The position numbers were made by a program, and so were the translations under genes. A stretch of 59,208 nucleotides of DNA, filler included, from Fonticula-like sp. SCN 57-25 (taxonomy: Eukaryota), in NCBI GenBank assembly GCA_001724245.1. It is 6 parts of 6 records of this genome, joined end to end, with 100 filler letters (N's around TTAATTAATTAA, not from the genome) between each part and the next. Parts side by side here need not be neighbours in the genome. Positions count along the whole stretch, not along the records: positions 37,958 to 47,082 come from MEDX01000271.1; positions 47,183 to 59,208 come from MEDX01000272.1; 4 more parts are not named here. The stretch is one strand, 5' to 3'. This document shows positions 1 to 59,208 of the stretch, in pieces. Positions within the stretch are counted from its first letter, which is position 1; each line of letters opens with the position of its first letter. Below the pieces are notes generated by a model. The model did no database searches. It was not told where the DNA came from and was given only the letters and a program-made list of their open reading frames with translations.

Positions 1-1
1 C

Positions 2-910
2 CCCCCCGTCAAGCGAATCCTTTCCCTGTACGGCACAAATGTGCCCACCGAAGTCGGCTACAAAGTTGCCGCAGTCCCCGAAAAAGACTCTCACGGCCGC
101 CCCACTGGCCGCTCTTCCATAACACTTCGCTCAGAAGTACTTGAAACTTCCGGCGGTATTTTAACAGAACGCGACACGTCCAATTTGATTTCGCTGACAA
201 AAGTTGTCGGACAGTCAAAGTATAACAAAAGCGGCGATGGAACTGTTCCTTATGCGTCGCTAGCGTGGGCAAACACGTGGCATTTTGATGATGTGACTGT
301 AACGGAAGTACCCGCAACGGTGCGGCTCGATATTGACGCTGTTTTGGGCTCGCTTGGCGAGGAAGTGACTAGCATGGTGCAGAGCTTGAATACGCTCGAG
401 CCGGCTTACACAAAGTACGAGTCAAGTAGAGTGGACGAAAATGGCGAAAAATCGGTCGTTACAGTCATTGAACTCGATGCAGTGTCGCACAGAGACGCTA
501 TTAAAGACCTGTTTTTGTTTAAAATGTTTAAGGACGAGTTTTTGTGGCAGGTAAGGTCAGAGTTTTTCAGCGAAAGAAGCTGGGGAGAAGGCGACGGATT
601 CGGCGGCGAAAGTGGAAGAGGAAGTAATGTAGAAGAGCGTGGCGAAGAACATTTGCCTATGGAAGGGCTGTGGGGCTTGCTGAGCAAGTTTTCGTCGAGG
701 CACTTTAGGGATATTACGGCAGAGTCGATTTTTGCGAGGTTGAATGGGACGAAAAAGGTGGCGGTGGATGAGGAGAAGGAGACGGTGGTGGGGGAGGAGG
801 AGAGTAGTGAGGCGGTCGTGGCGGCGGTCGTGGAAGAGGATAAGGAAAGACTTGTTATTGTTGAACATGAGGAGGAAGTGGAAGAGAAGGTAAAGGAGGA
901 GATTGAATAA
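2..910 (+). CDS. Phospholipid:sterol acyltransferase (PSAT1-like, LCAT family), C-terminal part; 5' end outside window
   Basis: Frame open from base 2: PPVKRILSLYGTNVPTEVGY, SGDGTVPYASLAWANTW (catalytic Asp region), VIELDAVSHRD (catalytic His); these motifs resemble plant PSAT1; acidic low-complexity tail. Confidence 0.75.
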   Translation, partial: PPVKRILSLYGTNVPTEVGYKVAAVPEKDSHGRPTGRSSITLRSEVLETSGGILTERDTSNLISLTKVVGQSKYNKSGDGTVPYASLAWANTWHFDDVTVTEVPATVRLDIDAVLGSLGEEVTSMVQSLNTLEPAYTKYESSRVDENGEKSVVTVIELDAVSHRDAIKDLFLFKMFKDEFLWQVRSEFFSERSWGEGDGFGGESGRGSNVEERGEEHLPMEGLWGLLSKFSSRHFRDITAESIFARLNGTKKVAVDEEKETVVGEEESSEAVVAAVVEEDKERLVIVEHEEEVEEKVKEEIE

Positions 911-1129
911 TGTTTTGTTTTTGTTATTTTAAACCAGATTCATAGATGAATTATGGCTCTATTTGGAATTGATCACAATAAACTAGTATCATAATAATAT
1001 ATCGTTGATCAAATTGACAGTGATTTGATAAATATGTACCATAAAATATCTGTTTTAATGCACAATTTGGCACTGATTTGTGTCTTTTTCATTAACATTT
1101 ATGCTTGAATTCCACTTTATTCATCGTTT

Positions 1130-3337
1130 TTACAAATACTTTTCCCCGATCTTCTCCACAATCCCCAAAATCTGCTTCTTCGCCTTCTCCCTCACCTCCT
1201 CCTCCTCGCCCTCCCCCACAACCCCCGCATACTCCTTCAACACTTCCACCACATCCTTCAATGCCCCACCTCTCACGCGCAACTTTCCTTCCGCCACTTT
1301 GCTGACGTCACCTTCCGACTCTGCCGCCACGGCGCCGAGCGACGCGCAAACAAGGCGAAGTACAAAAAGACCACCGTCGAGACGACGAGAGTCAGCGACT
1401 GCGTCCCACGTGGCCATGTCTTCAGCGTCGTAGTCGCCTGACGCCACGTGGGCGCGGCGCTCTGCTGCGAGTTCGCGGTTGGTGGCTTCGCTGCGGGCCG
1501 TGTAGGTAAAGTAGAGCTCAATGAGGCGGTCAAGTTTTTCGTGTGACTCTTCGGTGAATTTTTCGAAAAGGCGGCGGCGAAAATCGCCTGTTGAGTATTG
1601 AATAAGGGCGGAAATGACTGAAATGGAATGTTCTTCTTCGGCGGATTCGGAATATGAGCCTTTGTAGGTTTTTTTGAGTTTTTTGAGGCCTTTTTGCATA
1701 AAGGCGGCGAAGAGGGTGCCGAGGCCGAGAACGTCAATGAAACTGATTGCGTGTTAGTTTTTCATTGGATGAGAAGAGATATTAAGGCGCACTGATTGGC
1801 GCTCTCGGTCGCGTCAAAGCCGCTCAGGGCGTAGGCAAGTACTTTGACTGCATTCTTGCGTGCAAGCTTCTTTTCCCTATAAAATCGCATGCGATTTAGC
1901 TTATGATCAATGACAATGATTTCCCCCTATACTTTGACCACTATACTTTACTTTACACACTATACTTTGAACATTATACGTTACTTTAACCACTAAACTA
2001 CACTATACTTTACATACTAAATTACACAATACTTTAACTCAAACTATACTTTTCCATTATACTTTCCTTTGCCCACTTTCCCTTCTTCACTTTCCGATGC
2101 GTACTTTATCATCATGATCATGAGTTCGAATCCCTCCGCCGCCTTAAACTCCACCTTATTTTCCTTCTCCATCAACGCCGAGCACAGCGCATCAAACAAG
2201 TTTTCCATAAATTCAACTTCGTCGTCGCCGCCCGCCGGGTCGCGCCGCTTGTACGCATTGAGGCACATGAGAAGTGTGTCAAGGCCGTTTTGCTTTGCCA
2301 GCAGAAGACGATTGGCTGAACAGATCATTTAGACTTTGCAAACTAAATCCTAGTTTGCGTACCTTTGCTGCCTTGAAGCATGATGGAAAGTACTTCGCTG
2401 GCGTACTGCTTATTGGGGGTAAATTCGCGAACTTGAATGCGCTTCAGGAGCCATGAAAGAAGGTCGGTTTTTTCAGCGAGCGTCTCTGCGAGAGACGGGC
2501 GAATGTCCATAAGGTTCTCGCAGACGGCTAAGCGCACATTAGTGGAAAGGACACTTTTTAGGTATTATTGGCCAATTGGAACGCACCGAGAGTGCTAAAG
2601 ACGCCCTGGCTGTCCTCGGCGACGCTCTCGTTGAGCCGCCGCAGGTTTTGGATGAGCGACTCGAACGCGAGCTGCTTGCCCTAAGACGCGTGTGAGCGGC
2701 CGCTACACTGAAAAGAGGCGCGCGTACGAGCTCGTCAATGAACAGGTCGACTTGGTCGATGTGGGCGCCGTCGGCGGCGACGCTGTCGGCGTCCGTCATC
2801 TCCTTGAGCAGCTCGACGACGTCGATGGCGATGTCAGTGTTTTCGTGGCTAAGCAGGCCGACGAGCGACGCCACGACGCCGAGGCTCACGAGAATGCCGT
2901 AGAGGTGCGGGACGGTTGCGACGGCGTGGAAGCGCTTGAGCTCCTCGTCAAGATCGGCCTCGCTCTCAATAAACCTGCCAGGGCGTCAGAGGAAAGGCAT
3001 GAGGATGACGGACGCACTTTTCGGGCTGACCAGCATACTTGACGCGCAGCTGCTGGTTCTTGTTAATGGAGCGCTCGAGCTGGAGAACCATCTTTTTAAG
3101 GCCAGGCGCGTCCAGCGTGGGGGCATCAATCTCTTCCATGTGCTCAACAAGCTCGCTCACCGTCGGGGCGGCAGATGCGCCAGCCGACGATGATGCTTCG
3201 GCATAGTCGTCGCCACGAGCGCGCTTGTGCGGCGGCGAGTCGGGCTCATGCGACCGCTAAATAGCAACAAAAAGTGAGTGCTTTGCAGCCTAAATTCAAG
3301 CAAAAACGCCTACCTTCATCAGCTTGGAGACGTCCAT
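1130..3337 (-). CDS. CTNNBL1: Beta-catenin-like protein 1 (spliceosomal Prp19 complex), multi-exon
   Basis: Start MDVSKLMK; LERSINKNQQLRVKY, LLSHENTDIAIDVVELLKEMTD, NKQYASEVLSIMLQ, EFMENLFDALCS, EKLDRLIELY, SRRLDGGLFVL; several GT-AG introns. Confidence 0.93.
1925..2070. repeat. Degenerate CTATACTTT-type repeat filling a CTNNBL1 intron
   Basis: Repeated (a)ctatacttt / atacttt units between 1927 and 2066. Confidence 0.7.
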
Positions 3338-3381
3338 GATGCTCAGCAACGGCGCTGTGCGATGTGTCACTGCTTCTGATT

Positions 3382-3394
3382 ATTGGACCAATCA
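3382..3394. promoter_or_regulatory. Paired CCAAT boxes upstream of CTNNBL1
   Basis: ATTGGACCAATCA ~45 nt upstream of the ATG; CCAAT boxes recur upstream of many genes in the window. Confidence 0.45.
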
Positions 3395-3624
3395 CATCAT
3401 TTATCCCTGATTTTCATCCAATCATGTTCAAGGAGACTGTACTCTGCGCCTCTGCGCCTGCCTATGCTCAAGGGCCTCAATGAATGCCATACAGAATGAA
3501 TTATTATATTTACACATATTGCTGTAATCCAATAAAGGTCTTCAGCAGGAGCAGCAATTGTAGTATTAGTCGCATCCATCTAAATCATCATCATCGCCAT
3601 GGCGGCATCTCGCGCCATCCCCGC

Positions 3625-4549
3625 CTAAACATCGAGTCGCGATGTCTTGAACACGAACAGGACGAGGATAGCAAAGATGAGAAACACGCCCGTGATAGGC
3701 ATGTAGTACTCGAACGGGAACCCGCCGGTCGTCGGCATGAGCACGATGAGCTTGAATGTCCACCCCAAAAACGTCGCCAAGAAAATATAAATGTACGTCC
3801 TCTGCATGCGCATCAGCATGCACGTCGACAAATTCATGAGCTCTGCGTCGTTCGTGTACGAAAGCCGCAGCCGCTCGCGCCATGTCGCGGCGGGAAGCTC
3901 CGGCGCGAGAATGTGCGCAAACATGCCGCGCTCCATGAGCCGGCAGCGATGCCGCACCAGGCAATAGTACATGTACCGGCGCGCCTCCAGTACGCAGAAT
4001 ATCAGCTGAAGCATCAAAATGAAAAAGAAAAAGTATTGAGGGATGACGTTTGAGCCGAGCGCAAAAGTGACGAGTGCGCCCATCGTCGTCACGGCCCAGT
4101 TGGTCGTCGTGTCCATGCGCACGCGGTACACTGTCAGGCGGCCAACTTCGGCACGATAAAGATGCGCAAGCGGACCAATCTCATCGGCGGCGAGATCGCA
4201 CGCGGAGGAAGCGCCCTCGATCAGCATCTCTTCACCATACTGCGACCGATGCATGTCTACCATTGCGTGAGCGGAATCCTGAGCAAGGCAAGTAAGGCGC
4301 ACCTAGTGCTACACCCTTGAACAGCGCAGTCTGATCAAGCCGCTCAGCGTGCACGCCCTGGCTCGTCTCTGTGCGCGTCTTTGACGTAGACCCGCCGCGC
4401 GAGAGCGGGATCCCACCGGTGGCGGCCGAGAGCGGGATCGCACCCGATGGCGAAGCATCGGCGTTTTCCGCAGGCGGCGCGGACGGCTTCCTGCTGCCAA
4501 TCCCCTTCTTCTTGAAAAAGTCCGACACGTGCGACGTGGTCGGATACAT
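3625..4549 (-). CDS. DUF2270 family integral membrane protein (one intron)
   Basis: HLYRAEVGRLTVYRVRMDTTTNWAV and LEARRY motifs, multiple TM segments; short GTGCGC..TAG intron near 4257-4302 joins MYPTT exon in frame. Confidence 0.8.
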
Positions 4550-5022
4550 GGCGGCGGCGCAGGTGAGCGGCAGCACGCGCAGGCTACACTAGGCAAACGA
4601 GGCGATCTGATGGAGGACCGGCGCAGACCGCTCTCTCCGGGGCGGAGCCGAGCAACCAACGACGTGTCAACTACCCCTGAATCTGCCCCGGATTAAATGC
4701 GGGGGTGGTACCGGGATTCCCAACAGGGCTCCGCCACGTGGGTGACTATCAAGGAAGGAAATGCGCGGAAAAGGGCGCTATATTCAATGAAAAGGAGCCT
4801 GTAAGGCAAGCAGCTATACTATTTAAATACTTGACTTGCTCTTTGTTGTATTTTAAAAGAGACGCCAATACCCTTTTCCATCTTATGGATTTGATGTGCC
4901 ATACACAAAATGAACATACCTCCTCATACAGCGTGAATATTGTATTAAAGTATTGATAGAGCGTGTCAAACAAATCTTTTATGTCATTAGAATACAGAAA
5001 AAAGTACACAAGAAGCTTTTTC

Positions 5023-8000
5023 TTATCTGCGCCGCGGCTTTGACGTCGACGCCCCAAGGCTAAACTGCACTCCACCCTGCGACTGCGCGCCAAACACGGG
5101 CGCCGCCGCCGCGCCACCGAAATTGAACGTCGATGTCGGATTGGCCGCCGGCGCAGCGCCGCCAAACGGCGAAGCGGACGCGGCCGGCGGGGCAAACGCG
5201 CCGCCAAAACCGGACGCGGTCGCAGTGCCAAAAGTAGACGACTTGCCTGGCGTGCCAAATGTCGGCGAAGGCGCGGCGGCGGTCGAGTTAAAACCGCCAA
5301 AAGCGGGCGCGGCGGAGGGCGCGGCGGCGGGCTTGGCACCGCCAAAGGAGAAGGCGGGGGACGCTGCTGATTGGGCGTTGAATGCAGGGGACGCAGCTGA
5401 TTGGCCGCCAAAGGCAGGAGCTGATTGGGCGCCAAAGGCAGGCGTGGTCGATTGAGCGCCAAACGCAGGCTGAGTTGATTGAGCGCCAAAGGCAGGAGCA
5501 GATTGAGCGCCAAAGGCAGGAGACGCAGTTGATTGGCCGCCGAAACCGGGCTGAGCACCTGATTGGGCGCCGAAAGCAGGCTGACCTCCTGATTGGCCGC
5601 CAAAAGAGGGTGTTGTGGTGGTCGGCGTCTGCGCGCCAAAGGAAAAGGCCGGCTTGTTCGCCTGAGCACCCGCTGCCTGGCCTCCTGATTGGCCTCCAAA
5701 CGCAGGCTGAGCACCTGATTGGCCACCAAAGCCAGGCTGAGCACTAGGCTGGGCACCAAAGGCAGGAGACGCAGTCGATTGAGCACCAAACGCCGGAGAA
5801 GCACTAGGCTGAGCGCCAAAAGCGGGAGCAGCTGATTGGTTACCAAAGCCAGGCTGAGCACCTGATTGGCCGCCATTCATTGTCGCCGCAAACGGATTCG
5901 CCGCCGCGCCGGCACCAAAGCTCGGCTTCACCGCGGGCGATGCCGCTGGCGCCGACTGACCACCAAAAGAGAAAGGCGACGCAGCGGGTGCCGCGGACGG
6001 CGCTGCAATGGCGGCGGGCTTGGCGGCGGTCGGTATCGAAAGGAGGTTTGCTTGCGAGCCAAAGGAGGGAATGCCAATGGACGGCGCGGCACCGAAACTG
6101 AATCCACCCGAAGGAGCAGCAGGTGTGGGGGTAGATGCTGCAGGTGCAGCACCAAAGGAAGGCGCAGCAGCAGCAGGAGCAGCACCAAAGGAAGGTGTAG
6201 TTGTAGGTGCAGCACCAAAGGCAGGAGCAGCAGCAGGTGTAGATGCTGCAGGAGTTGCACCAAAGGAAGGTGTAGATGCACCGAAAGAAGTTGCAGCAGA
6301 TGCACCTGCGGGAGTGGCGCCAAAGGAGGGTGCTGCAGCAGCAGGAGTGGAAGTGCCAGTGGCGGGTGAAGGTGCAGCACCGAATGAAAATCCACCTGGA
6401 GCAGCAGCAGGCGCAGCAGCAGGCTTGGCAGCAGGAGCACCAAACGCAGGTGCAGCAGCAGGTGTAGCAGCAGGTGCACCAAAGGCGGGGGTCGTAGTAG
6501 GTGCAGCAGCAGGAGTGGCACCAAAGGCAGGTGTAGCAGGTGCAGCAGCAGGAGTGGCAGCAGGTGCAGCAGAAGCATTGCCAAATGAAAATCCACCTGC
6601 AGCAGGTGCAGCAGCAGCAGGCGCAGCAGAAGGCGCAGGCGTACTACCAAAGGAAAATCCACCCGCAGCAGGTGCAGCAGCAGCAGGTGCAGCAGCAGGC
6701 GCAGGCGTACTACCAAAGGAAAATCCACCCGCGGCAGGTGCAGGTGCAGCAGCAGGTGCAGCAGTAGTACTAGCAGGTGCAGCAGTAGTACTAGCAGGTG
6801 CAGCAGCACCAAAGGCAGGTGCAGTAGCAGTACTAGGTGCAGCAGCAGGTGCAGCAGACGTCGGTCCACCGAATGAAAACTTGGGGCCGCCGTCGGCCGC
6901 CGCCGGTGCAACAGCGGGCTTTGTGTCGGAGGTCGCCTTGGGCTTTTCCACGTAAGGCTCAAGCTGCGTCTTGGGCGCGATGTTCAGGGCAACGGGAACA
7001 AGCTCGGTCCTCTCTGGCGGGGCAGCCTATGGAAGGAGTAAGAAAAACAATTGATAATGACATTAAAACTACATGAAAATATCACAAAAATTACCAAAAA
7101 TGACCAAGAAAGTCACAAAAAACATGAAATCGACCCAAAAATGCTCACAAAAACACTAAAACATGCATCTAAACACCACCAAAATACGACAAAAACTTCC
7201 AAGACGCACCACATTGGTTCCCTGCCTGAGCAGCTCCTCCACCCTCTCATCCACCACCTCCTCTGCGATATCCACAATCGACCTCGCCGTCGGAATCGCC
7301 GGCCTCTTCACCACCCTCTGCGTCGTCGCCGACATCGGCACTCGCCCCGCGCGCGCCGCCTTCCCGGGCGTCCCAAAATTGACCGCCTCGCGCGGCGTGT
7401 GCGGCGTGCTCGGCGCCATCCGCGGCGGCGGCTCTGTCGACGGCGCCTGACGTGCCACTGCGGGCGTCGCGACGGGCGTCACAGCAACGGGTTCGTCCAT
7501 GGCAACGTCGGTTTGTGTGCTTGCAGTCGCAGAGGGCGGCGAAGCAGAGACGCTCGCGCGGCGCGACGGCGCTTTTGAGGGGGTCGACTTTGACGGCTTC
7601 TTTGCTTGCGAGGAAGGCGCAGTGGACGCTGCGGGGCGCTTGCGGGAAGACTTGGCAGTGGGCGTGTCGAGGTCGACGTCCATTGGGTCAGAGGGGGCGT
7701 CGTGAGCGGTGCGCCGCTTCTTGGGGTGCGCGTCGGCGGCAACGGTCGACTGCGGCTTATCCTAAATTAACAAATTAGCAACAGTTGACATGAAAAATGA
7801 CATGATTGACATGAAACTAATATGAAAGAGGCACAAAAAACAATAACAATAAACATACCGAGCCGGGAAGTGCGCGCTTTGATTGGCGAGCATTGGGCGC
7901 CTCGGCTTGTACGGGCTGGAACTCTGGCACGAGCTCGTAGACGACCGGACGATCCTGGCCCTGAGTGTACAGCTCGGGCGACGAAAAGAAGGAGCGCGAC

Positions 8001-8503
8001 GTTGTCGAGAACGTCGATGCGCTCGAGGGCTCCCAGCGCGCGTGATCGACCGCTGATGCCGGGGTCAGCAACGGCACGCATGATGGGGATGGGGCGTACG
8101 ATCGGGCGCAGCGTAGGCATGCGAAGGGAATGCGGGCGCAGTCGTCTCAAACATCATGCTGCGAGCACCGGCATCAGCATGCCACCTGTATCATAGCGTT
8201 AGCTTCATCGTCTCTTTACAGCATCAGGCGCGCACGATCGCTTCGAAGCGGCATCAGGTGACGTGCGCGGCAATCTCCTCTCTGCCAAAGACCGTCAGCA
8301 TCAAACCACCGCAGCACAGCCATCCCCGCACCCATAATAACCGCCTCGCGACGCTGTCCCTGCGCGACCGGCACGAGCGCCTCGTGCACGGCAACGGGCA
8401 CCACCCGCGACGGGGCGCCGATGCGACCCTCTTTCTTGAGCAGCATCCAGTAGGCGGCGGCGGCCAAGCACGCCAAAAGGGCGAGCAGCACCGTCCACAG
8501 CAT
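5023..8503 (-). CDS. Transmembrane FG-repeat nucleoporin, POM121-like architecture (~1017 aa, 6 exons)
   Basis: Exons 8503-8332, 8281-8236, 8185-8100, 8052-7859, 7761-7210, 7026-5023 splice in frame through canonical introns; N-terminal hydrophobic helix, PKKRR/SRKRP basic motifs, ~640 aa of PAFG/FSFG repeats, basic C-terminus FSLGASTSKPRRR. Confidence 0.75.
6583..6760 (-). repeat. Three ~60-bp tandem units encoding APAAGGFSFG(STPAP) within the FG nucleoporin
   Basis: aaaatccacc(t/c)gc(a/g)gcaggtgca repeated at ~6587, ~6654, ~6720. Confidence 0.8.
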
Positions 8504-8715
8504 TGCCCGCTCGTGCTGTCAATAAAATATACGGCAATACAATGCGCGCAAGATAAATAACAAAGCCTGTATAAACTAGTCGGCACGCGCGCGTCCTTTT
8601 TTTCCTCGTCAAGATCAGCGCCGCGTGCACGTAACGCGCAAAGATTTCGCGCGCCACCGCGGCCACGTGGATAACCACAGCCGTTCCCGCCGCGCCGATA
8701 GAAAGCGCGGGCGCA

Positions 8716-9171
8716 ATGTCGACGGCGGACTTTGAGAGCCTCAAGCTGATTCGGTGCGCTTCTCGCCGCTTTTTCCTCATTAACTGCTGCTGTTGTGTTG
8801 CTCTTTTGTTTCATATAACTTACGTTTCTTTTTCAGGCAAGATGGCGATCGTCTGGAGCAGGTGCGCGAGGTGTACCTCGAGATGGCAACCAAGGCCGAG
8901 ATGCTGCAGCAGATGCTGAGCGACGTTCGGCTGGAAAAGCAGTCGCTTCTGCGCGAAAAGAACGAGTACCTCGGCCTCTTGCGCGCTGTTCAGCAGGACA
9001 TCGACGCCGTACGTGCCCTTTAATGCCAGCACATCGGCATCTGACCATGGTCGACCAGACGTCGCAACTTGAGGATCGACTCGTGCAGCGCCACGAAGCG
9101 CAGCAAGCAGAGCTCAAGCAGCTCCAGGACGTTCAGTTTGAGCCTCTCAAAGCACAACTGGACGAAATGCG
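8716..9171 (+). CDS. ZC4H2: ZC4H2-like coiled-coil protein, truncated by contig end
   Basis: Spliced FESLKLIR|QDGDRLEQVREVYLEM...LLREKNEYLGLLRAVQQDIDA|...FEPLKAQLDEMR parallels ZC4H2 LESIKEIR...[20 protein letters not shown]...YKPLKEHVDALR; zinc finger not in window. Confidence 0.65.
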
Positions 9172-9271
9172 NNNNNNNNNNNNNNNNNNNNNNNNNNNNN
9201 NNNNNNNNNNNNNNNTTAATTAATTAANNNNNNNNNNNNNNNNNNNNNNNNNNNNNNNNNNNNNNNNNNNN
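9172..9271. other. Artificial contig linker (44N-TTAATTAATTAA-44N)
   Basis: Identical 100-nt spacer with stops in all six frames, repeated five times. Confidence 0.98.
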
Positions 9272-9596
9272 CGGGGCAGGCGTTGATTGGTCAAACTGGG
9301 ATCCATTGATTACAAAATCAGACCCAACTGTACCCCAGATCCTGGCCCAGACTTTTTGTAAACGGCCGTGAATCGCGTTATAGGAATGCGATCACACTTT
9401 CACGCGCGCCTGGGCCCCGCGCGCCAAATTGCAGGCTTTTTTTCCTGTTCTTTCTTGTCTTTGGCTCCCGCCTTCCCCCCGCCTCCCCGCGGATTTCCCA
9501 CGTGCATCCCGACAAGGCCCGGTTCGACAGCGTCGGATTGCGCCGAGTTCTGGGTTGACCGAGTTGACCTTTTTCGCCGCCGTTCGGGCGCACAAG

Positions 9597-9680
9597 ATGC
9601 TTGCTGCCTATTTCCACGCTAACGAGACAGTTGCGGAGGACTACCTTGCCGACCAGGTTTGGAAGGCGAGCGGGATCTGA
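9597..9680 (+). promoter_or_regulatory. Arginine attenuator peptide (AAP) upstream ORF, 27 aa
   Basis: MLAAYFHANETVAEDYLADQVWKASGI; core EDYLADQVWKA matches fungal AAP QDYLSDHLWRA / QDYISDHIWKT; stop 74 nt before the CPA1 ATG. Confidence 0.85.
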
Positions 9681-9754
9681 AGGAAAGCACAAGAAAGCAC
9701 CTTCCGACTCCTTTTTTTCATCCTTTTTCTCTTTAAATAATTCACCACTTCACC

Positions 9755-10930
9755 ATGCTTCGCGCGCTGTCGGTGGCCCGCGCGCCGCTGGTCCGCCGCG
9801 CGGCGCTCGCCACGAGCGTGCCCACGGTCCGCATCGACCTCCAGTCTGGCCACTCGTTCTCTGGCACCTCGTTTGGCGCGCCCAAGTCTGTCGCCGGCGA
9901 GCTCGTCTTTTCCACCGGCATGGTTGGCTACCCCGAGGCGATGAGCGACCCTTCGTACCGCGGTCAGATCCTTGTCTTTACGCAGCCGCTGATCGGCAAC
10001 TATGGCGTGCCCCCGTCGAGCACTGACAAGTACGGCCTTCAAGAGTTCCTCGAGTCGCCCGGCATCCAGGCGGCGGGCATCATTGTGTCCGACTATGCCG
10101 CTCAGTACTCGCACTGGAACGCGGCCGAGTCGCTCGCCTCGTGGTGCAAGCGCTTTGACGTGCCCGCCGTGACGGGCGTCGACACTCGCGCGCTCACCAA
10201 GCTGCTGCGCAGCCAGGGCTCGACGCTCGGCCGCCTCGTCGTGGGCGGCAGCGAGGTCCCCTTTGAGAACCCGAACGAGCGCAACCTCGTTGCCGACGTG
10301 TCCACCAAGGAGGTCAAGGTGTACAACCCGAACGGCGATGTCACGATTGCGCTGGTGGACTGCGGCGTCAAGCACAACATTATCCGGTGCCTCGCTGACC
10401 GCGGCGCCAAGGTGGTCGTTGTGCCGTGGGACTATGACGTGTCGCAGGTGGCGTACGACGGCCTGCTGCTGTCGAACGGCCCCGGCGACCCCGCTCGCTG
10501 CGGCCCGACGGTCGACATTATCCGCAAGGCGCTCGGCCGCCGCGAGCCCATCTTTGGCATCTGCATGGGCAACCTGCTGCTCGGCTTGGCCGCCGGGGGC
10601 AAGTCGTACAAGCTGCGCTTTGGCAACCGCGGGCACAACCAGCCTGCGCTCAACACTGTCACCAACACTGGCGTCATCACGTCGCAGAACCACGGCTACG
10701 CCATTGACGTGGCCACGCTCGGCGAAGGGTGGCTGCCGTACTTTGTCAACATCAACGACGGCTCGAATGAGGGTCTGCGCCACGCGAGCAAGCCGTTCAC
10801 GTCGGTGCAGTTCCACCCCGAGTACCGCGGCGGGCCCGAGGACACGGCCGTCCTCTTTGATAGCTTTATGAAGAGCGTTCGCGCGGGCAAGCTCGAGGCG
10901 GCTGATGACGTCATTGCTGCTACGGCGTGA
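9755..10930 (+). CDS. CPA1: Arginine-specific carbamoyl-phosphate synthetase small (glutaminase) subunit, mitochondrial presequence-like N-terminus
   Basis: GELVFSTGMVGYPEAMSDPSYRGQIL, SNGPGDP, GICMG (Cys), TSQNHGY, QFHPE (His/Glu); Arg/Ala-rich acid-free N-terminus; intronless. Confidence 0.96.
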   Translation: MLRALSVARAPLVRRAALATSVPTVRIDLQSGHSFSGTSFGAPKSVAGELVFSTGMVGYPEAMSDPSYRGQILVFTQPLIGNYGVPPSSTDKYGLQEFLESPGIQAAGIIVSDYAAQYSHWNAAESLASWCKRFDVPAVTGVDTRALTKLLRSQGSTLGRLVVGGSEVPFENPNERNLVADVSTKEVKVYNPNGDVTIALVDCGVKHNIIRCLADRGAKVVVVPWDYDVSQVAYDGLLLSNGPGDPARCGPTVDIIRKALGRREPIFGICMGNLLLGLAAGGKSYKLRFGNRGHNQPALNTVTNTGVITSQNHGYAIDVATLGEGWLPYFVNINDGSNEGLRHASKPFTSVQFHPEYRGGPEDTAVLFDSFMKSVRAGKLEAADDVIAATA

Positions 10931-11176
10931 TCGCGCGTAGTGAAACAGTTTTAGTTATTGTAGAACACAAACCGTCTTTGAGTAGCGGACGGCAATATAT
11001 GCATCAGTTATTCATATTATAGTTGTTTGATACATAGAAGAGGCGCAATGAAGATCAATTACAGTTTGTACAAGAGTCTGCTGTCATATTGAGCTAAAAT
11101 GTATATTGCAGTTTGCATGGGCAGAAAAGTATGCGGGTGACCAATGTACAGCGAAAGAAAAGGAAACATGCGATGC

Positions 11177-11852
11177 CTACAGGACGAAAGAGATGACGAC
11201 TTTATTGTGCTGGAGGAGCGTGTTGCCGTTGAAGAGGAATGTATCAGCAAAAATGCGGTCGTCTGGGTTGGCACGCACGCGCTCCTCTGTTACAGCAGAA
11301 TTAGCGACAGCGAACGATGCGGATCATGCGTACCGAGATCGTGGAATCCCGGCGGGATGTCGTACACGAGATCCCACGTGGTGACCGTATTGGGCGCGAG
11401 GCGTCCGTACGCAAACTGAAAGCTCTTGAGCTTTTCCTTGCCGTAAAAGTAGTTTTCGATCAGCCTGACCTCGGCAAAGGGCTGATCGCCGCTCTGCAGC
11501 TTGAGCGAGATGCCAAAGCACTCGAGCCGAAAGAATGATACGCCAAATTCATAATGGAAGAGCTGGTTGCGCGGGATGCTCGCGAGCGTCGTCTGCGTCA
11601 GGCTCGACGGTGAGTCCGGCTGGCTCTTGTCGGTCGGCGCGGGCGCCTCGAAAAACACTTCGCCCGTCGTGAGGTTGCGAAACTTGGCAGCCATGATGAC
11701 GACATGCGGGATCGGGGGGCCGCTTGGAACCACAAACTCTATAGACGCAAAGGGCAAGTTAAAGTGCACAATTTAGCTATGGCAAACACACAAAAGAGGT
11801 TTGTCGTACCATTTGTCGGCTCCAGCAGATCGATCGCCGCCTGCGGGTCCAT
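11177..11852 (-). CDS. UNC119: UNC119/PDE-delta family lipidated-protein carrier (divergent)
   Basis: VRLIENYFYGKEKLKSFQFAYGRLAPNTVTTWDLVYDIP and last exon FADTFLFNGNTLLQHNKV parallel UNC119 FRMIERHYF...LKSFDF.FG...SDSFYFVD...HNKA; two introns. Confidence 0.65.
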
Positions 11853-12237
11853 CGCGCGCCACACGTTAACCAGGGACTGATTCCACCCCAGACTGACCAC
11901 CCCTGCCTTTTGACCAAATCTGCCCCTGACGCAAAGGGGAGCGAAGGAGAACAGGATAATTATGGTATCCATACTGAGATAAAGGGCCATTCTATGGCAC
12001 AATGTGCAGGTCCAACGCAGATACACAGTCATTACTGGTACTGGTTACTATAAGGAACCAACCACAGTACTGACATGTCTATTGACAGGCAGCGCCACAA
12101 CATGTATGATATTGATCAAGTGTATATGAAACATGTTCAAATGGACTATCTTAACTTTCATGTACAGGCAATGTAAATGGGCAAAGTGAAAAACTGTATA
12201 TAATCAATGAATGTACACGATAAGCTCCAATCAATTC

Positions 12238-14219
12238 TCAGCGGCTCCACTGGCGCCCGTCCCCACCCGACGACGACGCGCCCTTCTCCTTCAAGTTCTC
12301 CTTCTTGTACGCAGCCTTTTCACCCGCCCTGCTGTTCTGGTAGCCGGCACCCATGCCACCGCCACCACCGCGGCGCTGCTGACGCTCCTCCTTGCCGTTG
12401 CTGTTGATATTGAGGTTGACGCGCGGCGGCACGGCAAACCCAAAGCCCTTGGCGACGAGCTGCAGGTCGAGCTGGTGCACATTGAAAATGTTCTTGAGCG
12501 AGTGCGACGCGTACGACTGCAGGTACGAGCGGTAGCCCTCGCGCGCCGAGCGGTTCAAGTAATAGTTCTTTTCGACGAGGCGCTCGAGCTGCGACTGCAC
12601 GTTTGACAGCTTGTTGAGCGGGAACTCGTACTCGTTGAGCGGCACCTTCGCCTGCTTGAGGTAGCGCAGAAAGCCGAGCTCGCTCTCGAGCAGGAAAAGA
12701 AGCGCGCGGCCGCTCTTGCCGGCGCGCGCCGTGCGGCCCACGCGATGAACGTACTCGCGCGGGTCATCCGGCGGGTCAAACTGGACAATCCAGTCGACGG
12801 CGGGGATGTCGAGGCCGCGCGCCGCCACGTCCGTGCACAGGAGAACGCCCTGCGTGGCATTGCAAAACTCGAAAAAGGTCGCCGTGCGCTTCTGCTGCTT
12901 GAGGCGGCCGTGAAGGTCGAGCACGGGAATGTCAATGTAGTTGAGCAGCTCGGCGTGGTACTTTACGGCATTGCACGACGACATAAAGACAATAATCTTT
13001 TTGTTCTTCATGTTCTTCTTGATAAAGGTGAAGAGCAGCAAAAAGCGCTTGTCGCTGGGGCACACAACATAGCCCTGCTCGAGGTTGTCGGCGGTCGCCA
13101 TGACGGCCTCATCAGCAACGTTCACGTAGAGGGGGGCCTTGCGGAGCGAAACGCGAGCGAGGTCCTCGACCTTGGTCGTCTGCGTCGCAGAGAACAAAAG
13201 GGTCTGGCGGTCCGTCGGGAGAATGCGCAGAATCTGATTCATTTCCTCTTCGAAACCAATTTCCAAAATACGGTCGGCTTCGTCGATAATCAGCGTCCGA
13301 ACGTTTTTAAAGACAAAGCCGTTCGTGTTCTGAAGATGATCGAGAAGGCGGCCGGGCGTCGCCACGAGAAGGCTCACGCCCTTGGCAAGCTTTTCAGCTT
13401 CCGCTTTCCTGCACCAAGGCGCGTCAGTAACAAGAAAAAGAGCGAAATAAGGCAGGGAAAAGAAAGTCATGGCATGTGTCAGAGGTAAAAAAAAAGTTGT
13501 TTCACGCGGTTTTATCCGCACTCGAAAGTAGCAAATATTACTCAACATCATTCAGAGCCAAAACTTGATAGACAATAACACAAAACAAAAACGCACCGGT
13601 TGGCGCCGCCCATGACGATGCCGAATGTCTGGTGGTGGTAGCGCATGAGCTCAGTGGCGACCTCGTAAATCTGGATGGCGAGCTCGCGCGTGGGCGAGAT
13701 GACGACGATGCCCGTGCCGTTGCGCGGCTTCCACTGAAGGCGCGCAAGCAGCTCGACGGCGGGGATGAGGAAAGCAAGCGTCTTTCCGCTACCGGTCTTG
13801 GCCTGGCCGAGAATGTCGCGGCCGGTGAGGGCCGGCGGCACAGAACGGCGCTGGATCTCAGTCATGGAGGTGAAGCCCATGTCGTTGATGGCGCGGTGCG
13901 TCTCCTCAGACAGCTCGAGCGAGGAAAACAGACCGTCCTGCGTCGAGTCGGCCGCGAGCTCGAGCTCCATGGAGCCAAACGACGACTTGTCGGCGGCGTC
14001 GCCCTTGATGACCGCGGCGGCCTTGTCCTCGTCACCGGCGGCTCCCGGCAGCGGCTCCATCTTCTTGGCCTTCTTCTTCATGGGCGTCTTCTCGGCGGGC
14101 GCCTCAACAGACTCAACAGTCATGTCCTCGGCGTCCTCCTCCATAGCCTCCTGCGCCTTGGCGCGCTTCTTGCTCGACATCGCGCGCTCCTCGGTCGGGC
14201 GCTTGGGGGTCGGTGCCAT
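12238..14219 (-). CDS. HAS1: DEAD-box RNA helicase HAS1/DDX18
   Basis: [60 protein letters not shown]; one intron ~13410-13596. Confidence 0.96.
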
Positions 14220-14373
14220 GCGGGCGAAAGGGAAATCTGTGATTGATAAATCCACCAGCCCTCTTTGATAGGGTCGACACGTGGCGCCCCTAATATCGTG
14301 ACTGTGTCCCTTTTTTCCCGTTGTTTTCCACTTTCCCTCGGCCGACTTTCCAGCGACCGACAGATCACGAACC

Positions 14374-14891
14374 ATGGCCACCGAGCGTACCTACATCATG
14401 GTCAAGGTGCGCGCTCTAGCTTAATTAGCCCTTTTGTGCATTGCTGACAACTTTTTTCTTTTTCCTTGCAGCCTGACGGCGTCCAGCGCGGCCTTGTTGG
14501 CGAGATCATCAAGCGCTTTGAGCAGAAGGGCTACCGCCTTGAGGCTCTCAAGCTCATGCAGCCCACCAAGGAGATGCTCGAGCAGCACTACGCTGACCTC
14601 TCGTCCAAGCCGTTCTTCCCCAAGCTCATCGCCTACATGCTCTCGGGCCCCGTCGTCGGCATGGTCTGGGTCGGCCGCAACGTTGTCAAGTCGGGCCGCA
14701 TGATGCTCGGCGCCACCAACCCCGCTGACTCTGCCCCCGGCACCATCCGCGGTGACTTCTGCATCGAGGTCGGCATGAACATCTGCCACGGCAGCGACAG
14801 CGCCGAGAACGCCGAGAAGGAGATCGCCCTCTGGTTCGCCGACGGTGTCGTCGCCTGGAAGAAGTCGGCCGATGCCTGGATCTACGAATAG
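14374..14891 (+). CDS. NDK1: Nucleoside diphosphate kinase
   Basis: [40 protein letters not shown]; intron 14407-14471. Confidence 0.97.
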
Positions 14892-15206
14892 ACGCCTAGG
14901 CGCCCCGTATCGCAATACACTCTTATGCCCTATGTTTTGCTGTTTTCAATTTTAGTTTGGGCCCACGATGCGCTTGATCATCGCGCAAGCGAGATGCCGC
15001 AGAGATGCCGCAGAGATGCAGAGAGTGACAGAGCGACACCAAGTTCATATGGCATAAACGTTTAATTTCGATGCGGTTCAATAGGCTAAAGGCATCTTTA
15101 CTACACAATTCCGTCACTGCCCACTTGCCACAACACACCACATTGACTAGAGGTATATTCATGCCAAATTATGCCTATCTATTACGTAATGTACACACAA
15201 ACAGAT

Positions 15207-16530
15207 CTACGCCGACTCTTTTGTTCGCCGCCGCTTTGACTTTGCGTCTGCCGCCGCGGCCACCGACGGCGAGCGGTCGTCCCCACTAGGCCCGTCTGGT
15301 GTTGAAGCCGGGCTCGCCGTCGCCGCCACTTCTCCTGGCGTAGTGATGCCAAGGCTGCCGGCGGCGGCTGTGCCAGCAGCAGTTTGCGCGCCAGCCAGGC
15401 CACGTGCACGCTGAGCGTCCTTGTGCTCCTGAAACTTTGCGGCGATAAAGTGGAGGCTGGAGAGCGGTCCGGCGCCGCTGCCGATACTGACAGACATGAG
15501 TTCGCTGAGATTGTTGACGACTTCGGCGATCTAGACAGGAATGTTAGCAGCAGTGAAGGGCGAAAAATACGAGGTAAAGCGCTGATAATGATAAAAACAT
15601 GCAAAACGGACCAATATAGCACATAATGACGTAAAATTGGGGCAAACAATAGAGCTCGATAACGGCTGAAAATGTCAATGTGCCAAACACACATAAACAA
15701 CAACAAAAAATACCTCGAAAGAAATCGCCTAAAATAAAAACAAACGCACCTCGAGGCAGCGCATCATATTTATAGTAATTCCAAATTCGTTTACTGGCGA
15801 CGGCGGGAGTGTAAAAGGCGTCCCTGGATCTGCCTTGCGCATGCGCGCCTCGATGGCAGCACGCGAGAGGAGCTCGGTGTGCTGCTTTGTGTGAAACTCC
15901 CAGAGGTGTATCCGGCCCGACGCGGAGAGGGACACGCGGAGGTGGCCTTTGCAGTGCACCTCGATGTCCGAGTCGAAGCGGTAGATGATGGCCGCGCGCG
16001 GACAGTCAACAAACATCATCCCAGTCGAGTAGTACTCCTTGGCAAACTCCATGGCAAAAAGGACATCGACGACGCCAGAGTCAAATATGACCTTGTAAAA
16101 GCGCGCGAGAAGTGTGGCGCTGAGCTCAAATGTGCGGTTTTCGCCATAGTGTGAATTCCAGAGCGCCAGCTTCATCACGATGCTGTCCTGCGCAAAGCTC
16201 GCCGGGCCGTAAAACGACGAGACGAAATCCTGCCAAAATTCGATCGAGTTGTCCTCGCGGCGCGAAATCCGTTCCCAGTATCTAAAAAGCGTACTAATTC
16301 CCACGGGGCGCCTGTTGTTTCAACAAAGTAAGCAACACGAAAGACAAACGTAATCCCCCCCTCAATCCCGGCACATACATATTATCAGGGGCTGAGGTAA
16401 GCGGCCTCGCCGGCGGACCAGCCGCCGTCACAGCCACTCCGGCCGGCGACGCCGCAGCGGCCTGCGAGTGGTCGGACTGGCCGTCTTGTCCCGACGGCGC
16501 TGCCAGCGCAGGTGTCGGCCCGGCGGACAT
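15207..16530 (-). CDS. LIM-domain-binding (LIM_bind) family coregulator, SEUSS/Mfg1/LDB-like
   Basis: DNSIEFWQDFVSSFY, VDCPRAAIIY, IHLWEFHTKQHTELLSR, PVNEFGITINMMRCLE|IAEVVNNLSELM...GPLSSL; basic NLS-like C-terminus. Confidence 0.85.
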
Positions 16531-16656
16531 TGCAGCCACAGGTACCGTTCAAAGAGGTGCCACTCGCCCGACAACCAGGATTGCTCAACCACGTGGCCAG
16601 GAAGTGCTTGTTCACGACCACAGTTGCTCATCCACGTGGCCAGTCTGCGAGCAGGC

Positions 16657-17649
16657 ATGTCGTCGTCGGTTGGGCTGCTGTCGCTAATTTTCGGCAATGT
16701 GCTGTGCTCGATCGGCGTGATCTTTGCCAACAAGTACCTGTTTGCGACGCTTAACTTTCACTACAGCGCGACGTTGACGGGGCTTCACTTTTTGTGCACG
16801 ACCATCTTTTCGCATGCGCTTGTCGCCGGTGGCGTCGAGCGCGCCGGCGAGCTCGATCGCCGCCGCGTGCTTGTCCTCGCCTTTCTGACGTCGTACGCTG
16901 TGTGGTCACAGAACGTGAGTCTTCTCGTGAACACGGTCAGCATCTACCAGATCGCCAAGCTCTTTGTGATCCCGACGACGGTGGCGCTGCAGTTTGCCAT
17001 GTACCGCCAAGGCATCTCGGTTAAGCTTCAGATCGCGCTCTTTGTGGTGACCGCCGGCGTCGGTCTCACAACGGTCAGCGCAGTGGAAGGCTCTGGCTTT
17101 GGCCTGCTTGTCGCCTTGAACGGCGCGGTGAGCACGGCGCTTCAGCAGCTACTTTACAACGTCATGATGAACGACCGCCGGCTGTCCGGCATCCAGCTCT
17201 ACTACCACATCGGCCCGCTCTGCACATCGCTCATGCTCGTCGGTGGCTTTTTCATGGACAGCCGCATCGCGGGCGACGGCGTCTGGATCACGCAGGCGAC
17301 GATTCCTGCCTACACATGGGTACGCTCTCATTTTTTTTGCTGCGCGGCCCAGTTAACACCTCGTTAGATGTGGGTGGCGCTATCGTGCTGCATGGCCTTC
17401 CCCATGAACTACTCGTCGGCGATGCTGCTCGCCAAGACCAGCGCCGTCACTTTCCAGGTGCTTGGCCACGTCAAGACGGTGCTGGTGTTTGCGCTCGGCG
17501 TGCTCTTCTTCGACAGCAGCATGAACGCGCAGCAGTTTGCCGGCATCGCCGTTGCAATGCTCGGCGTCGTTGCGTACACGCACTTGAAGTCACGCGATGC
17601 GGCGGTACCGACGCCGCTTCCTGTTGTCGCCCCAAAGACGCCGCAGTAG
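16657..17649 (+). CDS. Nucleotide-sugar transporter (SLC35E3/UXT-like, TPT family)
   Basis: SIGVIFANK, TLTGLHF, NVSLLVNTVSIYQIAK, SAVTFQVLGHVKT; ~10 TM; one intron ~17320-17367. Confidence 0.88.
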
Positions 17650-18440
17650 GCGCAGGCGGGTGGCGCTTAGCATGCTATCTGTACTATATTACCATCGACG
17701 TTTATTTATCGACGTATATTCATTGTCGTTTATTATCGTTTATTAGGAATAAAGTCACTATCAATCTATTTTAAAGACTAAATAGGCGGAAGCGCACTGC
17801 AAGCACTCTGCGTGTACTTTACATATTGGCCTGTTGCCACATGCAACTTTTCAAATGCCAGGAATTGTGGCTATTTGACTGCGCCCTTACCGTGCTACGC
17901 AATTACTCTTCCTACCAGTATGGCCGCTCCATCTGTGCCTAGTAGTTTGCTCAACATGATGCCCTAATCAGTACAATGGTGTTGGCTGGAATGTCGCCGC
18001 AGCGGCGGGCACTATTCTGCAAGTTTGAGTTGCACTCTAAAATGCGTACCACCCCGACGAATCTGGGTGGTGATCGATTTTGCCACCATGCTGCTGGCGG
18101 GGTTGTACCAATGTTTCCTGGATCGTAAATGCCAAGGAGCCGATTTGGCAAGTCTAGCAATGTGGAAAGACCCATTGCCGTCGCGTACTAAAAACGGTAG
18201 ACCAGGTGAAATCATAAAGGCAGATCATAAGCAAGGAGCCGCCGGAGAAGACGCGTTCATCATGGACACGCTGCCTTCCAGCAGCAACCCCACCAGCCAG
18301 GCTAGTGGACCTACAGCTAACCAGGCGGTTTAGTTCAAGCGAGTGTTTGTATGCCAGTAAAATATACAATAGGCATTCTTGCATTGATCATGCGTATCCC
18401 TGTGATGAACAATGCCCACACTGTAAAAATAGCAGTTGTC

Positions 18441-18540
18441 NNNNNNNNNNNNNNNNNNNNNNNNNNNNNNNNNNNNNNNNNNNNTTAATTAATTAANNNN
18501 NNNNNNNNNNNNNNNNNNNNNNNNNNNNNNNNNNNNNNNN
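18441..18540. other. Artificial contig linker
   Basis: 44N-TTAATTAATTAA-44N. Confidence 0.98.
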
Positions 18541-18634
18541 TTCCGCATCTTCATATAAATATATTTAGACCACAACACTTTATGCAGAAATGTAATGCAG
18601 TATAGCGAGAATGTACAGAAATGGTTCGTTGTGG

Positions 18635-20349
18635 TTAGGCATACATGTTTAGCACCGACGGGAGCACCTCGATAGTCACCAGGGTCGCGGGCTCGGGCAC
18701 GGCGACGCGGTCCTGGTTGGCGGCCTTGATGCGCGGGACCTTGACGGCGGTCACGCGCGGTTGAATCTTGACCACGTCCACGAGCACCTGCGTGACGCCC
18801 TCCCGCGGCTCGCTCGAGAGCCCCTCGGCGCCGGCCATCTCCCAGAGCAGCCCGGAAACGCCGCTCTCGGCCGAGATGAGGCACAGATCCAGCGCGCCGT
18901 CCCCTACCAGGGCGCGCGGGCACGGCTTGAGGTTATTGATCTCGGCCGGCAGGTTGGCCACGGCGACGCCAAAAAAGGAGCCCGTCACGGTGACCCACGA
19001 CTCGTCCGACGAGTCAACGGTGCGGGCGACGGGGCCTTGCTCTCCAAAGTCAACGCTGAGGGCACGCATGTCGTCCGACATGTCAATACCGGCGCGGGCG
19101 CGCTGCAGACCTACGCGCACACAGGGTGAGAATTGCGCCCGCCGACGTCAAAAAGAGCGCACCCAAGTCAAAAGAAGTCAGCCGCAACTGCGAGGCGCTG
19201 CCGTGCGCCGCCGCCTTGGCGCCCGCCTTGTGGTACGTGATGGTGGCCGTCTCGCCGGGCGTCCCCGCGATCGCCTCCAGGAGCGCGGCGTAGCGCCCGC
19301 CGAGGAAGCCGCCCGTCTCGACCGTGTTGATGGGGCCCCAGCTCACAGAGTCCAGCAGGAACAGGCGCGACGAGCCGTACGACACTGACATGACGTCCAC
19401 CTTGCGCGGCTGGCCGCCGAGGAGCGAGCGCGCACCAGAGCTCACGTCGAGGATGCCGAACCCGCGCGCGATGCGGTTCTTCAGGCCCGTCGGGATGATC
19501 ATGAGCGGAGGCATCGTCGCAAAGGCCCAGTCGTCGCGGCCAAGCAGGCCGTTGATCGTTTCGAGAACAGTTCCGTCGCCGCCGACGATGACGATCGCGT
19601 CGTATTGGATGGCGGGGACGGGCGGCTTAGCGGCGGCAAGCAGCGGGCTGAATACGCGCGCGATCTCCATGGCGTGGCCGGGGAGAGACGTTGTCGTCAC
19701 CTCTAGAATAATGTTGGCGCGGGCCATGAGCGGCTGGAGGTGGTGAATAACCTCTGGTCCGCGACGATCGCCCGCCGCAGGGTTGACGATCACCTTGTAC
19801 CTCCGAGGCACGTGGAGCATCTTTTGTCCTCCTGGGTGCGCATCGCGTCAGCAGAGGGCGCGCATACACAAAAACACATACTCTGAAATGGCTTGCGAGC
19901 AAGCATGCATTCAAACGCGGCCACCCAGTCTTTGCAGTCTTGCAGAGCGACCTCGACCCTACAACAGCACTGTGAGCCCGCGCAAATTAACGGCGCCAGC
20001 TTGCGCACTCGCTCGCCGCCGCTACGAACGTCAGTCGCTTAAAAGCAAATTCCTGCATCTCATCTTGGGCAAATACATTGAACGAAACAACAACATCGAG
20101 ATGAAACGCGCCGGCCTGTGCGGGATCAGCACTCACAGCCACGACTTCCGATATCGGGATGTAGGTCGTTTGCTCTGCGAGCCGAAAATAAGACACCACC
20201 ATCCCTTCGCAACGGCAGAGTTTCGTACCCTTTTCAAGATCTGAGCCTACCTTTGTAATGCTGAGCTGCGAGCATGTCAAAAAGGCCTGCCACTTGTGCC
20301 CAGTATGGTAGACCAGCCCGTCCATTACGACAGCATCGCCACCCGCCAT
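18635..20349 (-). CDS. Sphingosine/ceramide kinase-like (DAGK catalytic domain) with PH-like N-terminus, multi-exon
   Basis: YKVIVNPAAG, YDAIVIVGGDGTVLETINGL, IIPTG, RKVDV, DGALDL motifs; N-terminal exons start MAGGDAVVMDG. Confidence 0.8.
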
Positions 20350-20377
20350 GACTGCGATGGTCGAAAATGGACGTCTT

Positions 20378-20441
20378 TGATTGGTTAACTTTCCAAAAAA
20401 GCCAATAATGATTCGTCGAACCGATCTCCTTGGGCCAATCA
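20378..20441. promoter_or_regulatory. Bidirectional promoter with three CCAAT boxes
   Basis: TGATTGG, GCCAAT, CCAATCA within the ~200 nt between divergent ATGs (20349 and 20554). Confidence 0.5.
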
Positions 20442-20553
20442 GCGCGGACAGGAAGGGCGCTTGTTTACTTTGCTTGGGAAAGACACTTGGCAACCAGCCC
20501 CCACTGCCCTTACCGAGAAGAGAGGCGGCAGCGAGCGAGTCGCAAATTACAGC

Positions 20554-23127
20554 ATGGGGACTGTGGCAGAGTCTTCGCTTTTGATGGAGATCCGCAACTC
20601 GCCAACCCTTGCGGCGCTCAAGGAGTCGCAATCAGGGCAGAGCGATCGTACGACACCCATCCTTGGCGCCCCACTTCGCATTGCCCTTACTGAGCGCGGT
20701 TTTAGATGGCCTGATCAGCAACGTGCAGCTTGTATCGAGCAGGCGCCTTCTCCAGCTGCTGCGTCAAGTCAACTCGGACCTCGTGCGCATCGTGCAATGT
20801 TGTGTGTTTGAATCTTACCGATGGCGTTCTAGGAAGTCGATCCGGAGGCGTCGACGCTTTTGTGCGCCATGGCCGAAGGGGCCATCAAGCGGATGCTCAA
20901 TGAGTGCGCCAAGGATGTGACGTTTCCTTCGACGTCGTCCGTTGACGGCGCCTACTTTCAAGTCCTGACGCCCAAGAGCAAGCTGGTCAAGCTCGCGCTG
21001 AGCTACGCGCGCAACAAGACGAACGCCTACCTGGCGAATCCCTCGACGAGCGATGTCATCCTCCCGATTGCGGGTGTGTTGGAGCTTGTTCAGGCGGCCA
21101 CGCTCTCTGATGGTGTTGTCTCGACGGACGTGCCGTCGATCACCGAGTGCGCGGCGTACCTCACCGCCGCCCTCGAGTACCTTTACATTGAGCTTCTCAA
21201 GGGCTGCCAGTCGCAGATTTGGAACAACCAGTTTAACCGCGCGGGCGCCGTGTCGACGTGCATCACGCCCGACGTCATCGACGGTGCGATCAACGCAAAG
21301 TTTGAGTGGCCGCGCCTTTTTAGCGAGCAGCCGTCCGAGGCCATGGACACCAACATGATGCTCCGCATTCTCGTGATCCCCGCGCGCGGCGACGCGATGC
21401 ACGTGGTCAAGATTGATACTGCGCAGACCGTGGCCGCCGTCTGCGACGAGCTCAAGCTTCAGGTGCGCGTGTCCGACGACCTCAAGTACTGCCTCTTCCT
21501 CCCGAGCGACGACACGGAAGAGTTCCACGGCATCTTCCTCGACCCCGCGCGCCGCCTCAACTCGTACCCCGGCGTGCGCCCCGACGCGCTGCTCGAGTAC
21601 CGCCCCGAGACGCGCTCGCAAATCATCTACACATCCGAGACCAAGTGCAAGGACTTTACGTTTGCCGAAAACATGACGGTCGAGCAGATCATCAAGATGG
21701 TGATCAACAAGGCGGGCATGCGCGACCACACGCGCTTTGGCCTGCTGCTTGTGAACGGCGACGACACGAGCTCGGTCAGCAGCGGCAACGGCGGGTCGGG
21801 CGTCGGCGGCGGTTTTGGCGGGAACGGCTCGACGCTGCGGTCGGGCAGCTCGTCTACGGTGAACGGCTTTGGCGGGAACGGCTCGACGCTGCGCTCGAGC
21901 AGCTCGGCAACGGTCAACGGCTCGTCATTGTCGCTCGGGCGCACGGCGAGCGATGACGGCTTTTCGACGGTGAACCGCAAGATGAACAAGGCGCGCCCCG
22001 TGTCGCACGCATTCGTCGTTGGCGGCGAGGGCGTCAACCGCGGCGGCAAGCCTGGCTCGCTGGTACAGACGGTGGACGTGCCGGCCATCTACCGGACGCA
22101 GCGCGGCAAGGGCGCGCTGATGGGCACGCTGACGCCCGGCACGCTGACTGACGCGCTCGTCGTCGAGACGACCGACCGCATGGACTGGCTCAACCCCTTC
22201 CAGTCGCTGCGCTCGCAGTCGGTCCAGGACGCCGACATTCTCCTGCTCGTGCGCCAAAAGAAGCACGAGTCCTTTTACGACCAGGTCAATGAGAACCCCG
22301 TGCGCGCGTGCGAAAAGCTGCAGGAGAACGCCGAGCAGCTCATCAAGTCGATGCTCGCCGCCATCGCCGACATGACGGCGTACAATGCGCTGCAAAAGGA
22401 GATTGCGCCGAGCCTCAGGCGCGAGCTCTCGCGGCCCTTTATCCGCCACATCACAAACGAGACGTGGGTGGCCGCGCAGTCCTTTATCCCGACGGGCAAG
22501 GAGCTGGACGACCACCTGGCGTACCGCGCGGATGACAAGGTGCTCGTGCTGCACAAGCAGGCGACGCGGTGGTACGGCACCATGGCCAACGCCGAGGGCT
22601 GGTTCAACCCCGCCAACGGCCGCGTCCCCAACGCGAGCGGCCTCCGCGGCCCGTCCAAGCCCGTCTTTATCGGCGTGCCAAAGGAGGCGCCCGCGCAGCT
22701 CCAGAGCAGCAGCAGCACAAGCCTCAACAAGAACGCGTCGGGCACCACGCTCGGCCGCAGCAACACGCTGCCGAGCAACAACCCCGTCGGACGGCCCTAC
22801 GAGGGCTTCCTCATGAAGAAAGGGCAGCGGTTCAACAAGTGGAAGCGGCAGTACTACCGCATCTACAGCAGGTCGCTCTGCGCGTACGCGTCGGAAAAGG
22901 ACAGGCCGCACGCGCCCGTCGCGGCGATCCCCATCACGGACGCAGAGGTCGGGCCCGTCACATCGGGGCCGCACCGCTCGCCAAACGCGTTCTTTGTGCG
23001 CACGGGCGGCAAGGAGCGCATCTTTATGACAGAGTCGGCAGAGCTCGTGCAGGCGTGGTGCCTCGCAATCAGGTCGGGCAAGTTGGGCGCCATCGGCATC
23101 CTCAACGCAAAGACCGTCAAGAACTAA
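20554..23127 (+). CDS. Multidomain protein: tandem H2B/H2A-like histone folds, talin-like F0-F1 ubiquitin-like domains, SH3, PH (~821 aa)
   Basis: Exons 20554-20647, 20706-20782, 20833-23127 in frame; LLQLLRQVNSDL (H2B-like), AAYLTAALEYLYIELLK and CITPDVIDGAI (H2A-like); YCLFLPSDD..GIFLDPARRLNSY..LLEYR and WLNPFQSLRSQSVQDADILLL (talin F0/F1-like); HLAYRADDKVLVL..RWYG..EGWF (SH3); EGFLMKKG..KWKRQYY..VQAWCLAI (PH). Confidence 0.8.
21811..21921 (+). repeat. Tandem duplication of 54 nt (GFGGNGSTLRSxSSxTVN x2) in the F1 insertion loop
   Basis: tttggcgggaacggctcgacgctgcg occurs twice 54 nt apart. Confidence 0.85.
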
Positions 23128-23440
23128 AGAATTAGGGGACGCGTGGCTGACGCCCTTTCCATCGACAATTTCATTCAGTTTCTTCCAATACTCGCGCGGC
23201 AGAGCAGTGCTTTGCCGGCGTATTTTGTAGTTTAGTTGTACTGTAACATCGACAAATGGATGAAATATACATGTTATCGAGTGAAAACATTATGTTATTG
23301 TAAAATTGAACAAGACATATGATAGCTCAATCTTGCATGGAAAAATATGAAGTGTATCCAAAAATTACCCAAATGGCAAGAACGAGGCACATCGCCGTAA
23401 GGATATGTAAAAGATATTAAAACAAACCCGCCCACTTGAA

Positions 23441-26400
23441 CTACACGCTCGGCTGCTTGGACTTGCCGAGCCCCAATGCCATCTCGGCCACGATATCAGC
23501 ATCGCGGAAATGGTACATCCTGTCATAGTACTTGAGCGCGTAGCGCGGCATGAGCGCGAGCACGACCGTCAAGAGCGTGACGAGGTACGGCGCCGCCTGC
23601 CCCAGAACCGAGTAGAGCAGGCCGTACATGTCGTAGGTGAGCTCGTTATTGGGCGGCACAAAACCGCCGACGAGGATATGGTAGATGAAGAACAACAGGA
23701 AGGATCCCCAGATGCTCGCGTGCGTAATCCACGTCCAGTTGTGGACGTTGAGCGCCATGGTAAAGATGGCGCAGATCACCGCGCACATGCAGATCACCAT
23801 CGAGATGTCGTACAGACCGTACGTGAAGCCGAGGTTGGTCATGGCGTTGTTCACGTACTCGAGGCCAAAGACGGGGCCGAGGTAGCAGATGGTGCCCTGC
23901 CAGCAGCCGTCAAGGATGGCGAGCCAAAAGAGGCGCGCATTGAAGCGCTTCCTCAAGATGCCGTCCTCGTACAGCCGCGGGTACATCAGCAGCTCCTTGG
24001 CGCCGAGCTCCTGATCGAGCACGGCGATGAAAATCGGGGGCAGCGACGTAAAGACAAGGTTGTAAAACATCTGTGCCAGCGAGCGTTAGCAGCAGCATTG
24101 ACAAAAGTTTGCCGCTTCGTACCTGGTACGAGTATTGGTAGACCATCTGGGCCGTGTAGCCGCACGAGAATTGAAAGAGAATCAGCGGCATGATAAAGAC
24201 AAAGTTTTTGTGGAAAAAGGTGAGCGACATGGCGGCGCTGTTGGTGTACGCCCAGCGGCCGTGGACGAGCAGCAGGTTTGCGAGGAAGCGGAACCGGCCA
24301 ATGGCAAAGTCGGACGAGTTCACGGCCTGGCGGCCCTCGTGGCCCGAAATGCCGACGCCGAGATGCGCGCGCTGAATCATGGCAACGTCGTTGGCGCCGT
24401 CGCCCACGGCGAGGCAGAGGCCCGTGCCCACCTTGGACTGTTGGACGACGCGGACAATGTCGGCCTTTTGGCGCGGCGCGACGCGGCAGCAAATCACAGA
24501 GTGGCACTTTGTGCTAACACGCACAAACTGGCCAGACAGCTCATCCGTCAGCGCATGTTTCAGCGCCGAGCCGTCAATCACCAAAAGGTTTGTCGTGCTC
24601 ACACCGGCTATTTGGCACAGAATTAGTAAATACATGCAGGCAAAACCTCAATAAATAGCAAGACGTACAGCGAATGTGGTCCTCGGCATTCTTGAGCGCC
24701 TCCCGCACTGCCTCCATGTTGCGCCCGACAATCTTGTGGACCATGACGCCGCTCGTGGTGGCGGGCGGGAAGAGGTGGCACGTGTAGGCAATGTTGACGG
24801 CGGTCTCCAGCTTGTCGCCGGTGAGCATCCAGACGTGCATGCCAGCGTCGAGCAGGTCCGAGATTGTCTCGGGCACGCCGAGCTGGAGCTCGTCCTCGAT
24901 CGCCGTCGCGCCGAGAAGGATCAGGTTGCACTCGAGCTGCGCGGCGAGCTCGGCCACGCGCTGGTCGCGGTTGACCGTGTCGGCGTTGGCCTTTTCGAGC
25001 TCGGCGGCCCACTCCTGGTAGGTCGCCTCGGGCAGCTTGCGCATGGCGAGCACGAGCGTACGGAGGCCGATGCTGGCAAACTCGTCGAGGTGGCTCTGCG
25101 TCTCGAGAACGAGCTTTTGGTCGTTGCGCTCGTCGAGCAGCTCCATGATGACCGTGTCGGCGCCCTTGCAGTACACGTAGAGGCTGCCGTCGGGCATGCG
25201 CGCGACGACGCTCATGCGCTTACGGTCAGAGTCAAAGGCGATCTCGTGCAGGATCTCGACCGTCATCGGCACGCCCTCGAGCAAAACGTCGATCGTGCCA
25301 CGGGCGCGGCCCAGGAACACGTAGCCAAAGTTCTTGGAGGCAGAGACGAGCGCCCCTTCGTCCGGCGACGAGGCGTTGTAGTCGAGCGAGCCAGGGAGCC
25401 TGTCTCCCGCCTTCTTCACCACGACAGAGTGGCAGATGGCCAGCGTGCGCATGTAGTGCCGCAGCAGGAACGCGCGCGACTGCGAGCCGCGCGTCCAGTC
25501 AACAGTGTCCGCGTCAACGGCGTCCGGCTGGAGCGCAACATCGACGAGCGCGTCCCTCAATGCCAGATCGCTAAAGTTGAACTCGTCGTCCGTGTAGTCA
25601 AAGGCCTCGGGCTTGGGGTGGCGCGCGCGCGCGTCGGCAATGTCGCTGCGCCACGTGGGGTAACGCGCAAACTGGGACGTCTCGCCGTTGGCCGACACGC
25701 TCCGAAGCTCGCCAGAGGCGGACGGCGAGGCGTGCGACGCCGAGGGGTCAATCATCAGGCCGTACTTGATGCCGGCAATCGAGCACTGCCGCAGCTTCAT
25801 CTCATTGGACGTCAGCGTGCCGGTCTTGTCCGAAAAGATGTACTCAATCTGGCCGAGGTTGTCGCTGAGGTTCCACGAGCGAGGCACGCAGTGCTTGTCG
25901 CCGTAGCGCATCGAGTCGGCCTGGCCAATAAAGTACGCCTGGCACAGCTTCACGACCTCGACGGAGGCGTACAGCGCAATCGGCACAAGGTTCTGCGTGA
26001 TCAAGAGCATCGTCCTGCGCGGCCTATCAGCAAAGGAGCAGCACAAAAGGGAGAAGAGCGTACCAGAACGTGTAAAAGCTCACCAGCTTTCCGTCTCCGC
26101 TGTGGTCGAAAAAGATCGACACGCGGCCCGTGGGCGACGTCAAAAGAGTGTTGGTCTGCCTGCGCCACACCATCTGCAGGATGGAAACAAGGATGGCAAA
26201 GGCAATCTGGATGCCGAAAATGATCAAAATCTGCGGGTTCATGTTCTTTTCGATGCGCGAGCGCTTGGACGGCGTCTTGCCGCTGTTGAGCATGATCTTC
26301 GTGTCCGCGCCCGTGTAGGCCACCACGCCGTTGACAAACTCGGTGCTGCGGACGACGCAGCCGCGGAAGAGAACCGCCTGCAGGTCGAGCGCCACGGCAA

Positions 26401-27248
26401 CGTTGTCGGGCGTCGTGCACACACCGCTAAAGTGGTACATGTCCGCCACCGGCCTGTCCACGTGGATCGAGGCAGCGAGCGTGGAGAGCTCCTCGGCGGT
26501 CACAAGGGACTTTGTGCTCGAGATGGATAGGCGCGTCTTGACGTTGGTTTCGCCGTCCAGGTTTCTCGTCTCTACATAGCACTCGCCGTCGGGCGACGAT
26601 GAGGAAAGGCAGATAATGTCCGCCGGGATACTCTCGTCCATCTCCAGGCGAACAATGTCGCCGACTTTAAGGGCCTCCCAGTGCGTCTTGACCCACGCGC
26701 CATCCTTGAGCGTGTGCGTCGTGCTGCGGTTGATCTCAATGTCCGACTTCCACCGCTTCATATCCTCGTACATGTCCTTGAGGGCAGTCGCGCCAAGAAC
26801 AATCACGAGCGGGACGGCGGCCTACGCGGCGATATGGTCAGTACCAAAAGAGGGGGGGGGCGATCATGCGTACGATGCCGGCGGGCCATGCTCGGAGTTC
26901 GGGAATGAGCTGAAGGATTAGCATGATTAAAAAGTAAAAATTGGCCACACGGCGAAACTGCTCAAACAGATTCTTGGGCAAAAAAGTTAAAACGTTGTAC
27001 TTTGCCGTCACTACCTTGTTCGAGCAAAAGATGTCCGTGTCTTCCGACGGCAACGGTGGCGGGAAGGAGATCACGCGGCTCCCGTGGTTGAACTCCTTCT
27101 TGTCCCACGGCATCTTTAAAGATGTGGGCAGCCATTTAAACCACGATTTTCTCGGTTGCTCCTCGATCTCAAACTCGGCCACCGGCGCTGCCCCTTTGAG
27201 CTCGGCCGGCGCGGCGCCCACGTTGCTTGATGACGGATCCGTCGTCAT
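23441..27248 (-). CDS. P4-type ATPase (phospholipid flippase), multi-exon
   Basis: [66 protein letters not shown]. Confidence 0.95.
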
Positions 27249-27679
27249 TCCCACGGCGGAAGCCACGCGCGTCACCTCTACCGAATCTGGATTCGCGAAA
27301 CGATTGGAGGTGTCCCCAAGCTCTAAACTAACTTGCTGGGTCCACAACCAAAATGAGGGGACAGATCGCCAAGGCAGGGGGCGTGCGCCACTTGCTCTGG
27401 ATCGTTCGGTCGCGCGGTCGATGGCCTGGCTCCGCCGGACTATAAATCGGCCAATGTGCTCGCGCGCCAATCAGATCGCGATCTATATTTACGCATCGGC
27501 ATTACGTAGGAATTTTGCAAACTAGACGCAGTTTGCAGGTGGGTTTGCTTGTCGGCGCGCCAAATGTTGCGCATCGAGGGCGACCCGCGTCACTTTGACG
27601 ACGATGGCGTCGCGACAGAGACGAGCGAGGTGCAGGTGCGGCATGGGCGGTCGGCGTGCATGGTGTGTGCTAACCTCGG

Positions 27680-27779
27680 NNNNNNNNNNNNNNNNNNNNN
27701 NNNNNNNNNNNNNNNNNNNNNNNTTAATTAATTAANNNNNNNNNNNNNNNNNNNNNNNNNNNNNNNNNNNNNNNNNNNN
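27680..27779. other. Artificial contig linker
   Basis: 44N-TTAATTAATTAA-44N. Confidence 0.98.
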
Positions 27780-28303
27780 AGGATCTCCCACCGATGTCGA
27801 AACATGGCGAGCGGTCACTCGGATCAGGCTACAAGCACTGGGGCGCCAAGCCCATATAAAGGCGGTAGACCCGGCAACCAAGCGCGACCGATTTCCTCCG
27901 CGGACTATTGGCCGTGTGACTAGCCCAACTACGCCACTCTGCGCCAAGGCGTTGGTTGGTGCAGCCAAGCCAACGAACCAAAAAAGGGGGAGAGGTTGAT
28001 GCCTAGCGGCTCCCCTGAAGAGCGTCAGCGCAAATGCCCGATTCAGACACTGGAGTGCCGGGAAAAAGCTATGCGCAAAGAGCGGTCAGTCGGGGCTGTG
28101 ATCGCGGCCGACTTTGCGACGCACCTGACAACCCCCGCGCGCGGCAAATTTCAATATTTGTCCGTTTCTTCGGCGGCGATGACCGAAGCGGCCACGTTGA
28201 ATTTGGTCCCCAGACTCCAGGGTGGATTGTTAAGTCCCGATTCAGGGGCCGGACTCTTGGGTGGATTGACGCCAGATTCAGGGGTGGATTTTGAACTGCT
28301 AGG

Positions 28304-29791
28304 ATGTCGACCGGGGAGGCGGGCGAATGGACCGCGCTGGAGCGCCTGGCGCTCGCGCAGGCGATCTACCGGTTTGGCGAGTCGTGGCCGACGATTAGCA
28401 GGACATTGAGGCAGCACCCGGCGTTGATACAGCAGAGCAACCACTTTCGGTTGCCGCGCGTTCAGTCGTTCTACTCGCAAAAGGTGCGCGTCGATCGTTT
28501 GATGCTACTGCTAAACGGTTGGGTAGAACTGCGCGCTAGAGTATTCAAAGTTGCTAGCTGCGCTTGAGGGCCAGCGCAAGACCAAGCGCTCGGTTGACCC
28601 GACATCGCAGGAAATCCCGCCCCTAATGCGCCTTCTCCGCAACCTCTTTACGCAGCGCGTCGAAGAGATCAACACCGCAATCCAGAACGACGAGAATGAG
28701 TTTTCGTGCGCATCTTCTTTTGCTGCCCCGCGCGTGTTCCGTTTTCTTATTTCTTTTTCCTTTTTTCTAGTAAACTATTGGCCGAGTATGAGTCGATCAA
28801 GCGCGGCGAGCAGGACCATCGCCTCGGCGAGCTGCAGAGTGAGCTTGGCTTGTCGCTGACGGCGCATGCTGCGCAGCCGAGCGGCACCGCGTCCGCCACG
28901 GGCACGCCCGAGCCCGGCGAGTCTGTGAACGGGACGCCCGCCGCTGGCGAGCCTGCCAAGGCGGCGACCGAGGAGCCCAAGCAAGAGCAGGCCGAGGTCA
29001 AGCAGGAAGAGGTGGAGCAGGAAGAGGAAGCGGAACAGTCAACGGCAGACGACGCGCGCGCCGCCGAGACGCCCGCCAAGGAAGAGGCGGACGCCGTTGA
29101 GGAGGACGAGCTGGCTGAGAGCATTTCTGACCGGCTGCACGACGCGACGCCTGCGACGCCCGACGCGCGGACGCCCGCCCAGGCTCCCTCGACCGACGAC
29201 CGCAAGGACGACGAGGACGAGGAGGAGGCCAAGCGCCACAAGGCGTGGAAAAAAAACATTTTGGCGCTGCTGCGCGAGCTTGCCGCGCACCGCTACGCGC
29301 CCGTTTTCCTGACGGCGGTCAAGGAGGAGAGCGAACCGCTCTACTACCGCGCCGTCAAGCAGCCGCTCGATCTGACTCTCATCAAGCAGCGCGTCCAGGA
29401 AGGGGTATGGACGAATTTGATTTTTTTAAAACTCTTTATTGACTTTTTGGACTCCCCACTTGAAGTCGCTGCGGACCATTGACGAGTTCCATCGCGATGT
29501 GCTGCACCTGTTCCAGAACGCGCTCATGTACAACAACGACTACCACGAGATCTACGAGATGGCCGTCGAGATGATTGCCGAGCTCGAGCGCCTCGTGGCA
29601 GACTTTAGGAGCGCGCAGGCCGCCATCGCTACAGAGGTGCGACCCTTTTTTGTTTGTATTGCTTCTAATGTTTCGTCTAGGTTGAGGAGCCCACGTCGGT
29701 CAAGCGGTCGCGCAAGGCCGGTGGCGACTCGCCCGCTGCCGAGCCGAGCACGCCAGTCGGTGTTACTACCTCGCGCAAGCGGCGCCGGTGA
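28304..29791 (+). CDS. BRD8: BRD8-like bromodomain protein (NuA4/TIP60-associated), multi-exon
   Basis: N-terminal SANT-like WTALERLALAQAIYRFGESWPTISRTL; bromodomain HRYAPVFLTAV..YYRAVKQPLDL..EFHRDVLHLFQNALMYN; C-terminal RKRRR. Confidence 0.85.
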
Positions 29792-29950
29792 GCCGCCGAT
29801 CCGGCACAGAAAAGATCATTTTGTTGTTTCATTAATGTATTACAATCAGTTTGAAGAGCGCGACCCGCCGCCCCATGCACTACCCTACGAACTGTACATG
29901 TCCAGTCACTAAATCAGAGCCTAAAGTTGGGGTAAATACTACACTTTTCC

Positions 29951-31532
29951 TCAGTGCGAAAGCGGCGCAATCTTCTTGTCCGTGCGGTGCTTGAAGACGA
30001 CGTTGAGCCCGTTGTCCATGGGGCTTGTGAGGTTGAGCCTGATCTTGAACTTTTGCCCAGGCACGAGCTCGAACGTGTACCTCTGCAGGACCATTGCGAG
30101 CACCATGCTCTCCTCGAGGTAGGCCATGTTCTGCCCGAGGCACGTGCGCGGCCCCGCCTGGAAGGCGCTAAACTTGTACGCGGACGGCTTGACGCGCTTG
30201 ATGCCGCCGTCCTCCTCGCGCAAAAAGCGCTCGGGCTTGAAAGAGCGCGCGTCGGGACCCCAGATGTCGGTGCACCTGCCCATGCCGTAGGGAAAGTAGA
30301 CGACGGCGGCGCCGGCCGGCACGACCGTTCCGTCGGGAAGCGTGTCCTGCTTACGCGCAATCTTGGGGTCGCGCGGCACCGACGGGTAGAGGCGCACCGA
30401 CTCGGAGATGACGGCGTACATGTAGTCCATTGCCTGGACGTCGCGGAAGGACGGAATATCGTCGCCGACCACGTCGTCGACCTCGGCGCGGAGGCGGGCG
30501 CACACTTCGGGGTGCTGCGCGAGCAGCATGATGGTCCACGTGAGCGACTGCGCCGTCGTGTCGCGGCCCGCCAGGATAATGTTGAGCACCATGTCGGTGA
30601 GAAAGTCGTCCGTGAATTCGTTGCCGTTCTCGTCGCGGCGGTTGAGCATGAGCGTCAGAAGGTCGGCCTTGTCGGCCGCCGACCCGTCGCGGATCGCGGC
30701 GCGGCGATCGCGCACGATCTCGGACGCAAACTCCTTGATGAACGGAATGTCCACCTTGATCTTTTTGCCGCCGGCAGAGTACGGCATGAGCGCGCGGATC
30801 GGGCTGAAGAAGCGGAAGACAATGTGCTCGTTGGTGCGGTCCCACGCGGCGGCAAAGGCGTTGTGCTCGTCCTTGAGCGAGCCAATGTTGCGGCCAAAGG
30901 CAATGTCGCCGATAGAGTCGAGCGTGAAGCGGTGGAAAATGTTTTGCGCGTCGATGGGCGTGCCGAGCGAGGCGTCGAGGATGGAGACGAGCTCGCGGCC
31001 GTGCGTCTGGAAGACGTCGGTCATGTTCGTCTCAAAGTTACGCACGTTGAACAGCGTGCTCGTGATCTTGCGCTGCGAGTACCACTTGTCGCCGTCGACG
31101 GCAAAGATGCCCGTGCCAAGAACGTCGCTAACGCGCTCTGTAAAGTACTCGCCCTTGACGTAGTTTTCAAAGTTAACCTTAAGGATGTGCTCGACGTTGG
31201 CGGGGTCGATCGTCACGATGAAGAGAGGCTGGCTCGGAATGCGCGCCGAAAAGGTCGTCACCTTGTCCTCGTCCATCAGGTTCAAAACAAGCGTGTCAAG
31301 CTCGAGGTTGATGCGCAGGAAGCGGTACTACAAAAACAGTCAGCCTCATCCCAATCTGCGCAGAGCAGCGTACCAGCAAGTACGTGACGCCATACGGCGC
31401 GGGCGATACCTTGACGCCGTTGTAGTAGGGGCGGCGGAACGCAGCCAGCAGGTAGGTGGTGCACAGCGCTACCAGCACGAGGCCCCACGTGGGAAGCTGC
31501 ACCACCGACGACAGCACATCAAAGGCGACCAT
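29951..31532 (-). CDS. Cytochrome P450, CYP86 clan-like (CYP704/CYP94-type, putative fatty acid omega-hydroxylase)
   Basis: N-terminal TM, DPANVEHILK.NFENY.KG, AGRDTT, ESVRLYPSVP, KPERF, FQAGPRTCLG heme motif; one intron. Confidence 0.92.
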
Positions 31533-31804
31533 GGCGGCGGCCCAGCAGCGGTTCTACAGTGGAAGTGATAGTGCGGAGGGTCCGATCGGTGTTTGGACAA
31601 ATGGTACGCGCGATTTGATTGGTCGGCTATCCCAATTTGGCAGTGAGCTATAAACAGATAACGCCAAGACGAGCTGAAGAAAGGAGACTGTCAAAAGAGA
31701 GTCATAAGAGACACACAAAGTGATATTGTAAAACACTTAACAAAACATTATAGTATTGCAAAAAGAGTACATGGGTATGCATTCAAATCTTTCTTGGTCG
31801 CCCA

Positions 31805-32717
31805 TCATTCGATGGGGTCCAAGAGGCCAGAGGCGATGAGGGCATCGACGGCGTGCGTAAAAGAGTCGCAGACGGCGTCGGGCGGCGTCGGCGCGCGCGT
31901 CTCGTCCCCGCTCCGGTATTTTCCTGTCTTTACAAGGATGCCCGCGAGGCCCGCCTCCTGCGCGCCAAACACGTCGTCGAGTGCGTCGTCGCCGATCATG
32001 ACGGCGGTGGCGGGCGACGCGCCCAGCCGCGACAGCACCGTGTGGAAGAAGGACCGCGACGGTTTGCCGACGACCTCGGCGGTGCGCCCCGTCGAGAACT
32101 CAAGGGCAGAGACAAAGGCACCAGCGCCGAGCGCGAGGCCGTCAGTGCGCTCGTAGTAGCGAGACTTGTTGAGGGCGATGAAGGCGGCGTCCGGATTCGA
32201 GTTGAGCAGCCGGAACGCCGCATTCAACTGCAAACGCATTAGCAAACAAAATAGACGCGAATAGACGAATGGCAGCAATACAAAAATGACAATGTCCGTA
32301 CGTGTGCATAGTCAAACTGGGCAGGGGCGAGCCCGACGACGACGGCGTTGGGATCGGCCGTGTCGACCCCATCAAACTGCTTACGCGCATCATCGCTAAG
32401 GAACAGTAGTGGACGGAGCCGCCGGCTCTCAACGAGGGTGCGCGCCGCAGACAGAGAAGTGACAACCTCATCTTCACCGACGGCAAAGCCGATCGACCGC
32501 AGGCGCGTCATCAGCGACGCGCCGCTCTCCTTGGTGGTATTGGAAACGAAAAAGACGCGCACGCCCGACTGCCGCAACCGATCAAGCGCCTGCACAGCAC
32601 CATCTATGGGCGAACTATCTATATGGAGCGTTCTGCGCGCCTTAGCTTTGGTCCAGGGGTCGCCGAAACATACCCGCTCAGATCCACCAGAACAGTCGAC
32701 ACCCGCCTCGACAACAT
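31805..32717 (-). CDS. HDHD2: HAD-superfamily hydrolase HDHD2/LHPP-like
   Basis: VLVDLSG|TLHI, FVSNTTKES, PNAVVVGLAP, LALGAGAFVSALE, VVGKP, MIGDD, GILVKTGKYR. Confidence 0.9.
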
Positions 32718-33865
32718 GTTGACGATCGATCACGTGGCCACGACCGTCTGCCGAGGATGACAAAGACCAGAATGCTACCTATGGACCGCACAGAGCCTTA
32801 GGACTGGTATTAGTGCTTGTAGTGGTTTGTTAACTAGCCGCGGAGGCCATCCGCCGGCCCACCGTGCGCAACTACCCCTGTCTCGTGCCGCATTACACCC
32901 GCCAGACAACCGCGGCAAGTTTCGCCTTCCCACACATTTCGATTGCGTCATCCAGCGCCACATGTGGTTCTCGGGGTGGCCGCATTTCTGTCCCCCCAAA
33001 GTTGTTTTCTTGGATAACCGAAAGCGCGGGTGTCTCTAGTGCCGCGTTGCGCGACAAGGGAGAACCTCGCTCGCGCATTTCCCTTTTTGCGTGCATTCGT
33101 ACCTGGGGAATTTTCGTCCTCGCGGAGCAGAGAGAGCGCGGGCGTTTCTCTCTCTTTTGAGCCTACTTTTATCTGTCGCCGCATCCCGCGGTCCAACCTT
33201 TGTACGTGCGTGAGGATCCCGTCTGGTCCGCCGCAACCCCGGTTGGTTGAGAGCAAGCTTCACCGTTGCTCCTCGCGGAGAGACAATTGTACCACTAGCT
33301 GTACCACTAGCAAGTGTTTTCTTCCTCGTTTTTTTCTTGACTTTTCTCCTGTATTTCCCTGCCGCCCTTTTGCGAGAGCGGTCTAGCCTGTCGATAGGCA
33401 AAGGAATCCCCCGTTTGGCATTGGTCAGACGACTGTAACGGGGACAAGGACTCGAGGCTGTACTTTTTCTATTTACGCTTCCTAGAAGGTCATTAGGTAC
33501 GTCACGGTTTGAGGGAAGACATCGTGTGGTTTGTGGGCGTCGTATCCTCGTGACCTTGGTGACCTTGGGGCGCGGGGGTGGGATCGAGGGGGTTTGTGTG
33601 ATGGCCCCGTGCGCTAGGCGCGTGAAAATGAAAAATGATACGGAGGCAGAAAAAGGGAGCGCCTGGTTAAGCTTCCTCTGCTCTTTGTCGGCCCTGTGTG
33701 TTGCTTTGTTTGTGAGGGTTTCCGCGTTTCCCGTCTTTGTTTGTCGATCTGTCGACTTTTTTTGCACCCATCTTGGCTCCCTGTAACTCTACAGCGAGCT
33801 CCCCTTTACGCCCCGCCCCTTTTTCTAACGCATGCCGTGAAAACCACTAGACCACACCACACTTA

Positions 33866-36418
33866 ATGTCTGATCCACGCGCCGACCTCGGTCTCTCGGA
33901 CGGATCTGTCGCGGCAGGCATGCCGGCGCAGCTCCCCGTGATGGACGGCACCTCGTCCCGCCTCATGCGCCGCAACTCGGACGGCGCGCTCGAGGACGAC
34001 CTCGCGCGCTTTAGCATCTCGAACAACTACAGCGATGGTCCCAGCGGCATCGACGAGCCCGTCTCCATCGCGTACGCCTTACATTCGAGCCTGGCTGTTC
34101 CATTGACTGACACCTTTTGTTTCAGTCGCCGCTTTTACGCCGACTCGATCCGCCGCGATCTTGGGAGTCCCGGTGTCCCGCCGCAGTTCAACGGGAGCTT
34201 CCTTGACGACGACGACTCGTTTGGCATGTACGTGCCCCAGGCTCCCGGCGGTGGCCCTGCTCGCCAGCAGCAGCAGCAGCAGCAGCAGGCCTCTGGCGAC
34301 AAGCCCAACATGGGTCGCCGCGACAGCATCGGCGCCCTTGACCTTGCTCCGCTTGCCCAGACGCGCCACGGTGCGCGCAGCCAGATGCGCGGCGAGATGC
34401 CCGCGTGGGACGCGATGCGCCAGGCGCAGCACCCGTCGGCCCCCTTTGACGCCGGGCAGCACCAGCAGCGGTACCAGTCGCCCGTGCTCCAGCAGCAGCA
34501 ACAGCAGCAGCAGCACGCCATGTTTATGCGCATGCAGCAGCAGGGCGCTGTGGACCCTTATGCGCGCCCCGTGTACGCGACTGAGCAGGACTATACGCAG
34601 ATGCTCGCTCCCGTCAGCATGCACGGCGGCTTCCCGCACTCGACGTCGCCGTCGTCGTACGCTGACGAGTGGCTTCCCGAGGCGACTTCGCCGGTGATGC
34701 GCCGCCCGCTGCCCAAGTCTGTGTCGGTGCCGAGCAACCTGACGGACGCTGGCGATGCGCCGCAGCAGCAGCAGCACGCGCAGCACGGCATGCGCGGCGG
34801 ATGGGACAGCCACGGCTACGCGGCGGGTCGCCAGATGGGCGGCGCGTGCCGCTACTGCAAGAACGTGGGCTGCACCCGCGGCGAGCGCTGCCGCTACAAC
34901 TCGCTGGCGCCTCCGCAGGGCCAGATGGGTGCCTACAACGGCGGTGGCGGCGGCTCGCTTCGCCACTCGCCCGACCCGTCGGGTCATGACGGCGCGCGCG
35001 ACAAGGCTGGCTCGCGCTCCAACTCCAAGTCGCCCGGCGGCCAGCACGGCGGCAAGAGCGGTGGCGGTATGCACAAGCGCGCGCCGAGCGAAGGGACGCG
35101 CTTCCCACCGCTCGAGCAGCTCCAGGGCCAGATCTACCCGCTGTGCCGCGACCAGCACGGCTGCCGTCACCTGCAGAAGAAGCTCGAGGAGGGCGACCCG
35201 GCGCACATTGAGATCATCTTTAACGAGATTTACGATCACATTCTCGAGCTCATGAGCGACCCCTTTGGCAACTATCTTTGCCAGAAGCTCTTTGCGCACT
35301 GCACGGACGAGCAAAAGGTGACGATCACGCGCAAGGCTGCGCCCGGCCTCGTCGCTGTGTCGCTCAACATGCACGGAACGCGCTCGGTGCAAAAGCTGAT
35401 TGACTGCCTCAACACGGACGAGCAGGTGCAGATCATTGTCGAGGCGCTGCGCGGCAGCGTCGTGCCGCTCATCAAGGACCTGAACGGCAACCACGTCATC
35501 CAAAAGTGCCTGAACCGCCTGCGCGCCGAGCAGAACCAGTTCATCTACGATGCCGTTACGCAGAACTGCGTGGCCGTCGCCTCGCACCGCCACGGCTGCT
35601 GCGTGCTGCAGCGCTGCATCGACCACGCCAACGAGGCGCAAAAGATCCAGCTCGCTACCGAGATCACGTACAACGCGCTGACGCTCGTCCAGGACGCCTT
35701 TGGCAACTATGTCGTGCAGTACATCCTCGACCTCAAGAATCCGCGCTTCTCGGACGCGCTCATCCGCCGCTTCCTCGGCCACGTCTACGAGCTGTCCCTC
35801 CAAAAGTTCAGCTCGAACGTGATTGAAAAGTGCATCCGCGTCGCCGAGCTTGACACGCGCCGCGGCCTGATTTCCGGCCTGCTCGACAAGGAGCGCCTGC
35901 CGCACCTCCTGCAGGACTCGTTCGCCAACTATGTCGTGCAGACGTCGCTGGACGTGTCCGAGCCCGAGCAGCACGCCGCGCTCGTCGAGATCATCCGCCC
36001 GATCCTGCCGTCCATCCGCCACCTTCCCTACTGCAAGCGCATCCAGTCCAAGCTGTCGCGCGACGTTGCCCAGCCTCGCGATGGCATGGCCCCGCCCAAC
36101 GGCATGATGATGGGCGGCCCGCCGTCGCAGCAGCAGCAGCAGGCGCCCATGATGATGATGGGCATGCACCCGCAGCAGGCGCAGCAGCAGCAGGCCATGC
36201 ACATGGGCGGCATGCAGCAGGTGCTCCTCCCGTACCCGATGCAGCAGGCGCAGCAGCAGGCCCAGCAGCAGGCGGCCTTTGGCATTCCCGGGCACATGAT
36301 GGCGCCGCAGTACATGCGCGCGCCCATGCACGCCATGAACGGCCAGCAGATGCAGCAGGCGCAGCAGGCGCACATGTACGCCGCCATGCACTCGCCGTCG
36401 ACCGGCGCAACAGAGTAG
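33866..36418 (+). CDS. PUF4: Pumilio/PUF RNA-binding protein, Puf4/Puf5 type, with Q-rich termini and a degenerate CCCH finger
   Basis: Eight PUF repeats with recognition sets CRQ, NYQ, TRQ, NHQ, CCQ, NYQ, SNE, NYQ; CRYCKNVGCTRGERCRYNS upstream; probable in-frame intron ~34072-34125. Confidence 0.9.
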   Translation: MSDPRADLGLSDGSVAAGMPAQLPVMDGTSSRLMRRNSDGALEDDLARFSISNNYSDGPSGIDEPVSIAYALHSSLAVPLTDTFCFSRRFYADSIRRDLGSPGVPPQFNGSFLDDDDSFGMYVPQAPGGGPARQQQQQQQQASGDKPNMGRRDSIGALDLAPLAQTRHGARSQMRGEMPAWDAMRQAQHPSAPFDAGQHQQRYQSPVLQQQQQQQQHAMFMRMQQQGAVDPYARPVYATEQDYTQMLAPVSMHGGFPHSTSPSSYADEWLPEATSPVMRRPLPKSVSVPSNLTDAGDAPQQQQHAQHGMRGGWDSHGYAAGRQMGGACRYCKNVGCTRGERCRYNSLAPPQGQMGAYNGGGGGSLRHSPDPSGHDGARDKAGSRSNSKSPGGQHGGKSGGGMHKRAPSEGTRFPPLEQLQGQIYPLCRDQHGCRHLQKKLEEGDPAHIEIIFNEIYDHILELMSDPFGNYLCQKLFAHCTDEQKVTITRKAAPGLVAVSLNMHGTRSVQKLIDCLNTDEQVQIIVEALRGSVVPLIKDLNGNHVIQKCLNRLRAEQNQFIYDAVTQNCVAVASHRHGCCVLQRCIDHANEAQKIQLATEITYNALTLVQDAFGNYVVQYILDLKNPRFSDALIRRFLGHVYELSLQKFSSNVIEKCIRVAELDTRRGLISGLLDKERLPHLLQDSFANYVVQTSLDVSEPEQHAALVEIIRPILPSIRHLPYCKRIQSKLSRDVAQPRDGMAPPNGMMMGGPPSQQQQQAPMMMMGMHPQQAQQQQAMHMGGMQQVLLPYPMQQAQQQAQQQAAFGIPGHMMAPQYMRAPMHAMNGQQMQQAQQAHMYAAMHSPSTGATE

Positions 36419-37175
36419 GCCGTGAAAAGAGAGGCGCGGCTGTATCGAGGTTCGATTCCGGTCGGTCGCGGCGTCTTTTTTCGGGTTTGCTTTGTCTCGT
36501 GGGCGGGTCACTCCCCACGTGTATTGACTAGCCTATTTATATTCTCGTCTTTTTTCCATCGTTTTATACCGGGTCGCGCGAGGGTTATAGTGAACCCGCG
36601 CTGATCCTTACTCTATTCCTCTCTATGAATACTCTGCTATATTATCTCTTTCCTATTCTCCTCCCCTCTTGTCCCCTATGTATAATGCTGTTTCTTTTAC
36701 TCTCCCTTCCAACTCGAAACCAACTTCTTGTCTTGCTATTGGTTCCTTCTGTTGTTGGCTACCCCTTCTCGTATCGATTACGTGTACACCAGAAAATGCT
36801 CTTATTTCAGCGGCATGTACTTGTTTAGGGCGCTCGCTTTGTACCTCTAGTATGGATATGCGTGCCGCAGCAAGCACGGCTTTATAATAGAAGGCTCTTG
36901 TTCTCTGAAATCTGCCAACTGGACCAGAACTGAAACATAAAGTGACACAAAAGAAACTTACGAAAAAAGAGGTATTCGAATAGGCATGGCATGCGTCCTG
37001 ATAAAAACTGAAAACTACCAAATTACGTTATGAAATAGAACAGCACCCTTATATGTACACCTAGTAGGCATGAAAAGGAAGCAAAGGTCCCCTTTTCAAG
37101 GACCAGCTCCCTATGTGGCATCTGAAGGGGGCGTCGGACTTATGACTTTCATTCGCTTTCAATCCTCAAACAGAA

Positions 37176-37857
37176 ATGCTGACATCAGCAAATCAACCGT
37201 TACACTCACGTGATCAGATCTTTTCAAAAAGTGTCGCGTCGACCCGTCACGGCCCTTTCCCCTGCAGGGCCGTGCGCGCTCCCTTCGCGCGTCGCCCCGC
37301 CGCCGCCTCCGTGCAGGGCCCTGTGCCTCCCTGTGCAGTGCGTGTAGCTCTTGCTTGAATTTTTGTTGCCTCTTTCGGTATCATCCCGACTAGGTCCCAG
37401 TCATCGTGGCGCCTCTACGGGAACGCCCGGGCATCGAGCCGCAGGCGGTGCGCGATGCGCCGCTCGGCGCGCCCTTTTGCCACAAGCCGGTGCTCGTTGT
37501 GTCGTGCGCGTGCTGTGGGGCGATGCTGTCGCGGCGCGTAATGCGCGCGACGCTGCTGTCGACATGCGTCGATGAGCACTTTTCGACCGACTTTCCGCCC
37601 ACAGAGTGCGTGATGCCGTAATCATCATTGGAATCATATGAAAAATGTGGCTTGTAGTGCTGCTGTGTTACTTTTGACGTTTTCAATTGTAATTTAACTT
37701 GCTCTTTCATTATTTTTTCTGCTCTTGTCTGTGCTAATGCTGATGTGCACTTCTCCTTGCAGAAACACATCGTTCATGGGCCCCGACGTGTGGGACGACA
37801 ACTGCAACTGCCGCCGCTGCGACGTCTCCTGCAACCACTGCGGCAGCACTGTCGGCT
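37176..37857 (+). CDS. FAM72: FAM72 family protein (Yippee-like zinc fold), truncated by contig end; start uncertain
   Basis: CACCGAMLSRRVMRATLL..HFSTDFPPT|..CNCRRCDVSCNHCGSTVG parallels FAM72 CKFCKQVLSSRGMKAVLL..LFSTDIPPT..CKCKLKDIACLKCGNIVG. Confidence 0.8.
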
Positions 37858-37957
37858 NNNNNNNNNNNNNNNNNNNNNNNNNNNNNNNNNNNNNNNNNNN
37901 NTTAATTAATTAANNNNNNNNNNNNNNNNNNNNNNNNNNNNNNNNNNNNNNNNNNNN
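37858..37957. other. Artificial contig linker
   Basis: 44N-TTAATTAATTAA-44N. Confidence 0.98.
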
Positions 37958-39549
37958 CCCGACGCGTCCGTCCCGCGCCTCCTCGATCAGCTGCTCCTCC
38001 TCCTCAATGCCCATCTCGCCCTCAAGCACCGAAACATGATCGCCGTCTTTGCCAGCAATCACGAGGGGTGCGAGCGCGTGTTCCCGGTGGAGGGTGGGGC
38101 GTCGGCCGACGGAATGACGGCGAGGGAAACGGCGGCATTTGTACGCGAGCGATAATGGAGATCGGGTGGGGATCGGGTTGGGATCAGGTGGGATCAGCGG
38201 GGTGGCCGGAAGCGGTGAAGTAGATCGGAGGAAAGGAATGATATTATGACAATGTTATGGCAATATTGTGACCGATAAAGTCACGTCGGTTGTGGTATAA
38301 AAGTGCTAATAGTGTGACAATATTAGTTTTTTATCGCATATAACTTATTCGTTTCAGTGTCAGAATTCTAACCATATCCTTGCTAGCTTGGTGGAAAGTA
38401 CGAGCCATTCGCCCGCGCACAGCTCCACGTGGCCCGCCGCCTCCGCGAACTCCTTTCCGAACCCGCTTCCGAAAGCCACCGTACGATACACGTGACTGTT
38501 CATATCCATTTCTCACGTGACCATTGCAGAGGCGAATATGGCCGCGGCGCTGTCCATGGCCCTGTGCTACATCAACCGCGTATCAAGTGAGCACGTGGCT
38601 ACCCACGTGGCCGCCCGTATTGTTGTTATTTCTGTTTCACCAGATGCGCAAGTCCAGTATATTCCCACAATGAATTGCATATTCTCTGCCCAAAAGGCGG
38701 TACGTAAAAGGAAAGAGGGGAGAAGAGGGAGGGACGAGGGATATATCAATATATCACGTGATGCTATGTGTTCACGTGACAATTGAAGTCTGTATTTATC
38801 CTTCACCGCGTGGCCATTACCATGTGACACTAATTCCATTTTAGGGAATTCCTATTGATATTTGTTCGCTATGCGTGAGCGACTCTCTTTTCCTCCAGCA
38901 GGCGTCCCACATCACGCGCGGCATCTACCACCGTGTCGACCACGTGGACGCCCTCTCGCACTACTTTCTCTCCCTCTACAGCGTGGACGGCCACGTGCGC
39001 CGCCACCTTCACATGCCCGAGAGCGCCGACGTTGACTTTCGCGCCGCGTGCTTTTGCCACAGGCGCGTCATCGACAGCGGTTTCGTGTGCTCTGTTTGCC
39101 TCAGCAGTGCGTGAAAGGGAAAAGAGGAAAGAAATAGGGAAAGAAAAGGGGATTGGGAAGTAGATTATAAAGTATTTTGATTGAATGAAATAGTATTGGG
39201 TCAGTGATTGTATGGTATATTGATGATTGTATGGTCTATATTGATACTATTGATGATTGTCATTGATGAAGGTTATTGATGACTATGTCATGTATCATCT
39301 ATCTGTATCATCTGCTCGTGATGTCTCTCCTTGTCTTTCTACTTACCCCTTTTTCCCAATCCAGTTTACTGCAACAGGAACGCCGTCGTATGCTCCACCT
39401 GTGGGTACGCCCCCTTACTTATCCCTTTACCCCATTAACACACACATAGTGTGCGGTTCGCGCTGCAGCGGCCACGCCAGGTAACAGCAAGGGCACCCCA
39501 GCAAGCGTCACTCCTCGGCACGCCACGCAACGGCCACGTGGCACAGTGA
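37958..39549 (+). CDS. TFB4: TFIIH subunit TFB4/GTF2H3 (p34), 5' truncated, multi-exon
   Basis: LNAHLAL, ALSMALCYINR, QYIPTMNCIFSAQK, FLQQASHITRGIY, VDFRAACFCHRRVIDSGFVCSVCLS, CSTCG. Confidence 0.93.
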
Positions 39550-39928
39550 TGCCCTTTTCGCCCCTCTTTCGATGTACATATTGGCTCATTAATAGAAATT
39601 CATCTTCTGTGTATTTCTCGTGGGTTTCTTTTCCTTTCCACACAAAAAGAATAAGAAAGAAAAAAAGTCTAGCAAAGCAGTTTTATCACCAAACAAAGAG
39701 CACCGGCGGCGAACCACGTGGCAGAAACGAGAGAGATAGCGGCAAAAAGCCGCCGCCAATCACGCGCCCCCAGTGGCCGCACGCACATGCGCGCATTGAA
39801 AGAATGATGAAAAGGAAAAAGAAAGAAAAAGTGACGTTTAAGATGCGATCGGCCGACACACGCGCCACAGCCGCCGCCCCGAAAGGAGACAACTACACCA
39901 CGTGGCCTTCCTCACCATCCCCGCCGTC

Positions 39929-40957
39929 TTAGCAGGGGAGGTTCTCGCTGGCCTTGGTGTTGAGCACGAGCGAGATAATCAGACCGTAAAGCGCAAGCAC
40001 TTCGGCGAAAATGAGAATGAGCACCATGGAAACGAACACACGCGGTTGCTATAAATAGAGAATGGCAGCGTGAGTATACATGGCCGTGTACTTTTATCGA
40101 ATGACGCACCTGGGCAGAGCCACGGACACCAGCATCACCGACAATACCGATGGAAACACCGGCGGCGAGACCGGCGAGGCCGACCGAGAGACCGGCACCG
40201 AGGGAAAGGAAACCGCTGTAAGGTGAGTTAGCGAAAACTGCAAACCGGACATGCACAAGAAAAGTAAAAAGAAAGAGGGCAAAAGGGCGATTGACACGCG
40301 ATGACCAAAGGCCAATCATGTGCAAAGTAGCTAAAGCGCAATAAGGCGCAAAGAAAACATAAAAGCACAAAAAAGAGAATAGAAGAGGAATGAAAGAGGA
40401 TCGGGGCCAAATGGGACGCAACGGTTCCGTAATCGGATTCCGTATCGCCATGGCATGCCCCGAGATTTTCATTGAAGGCAGAGTTTAGGACGTACGCGTA
40501 GAGAGTGTAGTCGGTTTTGACTAGAAAAAATAATGTCAGCAACCTGTCATGCAGCAGCGCGCGGTGAGCGTACGGGAAGAGGTGATGAGCACACCGACGA
40601 CGAGGCCGTAAATGGCGATAATACCCGCCATGACGACGGGAATAATCGACTTGATGGCGAGGTCGGGGCGGAGGACGGCGGTGGCCGCAACTCCGACGCC
40701 CGACTTGGCAGTGCCGTAGGCGGCGCCGAGCGCTAATAACAAGGAAAAGAGAAGCAAGCGTCAGCTCATTGATCGTATGACAGCGATTTTCAACGGCAAT
40801 ATCACGAGCGCAAATAATCAACGAGATCCCCTTTTCTTTCCCGCTACACTAAAACTGTCCAATGAAACGCACAGGTGAAGATGACGGCAGAGGCGACACC
40901 CATGACCGCAAAGAACGGCGCGTAGACCGGGCAGAGCTCCGTAGGCAAGGTCGACAT
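39929..40957 (-). CDS. VMA3: V-ATPase proteolipid subunit c (16 kDa), multi-exon
   Basis: [62 protein letters not shown]. Confidence 0.96.
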
Positions 40958-41230
40958 GGCTCTTTTTTTTTCCTTACTGCACAACCAATTTATAAGCAAA
41001 AATGGTCGGCAAAAAGGGCGTCAGCACAAAGAGCGCACCAAAAAAAGGAGAGAGAAAGGTGGGTTCTTTTTCGAGCGGTTTAGTTCGAAAAGAAGAGTGG
41101 GTGCCACGCGCTAGCCGAGATCCCTGAGAAGAAAGGGAAAGGGAAGCAAACAACAAGGTCCACTAAAAGGAAGAAAAAAGGGAAAAAGACGAGAGCGCAT
41201 ATGGGTCCAAAACTGGTTTTCCCCCCTTCT

Positions 41231-41310
41231 GATTGGCTCAATCCACTTTAATTTCAATCGCGATTGGACCAACGGGGCTGTGACAGGCGTGCTGGTTTGT
41301 TCACGTGGGA
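41231..41310. promoter_or_regulatory. CCAAT boxes and CACGTG upstream of VMA3
   Basis: GATTGG at ~41231 and ~41262, TCACGTG at ~41301. Confidence 0.4.
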
Positions 41311-41687
41311 TCGAATCTGATTTGATCGATGCGACAAGGCGGCGGAAAGCGTCGCGCGAAAGTAGAAGAAAGGGCGAAAAAGAGAAAAGAAGACTCAAAA
41401 CAAAGGAAAAATAAAGAGCAAAAGGTGGTTTTATTTTCCCTGCATTTTTTTGTATTCAAAACAAGAGGAAAATGTCCAAATAGGCACGATTGCCAGTTTC
41501 CCGCCAAGCCTCAGCGATCCATATGTCCATATTTTATTGATCCATACAATGAAATACCGTATGTGATATGCTAGATAGAACAAAATATAAATGTCGGCGC
41601 CATTCAAAGGGCAAAATCTCTACACGATTGACTACAAAACGCGTTGTCTCTGACTTTTTCTTTATCGTCTCTCTGATTTTACCGCGC

Positions 41688-43602
41688 TCACACGGCCAGC
41701 GAGTCGCCGCTCTCCCTCCGGACGCCCTCGGCCGGCACGCCCATGTCGCTCGAGCGGCGGCTGTGCGCGCTGGCTTCGCTGCTCCGCCGCGAGCGGAAGC
41801 GGTTGACGGCGCGCATCACCGTCATGAGGTTGGACATGTTGCGGATCGAGCCGATCGAGCGCGCAATATCATCGTCAGTCACCTCAATGCTAGAGAGAAA
41901 GGCGGGTCAGAGAGCAGAAACATTATTAAAGTGCAGCAAAAGACATAAAATAAGCAAAACAGTAGGCATAAAAAGCACAAATCAGACGACATATGCTTCC
42001 ACAAGTATTCCACATATCATCCCATGGCCCTGCAACTGCATGGCGTACCGGCTTCCGTTGCAGTTCTCCTCCGTGCTCGGCATGGCCACCGCCCCTTCCT
42101 CGGTCACCCACGGGTGAGCCTACCACGTGGCCGTGTCAGTCACCTTTCCCGCCAATTATTTCCCGCGCACCTTCATGTCATTGATGCTGAGGCGGTCCTC
42201 TGAGCTGCGCTGCATCATGCCCAAAATGAGCTGATGAGCGCCCTCGCCCACGTGGTTGGGCACCTCAATACTGCGCCTGTTTAGCAAGCCAAAAATACAA
42301 ACAAAAAGCGTACGGGTCGTTCTTGATGGCCTCGTAGGTCATGTAGACCGTGTCGGCCTTGAACGGCACGCGGCCGGTCAATAGGCAAAAGAGCGTCACG
42401 CCCATCGCCCAAATGTCGGTCCGCTTGGCCGAAAACGTCTCATTGTCGTCTACGAATGGCGAAATTAATGTCAAAATGAATATGAAAATCGCATGCGTTT
42501 AGGGTGCGTACCGCGCGCGACGAGCATCTCGGGCGCCATAAAGGCGGGGCTGCCGGCCGTCTTGCGGATGCCGTCCTCGCCATTGTTGTACTCCTACAAT
42601 AGTGTGAGTGCAAACTGGTCTTAGTTTGCGGGGCGTACCTCGGATACGCTAAAGTCGCAGAGGAGAACGTCGCCGGCGGCGTTGACGAGGAGGTTGTCGG
42701 GCTTGATGTCGCGGTGAGCAATGTCCTGGTAGTGAACTGCAAGCGTGTTAGAGTGCAAATAATGGCAAAAAGATGGCATTGTAAAAAAAATGGGTGGGAA
42801 GAGACAAAAATTACGGCTAAACACGCTGACAAAGCCCTGTAGCGTTGACCAGACCTTGAACCACAACAAAGAAAAAAATATTGATATATTAATTCGTACG
42901 GTATTCAACGCCGAGAAGCAACTGTCTAAACACCTTGCGGGCGTACGCGTCCGAGAGCGGCTCGGCGGCCTCCTTTCCGTCGAGGCTCATGACGACGCCG
43001 TTGGGGGCGAGCTCGAGCACTGCAGACAAAGATCACTTGCGTTAGACATCGCCACGCGCAATCCCGCTGCCGCGCGCGCACCCATGTAAAAAGCGTCCGT
43101 CTCGTCGTTGTTCAGCACCTCGATCAGCTTGAGCACGTGCCGATGCTGCAGCTTCTTCATGATGGCAATCTCGCGACGGATAATGTCAAGCGGATCCTTC
43201 TGCGCCACAGGCTAACAAAAAAACGTCAATTAAAAAAAGAATAAATAAAGAGGAGCGGTCGTACCGGGGCGCCCGGGGGACGGCGGCCCATCAGGCGAGC
43301 ACCGCCAGCCTGACGCTGCAGGCGAGCCTTGCTAACAACCTTCATGGCCTGCAAATACAACGGTCAAAAGGGAAAGCGTCACAAAAAATGATATAAAAAC
43401 GTACGAATAACTGCCCAGTCTCGCTGTCGGTTACGCGAAAGACGCTGCCGAAGGCGCCTTCGCCGAGCTTGCCGTGCACCATGTACTGGTTGATCTGCTC
43501 GCCATCGTCGACATCGCCATCGGCGCCGGTGACGTTGGTCGTCTCGCCGCGGAACTCGACCGTCGGCGTGACGTTGATCTCGGGAGCAGCGGCGGTCGCC
43601 AT
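41688..43602 (-). CDS. Ca2+/calmodulin-dependent protein kinase kinase (CaMKK/Ssp1-like), multi-exon
   Basis: INQY..GEGAFGSV, Arg/Pro-rich insert, REIAIMKKLQH, HRDIKPDNLL, DFSVS, AGSPAFMAPE, DIWAMGVTL; C-terminal EVTDDDIARSI..VMRAVNRF autoinhibitory/CaM-binding-like segment. Confidence 0.88.
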
Positions 43603-44231
43603 GGCTGCTTTCAGAGAAAAGATAGAGGGAGGGGAGGGCACAGCGTCAGTTGCACGTCCGGATCCCGAATGCGCAGTGACGGAACAAACACGCTGTGGCT
43701 GTTTTGAGTTCCTGGGATGCAACCAATCAGGACGCGATGAATTGCCTATTTGGGACAAACTGTTCCTAATATGGTCGTCGTGCTGCGGCTTCTGATGCGC
43801 GATTGGATGGAAACGGCGGGAAATTTCAAATGCGGAAGGGGAACAATCCAAAGAATGCCTGTACATAATTATGGATAGAGTAAACCGCGTCTGTAGACGC
43901 TTCACACTGTAATACCGCAACGCAACAATGTCGCAAACAGTATGATTATCGATGTAAGCGCACAATACTGCGTATATTACAGTACTCGTTGGTTCTGAAT
44001 TCCTCTCTTTTACGACCCCAAACGCGTCAGGGATGGAAAAGCAGGCATATACACACAAAACTCATTAACTAAACAATAAATATAACCAAACCGGCTTGAC
44101 CCATGCACTTGCGGCTCCACTACCGCATAGCTGCACTCGCAAGCTCGGTATATTCAGGGTCTTACATGTCTTCAAATGGTAGCACGTGATCAAATCACGT
44201 GGATTTACCCGCGCGCACGCATCGCCTCGAG

Positions 44232-47082
44232 ATGGGCGATCGGTCGTCGTGGTTATTCAATGAGGGCGGCGGCGGTGGAGGCGGACCACCGTCCGCGCCT
44301 CGTCCTCTGCCTCCTTCATCTCTTTCTTCTGCCGCTGTACCACCCCCTTTCACTCTTCCTTCGCCCGAGCAGGCTGCCTACCTCGCATCCCTGATGCCGA
44401 CGGACCCCCGCCGGGATCCCCGCATGGCGAGCAGCGGCGCCGGCGCCGCGCGCGGAGCCGACGCGCCCGTTGACCCCCGTCATGATCCCCGCATTGCCGC
44501 GGCAGCAGCGGCGGCGGCAGCGGCGACTATTGCGGCGGCGGGATCCCACGGCGTTGCATCGAGTGGGTTCCTCTTTGGTGTTGGCGGGCCGACACCAACA
44601 GGCACTATGGACTACTCTACTGCTGCTACCGCCGCTGCCGCTGCTGCTGCCGCCGCCGCCGCCGCCGCCATTGATGACGATTCAATTGGTGGCGGCGCGA
44701 GGGGAGATGCGGGGTACGGCCGGGACCGCGACGCACCGCGGAGAGGCAGCGGATCAACCTCGCAGGAAAAGGAGCGTCGTCCCTCCGAGTCGGACAGACA
44801 CGTCCACCGTCCACGTGGTCAGTATGACTCTCCACGTGGCCGTGATGACCTCCCACGTGGACGCGATGACGCCCGCGATTCTCATTCACGTGGACGCGAC
44901 GGCCCCTGGTCGCGCGACGCCGATAGATACTCACCTTCGTCATCACGCGAGCCCCGTGGATCATCCCCACCACGTGGCCGTCAACATGATTCTCGCGGGA
45001 AGCCGCGGGAGCGCTCCCTCTCGCCGCCGCGCCGCCCAAGCACACCCTCTGAATCTGGATCCACAACCGACCGATCCGGATCTGACAAGAAGCGCGCCGC
45101 TGACGCTCCCTTGTCGCACGTTTCGCCTCCTCTGAAGCGGATGTCGTCGGGCGGCGTGAACGCTGTGCGAACTGCGCCGCCGCCGGTGGTGCGGGATTCG
45201 GTGGCGGTGGCGACGGCGGAAAGGAAGTCGCCGGCGCCGCTGTCGGGGATGCCAAAGATACCGACGCTCAAGACGCCGTCTGCAAAGTCACCAGTGTCAT
45301 CAAGTACGACCACTACGTCAAGTTCATCAAAGACACCATCATCAAGTGAGCCAAAGACATTGACACCGACGTCGTCAAGTGCACCAAAGTCATCGACACC
45401 GACGTCATCGAGTGCATCAAAGACACCAACTGGATCAAGTGTACCAAAGACACCAACGACGGTATCAAGTGAGAAGACGCTGGCGTCATCTGTATCAAAG
45501 TCGACATCAGGAGGTGAATCAAAGACGCCAACGTCATCAAGTGTGACAAAGACATCAAGTGCGTCCCCGGCGACGTCAAGTGTGACAAAGCCATCGCCTT
45601 CAAGTACGTCAAAGGCGCCGACGGCGTCAGTGCCAATTACAACGCCAAAGCCAATCACTGCGCCGGCAAAGGCGCCTTCATCGGCTCCGATCACTGTTAC
45701 CAAGCCCAAGCCAACGACACCCGCTGAACCCAAACCTTCTACGCCAATTACGTCATCAAATGCTCAATCTACGTCATCGGTCACGCTGCCAACGCCGCCG
45801 ACGCCACGAGTGGTCAACGTCGACCACGCATCATCATCTTCATCGACGCCATCATTGACATCATCACCGTCGTCAGCAATGACGTCATCGTCTAATTTGA
45901 ACAGGAAGACGGTCGAGCAGCAGCTCTTGGACGACCGCGCGACGCGCCTCTTTATGGAGCGCCTGCACGACAAACTGGCGGCGCATCCGTCGGTCAAGAG
46001 TGGTGACGTTGGCGGCGTCGACGAGTATGGGACGATCGTGTTGCGCGACGCGGTAAAGTGGTGGCCGCCGTGGCGGTACGCCGACAAGCACTCGATCAAC
46101 CTCGAGGACAAGGTCGTTCTAAAGTGCGCTTGCGGAACAGAAAATGGACTGTTTTAGTAATGGGATTGGATGGGAATTAATGAAATCAGGGATCAGATGT
46201 CTTTTGTTTGTTTGTTTGGCACTTTACGCTTTCATTGTCGCTGCTTTTCCACTTGTTCTCACATCACGTGTTCCAGACCTGCGCCCGACTTTGCTCGCTT
46301 GGCGCGCAAGGCCAAGAACAGCGTGAGCATCACGCTGACCGACTACTTGTCCAGCGTCGATGCCCTCATCAAGCGCGTCCTCTTCCTATGGGCGCCCTGG
46401 ACGGAGCAGCACGTGGCCGCTGTGGTGCGTTTTCATTGCCCCACGCCCACCAAACATTTGCTAACCTACTGCCGACTCGTCCAATAGGAATTCCGCAATG
46501 CCTTTAAAGAGTCGCTTTTCGCGCCCGATGTGCCCGCCCACGTGGTCCAATTTGTAGCTGACGCGCATCTCCGCGAGGAGGCGATCGCGCCAATGGCCAT
46601 GCCGCGCCGCCGCGCCATCAAGCAGCGCTTCACGACGTCATCAGAGTGCGCCCACGTGGCACTTATATTGCCGCTGACGTGTCGCGCGCCAAAAATAGGT
46701 TTGAGATGATGCGGACACGGCTGGAAGGGATCGCGTCGGCTTACGGCGACCAATCACGTGTCTTCTTCAAGTACCTGACGATCTCGCTGATCGCGAGCGA
46801 CAGTCAGCGCAACTTTTTGCGGCGTGTCAGCGTTGAGGCGGTGCCGCTCTACGGCCAAGTCATCAAGGAGCCGTCATCTCTCATGGTACGTGGCCACGTG
46901 GTGAAGTGTTGTGCACTATGGCACTATTGATATTCTATCTGTCCATGTATGCCCCTTACTGACACGTGATTGGTTTGCAGGACTTGGCTGCGCTTGTCGA
47001 CGCGTCCGGCCCGTTTGATGTTGTCCAATTCGCGACCGAGTTTTACCTTATTATAGAAAACTGCTTTTACTTTAATGCTATG
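44232..47082 (+). CDS. Large low-complexity protein with C-terminal bromodomain, truncated by contig end
   Basis: DPRRDPR motifs, R/S/D-rich and S/T/P-rich tracts, then spliced exons ending NFLRRVSVEAVPLYGQVIKEP..FATEFYLIIENCFYFN (bromodomain-like). Confidence 0.65.
45296..45610 (+). repeat. Degenerate coding repeat (tcatcaagt...aagacacc) encoding SSS..KTPT units
   Basis: More than ten (a)tcaagt units at roughly 30-nt spacing. Confidence 0.65.
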
Positions 47083-47182
47083 NNNNNNNNNNNNNNNNNN
47101 NNNNNNNNNNNNNNNNNNNNNNNNNNTTAATTAATTAANNNNNNNNNNNNNNNNNNNNNNNNNNNNNNNNNNNNNNNNNNNN
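47083..47182. other. Artificial contig linker
   Basis: 44N-TTAATTAATTAA-44N. Confidence 0.98.
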
Positions 47183-48271
47183 ACCTACAACCTCAACAAA
47201 ACCGTCATGAACCTCGTCGAGGAATACCAAACAATCCCGGAATTCCCAGGAAACGTCTATTTCGATACTGGTTCATATCATCGTGCCGTCGATGACGATC
47301 TTTTTACCGCGTGGCGCCCTTTTCACCCCCTATCACCTGGTGACTATTTTGGGCTCGACCTTTTATATGTGAGGGCGCACGCGAGGATTTCATTGGTGTG
47401 CAGCCAGCCAATCGAAATGTTTTATATAGAGACAAGTGTCGGTGGTCACAAGTGGTCACGTGCTCTCTATACTGTTCATCAATTACTCACCCTAACACCG
47501 GGGATTTCGCTGTATGAGCTGCAGCTGCCCACGTCATCAGTTTTCCGCTTTGTCCGCTTCGTGGCGGGGCCGAGATTTGGCGGGAAAGCGATAAGGGCGG
47601 ATGTGTATGACGTCAGAGAAGGCTGGTTTCTGATTGGCTCAGTGCCGGTTTTCGGTGTCAGCGTTTACTCGGGGGCGTTCTTGGAAAGAAGGCCGGAAGG
47701 CGAAGAATATGCGACATTGGAAAGATGGCGCGCAAATGTCGTCGAACTTATGAGGTCAAATCCTGTCCACGTGGTCGGTGATAATTCTGTCCACGTGGCC
47801 GGTGAGCGTGTTGGTGGCGGGAAAGCGGAAGAGGCCATGTCGCTTTCGCCGCTCGCTCTGACCACGTGGACGGTCGATCAGAATGTGCTGCACGTGTACA
47901 GCGCAAATGGCGGGAAATTCTCTTTGCTTGGAAGCATGACGATTGGTCAGAAAACGGCCGCGCCACTTTTGGTCACGTGCCGCTTATCTTCCGATGCGCG
48001 CCAAGTGTCCAATCACAACGAAGCGGGTTTATTCATCATCATTGACGTCATGCTTCAGGATGGCACGTGGATTCACGGGGCTCAGGTGATCGTGTTCTCT
48101 TCTGGCACGCATGGCCCTGAGCTGCAATTGGTCAGGTTGACGTATCAGATGCCGGTGCAGTTGATCGTGTTTTCTATTAATGTGTTGCATCATCATGGTA
48201 TGGTTGTTATCGATGATATCGCGGTGTCGGAGCAGGTGGTTGTTGATGATAGGGAAAATGATAGGAAATAG
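47183..48271 (+). CDS. C-terminal part of a paralog of the adjacent glycosyltransferase-like gene; two putative carbohydrate-binding beta-sandwich domains
   Basis: YHRAVDDDLFTAW...GDYFGLDLL and FRFVRFVA shared with the 49050-51288 gene; terminal DGTWIHGAQ..FSSGTHG...VIDDIAV CBM-like segment; 5' end lost at contig start. Confidence 0.6.
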   Translation, partial: TYNLNKTVMNLVEEYQTIPEFPGNVYFDTGSYHRAVDDDLFTAWRPFHPLSPGDYFGLDLLYVRAHARISLVCSQPIEMFYIETSVGGHKWSRALYTVHQLLTLTPGISLYELQLPTSSVFRFVRFVAGPRFGGKAIRADVYDVREGWFLIGSVPVFGVSVYSGAFLERRPEGEEYATLERWRANVVELMRSNPVHVVGDNSVHVAGERVGGGKAEEAMSLSPLALTTWTVDQNVLHVYSANGGKFSLLGSMTIGQKTAAPLLVTCRLSSDARQVSNHNEAGLFIIIDVMLQDGTWIHGAQVIVFSSGTHGPELQLVRLTYQMPVQLIVFSINVLHHHGMVVIDDIAVSEQVVVDDRENDRK

Positions 48272-48639
48272 GAGATAAAAGGGAAAGTGGTGGTGCAATA
48301 TGTGCATTGTTATATAGAAATTTTGTCGGAATTTGATATGGTTTTTATTGTTTTTATTGTTTTTTTACTTTTTTTCTTACTTGTTTTTTACTTGTTTTTT
48401 ACTTGTTTTTCACTTTTTCATATTTGTTTTTCTTATCATTTTCGTGGAATACTTCCACTTTGTTTGTTCAACTATCGCATTGATTACTGTTATCTAAAGT
48501 GGCATGCTGACCGATCGTCGCTCACGTGATCGCCACTCAAGGTAGTACTGCACTTTTTTTTCTATAAACAATCACTCATATTTGAAAGTTGTTTCTTTGC
48601 TTGGCGCTCTCTTTGTGTCCTTAATAAAGCAAGTAAATT

Positions 48640-48850
48640 GATATTGACCCTATTGACTTTAGATACAGTATTGACCATAATAACTTTGATATTGACCATA
48701 TCGTCTCATAGAGTATTGAAACACATATCCATATCAGATATTACAGTATCAAATACTGTAATGTACTTGGATTGACCATCATATCTGCATCATATAGATA
48801 CATATCAGATATCTAATATATGACCATCATATTGACCATCATATAGATAT
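48640..48850. repeat. Degenerate ATTGACCAT(CATAT) repeat in AT-rich intergenic region
   Basis: attgacc(a) units at ~48643, 48670, 48691, 48771, 48832 and related variants. Confidence 0.6.
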
Positions 48851-49049
48851 TCATTGTTGACACAATGATGAAATTCTCTTTTTTGTTGACACATTCACTT
48901 TGAAAATACTTCTTTGATATCATGGACAAACATGCCAAAATATAATCAATTTTGTTCTAAATTGATCTAAAACACTCATTTCTGGTCCAAATTGTATTCT
49001 TTTTTCATCCAAATATCATTTTATTCTCCTTTTCTCTTCCTTACAATAG

Positions 49050-51288
49050 CTAATATGCCACTCTTCTCGCCGCACTCGCACACCTCCCCACACTCACCCC
49101 CCCCACCCTAAACCTCTCCTCTGCCATTCCACTCTCCGCCACAAACCTCACATACCTAAACACACATTCCTTCACATTCCCAACCAACACATATTCATAT
49201 TTATACCCACTCATACCATTTATACCATTCTTGGAATACCCACTTTTAGTATCAAGTTGCCATGTGCACCGTGACTCATCCCAGAAATCATTCTCATCGC
49301 GCACTTGAACACGCAACTTTTCCTGGAATTCATGATAGACGGTCACGTGCAATGACGTACATGCGTCAGCATTCAAAATATCAAGGCCGAAAAAGTCGCC
49401 TTGGCGGATACCGACAGAAGATTCCCAGTAGGTGGATGGGTCAGGGTCTACGGCCATGTGGTAGGGGTGGGCGAGGAAGGGCGTGCGATCGTAGAGGAGT
49501 GAGGCACGTGACTCGACGACGGTGATGTTGTCGCCGCGGTGGTAGAGGAAGGAGGAGGGGGAGGGGAAGTTGCTGGGGTTGGTCAAGAAAAGACACGTGT
49601 CGTCATGGCAGGGGGCACTATTGAAAAGGTATGAGGGTTAGGAAAAGTGGCATAAAAAGATATGAAAAGAAAGGACAAACATAAAAAGTGGCATGAAAAG
49701 GTATGAAAAGTATCATAAAAAGGTATGAAAAGGTATGAAAAGTGGCATAAAAGAGTTCATAAAGAGTGTCATAAAAAGTGTCATAAAAAGTGTCATGGCA
49801 TAAAAAGTGACATGAAAAGTGTCATAAAAAGGTATGAAAAGTGGCATGAAAAGGTACGAAAAGTGACATAAAAAGGTATAAAAAGTCATAAAAAGGTATG
49901 AAAAGTGGCATAAAAAGATATGAGGGACAAACATAAAAAGGTATGAAAAGTGTCATAAAGAGTGTCATGAAAAGTGCCTTGGCATAAAAAGTGGCATGAA
50001 AAGTGTCATAAAAAGGGTCATGGCATGAGAAGAGGCATGAAAAGTGTCATATAAAGGTATAAAAAGTGTCATAAAAAGTGTCATAACAAACTACCATACA
50101 AACTACCATAAAAACGTTGTTCCCAGCGAGGCGTGTGGTGCGCGACGGGAAAGAGCGGGTCATTTGCCTTGAGGCGGTCGTACAAAATGCGCGCGCCGGC
50201 AGTCTATAAAAACGCACAAAAAGGCACAAAAAAGCGCGCCAAATCACATTTTAGACTCATTTTTGCACATTTTTGCTTTAAAAATGCGTCAAAAACGTAC
50301 CATGTGATGCATATTGCGTGCAATTCCGCCTTGTTCGCTACTAAACCCGAACCGCTCCTCTAGCTCGACGAGCGTCGTCTCGAGCTGGTACGGCACCTGG
50401 TTCATCCAGGTGGCAAAGTACATGTCGGCGAGCAGCGCATCCGTCTCGTTCAGGTAGCGCAGCTGCTCCATGAAGCGCACGACGGCGGCCTTGTCGACAA
50501 TGGCGCCGGTGCCGAGCCACGAAAAGCCCGAGTGCATATTCACGGCTGCAGGCGCGCAACAAAAAAACACGTCAGCGGCGGCGACCGCGGATCTGATCGG
50601 CAGAATCTGATCGTACCGGGTTCGAAAAATGACCATGCCCATGTCAGGTAGTGCACAAACTCGTTCGTGATGGTGTGCAGGAGATGCGGGCTGCGGAGAA
50701 AGCTAGAGTACATGGAGCGCAGCCAGTCGTTGCGCCAATCGTCATCCTGAAAGTAGCAGTAGTCGCCGGCGGACATGAGGCATGCGGTGTAGCGCGCGAC
50801 AAAGTACTTGTTTTCCTTGGAGTTGATGATGCGCATCGGGATCGGGAGCGGCGCGGCAAAATCCTGTGCGGGAAAGGAAAGAAAAGATCAGCGAGCGCGC
50901 TAAAGATCGCCAAGGCGTACGGATTCGGTTAGGGCGCGATCTACGTTGTTGTTCCAGACGACCATGTCGACAGTGAAATCAGAGTAGCGCTGGACAGACT
51001 CGACCACTTTCTGAAGCGAGTCCACGCGAATGTAGCCGAGCAGAATAATAGAAAGCCTATTTTTGCGGCAAAATGCGCACGCAGGTATCAGTCAATGCCG
51101 GCTCGCGCGCGTCAGTTGGCGATCGCGTACTTTTTTGGAAGACGAATGTTGCGCTTTCCAAATTCATTCTCACTTGATTCGCCCGAGCGAACAGCCGAAA
51201 TAATAAAATACTGCAAGACAAGGATAGCCAAAATTGCAAAGCACAGCCGCTGCGTGCGGTTGAGCCGCGTGAGGCCCCGGGCTAGCAT
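49050..51288 (-). CDS. Type II membrane glycosyltransferase-like protein (GT-A fold) with C-terminal discoidin/CBM-like domain, multi-exon
   Basis: N-terminal signal anchor (RLCFAILAILVLQYFII), LSIILLGY, VVWNNN, CYFQDDDW (DxD), FSWLGTGA, LADMYF; C-terminal YHMAVDPDPSTYW..GDFFGLD. Confidence 0.7.
49620..50112. repeat. ~490-bp degenerate minisatellite (AAAAGTGKCAT / AAAAGGTATG, 10-11 nt) forming an intron
   Basis: Dozens of aaaagtg(g/t)cat and aaaaggtatg units in tandem. Confidence 0.9.
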
Positions 51289-51851
51289 GGTGGAATGTCA
51301 AGCTGTCAACCTGAAATGCCCCTCAAGTTTTTGTTACGATCCGCCACATGGCCAACCAGCGAGGGTTTCGATCACGTTCTTTTCCTGCCTTTTCTGTGCG
51401 CAAAGCGGCTAATGTATGCAATAAAAGCAGATAAACAGCTGAAAAAGAAGGCTGGCACCACAAAAGTTCAATAAAAGCATACATTCGCCCATTGTTACAA
51501 ATAATGCTAATACTACCTTCTAGACAGGTACGCGCGCGAATTGGTCGTTCTCGTCCTAAAACAACCAAAGCGGAATAGAAACACAGTAAATATCCATATG
51601 AAACATATATGTAACTCAAATCAAAACTAGGAATATATAAAGCTCAGCTTGCCAGACACAAACACGTCCCTTTCAACAATTCTATGCGAAAAAGTCAACG
51701 ACGAACGTGCGTACGATATCAATAACAACAACAATGAGAACGATAATGAGAACGATAATATCCAACTCAAAAATACATATAAATCCGTCTTTCGCGCGCA
51801 TATTCCTGCCACACTTTCTTCTTCACTTTCTTCCACCCTTTCCCGCCACAT

Positions 51852-52804
51852 TTACCCTGTCTTTGCCAACGGAATGCCGCTATTCCTGAACGCCGCCTGC
51901 GCCGCGCCCTGCTGCTGCGCCGCCACCGCCCCGAAATACGCCGCCGCGAGCTGCCGCTCCGCCCCGTTGAACGCCCCCCTCGACGCCATCACCTGGAATG
52001 TCTGGTCCTGCATGAGCGCGCCCGCCGCCCGCGTGCACTCGCGGTCCTTGGCGGCCTGCTGCGCGAGCATCCGGTACTCGACCTGCTGCGCGGCCGCGCG
52101 CTCCTCGAGCGACAGCGCATAGTCAATCCATAGGCTGCACGAGTTGTACATTTCTTGGAGCTGCGCGCGAAGGATTGTCTTGTCTTGCTCGTCGGCGGCG
52201 CTCCGCAGCTCTGAAGAGCCGAGCATTTCTTCTTGGGAGCGCTCGCGCTTGAGCTGCGTCGTGCTCTTGGCCTTGCGCGATATCAAGGCCATGAGCTCGG
52301 GGCGGTTGCGCACAAAGTTGGGGTGCTCGAATTCCCAGCGGCGCTCGCCGTCCTGCTGGCGCGCGACAGTTAAGCGAGAGGTAAAAGGAGAGGAAAAGGA
52401 AAAAAGGGGGGCGCACGTGGACGGCGGTCATGTCGGCCACCTTGCGGAAGCCGTACATGTTTAGCTGGCGCACAAAGCTCGAAAAGTTGTTGTGCTTGTA
52501 GTAGCGCGGGAGGACCTGGGAGGAAAATTGGACGGGGTTGGTCACTTCGAACCGCGACGAGTGCGCGTCGACCCATTTTAGTAGAGGGCACTTGTCGTGC
52601 TGGATGATCCTTTATGGGGTGACAAACGCGTTAAAAAGGTGCTTTATATAACAAAAATAAAGCGCACTGATAGAGCTTTGCCAGAAAGGCCGATACGGGG
52701 CGATCCGTGACGATGCCGATGCCGTTGTGCGTCGGCGACCCGCCGTGATCGCTCATTGGCGACGAGAGCGAGTCGACAGAGTCGCCGAGGCCGGGAAAGT
52801 CCAT
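51852..52804 (-). CDS. HSF-type DNA-binding domain transcription factor
   Basis: [50 protein letters not shown]; following coiled coil; 3' end uncertain. Confidence 0.88.
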
Positions 52805-53522
52805 CTGGAGCGGCGGCGGGCGCACAACGTGACCCGCGCTGCTGCTTGCCCCCCCGCTGGCGTGGGGATCACCGACAAGCTGCTCTTCAAAAAAGATGCC
52901 GCCCGCGGCGAGCGCATCGGCGGGGGCCGCGGCGGATGCTGCAAAGAGGGGCGACGCGCAAAATTAAGCACTCGCGCGGCGGATAGCGCTTCAGCGGCGC
53001 ACCTGGCGTCGACCGGCCGATAGAATCCTCGAGCACGTACCACGGCCCCGCTAGCCCGTCGCCTGCAAAGTTTGCCCCCATCCTCCCCGGCGGCTCGCTC
53101 TTGATTGGCGATGCCGTTCCCGCCATATTGTATGATATATATCACTGTCGCACTCACTTTCCTGTCTCCGCCTCCTCGCTCAGGCCTTGCTCTGCACCCA
53201 GTCTGCGCGCTGCACTTTCACCTGACTTGCCACCCCAATTATCAACGTGAAAAACACTGGGGGCCTCTAGGGGGGCGCTGAGCACTGTATCAAACAATTA
53301 TGGCAGGTGGGAAGGTCGCCCCTGAAAGGATCCGATCTATATCACAAATCGACTAAATAGGCTTGGCTTTTCCTATAAAGGAAATGTTTGTGCTGTAAAA
53401 GGAAATATTTTACACACGGTTGTCACAGGGCTGTGGCTCCTTCTGGCTAAGAATCAGCCCCCGAATCGTACCCTGAAGGTTGGTGTTTGGTTCTGGTGCC
53501 GAGCGACCGCGGCGGGCCTGGC

Positions 53523-54761
53523 ATGGACCATCTTTGCGGCATCGCGCTCCTGGAAAAGGACAAGTACGACGATGTGCTTCAGGTACGCGTGCCGCTTTAA
53601 ATTCCGACGCGGCGCTGACGCGATTTGGCCGCAGACGTGGGTGTACCCGTCGCTGCCGGCTGGCGTGAGCGAGCTGCTGCCGAGCAAGAGCGGCCTCTTG
53701 GACAAGATGGTCGCCTCCCAGTTCCGCTACACGCGCTTCCGCGATCACTGGGTGTACATTATCACCTCGCCGTGCTCGTCGGGTGGCCTGCCGGACGTGC
53801 GCGGCCTCTCGGTAGCGGTGGCCGCCAAGGTGTTCAACCCGGAAAAGTACGAGGCGCTCCTCGGCCAGATCTCGACGCTGTATGCCGCCAGCGGATCCAC
53901 GGCGAACGTTCTCCAGGCGTACCTCACGGTGCTCACAAAGGAGTCGTTCACGTTCCCCAACGGCACCGCCTTTGATCTCGCCAAGTACGATGACCGCCGC
54001 GCCATGCTGCAGGGCCCGCTCAAGGAGGTCATCTCGACATTCGGCCTCGAGTCGATCCTCCTCGTCACCGCCGTGCTTCTCAAGAAGCGCGTCATGATGT
54101 ACTCTGCTCGCCAGGACACCATTTTGAAATTCGTCCGCGTGATGCCCATGTTTGCCGCGCACCGCCAGAACTGGTCGATCCTCAGGCCCGACGTCAGCTT
54201 TACAGAGGTCGAGGTCGCCGAGCTCAACGCCGCGGCCGTGTACGTCGCCGGCACGACCGACGTCAGCGCCAGGTCGCACGAGGAGCTTTTCGACCTCTTT
54301 GTCGACAGTGCGCCCCTTTTTTTTGCTTTTTTTCTTTGCTGACACTTTTTCGCGCCAGTCGACGACCGGTCCGTGTCCATCGCGACGCACGCCAAGAGTA
54401 CGCACTTTTCGCCGCTTTTTTTATGGGATTGCAGCTCACCACGTGTGCTTTTTAGATGACTTTATGATGGGCAAGCCCCACAAAGACCTCGCGCAGTTCC
54501 TCGTGGCCGCCGTCGAGGACGCCGAAAAGACGGACGCGCAGGTCGCAAAGGTGCGCCGATCGCGCTGCTTTTTTTTTTCTGACGCAGTTTTTGTAGGCGC
54601 TGGCGCAGCGCATTCAGCAGCTCTTGCAACAGCTGCAGCTGCTCATACCAGAGGGCAAGCCGCTGCTGAGCGTGGAGGACGTGCGCGCCAAGGAAATGCC
54701 GGTCGCCCTGCAGCGGTTCATGTGGAACCTGGCCGTCGCAGAGAACCTTGCAGAGATCTAG
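53523..54761 (+). CDS. DENND10: DENN domain protein DENND10/FAM45A, multi-exon
   Basis: LEKDKYDDVLQ|TWVYPS, AKVFNPEKY, FGLESILLVTAVLLKKRV, LFDLFVD, FMMGKPHKDLA, RFMWNLAVAE. Confidence 0.88.
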
Positions 54762-54896
54762 GGCGGCGCAGCAAAGTGTTTTGTTCATTTACTTTTAAAC
54801 ATATTCACGGTTGAGAATGAATATAATAGAGAATACTTTTTCGGCCTGATTTATTGCTAAAAACACTCTAAACACAAGGCGGGGATCGCCAGCTGC

Positions 54897-55403
54897 CTAA
54901 TAGTCGTCGGCGGTGCGGTTGATGTTGTACTTTGCGTTCATTTCGTCGCGCGTGCTGGACCACTTGCCCGACTCCTTGGGCGTCTGCTCGTCAAAGAGGC
55001 GGTTGTAGTCGTCGAGGAGCGTCTGCTTCTTGCGCTGGTTGCGCTTGTGGCAGCAGTACCAGATCCAGCACGTCATGCACAAAAGAAGGCCGAGGCCGAC
55101 GCCGAGAACGACCCACATGACCGTCTGGCCCGACACTACGCATTACAAAGTGAATAAAGAGTAAAAATGAAGAAAAATGTGCGTACGCTTGCACTGCCCA
55201 GACTGCCATGAGGTACACGTCTCTTGATCCGCGGGGCCAATAACGGTGCCCTCGGCGCACGTTCCCTGATCGCCGCACCAAACGCACGAATCAATCTTCT
55301 GGGCGCAAGTTTCACAGTCCGAGTACTGCGAGCACAAATCCTGGGCGCTCGCAATTGCCAGCAGCACGGCGAGCGCGGCCACCTTTAGAAAAGACGCGGC
55401 CAT
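54897..55403 (-). CDS. PTTG1IP: PTTG1IP-like PSI-domain single-pass membrane protein
   Basis: Signal peptide, CSQYSDCETC..CVWC..C..C..W..GQC PSI domain, TM helix ending CC, tail RDEMNAKY; one intron. Confidence 0.75.
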
Positions 55404-55802
55404 CTCGATCACAGAGGTGGTGTTGGTCAACGAAACACACTACGGCCACGTGGTGGGGATGACATCGCATTCTATTTTTGATGAGTCAGCATGTCGGAGG
55501 CGGCGGCGGCAGCGCGGCCCCGGGGGCGCTGAGCTCGTGTGTCGGGCCCTTTTCGCCAGAGGAGACGGGCGGTGAGTGAGGCATTCATGGCGTCTTTATT
55601 AGCCTGTACAAGGGCATGTCAAAGGTGACATAACACAGGATCCTGCCTGGCGGCCCCTCCCGGCTCGCGCCCCCTCAAAGCAGCAACCCCTTGCAGGGCG
55701 GACATTTGAGAGAGGGAAGGAGACGATGACCAGCAGTTCAAGTCATCGAGCTCCTTGATATATTGGAGGCAACCTGAAACGCGGGTTTGTTTTGTTTCAG
55801 CC

Positions 55803-58800
55803 ATGCTGCGTGCCGACAGCGACCCGCGCGATCGCAACACTGCGCGCTCGATGCCATCAAAGCTCCATCAAAACCTGCACTCACTCTCGCTCGATGATGT
55901 CGCCGACGATGACGATCTCGATCTTCTCCAGCACGCCTTTGCGGACGACGCGGCCTATGACGCCTTCCGCCAGCCCGGCGGGTACGCCTCGCGCACGCGC
56001 GCGCACCCATCTCGCCCTGATCCCACCCACTAACCGCCCTGATCCCCTCAGTGCCGATCTCTTCAAGCAGCACTTTTTCAGCAAGCTGCTGCATCCCGAG
56101 CACTTTAACCTCCCCTTCCGCGACGGCATCGCCGGCGAAGGCCGCTCTGACCCCGTCTGGTTCCTCGATCTGAGCAGCTGGCGCACCGGCACCGCCCCCC
56201 ACACGACCGACGTTGTCGAGGCCCTGCTGCGCGGCGAGGCGACCGTGACGCACGACGGCGCCATGGGCTCTGACCGCACGCACGGCGGCAAGCGCGTCAC
56301 CGCGCCCTTCACGCGCCTCAAGCTCGGCCCCGTCGGCCACTGGGACTGGACGCACGTGCCGCCGGAACCCGTCGGCCTGCTGTTCACGCGCGGCATCACG
56401 GGCGTCAACATGGCGCAGGGGCCGCTGCTGCGCGCGTACGAGGAGACGGGCGACGAGAGGATGCTGGCCGCGTGGATGGCAATTACGGACGACTGGGCGA
56501 GGAACTTTACCGACATGGCCGACAGGTGCACGTCGCACAACGTCAGGTTTTATTTTGTCACGTGTCTGTATGACTTTTTGCTGTCGTTTGTGGGCGAGCT
56601 GGCGCGTGTGGCGAAAAGGAGGCCGGCGTTTGTGTCGCAGATGAGGGGGAGTGTGCTCATACGCGTGCTTACGACGTGCCTTGTCGAGTATGTGCCGTCG
56701 ACGGTAAGGCAGCTGAGGGCGCTCATTATCAATCATCGGCCGGCGGGGATCGCCATGCTCGTCATCACAGGAATGCTCTTTTACGAATTCAAGTACGCAT
56801 TGATAATTGATTTTTTGTGATGATATTGATAATATTGTTGTTTTTGTTGCTGTTTTTGTACTTTTTGTACTTGATTTCGTACTTTTTGTTACCATTTCTG
56901 TACTTTTCTACTTTTGCTGGCTCTTTTCCTCCTTTTAACATCATGTAGGATTGGCCGCTGGTGCATTGCCCAAGCCAAGCGCCTCTGGGAAACCAACTGG
57001 TCTCTTCGCGTCTACCCCGACGGCGGCCCCGCCGAGTGGACCGACATTGGCCACGAGCAGATGGACATGATTTACCTCGGCAACCTCGTCAAGCGCGTGC
57101 AGGCATTTTCCCGCCAACACCCCGCCGTGCACGGCTGGCTCGACGGCAGCGACCCCCTATGGGCGATCCCCGACGCCGACGCGCGCGCCACAAACGCGCG
57201 GTACATTATGCGCCACCTCAAGCAGGACGGCTTCCGCTTCCGCTGGGACGCCGTGACGAGCCAGCGCGAGGCAATTTTTGGACTTTCGCCGGCGCCGTCC
57301 GTCGACGCGCTTTTGCAGCGCTTTGCGCAGACGCCGCTCGAGATGAAGGAGCTGCACCTGGACGACCCCGTTTTCAGCGCGACGCCCGCGCGAAACAGCC
57401 CCGCCGTGCTCGGCGCCGTCATCAATGTCGCGCCCGAGCTGCTTGCGCGGGAAGCGCCGATTGCTGCGATGGCGGACGCCGTTTTCGGCCCGCTCGAGTC
57501 GCTCGAGCGCGCCGCCGGGCCGCACCGCGACGAGCACCTTGACGCGCTGCTGCTCGACATTCTGCCGTTCAAGGGGCAGGTGTACATGCGCGACTGCTGG
57601 GACCGCGAGGACTTTGCCTTTGCGTCGTTTATCTGCCGGCCATCGCCGAGCAGCAGCGGCCGCCACGACGACAACCGGCTGCAGCTGTACGGCCACGGGC
57701 AGCACCTGATCAACATGCCGCCCGTGCGCGTCAGTGGCATGCCGCAGAACCGATATGCAGTGCAAGAGTGGCCGCTGCACGACAAGGTTGGCGGGAAAAC
57801 TGTGCACATTCTGCACGCGGCGCGCGGCGACATGATGCGCACGCGCGGCCACCGCGGCGCCGTCATTGACCTCGCAGAGGGCGTGTATACGGGTGGGTAT
57901 GAAAGTAACCGCCCGCCGCACGCGACCGTCGACCACGCGCAGCACATTAGGCAGGTGCTTTTGTTGCGGCCGATTGGCGCGTGGCTCGTCGTCGACCGCG
58001 TCGTCGCGCAAAAGGCAGTCACAATGGAGATGGACATTGAGGCGATGCTGCCAAAGTACGAGTGGGACGCTGACGCGCAGCTCGAGGTCGACCCGGACGC
58101 GGCGCGGCTCAAAATGAGCTCCGTCGGGCTCGCGGGATGTCTCGTGCAGCAGGTGTGCCCATACCCCGTCGGCATCTCGTACTTTGCCGAGGGAGAAAAA
58201 GACGGCGCGCCGCGTCAGACGCCGCCGCCGCCGGCCAACCTGTGGGCGCGCTCGGGCAACCCGCGCTTCCGCCGCACTGTTCTTTCGTCGCGGCAGACGA
58301 CCGTCCGCCTCGAGACGCCCATGACCGAGCACTGCATGATGACGCTCGTGCTGCCGCAGCGCGGCTCGTCGTCCATCGTCAAGCTGCGCGACGTCAAGCG
58401 CGGCCGCACGTACGAAGGGCGCATTGTCGAGGTGGTCGACGGCGCCGTCACGCTCGAGCTGCTCAACGGCGCGCGCCACGAGCGACTCCCGCTGAGCGAC
58501 TTTGACGCCGCCGACCAGGACATTGTGCGCGCGTGGTCGCCGTCGCAGCTGCAGGCGGCGCACGACACGACGCTGCGCTCATTTGACGCGCGCTTTGAGG
58601 TGGCCGCGAGCAACGACCCCAACTTTGCGTGCGTCACGGTGACGGACCGCGCGCAGGGGAGTACCACGTGGGCGTACGCGCGGCGCGGCAAGAGCCCGAC
58701 GGGCAAGCTGGCGGCGCTGCCGCTCGTGTGCCCGCAGCGACTGACGGCCGCGGCGGAGCTGCTCGTCGTGCACGACCGCGGCGACGGGTCGCTCGCGGGT

Positions 58801-59208
58801 ATGGTGCTCGGCTGCTACGACCGCTATGTGACGCACGCGGCATCGGGGAAGCGCGTGGCGCTGCCGTCCGCCGACACTGAATTCACCATTGATACGGCCA
58901 CGGGGCGGCTCTGGACGTCGGCGCGGATTGAAACGCCGCTGCCGCCGCTCGCGCTCGACGTGACAATGCCGACGACCTTTTCGCAGCCGACCCGTGTGCG
59001 CCTCGCGCGCCCGCCGGCCGACACGAACGTCCACTTCACGGTCGACGGCCGCGACCCGAAGCCCAACGACCCAATGTACGACATTTCCGAGCCGCCGTTC
59101 ATCCACACGTCGACGCTCTTCAAGGCGCGCGCATTCCGGCGCGGCACCGACGGCCGCGGGCTGCGCGCCGACGTCGACGTGCACGCACTCACGCCGTGCC
59201 TGCTCGCC
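55803..59208 (+). CDS. Heparinase II/III-like (polysaccharide lyase fold) protein with C-terminal Fn3-associated/CHB_HEX_C domain; runs off the window end
   Basis: Introns 55982-56051 and ~56793-56948; LLRAYEETGDERM, YPDGGPAEW..GH, GQVYMRDCW..SSGRHDDNRLQLYGHG, HIRQVLL..WLVVDRV; VHFTVDGRDP..LFKARAF; last exon open to 59208. Confidence 0.65.

Follow-up and report, generated by a model that had tools for sequence, protein, structure and literature searches.

Does a unicellular eukaryote, Fonticula-like sp. SCN 57-25, possess an FG nucleoporin that carries its own membrane anchor, in the manner of vertebrate POM121, and is such a protein a relative of POM121? The question arises from a sequence-only reading of one locus on the minus strand of the window (the whole stretch of DNA analysed, 59,208 nt with filler included). 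With a probability of roughly 0.55, the locus encodes a 1017-residue FG nucleoporin with an N-terminal type-III signal-anchor helix, NLS-like clusters, a predicted acidic helix and a basic tail. As for the likeness to POM121, it is one of layout only, and the same layout is already known outside vertebrates, in TtPom121 of Tetrahymena. What is established are the elements in the sequence, its splice signals and its coding statistics; the value of the case is limited because it rests on a single orphan gene model.

Proposed gene structure

As modelled, the gene runs on the minus strand from ATG 8503-8501 to TAA 5025-5023 in six exons, and the five-intron path gives a spliced coding sequence of 3051 nt, i.e., 1017 codons with zero internal stops. 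Upstream of the ATG, an in-frame TGA lies 18 nt away and 60 nt are free of any ATG. A neighbouring gene in the window encodes a PUF protein, and the divergent neighbour, a coiled-coil gene, starts at ATG 8717, at a distance of only 213 nt from ATG 8503.

Exon 1 (8332-8503, 172 nt) opens with this ATG, and its 57 codons reach a codon log-odds of +21.4 bits, a value attained by 0 of 2000 shuffles; the frame of ATG 8503 outscores the five other frames by more than 24 bits. Its GC content per codon position (0.76/0.48/0.89) resembles that of the Pfam-supported genes of the window, and 17 of the 18 helix codons, counted by eye, end in G or C. Intron 1 (8282-8331, 50 nt) reads GTGCGG...CAG and has CTGAC 17 nt ahead of its 3' end; its donor scores 5.3 (91st percentile among all GT sites). 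Exon 2 (8236-8281, 46 nt) is where the model is weakest: it is set by its flanking splice signals only, its codon log-odds being -18.3 bits (p=0.89 against shuffles). Intron 2 (8186-8235, 50 nt; GTGCGC...CAG, CTAAC 17 nt from the 3' end) has a donor score of 6.7 (95th percentile), and is followed by exon 3 (8100-8185, 86 nt), which includes an in-frame ATG ATG at 8161-8156; here the codon log-odds is -8.1 bits (p=0.20 against shuffles), and the model frame leads the six by 12 bits. Intron 3 (8053-8099, 47 nt; GTACGC...CAG, CTGAC 16 nt from the 3' end) possesses the top-scoring donor within 8520-7000, with a score of 9.6 (99.6th percentile).

Downstream, exon 4 (7859-8052, 194 nt; +11.3 bits) and exon 5 (7210-7761, 184 codons; +18.5 bits) have codon log-odds reached by 0 of 2000 shuffles in each case. 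They are separated by intron 4 (7762-7858, 97 nt, GC 0.27; GTATGT...CTAAT...TAG), where read-through hits stops. Intron 5 (7027-7209, 183 nt, GC 0.32; GTGCGT...CCATAG; donor score 8.1, acceptor score 13.2) leads to exon 6 (5023-7026), with 667 codons plus the TAA. Each of introns 1-4 has CTRAY at 16-17 nt before its 3' end.

How much weight can this path bear? The sequence-only reading argued from five canonical introns, each preserving the frame and given without coordinates, to a protein of ~1017 residues. The length stands, as one genome-typical path gives 1017 residues, but frame preservation is a weak argument: in the stretch from 8503 to 7859, GT/GC...AG splicing allows 121 stop-free in-frame paths with one intron and 45,064 with two, so that an intact frame is in itself no evidence. 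The five-intron path stands out for another reason: all of its splice signals are typical of the genome. For the donor model, 25 gaps flanked by strong coding segments elsewhere than at this locus served as training set; in ~21 of them the donor is GT[AG][CT]G, and short introns among them measure 40-71 nt. The five donors of the gene score 5.3-9.6, and the four with a computed percentile fall between the 91st and the 99.6th. Moreover, three textbook introns of 47-50 nt occur inside the 645 nt of 8503-7859, versus 0.066 expected from 200 shuffles (Poisson P(>=3) = 4.5e-5), and the probability that all three leave the frame open by chance is ~0.15; window-wide the background of such introns is high, with 22 observed versus 12.0 per window in shuffles. 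Retention of intron 1 or intron 2 produces a stop at 8218-8216 or 8160-8158. Alternative in-frame joins, 8331 to 8053 and 8235 to 8053, use the same consensus sites and skip the two mini-exons, which makes the internal exon structure given here provisional. Overall, the helix exon joins the FG body in frame via genome-consensus splice signals, which support its probable membership in the FG mRNA.

Some candidates were rejected. The donor at 8341 (GTTATT) scores -9.3 (3rd percentile), and that at 8219 (GTAAAG) scores -4.7 (22nd percentile) and implies an intron of 34 nt, below the trained minimum of 40 nt. The acceptor at 7069 is stronger than that of intron 5 and adds an in-frame TAA. A ranking of paths by summed score was set aside, since it favoured more introns and even a 5-nt exon. 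An 11-nt perfect inverted repeat (8052-8062/8168-8178) was considered as a regulatory RNA stem, but its 156-nt fold has no stability beyond that of shuffles (z=0.14); Rfam and tRNA scans across the window returned no matches. A search for RNA evidence turned up a single sequencing run (word share 0.06, type guessed), which gave zero placements on 6860-9100 at 80% likeness.

Protein elements

The protein begins with MLWTVLLALLACLAAAAYWMLL, followed by KKEGR: residues 1-22 (8438-8503) are a Met and 21 uncharged residues, positions 2-22 being without charge. The Kyte-Doolittle mean is 2.0-2.1 in 19-residue windows, and segments of this kind number 92 across the 118,304 windows of the whole stretch's six-frame translation, ~16 of them artefacts of N runs. 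Could the helix instead be amphipathic, an objection that the sequence-only reading had itself foreseen? With a hydrophobic moment of 0.51 against a mean hydropathy of 2.18 and no polar face, it is not. The segment is predicted to be a signal-anchor with a lumenal N-terminus, a topology derived from the positive-inside rule and the charge distribution.

After ~155 residues, exon 5 brings the NLS-like clusters PKKRR (KKRR at 7722-7711) and SRKRP (RKR at 7644-7636), so that at the motif level the putative NLS region sits between helix and FG repeats. Single-sequence AlphaFold2 models exon 5 as mostly disordered (mean pLDDT 59.7), with a predicted acidic helix at 7287-7219 (exon 5 residues 159-181; block pLDDT 82-94).

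The last exon contains 42 FG motifs (16 PAFG, 9 FSFG, 7 PSFG, 3 PGFG and 7 others) with a median spacing of 13 residues, none of the 42 tetrapeptides being GLFG. The FG domain extends over ~6873-5089, and charged residues are only 6 of the 580 in residues 61-640 of this exon. Past the final FG there remain 20 domain-free residues, and the chain ends with ...FSLGASTSKPRRR, including the basic tail KPRRR at 5040-5026. Long, disordered and low in charge, with regularly spaced FG motifs, the domain has what characterizes the FG nucleoporin class, to which it would belong by its sequence. Thus far the inventory of the sequence-only reading was recovered in full: the hydrophobic helix, both basic clusters in the 184-codon exon, the long PAFG/FSFG region and the basic end are all present on the minus strand, and the POM121-type layout is real.

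Searches for relatives

Searched against databases at E<=1e-5, the FG exon finds 11 matches, all FG-repeat proteins, with similarity at the repeat level only; 8 of the 11 are named Nup58, Nup62 or Nup98, or are annotated as nucleoporin autopeptidase, and one (P0012) is a Nup153-like zinc-finger protein, also basic-tailed. In Pfam, Nucleoporin_FG reaches E=0.63, below threshold.

Outside the repeats, profile searches, proposed at the outset as a check, found no family and no relative. Scanned with hmmscan, the exon pieces match no Pfam family at E<=0.01, and up to E=10 nothing appears beyond the sub-threshold Nucleoporin_FG: there is no POM121 match, and none of the pieces contains a Pfam zinc-finger family. 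Neither exon 5 nor the ORF containing exon 4 has a homologue among longer proteins; PDB sequences give no match at E<=1, and exon 5 no usable match in the ESM Atlas. A 95-residue ORF, called in the unspliced frame and recorded on 4 contigs, matches only itself (P0001, a single-member cluster) among 1.84 billion representatives. A metagenome scan with exon 5 hits one contig of 1014 nt, which matches 7815-6802, introns included, colinearly and at 100% identity; being the same DNA, it is uninformative on splicing.

With no Pfam match, POM121 homology is unsupported, and with it the deep homolog that had been suggested.

Alternative explanations

Does the FG gene start within exon 3? In that case, the product would be a soluble, basket-type FG nucleoporin (Nup1/Nup153-like) translated from ATG 8161 or 8158, and the helix ORF would encode a small membrane protein of its own, act as a leader ORF, or belong to a minor isoform. 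The paired ATG codons are in the FG frame with an A at -3, exons 2 and 3 are without a coding signal of their own, and in a transcript that keeps intron 1 but loses intron 2, the frame of ATG 8503 ends at TGA 8160-8158, overlapping the ATG. Hominoid sPom121, as described, is a precedent for a helix-less form (PMC4888837). However, once the three consensus introns are removed, the frame of ATG 8503 continues into the FG body, and exon 1 is clearly codon-like. There are also at least 10 ATGs, read by eye, between 8503 and 8161, so that a ribosome scanning the full-length mRNA would miss 8161. Nor does 8500-8160 hold an AT-rich promoter-like stretch, unlike the intergenic 4797-5016 and 8533-8570. 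The record of the 95-residue ORF on 4 contigs can be counted for the soluble form, but it is an ORF call on genomic-type contigs and no proof of a protein. Taken together, we consider a soluble product unlikely, while it is the alternative that survives best. On a speculative reading that we judge improbable, both forms are in use: the pair of mini-exons, the duplication of the donor context and ATG 8161 could jointly allow switching between an anchored and a soluble protein, on the pattern of sPom121 in hominoids.

On a bolder reading, which we judge quite improbable, the gene is a genuine orthologue of POM121 and TtPom121 that has diverged very far. Were it true, a membrane-anchored FG nucleoporin would already have been in the pore of the last eukaryotic common ancestor, and would have been missed elsewhere because the layout alone, and not the sequence, is conserved.

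Very improbable, too, is a low-complexity Ala/Pro/Gly/Ser-rich protein outside the nuclear pore, either anchored in the membrane or secreted once its signal has been cleaved. A low-complexity region behind a hydrophobic N-terminus is found in many secreted or wall proteins, all Pfam nucleoporin families are below threshold here, and there is no structured nucleoporin domain. Against this stand the regular spacing and near absence of charge of the 42 PAFG/FSFG/PSFG-type motifs, and the database matches, FG-repeat proteins in 11 cases of 11 and named or annotated nucleoporins in 8. In addition, the SV40-like clusters and the basic tail are meaningful only on the cytoplasmic or nuclear side. The h-region here has 21 residues, with the positive charges after and not before it, and by established rules this speaks for an anchor that stays uncleaved and leaves most of the protein in the cytosol.

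Least probable of all is a chance gene model or a decaying 5' part, with exon 1 left over from the first exon of some other gene, and the true 5' end of the FG gene different or non-canonical: in-frame paths number in the thousands, the ORF has no relative anywhere among the 1.84 billion representatives, and the helix with its basic stop-transfer resembles the anchor of a microsomal P450 encoded in the window. But chance is very unlikely to place three consensus introns within 645 nt, the exon 4 frame has no ATG back to 8146, so that the start must lie upstream, and the 213 nt between ATG 8503 and ATG 8717 leave no space for another gene.

Proposed mechanism

The membrane-anchored nucleoporin suggests a sequence of events in which we infer the single mRNA, the membrane topology, the pore localisation and all binding steps. 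The uncharged 21-residue helix, with KKEGR behind it, would insert into the ER membrane with the short N-terminus lumenal, leaving the remaining chain to face the cytoplasm or nucleoplasm. By diffusion in the outer nuclear membrane, the anchored protein would travel to the pore, and the two SV40-like basic clusters, set off from the helix by ~155 disordered residues, could recruit importin alpha/beta, pulling the soluble part toward the nucleus; such cluster-driven targeting would follow the logic described for POM121. The acidic amphipathic helix just ahead of the repeats may dock onto the pore scaffold. The near-uncharged FG domain (~600 residues) would then extend into the channel and bind transport receptors, and importin might also bind a second time, at the basic tail of the C-terminus. 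A place at the nuclear pore and the binding of transport receptors are predicted roles.

Comparison with known nucleoporins

Which known protein does this one resemble most? With vertebrate POM121 it shares, as modelled, a single N-terminal TM segment (predicted here), NLS-type clusters before the repeats, a C-terminal FG part and a length of ~1000 residues. For POM121, NLSs and inner-membrane targeting (PMC3069009) and scaffold binding (PMC3003318) have been described. The two differ in that no sequence similarity is detectable and that the FG domain makes up ~60% of the protein here.

POM121 has been reported as vertebrate-restricted (PMC2951903), yet a layout confined to vertebrates, as the sequence-only reading had it, is contradicted by Tetrahymena thermophila. 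Its TtPom121 is described with a TM domain and an inferred NLS at its N-terminal end and FG repeats at the C-terminal one, was localised with GFP to the nuclear side of macronuclear pores, and was called an orthologue from layout and macronuclear-pore localisation (PMC5450191). It is an independent, non-vertebrate case of the layout found here, compared by description and not by sequence; TtPom82, as described, differs in having its TM at the opposite end.

Yeast Nup1 and Nup60 and vertebrate Nup153, FG nucleoporins of the basket, are described as lacking a folded domain, with an extreme N-terminus that binds the nuclear membrane and a helical region and karyopherin sites nearby (PMC4425464). 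The protein here would likewise be an FG nucleoporin without a folded domain and has FSFG-type motifs, and its basic C-terminal tail is shared with the Nup153-like match P0012. However, their amphipathic helix lies in one leaflet, whereas the 21-residue helix here is uniformly hydrophobic, and the RanBP2-type zinc fingers of Nup153 are absent from all pieces in Pfam. Spacers of yeast FxFG nucleoporins are charged, and those here almost uncharged; unlike in Nsp1/Nup62, Nup58 and Nup98, no C-terminal coiled-coil or autoproteolytic domain follows the repeats, and the GLFG of Nup98 is missing (0/42).

Significance

In comparative surveys, Ndc1 and gp210 are the pore membrane proteins of wide distribution, and POM121 counts as gained in vertebrates (PMC2951903). 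The finding of TtPom121 then raised the question: are transmembrane FG nucleoporins old, or have they been repeatedly reinvented? If the layout occurs in a third lineage, without detectable similarity, this would be an added data point on the question. In the protein proposed here, the membrane element occupies the place that the amphipathic helix has in Nup1, Nup60 and Nup153, and the locus may therefore serve as a test case: are a full anchor and a peripheral helix interchangeable ties of FG domains to the pore membrane?

The FG exon and the exons upstream

On the minus strand, a stop-to-stop frame of 667 codons extends from 7026 to 5026 and is closed by a TAA at 5025-5023. Its product is rich in Ala, Pro, Gly, Ser and Phe, carries 42 FG motifs (16 PAFG, 9 FSFG, 7 PSFG, 3 PGFG and 7 others) at a median spacing of 13 residues, has only 6 charged residues among 580 (residues 61-640), and ends in ...FSLGASTSKPRRR. 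Upstream, the 184-codon exon 5, with the basic clusters PKKRR and SRKRP, lies between two AT-rich introns of the same strand: intron 4 (7858-7762, 97 nt, GC 0.27) and intron 5 (7209-7027, 183 nt, GC 0.32). Farther upstream, the frame opened by the ATG at 8503 starts with MLWTVLLALLACLAAAAYWMLL, followed by KKEGR. The elements quoted in the sequence-only reading, an earlier claim of a POM121-like, membrane-anchored FG nucleoporin, are all present, with 5023 as the stop and 8503 as the start, and that observation is confirmed.

The base composition of the FG exon (5026-7026, minus) is unusual: GC3 is only 0.43 and GC2 is 0.79, whereas GC3 is 0.80-0.89 in the window's Pfam-supported genes, ∼0.89 in exon 1 of the same gene and ∼0.78 in its exon 5. 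In the repeat region, Ala, Pro and Gly are encoded by codons that end in A or T, counter to the genome bias.

Introns and gene model

Removing all five introns gives a single open frame of 3051 nt, and its 1017 codons are exactly the protein length proposed earlier. However, the frame preservation that had been invoked for these introns is at chance level when taken alone: the stretch from 8503 down to 7859, where an exon ends, allows 121 one-intron and 45,064 two-intron stop-free GT/GC...AG paths. For this reason, the real introns of the genome were characterized. A codon log-odds table, derived from 13 GC3-rich ORFs that lie outside the locus, served to define strong coding segments, and an EM procedure picked splice sites in 25 gaps between adjoining segments. 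The chosen donors follow GT[AG][CT]G in ∼21 of 25 cases, with GTACGC and GTGCGC dominating; 17 of the 25 introns measure 40-71 nt, 40 nt being the minimum, and the others 127-344 nt. In short trained introns that contain a CTRAY motif, the start of the motif usually lies 15-20 nt before the 3′ end.

Introns 1-3 of the locus (8331-8282, 8235-8186 and 8099-8053) are 50, 50 and 47 nt long, the modal size for the genome, and each has CTGAC or CTAAC 16-17 nt ahead of CAG. When the minus-strand donors between 8520 and 7000 were scored with the trained model and ranked among all GT sites, the best was 8099 (GTACGC; 9.6, percentile 99.6); the other model donors are 7209 (GTGCGT; 8.1), 7858 (GTATGT; 7.0, percentile 96.3), 8235 (GTGCGC; 6.7, percentile 95.2) and 8331 (GTGCGG; 5.3, percentile 91.3). 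Two sites within model exons, 7970 (5.6) and 8168 (5.5), score above 8331. Under a fixed definition, textbook short introns number 22 in the window, where 200 shuffles average 12.0, and 3 in the 645 nt of the locus (8503-7859) against 0.066 expected (Poisson P(≥3) = 4.5e-5). For any three given introns, the probability of restoring a stop-free frame is ∼0.15.

Coding statistics add to this picture. Exon 1 (8503-8333) has a codon score of +21.4 bits, reached by 0 of 2000 shuffles, and each of the other five frames falls short of it by >24 bits; GC by codon position in this exon (0.76/0.48/0.89) is like that of the window's Pfam-supported genes. Scores are also significant in the model frames for exon 4 (8052-7859), exon 5 (7761-7210) and the part of exon 6 (7026-5023) that precedes the repeats. 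The weak point of the gene model is the pair of mini-exons, neither of which has a significant coding score: exon 2 (8281-8236, 46 nt) reaches −18.3 bits (p = 0.89) and exon 3 (8185-8100, 86 nt) −8.1 bits (p = 0.20), the model frame of the latter still being the best of six. Does the protein, then, begin inside exon 3? The chief alternative is a soluble protein from ATG 8161 or 8158, in frame within that exon, and the poor scores of the mini-exons speak for it; however, exon 1 is codon-like, a full-length mRNA would present many ATGs upstream, and there is no room or AT-rich stretch for a second promoter. Anchored and soluble forms could both be made, and hominoid sPom121 is described as a precedent for coexisting forms (PMC4888837).

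With donors 8331 and 8235 in the phase needed by acceptor 8053, the joins 8331→8053 and 8235→8053 are also open; they alter 40-90 linker residues and leave the helix fused to the FG body. Two further donors for in-frame joins were rejected: 8341 (GTTATT) is poor (−9.3, 3rd percentile), and 8219 (GTAAAG; −4.7, 22nd percentile) gives a 34-nt intron, below every trained intron. Judged by its intrinsic signals, the six-exon model appears well supported. No RNA support emerged: from the one sequencing run listed (0.06 share of words), no read was placed on the locus.

The region of introns 2 and 3 has some peculiarities of its own. Their donors (8227-8240 and 8091-8104) have a common 14-nt context, CGATCGTRCGC..., with 86% identity, which hints at a duplication or at interchangeable 5′ splice sites. 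Of five matches to CTGATGCY in the whole window, four cluster within 205 nt (8053-8257), from exon 2 through intron 2 and exon 3 to the acceptor of intron 3, and an 11-nt perfect inverted repeat (8052-8062/8168-8178) spans that acceptor; the RNA fold around the repeat (156 nt) is not more stable than shuffles (z = 0.14).

Genomic neighborhood

A divergent neighbor (8717-9171, plus strand), coiled-coil-like, has its ATG at 8717, only 213 nt from the ATG at 8503, and is interrupted at 9009-9058 by a clean intron of 50 nt (GTACGT...CTGAC...CAG). In the intergenic stretch common to both genes, the core (8533-8570) is AT-rich, and there is a CACGTG box near 8665. Other genes in the window encode a PUF protein, an RA/PH protein, a P450, a P4-ATPase, an SPB4-type helicase, a TPT transporter, a DAG-kinase-like protein and a stand-alone carbamoyl-phosphate synthase small chain (9740-10915, plus strand; CPSase_sm_chain and GATase, E 1e-48 and 3e-44), the last not being part of a CAD-type fusion, which gives a hint at the lineage. 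Taken together with the short CTRAY-bearing introns, this gene set would fit a fungus. Within the window, AT content peaks at 48200-50100 (GC 0.35-0.43 per kb), where long AT-rich islands occupy 48544-49051 and 49634-50110. The filler between the joined parts appears as five pairs of 44-base N runs, the two runs of a pair separated by 12 bases, at intervals of roughly 9-10 kb (9172-9271, 18441-18540, 27680-27779, 37858-37957 and 47083-47182), all clear of the FG gene.

Probable protein identity and predicted membrane helix

All 11 database matches of the FG exon at E ≤ 1e-5 are FG-repeat proteins, and 8 of them are named Nup58, Nup62 or Nup98 or carry the annotation nucleoporin autopeptidase; the other three are unnamed, and one of them has a RanBP2-type zinc-finger pattern and, at its end, a basic tail. 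The repeats are thus of the nucleoporin kind. Pfam found no coiled-coil, autoproteolytic, propeller, Ran-binding or zinc-finger domain in the protein pieces, and the Nsp1/Nup62, Nup58, Nup98, Nup159/214, Nup2/50 and Nup153 families as such are therefore ruled out. What remains is the domain-less type, as in Nup1 and POM121.

Over 19 residues, the N-terminal segment averages 2.0-2.1 on the Kyte-Doolittle scale, and its positions 2-22 are uncharged. An amphipathic instead of a transmembrane helix would have undone the earlier proposal; with a hydrophobic moment of 0.51 against a mean hydropathy of 2.18, the predicted helix is transmembrane-grade, not amphipathic. Equally hydrophobic segments are rare, with 92 in 118,304 windows of the six-frame translation, ∼16 of these being N-run artefacts. 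The h-region has 21 residues, no positive charge ahead and KKEGR after; by established rules, these features indicate an uncleaved anchor, with a predicted topology in which the N-terminus is lumenal and the remainder cytosolic. The N-terminal start of the window's own P450 is similar in style. In exon 5, residues 159-181 form the sole confidently predicted element, an acidic helix (block pLDDT 82-94, single-sequence AlphaFold2).

Relatives

The non-repeat parts of the protein had no match in Pfam, PDB sequences or the ESM Atlas, so that the profile search proposed earlier for the non-FG region yielded no Pfam family. Word-index searches found no longer protein matching exon 5 or the ORF holding exon 4. 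An exhaustive HMMER scan of a 95-residue unspliced ORF against 1.84 billion representatives returned only the ORF itself, a one-member cluster present on four contigs. The metagenome scan gave one match, a contig of 1014 nt whose positions 1-1014 correspond to 7815-6802 with 100% identity, introns included; a public metagenome assembly therefore contains DNA of this organism.

Comparison with POM121 and proposed mechanism

The layout of this protein equals that of vertebrate POM121, and this part of the sequence-only reading stands; homology to POM121 is not supported, as the sequence comparison did not place the protein in the POM121 family. The layout is not peculiar to vertebrates. Neumann et al. 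reported POM121 from vertebrates only (PMC2951903), but Tetrahymena TtPom121 has the same layout: it is described with an N-terminal TM, C-terminal FG repeats, an inferred N-terminal NLS and a location on the nuclear side of macronuclear pores (PMC5450191). Among the literature matches listed, there were no non-vertebrate POM121 homologues, orthologues or POM121-like proteins beyond Tetrahymena. In yeast Nup1 and Nup60, amphipathic helices at the N-terminus, near karyopherin sites, are reported to attach the FG domains to the membrane (PMC4425464); the present protein looks like the same design, with a full anchor replacing the peripheral helix.

By analogy, we propose that the protein may work like POM121. 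The anchor would insert at the ER, and the protein would then reach the pore membrane by diffusion. Separated from the helix by ∼155 disordered residues, the basic clusters would bind importin alpha/beta and favor the nuclear side for the soluble part, as described for POM121 (PMC3069009). The predicted acidic helix is a candidate scaffold-docking motif, and the nearly uncharged FG domain would add to the barrier and to receptor binding.

Follow-up and report, generated by a model that had tools for sequence, protein, structure and literature searches.

A predicted divergent arginine attenuator peptide, homologous to that of fungi, upstream of CPA1 in a Fonticula-like genome

Does the short upstream open reading frame (uORF) that precedes a CPA1 gene in the genome of Fonticula-like sp. 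SCN 57-25 encode an arginine attenuator peptide (AAP), and would such a peptide still respond to arginine in an organism that may not be a fungus? The AAP is among the best-studied eukaryotic nascent peptides that sense a small molecule within the ribosome. Its occurrence across several fungal phyla, together with introns in its uORF, was reportedly described by Hood in 2007, and a mutational study of the peptide is said to have been presented by Spevak in 2010. In excerpts of five publications (PMC7038982, PMC7969011, PMC11550727, PMC4505036, PMC7049704), the AAP is described as fungal, and no literature linking it with chytrids, zygomycetes, Fonticula, Holomycota or nucleariids was found among the top-ranked matches. 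According to an excerpt of PMC7038982, the peptide of Neurospora crassa stalls ribosomes in an arginine-dependent manner, this stalling is abolished by the exchange of Asp-12 to Asn (D12N), and Asp-12 contacts uL4 in the exit tunnel. The essential Asp is residue 12 in N. crassa and residue 13 in yeast (excerpts of PMC7038982 and PMC7969011). As summarized in a section of the review PMC11550727, leaky scanning gives ribosomes access to CPA1 if arginine is low, AAP stalling also triggers nonsense-mediated decay (NMD), and it is irrelevant for the AAP where in a longer peptide the conserved residues are placed. Similar behavior is reported for a basidiomycete homologue in an excerpt of PMC7049704.

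The locus lies in what we call the window, the whole stretch of 59,208 nucleotides (filler included) that was analyzed. It contains five pairs of 44-N runs around the 12-mer TTAATTAATTAA, spaced about 9-10 kb apart. These linkers identify the window as six or more separate contigs strung together, and since adjacency across the linkers is artificial, arguments from operons or neighboring genes are valid only inside one piece. The linkers are found at 9172-9271, 18441-18540, 27680-27779, 37858-37957 and 47083-47182, and each is a six-frame stop spacer. CPA1 resides on the contig that spans 9272-18440. Consequently, just 325 nt of genuine sequence precede the uORF, while anything before 9172 is no neighbor. 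The features on which the argument depends are the following.

9172-9271, no strand: artificial linker N44-TTAATTAATTAA-N44, recognized from the pattern of N runs
9386-9622, plus strand: 78-codon ATG frame that overlaps the start of the uORF (ORF list)
9436-9491, plus strand: pyrimidine-rich tract 5' of the uORF, judged from its sequence a possible core-promoter or transcription-start region
9597-9680, plus strand: uORF, predicted diverged AAP (ORF list, Pfam, PDB, comparison with metagenome locus L001)
9639-9677, plus strand: putative AAP core DYLADQVWKASGI, 13 residues, reaching the last sense codon (2xl1_A alignment, scan with the L034 core, motif)
9678-9680, plus strand: TGA that closes the uORF, where ribosomes are predicted to stall with this codon in the A site (sequence; fungal AAPs)
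9681-9754, plus strand: intercistronic spacer of 74 nt, free of ATG (sequence)
9755-10930, plus strand: CPA1/arg-2-type arginine-specific carbamoyl-phosphate synthase small subunit, 391 aa, intronless (Pfam, homologues)

The gene downstream of the uORF comprises both domains CPSase_sm_chain (Pfam, E 3.4e-44) and GATase, the class-I glutamine amidotransferase domain (E 1e-48). Its product begins with an Arg-rich presequence, and its start is aligned with the starts of its closest relatives. Among the best 120 matches, the highest-ranking named ones are early-diverging fungi (Basidiobolus, Coemansia, Mucorales and chytrids), which share 56-62% identity with the window protein, and unnamed metagenome proteins share 59-67%, while no CPA1 of Fonticula was present among these 120. 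One sequencing run of uncertain kind delivered a single contig of 184 nt, which falls within the CPA1 coding sequence (10133-10316) and leaves the leader uncovered.

Within the leader, the ORF listing places the 27-codon frame MLAAYFHANETVAEDYLADQVWKASGI on the plus strand, beginning with the ATG at 9597. The initial annotation had described such a uORF, ending 74 nt before the CPA1 ATG, and both the ORF list and the sequence agree with it. Between 9272 and 9754 only two ATGs exist, at 9386 and 9597. Both the ATG of the uORF and the main ATG of CPA1 carry an A at position -3, thus the uORF shows no obvious weak context that would favor leaky scanning. With a transcript that begins upstream of 9386, the overlapping 78-codon frame could pre-empt the uORF; only in this case is that frame relevant, and no counterpart of it was seen in L001. 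The pyrimidine-rich tract at 9436-9491 aligns in part with a CT-rich tract located 5' of the L001 uORF. An Rfam search of 9272-9800 returned a snoRNA model alone, with 20.2 bits against a cut-off of 47 bits, which we attribute to chance.

The peptide itself points to the AAP family. If all six frames of the 59-kb window are considered, the pattern DY[LIVM].D..W[KR] occurs a single time, at the uORF, while about 0.0009 occurrences per window and 3e-6 per 400-nt leader are expected. Employing the canonical 13-residue AAP core DYISDHLWKASVN of the fungal-type metagenome locus L034 (positions 1017-1055) as query, the highest BLOSUM62 score among 116,968 six-frame positions was 41 at 9639-9677, compared to 24 for the next best position, and both 13-mers end directly at their stop codons. 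In the PDB (177,635 distinct sequences), the sole match of the uORF at E<=10 was 2xl1_A, entered as 'arginine attenuator peptide' (E 1). Residues 12-25 of the uORF correspond to residues 9-22 of this 24-aa peptide without any gap; thus the distance to the C terminus is identical in both. Asp15, Tyr16, Asp19 and Trp22 align with Asp-12, Tyr-13, Asp-16 and Trp-19, and Gln20 comes to lie over His-17 of the N. crassa peptide, just as the initial annotation had it when it noted a Gln in place of the His.

Leader_CPA1 (PF08252) was the only family matched among 24,736 Pfam models. The match covers profile positions 12-22 of 23 and reaches 12.1 bits (E 0.13), which is below the gathering cut-off of 18.5 bits for this family. 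As positive control, the L034 core, matched to the same stretch of the profile, obtained 28.6 bits (E 8.9e-07). Since E is the product of p and the number of targets, the PDB and the Pfam match each correspond to a p of about 5e-6, a value that holds for a single prior hypothesis set by position, whereas the database-wide values of E 0.13 and E 1 are not significant. At the level of residues, the core agrees with that of L034 at 7 of 11 positions (Asp, Tyr, Asp, Trp, Lys, Ala and Ser), and the changes comprise Gln for His, Ala for Ser and the conservative exchanges L/I and V/L. The uORF thus departs from the canonical core D-Y-[LI]-S-D-H-[LI]-W-[KR]-[A], for which four canonical sequences served as reference (2xl1_A and the metagenome loci L016, L034 and L054); all four carry His at the position of the uORF Gln. 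Past the Trp there are five residues in the window peptide, as in 2xl1_A (W19 of 24) and in the peptides of L016, L034 and L054, and six in L001. A degenerate DNA pattern for VAEDYLADQ, applied to a collection of genome contigs, gave one match, in a bacterial cytochrome-c-like frame, and this we consider as chance.

To place the uORF among related leaders, metagenome contigs were searched with an alignment of the window CPA1 and its ten closest relatives as query, which yielded at least 80 loci; our counts of eukaryotic loci apply to the matches listed, and the other close relatives, P0002-P0004 and P0006-P0011, were left out. In a tree of the matched parts, four of the 80 loci listed (L001, L016, L034 and L054) form part of the eukaryotic CPA1 clade, which has a FastTree support of 99, and the remaining 76 group with bacterial carA. 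The initial annotation had suggested to inspect related CPA1 leaders, and this inspection revealed an AAP-type uORF in all four eukaryotic metagenome loci among the matches listed, or in five out of five if the window is included. Upstream of carA the AAP motif was found in none of the 76 bacterial loci. Elsewhere, partial matches to the motif were limited to L026 and L058, in a long frame downstream of carA.

Locus L001 is of particular value for this comparison. Its CPA1 is 64.6% identical to that of the window (252/390), and its uORF reads ATG...MPLLVAYVHVSETVAEDYLADQ up to a predicted intron of 119 nt, beyond which IWKSAASH and a stop codon complete it. This predicted intron comprises GTACGG, CTAAC, a pyrimidine tract and CAG, and it is inserted in phase 0 after the Gln codon. 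If spliced, the L001 uORF has 30 codons and shares 19 of 27 aligned residues (70%) with the window peptide, the Gln included. Both the reading frame and the Trp-Lys of the core are regained only across the predicted intron, which is hard to explain other than by selection on the peptide. Leader DNA around the uORF aligns poorly between the window and L001. Furthermore, shared synonymous codons amount to 12/17 in the uORF vs. 165/244 in the coding sequence (P 0.51); as there is no excess, the constraint looks peptide-level, not RNA-level. Neither exon 1 of the L001 uORF alone nor its read-through matched a Pfam family. The L001 leader also contains an 18-codon uORF (ATG 2369) and, nested within it, a 4-codon uORF (ATG 2411, MGAC), which together span 2369-2425 and share a stop codon 1 nt before the ATG of the AAP uORF; both are absent from the window. 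A second likely intron of L001 (2811-2869, GTAAGT...CAG, ~59 nt) is located downstream of the AAP uORF and ahead of the CPA1 ATG, and its counterpart is absent from the window as well.

L016, L034 and L054 encode canonical AAPs that end with DH[IL]WKASVN and stop. Counted by hand, their uORFs are separated from CPA1 by 55 nt (L016), 76 nt (L034) and 56 nt (L054). Each of these uORFs is split by one or two introns, whose insertion sites are ahead of or inside the codon for the first Asp and inside that for the second. The uORFs in question, divided by short introns, extend over 2380-2701 in L016, 900-1058 in L034 and 2380-2705 in L054, and the intron positions are unlike that of the L001 intron. 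As AAP coding regions are thus often joined by splicing, motif scans of unspliced DNA miss such uORFs.

Taken together, the window uORF displays several of the features by which an AAP is recognized. It occupies the leader position in front of CPA1, presumably within the transcript; Asp15 aligns with the Asp that fungal AAPs need for the arginine response; the distance from the core to the stop codon is short and fixed; and the peptide is under selection across species, as judged from one relative, L001. The proposal of an AAP-type leader of a CPA1 orthologue is thus borne out in position, length and spacings as well as in the Asp, Tyr, Asp and Trp of the core. Judging from sequence, the uORF is very likely a diverged homologue of the fungal AAP. 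By analogy to its fungal counterparts, it probably retains arginine-responsive ribosome stalling. As our main reading we propose a diverged AAP homologue that controls translation of the downstream CPA1 orthologue, and we assign to it a probability of roughly 0.65. We infer that the uORF forms part of the mRNA and is translated, and that arginine sensitivity persists with the His exchanged for Gln.

According to this proposal, a scanning ribosome would translate the uORF or else bypass it by leaky scanning and reach the CPA1 ATG. At high arginine, the nascent core DYLADQVWKASGI would contact the exit tunnel and peptidyl-transferase activity would be blocked, so that the ribosome would stall with the TGA at 9678-9680 in its A site and scanning ribosomes behind it would be blocked as well. 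CPA1 synthesis would then drop, and the mRNA would possibly be exposed to nonsense-mediated decay. The stall position is predicted at this codon because fungal AAPs stall there (excerpts of PMC7969011 and PMC4505036).

The most serious alternative, although it appears unlikely to us, is that the uORF descends from an AAP and has lost the ability to sense arginine, so that it damps CPA1 constitutively or via some other signal. Such a loss would fit to the sub-threshold Pfam score (12.1 bits, compared to 28.6 for a canonical core) and to the Gln at the position at which 4/4 canonical AAPs carry His; the drift of the core, with 4 of 11 positions different from the L034 core, has to be counted against a retained response as well. 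However, two organisms share the Gln variant while their CPA1 proteins are different at 35% of positions, and to find the same Gln in lineages so far apart speaks for maintenance of a variant and against decay. In addition, the peptide is with 70% identity at least as conserved as the enzyme, which is unexpected for a decaying element. Finally, the Asp that is equivalent to the residue exchanged in D12N is kept, and so are the Tyr, the second Asp and the Trp in the alignment.

A second alternative concerns splicing and goes back to the initial annotation, which had proposed an intron within the leader and attenuation that is switchable by its removal. It involves two further features on the CPA1 contig.

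9582-9630, plus strand: candidate 49-nt intron GTTCGG...GCTAAC...CAG, present as sequence, unsupported as intron
12238-14375, minus strand: HAS1/DDX18-type DEAD-box helicase, interrupted by a single intron, same contig as CPA1

If 9582-9630 were removed in some transcripts, the ATG of the uORF would be lost and attenuation would be relieved. GTTCGG (9582), GCTAAC (9618-9623) and CAG (9628-9630) do occur exactly where they had been placed and in the correct order, and the interval of 49 nt indeed includes the uORF ATG. Furthermore, CTAAC is rare in the window (24 sites in 58.8 kb, both strands), with about 0.1 expected per 484-nt leader. Yet 13 of these 24 sites have a loose donor and an AG nearby, so the arrangement is mildly unusual, not trivial. 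However, the donor, the CTAAC and the CAG are all missing at the matching positions of L001, and the 11 codons that would be removed are conserved there as peptide (M.L..AY.H..ETV). The signals are poor as well: the donor has a T at +3, whereas the definable donors of the lineage are GTGCGT (HAS1) and GTACGG (L001), the branch A is just 6 nt away from the AG, and a pyrimidine tract is absent. With 49 nt and a GC content of 0.55 the candidate also differs from the verified HAS1 intron (13596-13409, minus strand; GTGCGT...CTGAC...CAG), which comprises 188 nt with a GC content of 0.40. Moreover, given a transcript start upstream of 9386, the splice would fuse the ATG at 9386 in frame to the AAP core, and the resulting frame of 81 codons would end in the same 16 residues; thus the splice would not switch the peptide off. 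That this fusion is in frame is a 1-in-3 coincidence. We consequently regard the 49-nt intron as unsupported and a splicing switch as highly improbable.

Even less probable is a chance uORF, or a transcript start downstream of it, because, although the 184-nt contig falls outside the leader and E 0.13 and E 1 are both short of database-wide significance, the uORF is by a wide margin the unique best match in the window, its stop-codon register equals that of the solved AAP 2xl1_A, its peptide is conserved across the predicted L001 intron, and an AAP is found at exactly this place in 4/4 other eukaryotic CPA1 loci listed.

Returning to the diverged AAP, its relation to known systems can be described in some detail. 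Like the fungal AAPs of N. crassa arg-2 (2xl1) and Saccharomyces cerevisiae CPA1, it is encoded by a uORF in the leader of an arginine-specific carbamoyl-phosphate synthase small subunit gene. Its 27 codons compare to 24 in N. crassa, the core is ungapped relative to that peptide with five residues beyond the Trp in both, and the Asp-12 equivalent, the Tyr, the second Asp, the Trp, the basic residue and the Ala of fungal AAPs are kept. In contrast to fungal AAPs, the window peptide has Gln for His, Ala for Ser and Glu for Gln before Asp-Tyr, it scores under the Pfam cut-off (12.1 vs. 18.5 bits), and its host is found outside all named fungi in the CPA1 tree. L016, L034 and L054 share with the window the gene order, spacers of similar dimension (55-76 nt vs. 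74 nt) and a core that ends five residues past the Trp, straight into the stop codon. However, these three loci possess canonical cores (DYIS.DH[IL]WKASVN) and intron-split uORFs, while the window uORF is intronless.

Outside of fungi, an AAP-like peptide is specified by the ApiAT1 uORF in Toxoplasma gondii. In an excerpt of PMC8370653, this uORF is reported to confer arginine-dependent repression that requires a conserved Asp (D19N), and its authors consider the likeness to the AAP as probable convergence. The Toxoplasma uORF precedes an arginine transporter gene, whereas the window uORF is positionally orthologous to the fungal AAP. The hCMV gp48 uORF2 and the AdoMetDC uORFs are comparable in that a short uORF peptide in the exit tunnel holds the ribosome, so that the main ORF is repressed; in contrast, their sequences and their ligands (none, or polyamines) are unrelated (excerpt of PMC7038982).

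How far the finding extends the distribution of the AAP depends on the host. In a CPA1 tree rooted with bacterial carA, the window branches within an unnamed 10-row clade (SH-aLRT 94) that adjoins a 19-row clade of all named fungi (85). For HAS1, encoded on the same contig, Fonticula alba is the best named match with 79% identity and 681 bits, followed by the next named match with 74% and 663 bits. In the HAS1 tree, the window and Fonticula cluster together (94) inside a clade of 5 rows (96), whose sister group comprises 22 fungal rows. An AU test in which the window was constrained with the fungi gave no rejection for HAS1 (p 0.203). A Pumilio domain of the PUF4 type on another contig provides no resolution, as its best named matches are all fungi with 54-69% identity. 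The top-scoring HAS1 record, P0122, carries the label of a sturgeon contaminant and clusters in the tree with an insect sequence, and the top-scoring Pumilio record, P0242, is labelled as an unnamed Rhizoctonia product. Each of the two scores well above the next match, and both might be mislabelled or contaminant records.

Further genes were encountered in the window. On the CPA1 contig, a GMP-PDE-delta (PDE6D/UNC119-like) domain protein (11290-11694) and a LIM-domain-binding protein (15729-16319) are encoded on the minus strand. The region 20869-23127 (plus strand) encodes a protein of 752 aa for which Pfam detects talin-type FERM F0, RA-like and PH domains, and its structural neighbors, which are talin- or kindlin-like, are weak. 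Such an architecture of adhesion or signalling type may be a candidate marker of a non-fungal, amoeboid lifestyle. The host is a deep-branching holomycotan and may be either a protist of the Fonticula lineage or an unsampled early fungus; that it is non-fungal we consider close to an even call.

Thus, from the sequence comparisons, we regard the window uORF as a real and conserved, yet diverged AAP. The mechanism is not new, and the finding is an extension of the known AAP, interesting to specialists rather than surprising. Nevertheless, textbook cases probably understate both the age and the variability of the AAP control device. Standard family models miss diverged members of the AAP family such as the window uORF, and the natural variant with Gln for His offers a means to probe which residues are required for arginine sensing. 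Tentatively, and with more doubt than confidence, one might go further and propose that the association of AAP and CPA1 predates crown Fungi and that it is functional, with its Gln-for-His core, in a non-fungal holomycotan lineage that is related to Fonticula and has been encountered in environmental assemblies only. If true, this lineage would provide a natural variant for mapping those tunnel contacts that are really needed in arginine sensing. A diverged AAP in two environmental lineages outside the named fungi would place the origin of the device at a deeper point within Holomycota, and an arginine sensor in the form of a nascent peptide would, if this proposal is true, be an ancestral holomycotan trait.

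Follow-up and report, generated by a model that had tools for sequence, protein, structure and literature searches.

Dense CACGTG palindromes across exons, introns and spacers of an 11-kb domain in a Fonticula-like eukaryote

What could cause a six-base palindrome to recur about once per 270 bp, in coding and non-coding DNA alike, over about 11 kb of a eukaryotic genome? The question is raised by a window of 59,208 nt (the whole stretch of DNA analysed) from Fonticula-like sp. SCN 57-25 (GCA_001724245.1), a fungus-like uncultured eukaryote, in which MEDX01000271.1 occupies positions 37,958-47,082 and MEDX01000272.1 positions 47,183-59,208. The organism has been met repeatedly in metagenomes, from bioreactors, wastewater and other sources. 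The genome coverage examined comprises these 59 kb of a metagenomic organism and one 1.2-kb relative.

Extent and confinement of the excess

The domain at 38426-49599 contains 41 copies of CACGTG against 3.7 expected from dinucleotide shuffles, an excess of about 10- to 11-fold that none of 300 shuffles reached. The count of about 41 given by an initial annotation of this DNA is thereby reproduced, and its sub-counts are exact (12 in 38426-39904, five in 44812-44976, seven in 46265-46968 and seven in 47457-48069), as is the sparsity that it had noted elsewhere, with four sites in 20860-27250 and none in the PUF ORF at 33851-36418. The entire window holds 70 sites against 20.5 expected (100 dinucleotide shuffles, maximum 34). 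Taken separately, 38426-47082 contains 30 against 2.9 (1000 dinucleotide shuffles, maximum 9) and 47183-49599 contains 11 against 0.63 (1000 dinucleotide shuffles, maximum 6), while shuffles in 300-nt blocks give expectations of 3.1 and 0.65, respectively. For piece 5, Markov models of orders 1-3 predict 3.1-6.6 sites, and 30 are observed. When 70 sites were placed randomly, 41 fell within a span of 11174 nt in 0 of 20000 trials, and merging sites no more than 30 nt apart leaves 34 of the 41 in the domain.

The excess belongs to the hexamer as such. Relative to the remainder of the window, no 6-mer is more enriched in the domain than CACGTG, and of the 46 occurrences of CACGT inside it 41 continue with G, compared with 29 of 66 elsewhere. 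The remaining 47 kb contain 29 sites against 16.3 expected, a 1.8-fold ratio that does not exceed the level of ordinary coding-related hexamers; GTCGAC, CTCGAG and GAGCTC also stand at about 2.5 times expectation there. The first CACGTG beyond the domain lies at 52414.

Expansion of a tandem repeat or microsatellite was considered and rejected, with only five sites lying in two short arrays and 34 left after merging. Pairs of sites share at most 14 nt, with two exceptions of 21 and 17 bases, both inverted.

Genes, codons and flanks of the domain

The features along the domain are as follows, with coordinates counted along the window and strand given where one applies.

38426-49599, no strand: domain rich in CACGTG (41 copies, or about 3.7 per kb), broken by the spacer at 47083-47182
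37958-39553, plus: Tfb4 (TFIIH p34) gene, 5' end lost at the piece boundary; Pfam PF03850 on two exons and sequence reading
..38141, 38388-38480, 38531-38702, 38845-39108, 39363-39404 and 39450-39553, plus: Tfb4 exon model, from sequence reading
39554-39927, no strand: spacer where the Tfb4 and V-ATPase c genes converge, two sites (39715, 39899)
39928-40760, minus: V-ATPase proteolipid (subunit c) gene, identified exons only; Pfam PF00137
41677-42117, plus: ORF separated from the kinase gene by a short spacer
42118-42264, no strand: short spacer between that ORF (plus) and the kinase gene (minus), two sites (42124, 42249)
42265-43650, minus: protein kinase gene made up of several short exons; three exon ORFs match Pfam PF00069
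44183-44976, no strand: cluster of seven sites, of which two immediately precede the long ORF and five are read as (Pro/Ser)-Arg-Gly
44232-48271, plus: long gene, rich in Arg/Ser/Thr in one region and discoidin-like in its C-terminal part; our exon model
44232-46121, 46277-46428, 46488-46645, 46699-46886 and 46981-47082 joined in phase to 47183-48271, plus: exons of the long gene
47083-47182, no strand: artificial spacer between window pieces (44 N, TTAATTAATTAA, 44 N)
48272-49049, no strand: AT-rich island between convergent discoidin-like paralogues, with the G+C minimum of the window (0.31-0.33, taken over 500 nt at a time); one site (48523)
49050-49637, minus: ORF with a paralogue at 47183-48271 (E 6e-07, 30% identity in 110 residues); each frame holds one of its three sites
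49642-49976, no strand: A-rich tandem array, its repeat units near 12 and 22 nt long, just past the last site of the domain

The pieces ending at 47082 and starting at 47183 are probably adjacent in the genome, since the exon stays in phase over the direct join. For the long gene, a Pfam scan gave no match and a homologue search found none; its F5/8 type C match, with a score of 0.88, is a lead only.

Under our own gene models, 25 of the 41 sites fall in exons, eight in introns and eight in spacers or UTRs, so that 16 lie outside exon models. The long gene carries 15 exonic and four intronic sites, and three of the five (Pro/Ser)-Arg-Gly sites of the cluster belong to a 21-nt repeat present in 2.9 copies at 44810-44870. 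Tfb4 has six exonic sites, every one of them CAC GTG for His-Val, and two apiece in the introns 38481-38530 and 38703-38844. The array has gaps, because the two best-conserved genes of the domain, those for V-ATPase c and the kinase, carry none and one, respectively: CACGTG is absent from 39905-41301, which includes the V-ATPase c gene, and the single exonic site of the kinase (43134) is His-Val. Exonic and intronic densities are similar (24 per 5026 nt in the exons of the three site-rich genes, 8 per 1098 nt in introns). Exonic sites occupy frames 0, 1 and 2 in 13, 8 and 4 cases and are translated as His-Val (13), x-Arg-x with the rare CCA/TCA-CGT codons (8), and Thr-Trp or Thr-Cys (4). The description of a motif overprinted in every reading frame and in introns is therefore borne out, with 3' spacers also hit, and the readings that it had listed are all present, namely EHVATHVA in Tfb4, Pro-Arg-Gly through CCA-CGT, and Thr-Trp/Thr-Cys. 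The codons are as rare as had been claimed: in five reference genes, CCA accounts for 10 of 190 Pro codons and CGT for 8 of 222 Arg codons.

Codon-level tests gave the same picture. Four coding stretches of the domain contain 22 CACGTG against 5.8 expected from synonymous shuffles and 2.4 from codon-order shuffles, while five control genes elsewhere (9.5 kb) show no excess, with two sites against 1.9 and 3.6. His-Val dipeptides number 14 in the domain stretches against 4.8 expected, 12 of them written CACGTG, compared with eight against 10.4 in the control genes, four of them so written. Similarly, Pro-Arg is written CCACGT in 4 of 18 cases in the domain and in 0 of 21 in controls, and Ser-Arg is written TCACGT in 4 of 11 and 0 of 19. 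At the two Tfb4 His-Val positions checked, both variable, none of 50 homologues has His-Val, and the EHVATHVA stretch lies within a loop of varying length. The excess thus survives all Markov, dinucleotide and codon shuffles, and random placement never matches the clustering; composition, codon usage and tandem duplication fail to account for it, as the claim of a DNA-level signal had held. The occurrence of the motif in exons, introns and spacers alike, together with altered protein sequence, indicates that the signal acts on DNA.

The flanks are non-random on both sides of the palindrome, a pattern that may be that of a dimer on a palindrome, and codon structure is expected to supply part of the C/G preference. 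Of the 82 half-sites, 43 have C at position -1 and 41 have G at position -3. The form CCACGTGG occurs 17 times against 0.21 expected and is the commonest in G+C-rich sequence, with TCACGTGA-type forms found in A+T-rich sequence; extended more loosely, the sites follow the consensus G-R-C-CACGTG-G-Y-C. All nine sites within a stretch of 1161 nt recur in an independent assembly, which matches that stretch at 96.6% identity and carries a tenth. The sole difference at a site is one transition, CGCGTG versus CACGTG, with consensus flanks, and the absence of changes at 54 site positions, against about one expected by chance, has no statistical weight. Other Tfb4 loci contain 0-0.4 CACGTG per kb.

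Companion motifs are also present. TGACGT, a second ACGT-core motif, occurs 23 times in the domain against 6.3 expected, ATGACGT 11 times against 1.7, and CCAATC 16 times against 7.1, in each case with 0 of 300 shuffles as high. The recurrence of the latter two in CACGTG zones, which had been noted previously, is therefore real, at a level weaker than that of CACGTG itself.

GC3 is 0.58-0.71 in genes of the domain and 0.76-0.89 in control genes, which makes the domain a GC3-poor trough. Under the usual GC-biased gene conversion reading, in which GC3 is a proxy, this trough points to less recombination, so that the domain is probably recombination-poor and the recombination-hotspot domain suggested by the initial annotation is disfavoured. 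Low GC3 by itself is insufficient to bring CACGTG: low-GC3 ORFs are numerous in the first piece (1-9171), where only six sites occur, and 49600-51500 lacks CACGTG altogether. With an observed/expected ratio of 1.22, CpG is not depleted in the domain, and the ratio outside it is 1.23; general methyl-CpG decay is accordingly not the driver, and the suggestion of a methylation-driven palindrome finds no support in its general CpG methylation/deamination form.

A putative binding array and its rivals

Enrichment, its DNA-level nature, local confinement, and changes to amino acids and codons are established, as is a symmetric flank preference to which codon structure is expected to contribute. At a probability of about 0.4, we favour a reading in which the sites form an array, bound by a putative E-box/G-box protein acting as a dimer, and mark out a chromosomal domain. 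A sequence-specific force on DNA would have written CACGTG into the domain, with sites accumulating where constraint permits, at variable protein positions, in introns and in 3' spacers. The agent would most likely be a protein that binds class-B E-box/G-box DNA as a dimer (bHLH-Zip or G-box bZIP), and the sites would form a homotypic binding array marking the GC3-poor domain, not ordinary promoter elements. Here we infer protein binding, the identity of the protein and the role of the bound domain. A Pfam scan of 56 ORFs from the window returned no HLH or bZIP domains. The 25 exonic sites count against a binding array, being unlike known clusters of regulatory sites, as do its gaps over the V-ATPase c and kinase genes, and the uniform density over exons, introns and UTRs suits a weak drive acting everywhere equally with selection for binding.

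Such a drive, of a HIP1-like kind, is the main rival and in our judgement unlikely. In this explanation, motif-specific repair, modification or biased gene conversion would turn near-sites into CACGTG without any binding function, opposed by purifying selection alone; bound or modified sites might, for example, evade breaks and serve as conversion donors. The similar densities in exons, introns and 3' spacers agree with it, as do the occupation of only tolerant protein positions, the few end variants CACGTH/DACGTG in the domain (7, compared with 75 in the rest, or about 18 when scaled for length), the single transition at a consensus-flanked site in the relative, and the two inverted site pairs, which could be micro-conversions. 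However, the other 47 kb show only the modest ratio of coding-related hexamers, a repair bias offers no obvious reason for confinement to 11 kb, and the equal CpG ratios exclude general methyl-CpG decay. Introgression is improbable: a segment of 11-15 kb would have arrived by hybridisation or transfer from a relative with genome-wide CACGTG richness and lower GC3. The GC3 step between the domain and its neighbours (genes tested) is of this kind, the k-mer make-up deviates (CAGCAG-type words number 8-11 against 36-42 expected from the rest), and the tetranucleotide correlation of 47183-49982 with other pieces falls to -0.06 to 0.28. On the other side, the segment holds core genes that contain introns and are presumably single-copy (Tfb4, V-ATPase c), the V-ATPase c and kinase exons are typical of the codon usage of other pieces, no donor-like sequence was found, with other Tfb4 loci as poor in sites as stated above, and the question would merely shift to the donor genome.

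A role for self-complementary CACGUG in the transcript, whether pre-mRNA or mRNA, by pairing of one copy with another or by way of an RNA-binding protein, is quite improbable, even though 33 of 41 sites lie in exon or intron models, up to seven of the other eight lie in spacers that may be UTRs, and a site starts 7-8 nt past the donor in three of nine introns. The predicted fold pairs both copies in each two-site Tfb4 intron, one with z = -2.7, but the short Tfb4 intron folds no better than shuffles (z = -0.6) and the remaining two-site intron leaves its copies unpaired (z = +0.4). Moreover, the flank preference is symmetric, as in a DNA palindrome, and the transcribed V-ATPase c and kinase neighbours lack the motif. 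Finally, we give next to no credence to trivial causes such as base or codon composition, amino-acid repeats or tandem duplication. The 21-nt repeat with its three sites, a 24-nt repeat (2 copies) with two, the contribution of codon structure to the flanks, and the comparable ratios of GTCGAC, CTCGAG and GAGCTC outside the domain all lean in that direction; against these, 34 merged sites are still far above the 3.7 expected, the excess outlasts dinucleotide, block, synonymous and codon-order shuffles, and the 16 sites beyond exon models remain.

In a core gene such as Tfb4, a palindrome of transcription-factor type has altered amino acids and forced rare codons. A DNA-level force thus rivals protein and codon constraints in a eukaryote, a situation whose documented precedents come mainly from the iterated palindromes of bacteria. 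Should the sites be bound, a dense array of them within genes would here define a chromosomal domain; should they spread through conversion bias, they would represent a new kind of selfish sequence dynamics and a eukaryotic counterpart of an iterated palindrome spreading by drive. An undescribed intragenic DNA code, as originally proposed, is a possibility.

Comparison with known systems

HIP1 itself (GCGATCGC), the cyanobacterial highly iterated palindrome, sits inside coding frames. PMC5861425 gives its hyper-abundance as 15- to 300-fold across whole genomes and its frequency as more than one motif per gene. Like HIP1, CACGTG is a short palindrome far above expectation in its domain and is not restricted to non-coding DNA, and its density is of the same order as that frequency. 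Unlike HIP1, its strong excess is restricted to about 11 kb, in a eukaryotic nuclear locus with introns; with 1.8-fold in the rest of the window, the analogy drawn by the initial annotation finds no support as a close one.

Class-B E-box/G-box sites are bound by bHLH-Zip or bZIP dimers, such as Cbf1, Pho4, USF, Myc-Max and plant GBFs. The domain resembles such sites in repeating the core many times within a few kilobases, and its preferred flanks, C at -1 and G at -3 on either side, may also be of this kind, although codon structure is expected to supply part of them. It differs in its number of sites and exonic majority, known clusters being a handful in promoters or enhancers, and in that its sites have altered amino acids and use rare codons.

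Yeast centromeres are GC-poor troughs. For comparison, PMC13462599 and PMC7025860 concern CDEI/Cbf1 at the point centromeres of budding yeast and centromeres of fungi that are small and A+T-rich. In likeness to such centromeres, a Cbf1-type core motif here adjoins the kilobase of the window that is richest in A+T (48.2-49.05 kb, G+C 0.31-0.35), and the domain lies in a GC3 trough beside a tandem array. Unlike a budding-yeast point centromere, which has one CDEI, the domain has 41 sites, lacks CDEII/CDEIII architecture and contains active-looking genes throughout, so the likeness is a resemblance only. It is a long shot that sites bound by a putative Cbf1-type factor escape meiotic breaks or are over-transmitted by gene conversion, overwriting codons and yielding a recombination-cold, possibly centromere-adjacent domain round the A+T-rich core at 48.3-49.0 kb.

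The transcription-factor-dependent meiotic hotspots of fission yeast use the M26/CRE motif ATGACGT and CCAAT; CACGTG is not known to be one of their motifs. Unlike a long-lived hotspot under GC-biased conversion, the domain is GC3-poor, the opposite of the expected trace, while, as in these hotspots, ATGACGT and CCAATC are enriched alongside CACGTG.

Count, form and flanks of the CACGTG sites

The domain at 38426-49599, crossing the spacer between pieces 5 and 6, holds 41 CACGTG sites, and every CACGTG count of the initial annotation was reproduced exactly. The part at 38426-47082 carries 30 sites against 2.9 expected from dinucleotide shuffles (maximum 9 in 1000), while the part at 47183-49599 carries 11 against 0.63 (maximum 6 in 1000). 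Shuffling in 300-nt blocks barely altered these expectations, and Markov models (orders 1 to 3) predict 3.1 to 6.6 sites for piece 5. When the 70 sites of the window were placed at random, 41 fell within one 11.2-kb span in 0 of 20000 trials, and no other 6-mer is as strongly enriched in the domain over the remainder of the window. Outside the domain, there are only 29 sites against 16.3 expected (1.8-fold), so the strong effect is local within the 59 kb of one uncultured organism to which these counts apply.

Features of the domain and its border
37958-39553 (+), Tfb4 gene, 5' end cut by the piece boundary
39928-40760 (-), V-ATPase subunit c gene
44232-48271 (+), long gene with a discoidin-like C-terminal part
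49050-49637 (-), open reading frame, paralogue of ORF 47183-48271
44810-44870, tandem repeat with CACGTG sites, 21-nt unit, 2.9 copies
47759-47805, tandem repeat with CACGTG sites, 24-nt unit, 2 copies
48201-49050 (48.2-49.05 kb), most A+T-rich stretch of the window, inside the domain, G+C 0.31-0.35 (0.31-0.33 in 500-nt windows)
49642-49976, A-rich tandem array built from units of roughly 12 and 22 nt, with periods of 53 to 131 nt at a higher order

Tandem duplication does not explain the clusters, as 34 sites persist once neighbours no more than 30 nt apart are merged, and tandem repeats are the source of at most five. A mobile mini-element was also considered and rejected: site pairs share at most 14 nt, save one 21-nt and one 17-nt pair, so the sites are not copies of an element. 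These two pairs are inverted and join unrelated places (44961-44981 with 55442-55462, 21 identical bases; 44806-44822 with 47858-47874, 17 identical bases), and may reflect micro-conversion, or chance in similar coding context.

The signal is sharply confined to the complete hexamer, with CACGT followed by G in 41 of 46 instances in the domain versus 29 of 66 elsewhere, and variants at the ends of CACGTG are correspondingly scarce within the domain. Flanks of the half-sites, taken from both sides, carry C at -1 (43/82) and G at -3 (41/82) and favour a purine at -2; the extended words CCACGTGG and CACGTGGCC occur 17 and 11 times in the domain, with 0.21 and 0.15 expected. This flank bias must arise partly from codon structure, because coding hexamers are raised outside the domain as well, GTCGAC standing there at 2.5-fold over dinucleotide expectation. 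In the other 47 kb, outside 38426-49650, CCACGTGG occurs 12 times against 0.93 in dinucleotide shuffles and CACGTGGCC 7 times against 0.48. Codon structure accounts for part of this excess, and the extended words may also be weakly preferred throughout the genome. The companion motifs named in the initial annotation do recur, ATGACGT 11 times against 1.7 and CCAATC 16 times against 7.1, at enrichments below that of CACGTG; TGACGT (23 against 6.3 expected) is likewise more weakly enriched. The parts of the literature reached by a search held no account of a CACGTG or CCACGTGG overprint in eukaryotic coding DNA.

Exons, introns and encoded proteins

According to gene models derived from sequence alone, the 41 sites comprise 25 in exons, 8 in introns and 8 in spacers or untranslated regions. 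Exonic sites are read in three frames: 13 as CAC-GTG (His-Val), 8 as xCA-CGT-Gxx (Pro/Ser-Arg-Gly/Val/Ala) and 4 as xxC-ACG-TGx (Thr-Trp or Thr-Cys). Density in the three site-rich genes is alike in exons (24 sites in 5026 nt) and introns (8 in 1098 nt). Four coding stretches, namely Tfb4, ORF 44190-46157, ORF 47183-48271 and the paralogue, contain 22 sites, far more than the 5.8 obtained by synonymous shuffling and the 2.4 obtained by shuffling codon order, while five control genes elsewhere carry 2 sites in 9.5 kb, in line with expectation. The proposal that the signal acts at the level of DNA is thus upheld, since the excess survives codon shuffles and extends over exons in three frames, introns and spacers.

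The proteins themselves are altered by this overprint. His-Val dipeptides number 14 in the domain against 4.8 expected, 12 of them spelt CACGTG, versus 8 against 10.4 in the controls. CCA and CGT are indeed rare, making up 10 of 190 Pro codons and 8 of 222 Arg codons, respectively, across five reference genes; CCACGT spells Pro-Arg in 4 of 18 cases in the domain versus 0 of 21 in controls, and TCACGT spells Ser-Arg in 4 of 11 versus 0 of 19. All six His-Val dipeptides of Tfb4 are encoded by CACGTG, and at two of these positions, within the exon that could be widely aligned, His-Val appears in 0 of 50 homologues. The EHVATHVA segment of Tfb4 lies within a loop variable in length and sequence.

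The nine identified intron donors (38142, 38481, 38703, 39109, 39405, 46122, 46429, 46646 and 46887) all follow GT-R-CG-Y, an unusual 5' splice-site consensus, in the forms GTACGC, GTACGA, GTACGT, GTGCGT and GTGCGC. In three of the nine introns, CACGTG begins 7 to 8 nt past the donor.

Compositional setting and candidate explanations

Open reading frames at 36.6-51.4 kb have a GC3 of 0.34-0.73, whereas most longer ones at 9.7-36.4 kb and past 51.8 kb reach 0.76-0.89; for the tested genes, the values are 0.58-0.71 in the domain and 0.76-0.89 in controls. Genes for V-ATPase subunit c are highly expressed as a rule, and because the copy here is also low (0.69), we infer that the trough is regional rather than an effect of expression. 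Low GC3 alone was rejected as a cause, as piece 1 has many low-GC3 reading frames yet only 6 sites; the interval 49.6-51.5 kb has zero sites despite low GC3. Decay of methylated CpG, converting CGCGCG into CACGTG, is ruled out by equal CpG observed/expected ratios inside (1.22) and outside (1.23) the domain. The words CAGCAG, GCAGCA and CTGCTGC occur 8 to 11 times in 38426-49650, where the remainder of the window would predict 36 to 42, a strong depletion that parallels the differing codon usage of the domain. The A+T-rich stretch forms a 780-nt spacer between the convergent discoidin-like paralogues, roughly double the 374 nt that separate Tfb4 from V-ATPase c, also a convergent pair, and the A-rich tandem array directly follows the last CACGTG of the domain.

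Because the signal is hexamer-specific, palindromic and symmetric, it points to a sequence-specific dimeric protein, for which class-B E-box and G-box binders are the obvious candidates; GRCCACGTGGYC and TCACGTGA would serve as probe words for candidate bHLH-Zip or G-box bZIP binding. The reading we favour, at a probability of about 0.4, is that a bound array of sites may mark a GC3-poor, probably recombination-poor domain. The recombination-hotspot idea of the initial annotation is weakened, since the domain lies in the GC3 trough. Conversion or repair drive without function would account for the even spread of sites across exons, introns and spacers and for the scarcity of near-sites, but leaves the confinement to 11 kb unexplained and appears unlikely on balance. 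Introgression of a segment out of a CACGTG-rich genome is improbable, and a role of CACGTG at the RNA level slightly more so, folding having given inconsistent support for pairing between intronic copies. Trivial causes of the excess are scarcely credible, and the remaining probability falls to mechanisms beyond those named. In resemblance alone, the Cbf1-type motif, A+T-rich core, trough and tandem array might recall a centromere-adjacent domain.

Segments 42144-42168 and 47564-47588 form an inverted match (25 nt, 76%) containing TTTCCCGCC/GGCGGGAAA, which resembles an E2F-type site.

Contiguity, genes and relatives

Pieces and spacers of the window (each spacer is 44 N + TTAATTAATTAA + 44 N)
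1-9171, piece 1
9172-9271, spacer
9272-18440, piece 2
18441-18540, spacer
18541-27679, piece 3
27680-27779, spacer
27780-37857, piece 4
37858-37957, spacer
37958-47082, piece 5
47083-47182, spacer
47183-59208, piece 6

The six pieces are probably consecutive parts of one sequence, because reading frames stay in phase across direct joins. Exon 46981-47082, preceded by an in-phase GTACGT...GCAG intron, continues in phase into a 362-codon reading frame starting at the first base of piece 6, and the Tfb4 frame, open from the very start of piece 5, is in register with an open frame that extends to the last base of piece 4; the remaining three joins are compatible with adjacency as well. Neither Pfam nor tblastn supported the end of piece 4 as the Tfb4 N-terminus, although it is in phase.

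Genes of the window are eukaryotic with short introns, and encode Tfb4, V-ATPase subunit c, a protein kinase, a HAS1/DDX18 helicase, FERM/RA/PH, PUF and SPA/DENND11 proteins, a CPSase small chain, TPT, a DAG kinase, a P4-ATPase, a bromodomain protein, a P450, NDK and a LIM-binding protein. No tRNA or Rfam family was detected in the window, and a search with ORF 47183-48271 yielded no homologue with an E-value of up to 0.001. The helicase reaches at most 62-75% identity to fungal and animal proteins, and a protein search with the Tfb4 exon gave nothing above 55% apart from the window's own protein; these identities mark the source organism as an unsampled, fungus-like opisthokont. The HAS1-type helicase and TPT transporter genes lie 2 kb apart (12238-17364). 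A helicase/HMG/TPT gene order constitutes the sex locus of early-diverging fungi; such synteny was rejected here, as only NDK and LIM-binding protein genes lie between and an HMG box is absent.

A search of sequencing runs indicates a bioreactor metagenome as the possible source of the window sequence. Parts of it are found again in other metagenomes, and four read runs matched to it gave short, low-depth contigs with 268 differences. The only close relative reached, in a metagenome scan with the Tfb4 exon, is L001, a 1176-nt contig of another assembly that is 96.6% identical over 1161 nt (window 38133-39282). It keeps 9 of 9 overlapping sites and adds one more at a place that is CGCGTG in the window, in consensus flanks. 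The sites are thereby borne out in a second assembly; since about one change would be expected by chance, their retention is uninformative on selection. Five distant Tfb4 loci from other eukaryotes (36-50% protein identity) hold 0 to 0.4 sites per kb. Divergence between L001 and the window is far from even, most substitutions falling in Tfb4 intron 1. Counted by eye in the alignment, this intron (38142-38387) shows about 20 substitutions and two indels, the next two (191 nt) show 3 substitutions, and the intron after exon D shows 0 in its first ~170 nt, up to the contig end.

Follow-up and report, generated by a model that had tools for sequence, protein, structure and literature searches.

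Homotypic E-box and G-box clusters, to which bHLH-zipper or bZIP dimers bind (Cbf1, USF, Myc-Max, the TFE/MITF CLEAR elements and circadian E-boxes are examples), share with the locus described here the CACGTG core, the flank classes CCACGTGG and (G)TCACGTGA(C), and the placement of some sites near start codons and CCAAT boxes. They lie, however, in promoters, enhancers or first introns with few sites per locus, whereas 27 of our 41 sites are exonic by the predicted gene models, reach 8-11 per kb and change amino acids. The same octamer recurs locally in viral contigs, where 25 loci carry at least three copies of CCACGTGG within ~80 nt and five carry 8-26 copies; these arrays differ in being tight and regular, extending over 50-900 nt with their copies spaced at multiples of 12, 16 or 21-23 nt, as is typical of iterons or coding repeats, and they are unrelated to the eukaryotic genes of our locus. 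The USS and DUS words of Haemophilus and Neisseria are likewise short and overprinted on coding sequence, preferring positions where the protein can vary, but they are non-palindromic, genome-wide and spread by uptake-biased transformation, and we know of no such route of spread in a protist.

The cyanobacterial HIP1 word (GCGATCGC) is also a GC-rich palindromic octamer within and between genes, in an excess of tens- to hundreds-fold (15- to 300-fold as reported in PMC5861425), and its one-off variants, according to PMC4390886, tend to differ at the outer bases. HIP1 is, however, bacterial, hyper-abundant genome-wide and tied to orphan methyltransferases, whereas the present word belongs to a eukaryote, is confined to patches of ~1 kb that cover part of the 59 kb sampled, and shows no excess in control genes.

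Excess, symmetry and patchiness of the word

The window, that is, the whole stretch of 59,208 nt analysed here, samples metagenome contigs (59 kb) of a nucleariid-like protist, an uncultured relative of fungi, and comprises six contigs joined via N44-TTAATTAATTAA-N44 spacers. We define the zone as 37958-47082 (contig 5) plus 47183-49700 (the first 2.5 kb of contig 6), giving 11,643 nt, with 47,065 nt in the rest of the window. In L001, the 775 nt that lie upstream of its match to contig 6 match nothing in the window, not even at the end of contig 5. The CACGTG-bearing sequence is real, since it recurs in L001 and in independent contigs from four runs.

An earlier note on this DNA had counted about 41 CACGTG sites in 38426-49599, a span it rightly placed on two contigs. 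Our recount gives exactly 41, with the same 12, 5, 7 and 7 sites in its clusters (38426-39904, 44812-44976, 46265-46968 and 47457-48069) and the same low counts elsewhere (four in 20860-27250, none in the PUF ORF at 33851-36418). The whole window holds 70 sites against 20.54 +/- 4.59 expected from 100 dinucleotide shuffles (maximum 34; 0/100 reach 70), and the zone 41 against 3.7 +/- 2.0 in 300 first-order Markov simulations, an excess of about tenfold over ~11 kb that touches exons, introns and spacers alike. By the same kind of simulation the octamer CCACGTGG is found 18 times in the zone against 0.2 expected (83x), while the rest of the window has 29 CACGTG against 17.1 and 12 octamers against 0.8 (14x). 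Under a third-order model no other 8-mer in the whole window is as over-represented as CCACGTGG (30 vs ~1.9).

The word is sharp and its flanks are symmetric. Perfect octamers number 30, against 40 for all 24 one-off variants combined, octamer deviations fall mostly at the outer base (18 vs 5, 12 and 5), and one-off hexamers in the zone stay at background level. The -1 and +1 flanks are complementary at 39 of the 70 sites, against 26.3 expected from the marginals, and also at 8 of 14 non-coding zone sites.

When the 70 sites are placed uniformly, none of 5000 placements puts 41 of them into 11.2 kb or 12 into 1.5 kb, a result unchanged by the removal of four tandem copies. The term hyper-iterated, used in the earlier note, suits patches of ~0.6-1.5 kb, which hold 8-11 sites per kb, but not the whole 11 kb, since three stretches inside the zone of 1.0-1.4 kb each (39905-41301, 43140-44182 and 44977-46264) contain no CACGTG. 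Enrichment stops after 49599, with six sites in the 9.6 kb of contig 6 that follow.

Table 1. Genes, patches and CACGTG sites of the zone, in window coordinates
Feature	Position	Strand	Remarks
TFB4 (TFIIH p34) gene	37958..39549	+	At least six exons; 5' end lost at contig border
Patch A	38426..39904	.	12 CACGTG over TFB4 and the spacer behind it
Patch A, exonic	38426, 38592, 38604, 38941, 38992, 39535		Six sites, all His-Val
Patch A, intronic	38489, 38514, 38755, 38773		Four sites, TCACGTGA-type
Patch A, spacer	39715, 39899		Convergent 3' spacer
V-ATPase proteolipid c-subunit gene	39929..40957	-	Pfam ATP-synt_C, E 1.8e-11 and 1.3e-5
Protein kinase gene	41691..43605	-	Pfam Pkinase matches; three CACGTG
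Kinase sites	42124; 42249, 43134		First at 3' end of ~50-nt intron; others exonic, His-Val
Site pair (CACGTGatcaaatCACGTG)	44183..44201	.	31-49 nt before ATG 44232 of next gene; promoter or 5'UTR
Five sites	44812..44976	+	Arg/Asp/Ser-rich part of exon 1, low-complexity protein gene
Patch C	46265..46968	+	Seven sites, spacing 68-145 nt; 3' exons and introns of low-complexity protein gene
Patch C, intronic	46265; 46895, 46963		First directly before 3' splice site; others near either end of 95-nt intron
Patch C, exonic	46410, 46539, 46653, 46755		Frames of 46539 and 46653 ambiguous
Contig 5/contig 6 spacer	47083-47182	.	Artificial join; genomic adjacency of the contigs not implied
Patch D	47457..48069	+	Seven sites, all within a single 362-aa open frame of no assigned family
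Patch D readings	47457; 47768, 47792, 47891; 47863, 48064; 47974		S-R-A; H-V; T-W; T-C
Single TCACGTGA site	48523	.	AT-rich 3' spacer
Paralogous open frame	49050-49637	-	H-V 49344, S-R-A 49505, T-C 49594

Pressure on DNA and its cost in protein

Two Pfam Tfb4 hits (E 2.9e-34 and 2e-18) mark the TFB4 locus, whose exon-intron borders, like those of patch A, are predicted by eye from GT..AG. At five of its His-Val pairs, the comparison leaving out the sixth, C-terminal one, same-column His-Val is found in 2, 0, 1, 0 and 0 of 120 homologues; the closest named homologue has it at none of the five, and yeast and human TFB4/p34 also differ at these positions. Coding segments of the zone (1433 codons) hold 20 CACGTG sites, against a mean of 5.64 (maximum 13) after synonymous shuffling and 2.39 (maximum 8) after codon-order shuffling, with 0/1000 reaching 20 in either case. 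Reference genes outside the zone (3500 codons) show no excess, with 4 sites vs 3.05 and 4.22 respectively. His-Val pairs number 11 in the zone segments, nine of them written as CACGTG, vs four (two as CACGTG) in 2.4x more reference codons. Since control genes lack the excess and the five TFB4 His-Val pairs compared are nearly absent in homologues, the pressure for CACGTG acts on DNA and has altered proteins.

This bears out the DNA-level signal that the earlier note had proposed. The enrichment persists under each of the dinucleotide, synonymous-codon and codon-order shuffles, and the word is overprinted on exons in all three frames, on introns and on intergenic DNA. Its His-Val reading in TFB4 (SSEHVATHVAAR) is recovered, unusual as it is among homologues, and so are Thr-Trp, Thr-Cys and xCA-CGT-G. 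Among the 3500 reference codons CCA (0.06 of Pro) and CGT (0.04 of Arg) are indeed rare, while CAC (0.90) and GTG (0.45) are favoured; the claimed Pro-Arg-Gly reading is thus right as to codon rarity and holds as a reading only if the frame of a 655-aa ORF (44190-46157) is the true one, in which the five sites at 44812..44976 become (P/S)-R-G with rare CCA and CGT. Three of these five lie within a 21-nt tandem unit (44810-44870, 2.9 copies), and the pair 47768/47792 of patch D sits in a 24-nt duplication. L001, 97.1% identical here, retains all seven patch D sites, but this single cross-strain comparison has no power, the chance of such retention under neutrality being ~0.4. One exon of the patch C gene has a weak Bromodomain match (E 0.15, below cutoff).

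That the excess reflects no more than chance, the composition of bases or codons, or simple duplication is scarcely credible: CAC and GTG are favoured codons and two small tandem duplications do bear sites, but the shuffle and placement controls refute it (0/100, 0/1000 twice and 0/5000 match the observed counts), and tandem copies account for at most 4 of the 41 sites.

A possible dimeric reader and its rivals

We tentatively propose, from the sequence, that the sites are binding-site arrays for a dimeric CACGTG reader, kept in ~1-kb patches. The word would be the symmetric 8-bp YCACGTGR, taking the form CCACGTGG where the DNA is GC-rich and TCACGTGA where it is AT-rich, and would be recognised on double-stranded DNA by a dimeric protein, the likeliest candidate being a bHLH-leucine-zipper of the Cbf1/USF/Myc-Max class, for which CACGTG is the canonical site. 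Selection on binding, rather than repair bias, would maintain the word at the density seen within patches, and the patches would disregard gene anatomy, running through promoter, exon, intron and 3' spacer and together forming factor-loaded chromatin stretches rather than classical promoters. In coding DNA the word would be placed where the protein tolerates it, usually as His-Val through the favoured codons CAC GTG and less commonly as Thr-Cys/Trp or through rare-codon xCA-CGT-G. Promoter-like positions are consistent with such arrays, namely the pair before ATG 44232 and a site at 41302, ~345 nt upstream of the V-ATPase ATG and beside CCAAT boxes. Against the arrays, the V-ATPase gene itself, in mid-zone, has no internal CACGTG, and TFB4, the kinase (which we take to be CaMKK-like from HPWVTEEG), the low-complexity protein and two orphan ORFs have no obvious common regulation; nor do we know of transcription factor site clusters that fill exons at this density. 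If the patches are loaded, nucleosome exclusion or insulation, or a damping of recombination, would, speculatively, fit the lower GC3 of the zone genes.

The main rival, which we consider unlikely, is a drive of the HIP1/USS type, in which repair, methylation-linked mismatch correction or conversion bias makes the palindrome, the word possibly has no function and purifying selection just filters its landing positions. The shuffle tests cannot separate selection from biased repair because both predict equal equilibrium word counts, and we know of no such drive in eukaryotes, which counts against it. In favour of drive, the word has the hallmarks of overprinting (exons, introns and spacers, three frames, rare codons, variable protein positions), the fold excess of this GC-rich palindromic octamer in the zone and the rest lies around the reported HIP1 range, and one-off deviations are biased outward, as PMC4390886 reports for HIP1. 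The analogy with HIP1 made in the earlier note stands for word type and fold excess (83x/14x) but not for uniform genome-wide spread: the excess is markedly patchy, is missing from the coding sequence tested outside the zone (4 vs 3.05/4.22) and leaves three stretches within the zone empty. CpG observed/expected is 1.14-1.28 in all contigs and thus gives no sign of methyl-C decay, and for HIP1 itself PMC5861425 favours selection over drive.

A mixed bin or chimera is improbable. On this reading a second, related organism, CACGTG-rich genome-wide, would be the source of contig 5 and of the left end of contig 6, or another locus would have been joined via the tandem repeat at 49.6-50.1 kb, and the apparent domain would be a sampling artefact. 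In its favour, the window consists of metagenome contigs, GC3 is lower in zone genes (0.58-0.73 vs 0.76-0.89), the density drop on contig 6 coincides with a ~400-nt tandem array (49680-50086), a typical misjoin point, and the tetranucleotide correlation of the left end of contig 6 with other contigs is poor (0.38-0.55). Contig 5, on the other hand, correlates with the others at 0.77-0.85, equal to contig 1, and the V-ATPase, kinase and TFB4 exons score well on a codon table from other contigs; the AT-rich intron style is common to the whole window, and the 14x over-representation of CCACGTGG extends to the other contigs.

Somewhat less probable again is an RNA-level element, in which self-complementary CACGUG/CCACGUGG copies would pair within a transcript, for example bringing intron ends together, or bind an RNA-binding protein. 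By the gene models all zone sites could be transcribed (exon, intron, UTR), several intronic sites have a splice site 9-20 nt away, two introns that carry the word twice fold with its copies paired, and for the 146-nt TFB4 intron the fold is more stable than in shuffles (-41.9 kcal/mol, z -2.72, 1/200). The stability of that intron, however, is due mainly to its two halves, one purine-rich and the other pyrimidine-rich. The other three of the four folded stretches do not outperform shuffled sequence (z -0.58, -0.40 and +0.56), the third stretch folded, whose ends missed the true intron borders by a few bases, leaves its two copies unpaired, and the majority of sites lie in exons, where pairing would serve no evident purpose.

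The weakest reading, and a very doubtful one, is a domain of recombination hotspots like those of fission yeast, in which CACGTG, ATGACGT and CCAAT would be the break-activating motifs. The companion motifs do recur in the zone as earlier claimed, ATGACGT being enriched (11 vs 1.6 expected; TGACGT 23 vs 6.1) and CCAATC weakly so (16 vs 7.4), but 7 of the 14 listed ATGACGT/TGACGTCA positions belong to one repeat-coded stretch (45402-45882), and CCAAT itself is not enriched in the zone (31 vs 28.3). To our knowledge CACGTG is not among the fission yeast hotspot motifs, and theory predicts that break-activating motifs erode via biased gene conversion rather than build up. Strong GC-biased conversion is also disfavoured by the lower, not higher, GC3 of the zone. 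Proximity to AT-rich islands, likewise put forward earlier, does not discriminate, as contig 1 is about as rich in islands (0.16 vs 0.15) yet has only six sites.

Excess and clustering of CACGTG

Every CACGTG count of the earlier note was reproduced, including the 41 sites in 38426-49599, and the window as a whole holds 70, against 20.54 +/- 4.59 in dinucleotide shuffles, with 0 of 100 shuffles getting to 70. The six contigs, each of 9-12 kb and separated by N44-TTAATTAATTAA-N44 spacers (59,208 bases in all), carry 0.65, 0.65, 0.55, 0.60, 3.29 and 1.41 sites per kb from contig 1 to contig 6, and 11 of the 17 sites of contig 6 lie within its first 2.4 kb. In the site-rich zone, comprising contig 5 and the left end of contig 6 (11,643 nt, GC 0.52), 41 sites are observed against 3.7 +/- 2.0 expected; the remaining 47,065 nt hold 29 against 17.1. 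CACGTG sets the zone apart from the remaining sequence better than any other k-mer (P 6e-18), and when 70 sites are placed uniformly neither 41 in 11.2 kb nor 12 in 1.5 kb arises in any of 5000 placements, a result that is unchanged with four tandem copies left out. Within the zone the sites fall into patches separated by gaps of 1.0-1.4 kb without any CACGTG. Tandem Repeats Finder and a repeat search identified only two site-bearing tandem duplications, with at most 4 of the 41 zone sites in head-to-tail units and unrelated flanks around the others, and we rejected a tandem repeat or minisatellite as a description of the zone.

Seven stop-free segments of the zone (1433 codons), namely four exons of TFB4, the first exon of the low-complexity gene and the two contig-6 ORFs, contain 20 CACGTG sites, compared with 5.64 after within-gene synonymous shuffling (largest 13) and 2.39 after shuffling of codon order (largest 8), and in neither case do any of 1000 shuffles get to 20. 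As both shuffles fall short of the observed count, there are two layers of excess, one in codon choice and one in the amino-acid sequence itself. Six Pfam-supported reference ORFs from outside the zone (3500 codons) show no hexamer excess, with 4 sites against 3.05 and 4.22 in the same two shuffles. Likewise, the zone segments have 11 His-Val pairs, 9 of them spelled CACGTG, versus 4 pairs, 2 so spelled, in the larger reference set. The excess survives codon and dinucleotide shuffling and simple tandem duplication does not explain the clusters, so neither of the two outcomes that the earlier note named as refuting its reading came about.

The repeated word extends beyond the hexamer. Both flanks of the GC-rich palindromic octamer CCACGTGG are present at 30 of the 70 sites, and TCACGTGA is found at 5. 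No other 8-mer is as over-represented in the window as CCACGTGG, which has 18 copies in the zone against 0.2 expected (83x) and 12 against 0.8 (14x) in the other 47 kb of this 59-kb sample; because the excess is seen outside the zone too, a weaker form of the signal is present in all contigs. Flanks with the complementary symmetry of a dimer site occur at 39 of the 70 sites, where marginal base counts predict 26.3. The word is also sharp, as the 30 perfect octamers of the window compare with 40 for all 24 one-off variants summed, and these variants deviate mostly at the first or last base (18 at the outer position pair, then 5, 12 and 5). One-off hexamers in the zone are at background with the sole exception of CACGTT (1 vs 6.5; P 0.012, uncorrected for the 19 words compared). 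Depletion of one-off variants was considered as a mark of conversion drive and set aside as non-discriminating, since selection predicts the same depletion.

Gene anatomy and effects on proteins

Gene models were built from Pfam matches, translations and GT..AG borders judged by eye. The models place 27 of the 41 zone sites in exons, 8 in introns, where several stand 9-20 nt away from a splice site, and 6 in spacers or UTRs. A pair of sites stands 31-49 nt upstream of the ATG at 44232, and another site, adjoining CCAAT boxes, is ~345 nt upstream of the start of the V-ATPase c subunit gene. The exonic sites are read as His-Val (13), xCA-CGT-G (8) or xxC-ACG-TG (4), with 2 ambiguous. No CACGTG is internal to the highly conserved V-ATPase c subunit and three are internal to the kinase, consistent with a pressure that acts regionally and is filtered by constraint on the protein.

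An effect on protein sequence is seen in TFB4, whose six exonic sites by gene model all encode His-Val, in the contexts QLHVARR, SEHVATHVAAR, VDHVDAL, DGHVRRH and, at the C-terminus just before the stop, NGHVAQ. Among 120 TFB4 homologues, an unbalanced sample of mostly Aspergillus and Penicillium hits, His-Val occupies the same alignment columns in 2, 0, 1, 0 and 0 for the five pairs tested; the nearest named relative has it at 0 of the five, and yeast TFB4 and human p34 have other residues at these positions. Proteins have thus been altered to accommodate the word, at a cost in amino-acid changes. In the 362-aa ORF of contig 6, the codons chosen for all three His-Val pairs, both Thr-Trp pairs and the one Thr-Cys pair are such that the hexamer results, and these readings, which the earlier note had given for sites within CDSs, are confirmed. 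Its further proposal, Pro-Arg-Gly written with rare CCA-CGT codons, stands as to the rarity of the codons (shares of 0.06 for CCA and 0.04 for CGT within their own families in the reference set), and the Pro-Arg-Gly reading itself is conditional on the frame of the 655-aa ORF of the low-complexity gene, in which five sites are read as (Pro/Ser)-Arg-Gly via CCA + CGT. That this frame is the true one there is plausible from its composition. Codon-likelihood frame calls are misleading within this gene, and the apparent preference for a His-Val frame at the same five sites was traced to an Arg/Pro/Gly/Asp-rich frame whose first codon positions are GC-rich.

Zone genes have a GC3 of 0.58-0.73 versus 0.76-0.89 for reference genes, and CpG observed/expected is 1.14-1.28 with no depletion in any contig. 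The AT-rich 'skew-flip islands' of the earlier note, which it saw bordering the CACGTG zones, are longer introns, and island share fails to separate rich from poor contigs. The two contig-6 ORFs are paralogous and have a common start, ...CHDD(R/T)CLF..., immediately after an intron; neither matched a Pfam family at E 0.01, and no relative of the 362-aa ORF was found among the 199-634-aa proteins in a search of 5.8 billion proteins. A metagenome scan with this ORF returned one locus, a near-identical contig of 1756 nt (L001) with no link to contig 5, which keeps 7 of 7 CACGTG sites at 97.1% identity, a divergence too small for conservation statistics. When contig 5 was compared with contigs of four sequencing runs (X1-X4), none of the differences listed (40 of 227) fell within a CACGTG site; strains some 3-5% diverged were seen in this comparison.

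Coordinates of the zone, its site patches and neighbouring features
Feature	Position	Strand	Details
Zone, contig 5	37958-47082
Zone, left end of contig 6	47183-49700
CACGTG patches	38426-39904; 44183-44976; 46265-46968; 47457-48069; 49344-49599
Site-bearing tandem duplication	44810-44870		21 nt x 2.9
Site-bearing tandem duplication	47759-47805		24 nt x 2
Five sites in the 655-aa ORF	44812-44976		(Pro/Ser)-Arg-Gly in that frame
Paralogous convergent ORFs	47183-48271; 49050-49637	+; -	30% identity over 110 aa, E 6e-7
Tandem array	49680-50086		~34 copies of 12-nt CATAAAAAGTGT, 69% matches; upstream of minus-strand ORF 49050-49637
AT-rich 3' spacer between the contig-6 ORFs	48600-48860		ATTGACC(A/C)T-type words (TTGATATTGACC...) at least 6 times
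AT-rich islands (further islands also seen)	38700-38845; 39106-39362		purine-rich 5' half, pyrimidine-rich 3' half, able to pair end to end
Composite CCAATCACGTG	46750-46760; 46963-46973	one copy per strand	CCAAT box overlapping E-box; 213 nt apart
Stretches in two versions	38227-38407; 46088-46274		15-16 differences per ~180 nt; neighbouring exons identical
Coding repeat, contig 1	5368-5863		30 nt, with CTGATTGG(C/G)CGCCAA x10

Proposed binding-site arrays and competing explanations

A symmetric, sharp-cored 8-bp word that is indifferent to gene anatomy and costs amino-acid changes points to a dimeric reader that acts at the level of DNA. In opisthokonts the canonical site of bHLH-zipper dimers is CACGTG, and its flanks fall into classes, CCACGTGG for Myc-Max-type factors and TCACGTGA(C) for Cbf1/USF/TFE-type factors. 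We tentatively favour a model in which a dimeric protein, for which a bHLH-zipper dimer is the candidate, would read the 8-bp palindrome on DNA, with arrays of such binding sites maintained in patches of ~1 kb. Known bHLH-zipper and bZIP clusters share with the present sites a canonical core and symmetric flanks, but lie in promoters, enhancers or introns, whereas most sites here are exonic; this placement, together with their domain-like spread, makes the zone sites unlike any described regulatory cluster. The finding is real and strong, on the basis of 59 kb of an unassembled organism, and by analogy may be related to two known kinds of feature, iterated palindromes and E-box clusters.

Bacteria have DNA words that are overprinted on genes and bend the encoded proteins, as in HIP1, the highly iterated palindrome of cyanobacteria, and uptake sequences (USS); our full-text literature searches found nothing comparable in a eukaryote and, among the papers listed, none combining CACGTG and nucleariid. 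It is possible, if doubtful, that the zone is a eukaryotic equivalent of these palindromes, in which a DNA-level force would write CCACGTGG/TCACGTGA over chromosomal patches at the expense of amino acids and rare codons, and the patches would mark chromatin or recombination domains. Low-GC3, CACGTG-rich patches would then be set against high-GC3, CACGTG-poor ones by a sequence-encoded domain label, as opposed to a gene-by-gene regulatory element. Were the patches factor-loaded chromatin, a common transcription-factor word would be usable as a domain-scale structural label, reshaping housekeeping proteins such as TFB4; if a repair or conversion drive produced them, that process would be seen for the first time in a eukaryote.

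The main rival to binding-site arrays is a drive of the HIP1 or USS kind, which explains the overprinting equally well, and selection and drive are inseparable by word counts because both move the same equilibrium. We consider it the less likely of the two; it leaves the patchiness and the clean control genes unexplained, and no eukaryotic mechanism is known for it. The zone resembles the HIP1-like class in having a GC-rich palindromic octamer as its iterated word and one-base deviations biased to the first and last base, as reported for HIP1 (PMC4390886). HIP1 is reported to be over-represented 15- to 300-fold genome-wide (PMC5861425); in the 59 kb available here the octamer excess is 83x in the zone and 14x elsewhere, and reference CDS are without hexamer excess.

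That contig 5 or the left end of contig 6 came from elsewhere, through a mixed bin or a misjoin, is improbable. The CACGTG density of contig 6 does fall exactly at the tandem array, which may be an intron or a misassembly point, and the short AT-rich left end of that contig is dissimilar in tetranucleotide use (r 0.38-0.55), but contig 5 correlates with the other contigs at r 0.77-0.85, on par with contig 1, and the codon scores of its exons argue for one genome. RNA pairing may play a part at some intronic pairs but not in general; the folding energy of the 146-nt TFB4 intron is -41.9 kcal/mol, compared with -32.3 for shuffled sequences (z -2.72, 1 of 200). A recombination hotspot of the M26/CCAAT type is a weak reading, since ATGACGT, which the earlier note saw recurring in the zone, is in excess (11 vs 1.6) but has half of its positions within one coding repeat, and CCAAT is hardly enriched (31 vs 28.3).

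Source organism and accompanying features

A HAS1-type helicase on contig 2 has its nearest named protein in Fonticula alba (79% identity), with chytrids and zygomycetes coming next, and a TFB4 exon is nearest to the nucleariid Lithocolla globosa (60%). From the affinities of these two proteins we treat the organism as a probable uncultured, nucleariid-like member of Holomycota. Contigs near-identical to the window DNA are present in a bioreactor metagenome run, and three more runs, belonging to two other studies, contain part of this DNA, with identical tables for two of the three runs. Several data sets from bioreactors and wastewater contain the protist. Two intron-rich stretches of contig 5 occur in two contig versions in the source-like run X1, a pattern suggestive of two haplotypes, or two strains, whose introns evolve fast. 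Positions 1-50 of L001 appear by eye to begin with a remnant of sequencing adapter; if so, its first bases are non-genomic.

Other candidates were tried and rejected. A helicase/TPT pair on contig 2 was considered as sex-locus-like; the genes in between resemble a nucleoside-diphosphate kinase and an LDB-like protein, judged by translations only, and in the same by-eye reading no HMG-like ORF was seen between the pair. CCAATCA(G) was dropped as a second promoter word, as 10 of its 30 copies belong to the single contig-1 coding repeat that is the source of most CCAATCA over-representation. Viral contigs with triple CCACGTGG carry regular viral arrays unrelated to this locus. Some of these contigs (L002, L004, L017, L019, L022) have 8-26 copies of the octamer in 170-900 nt, spaced at multiples of 12 nt and often at contig ends, and either iterons or a coding repeat may account for the arrays.
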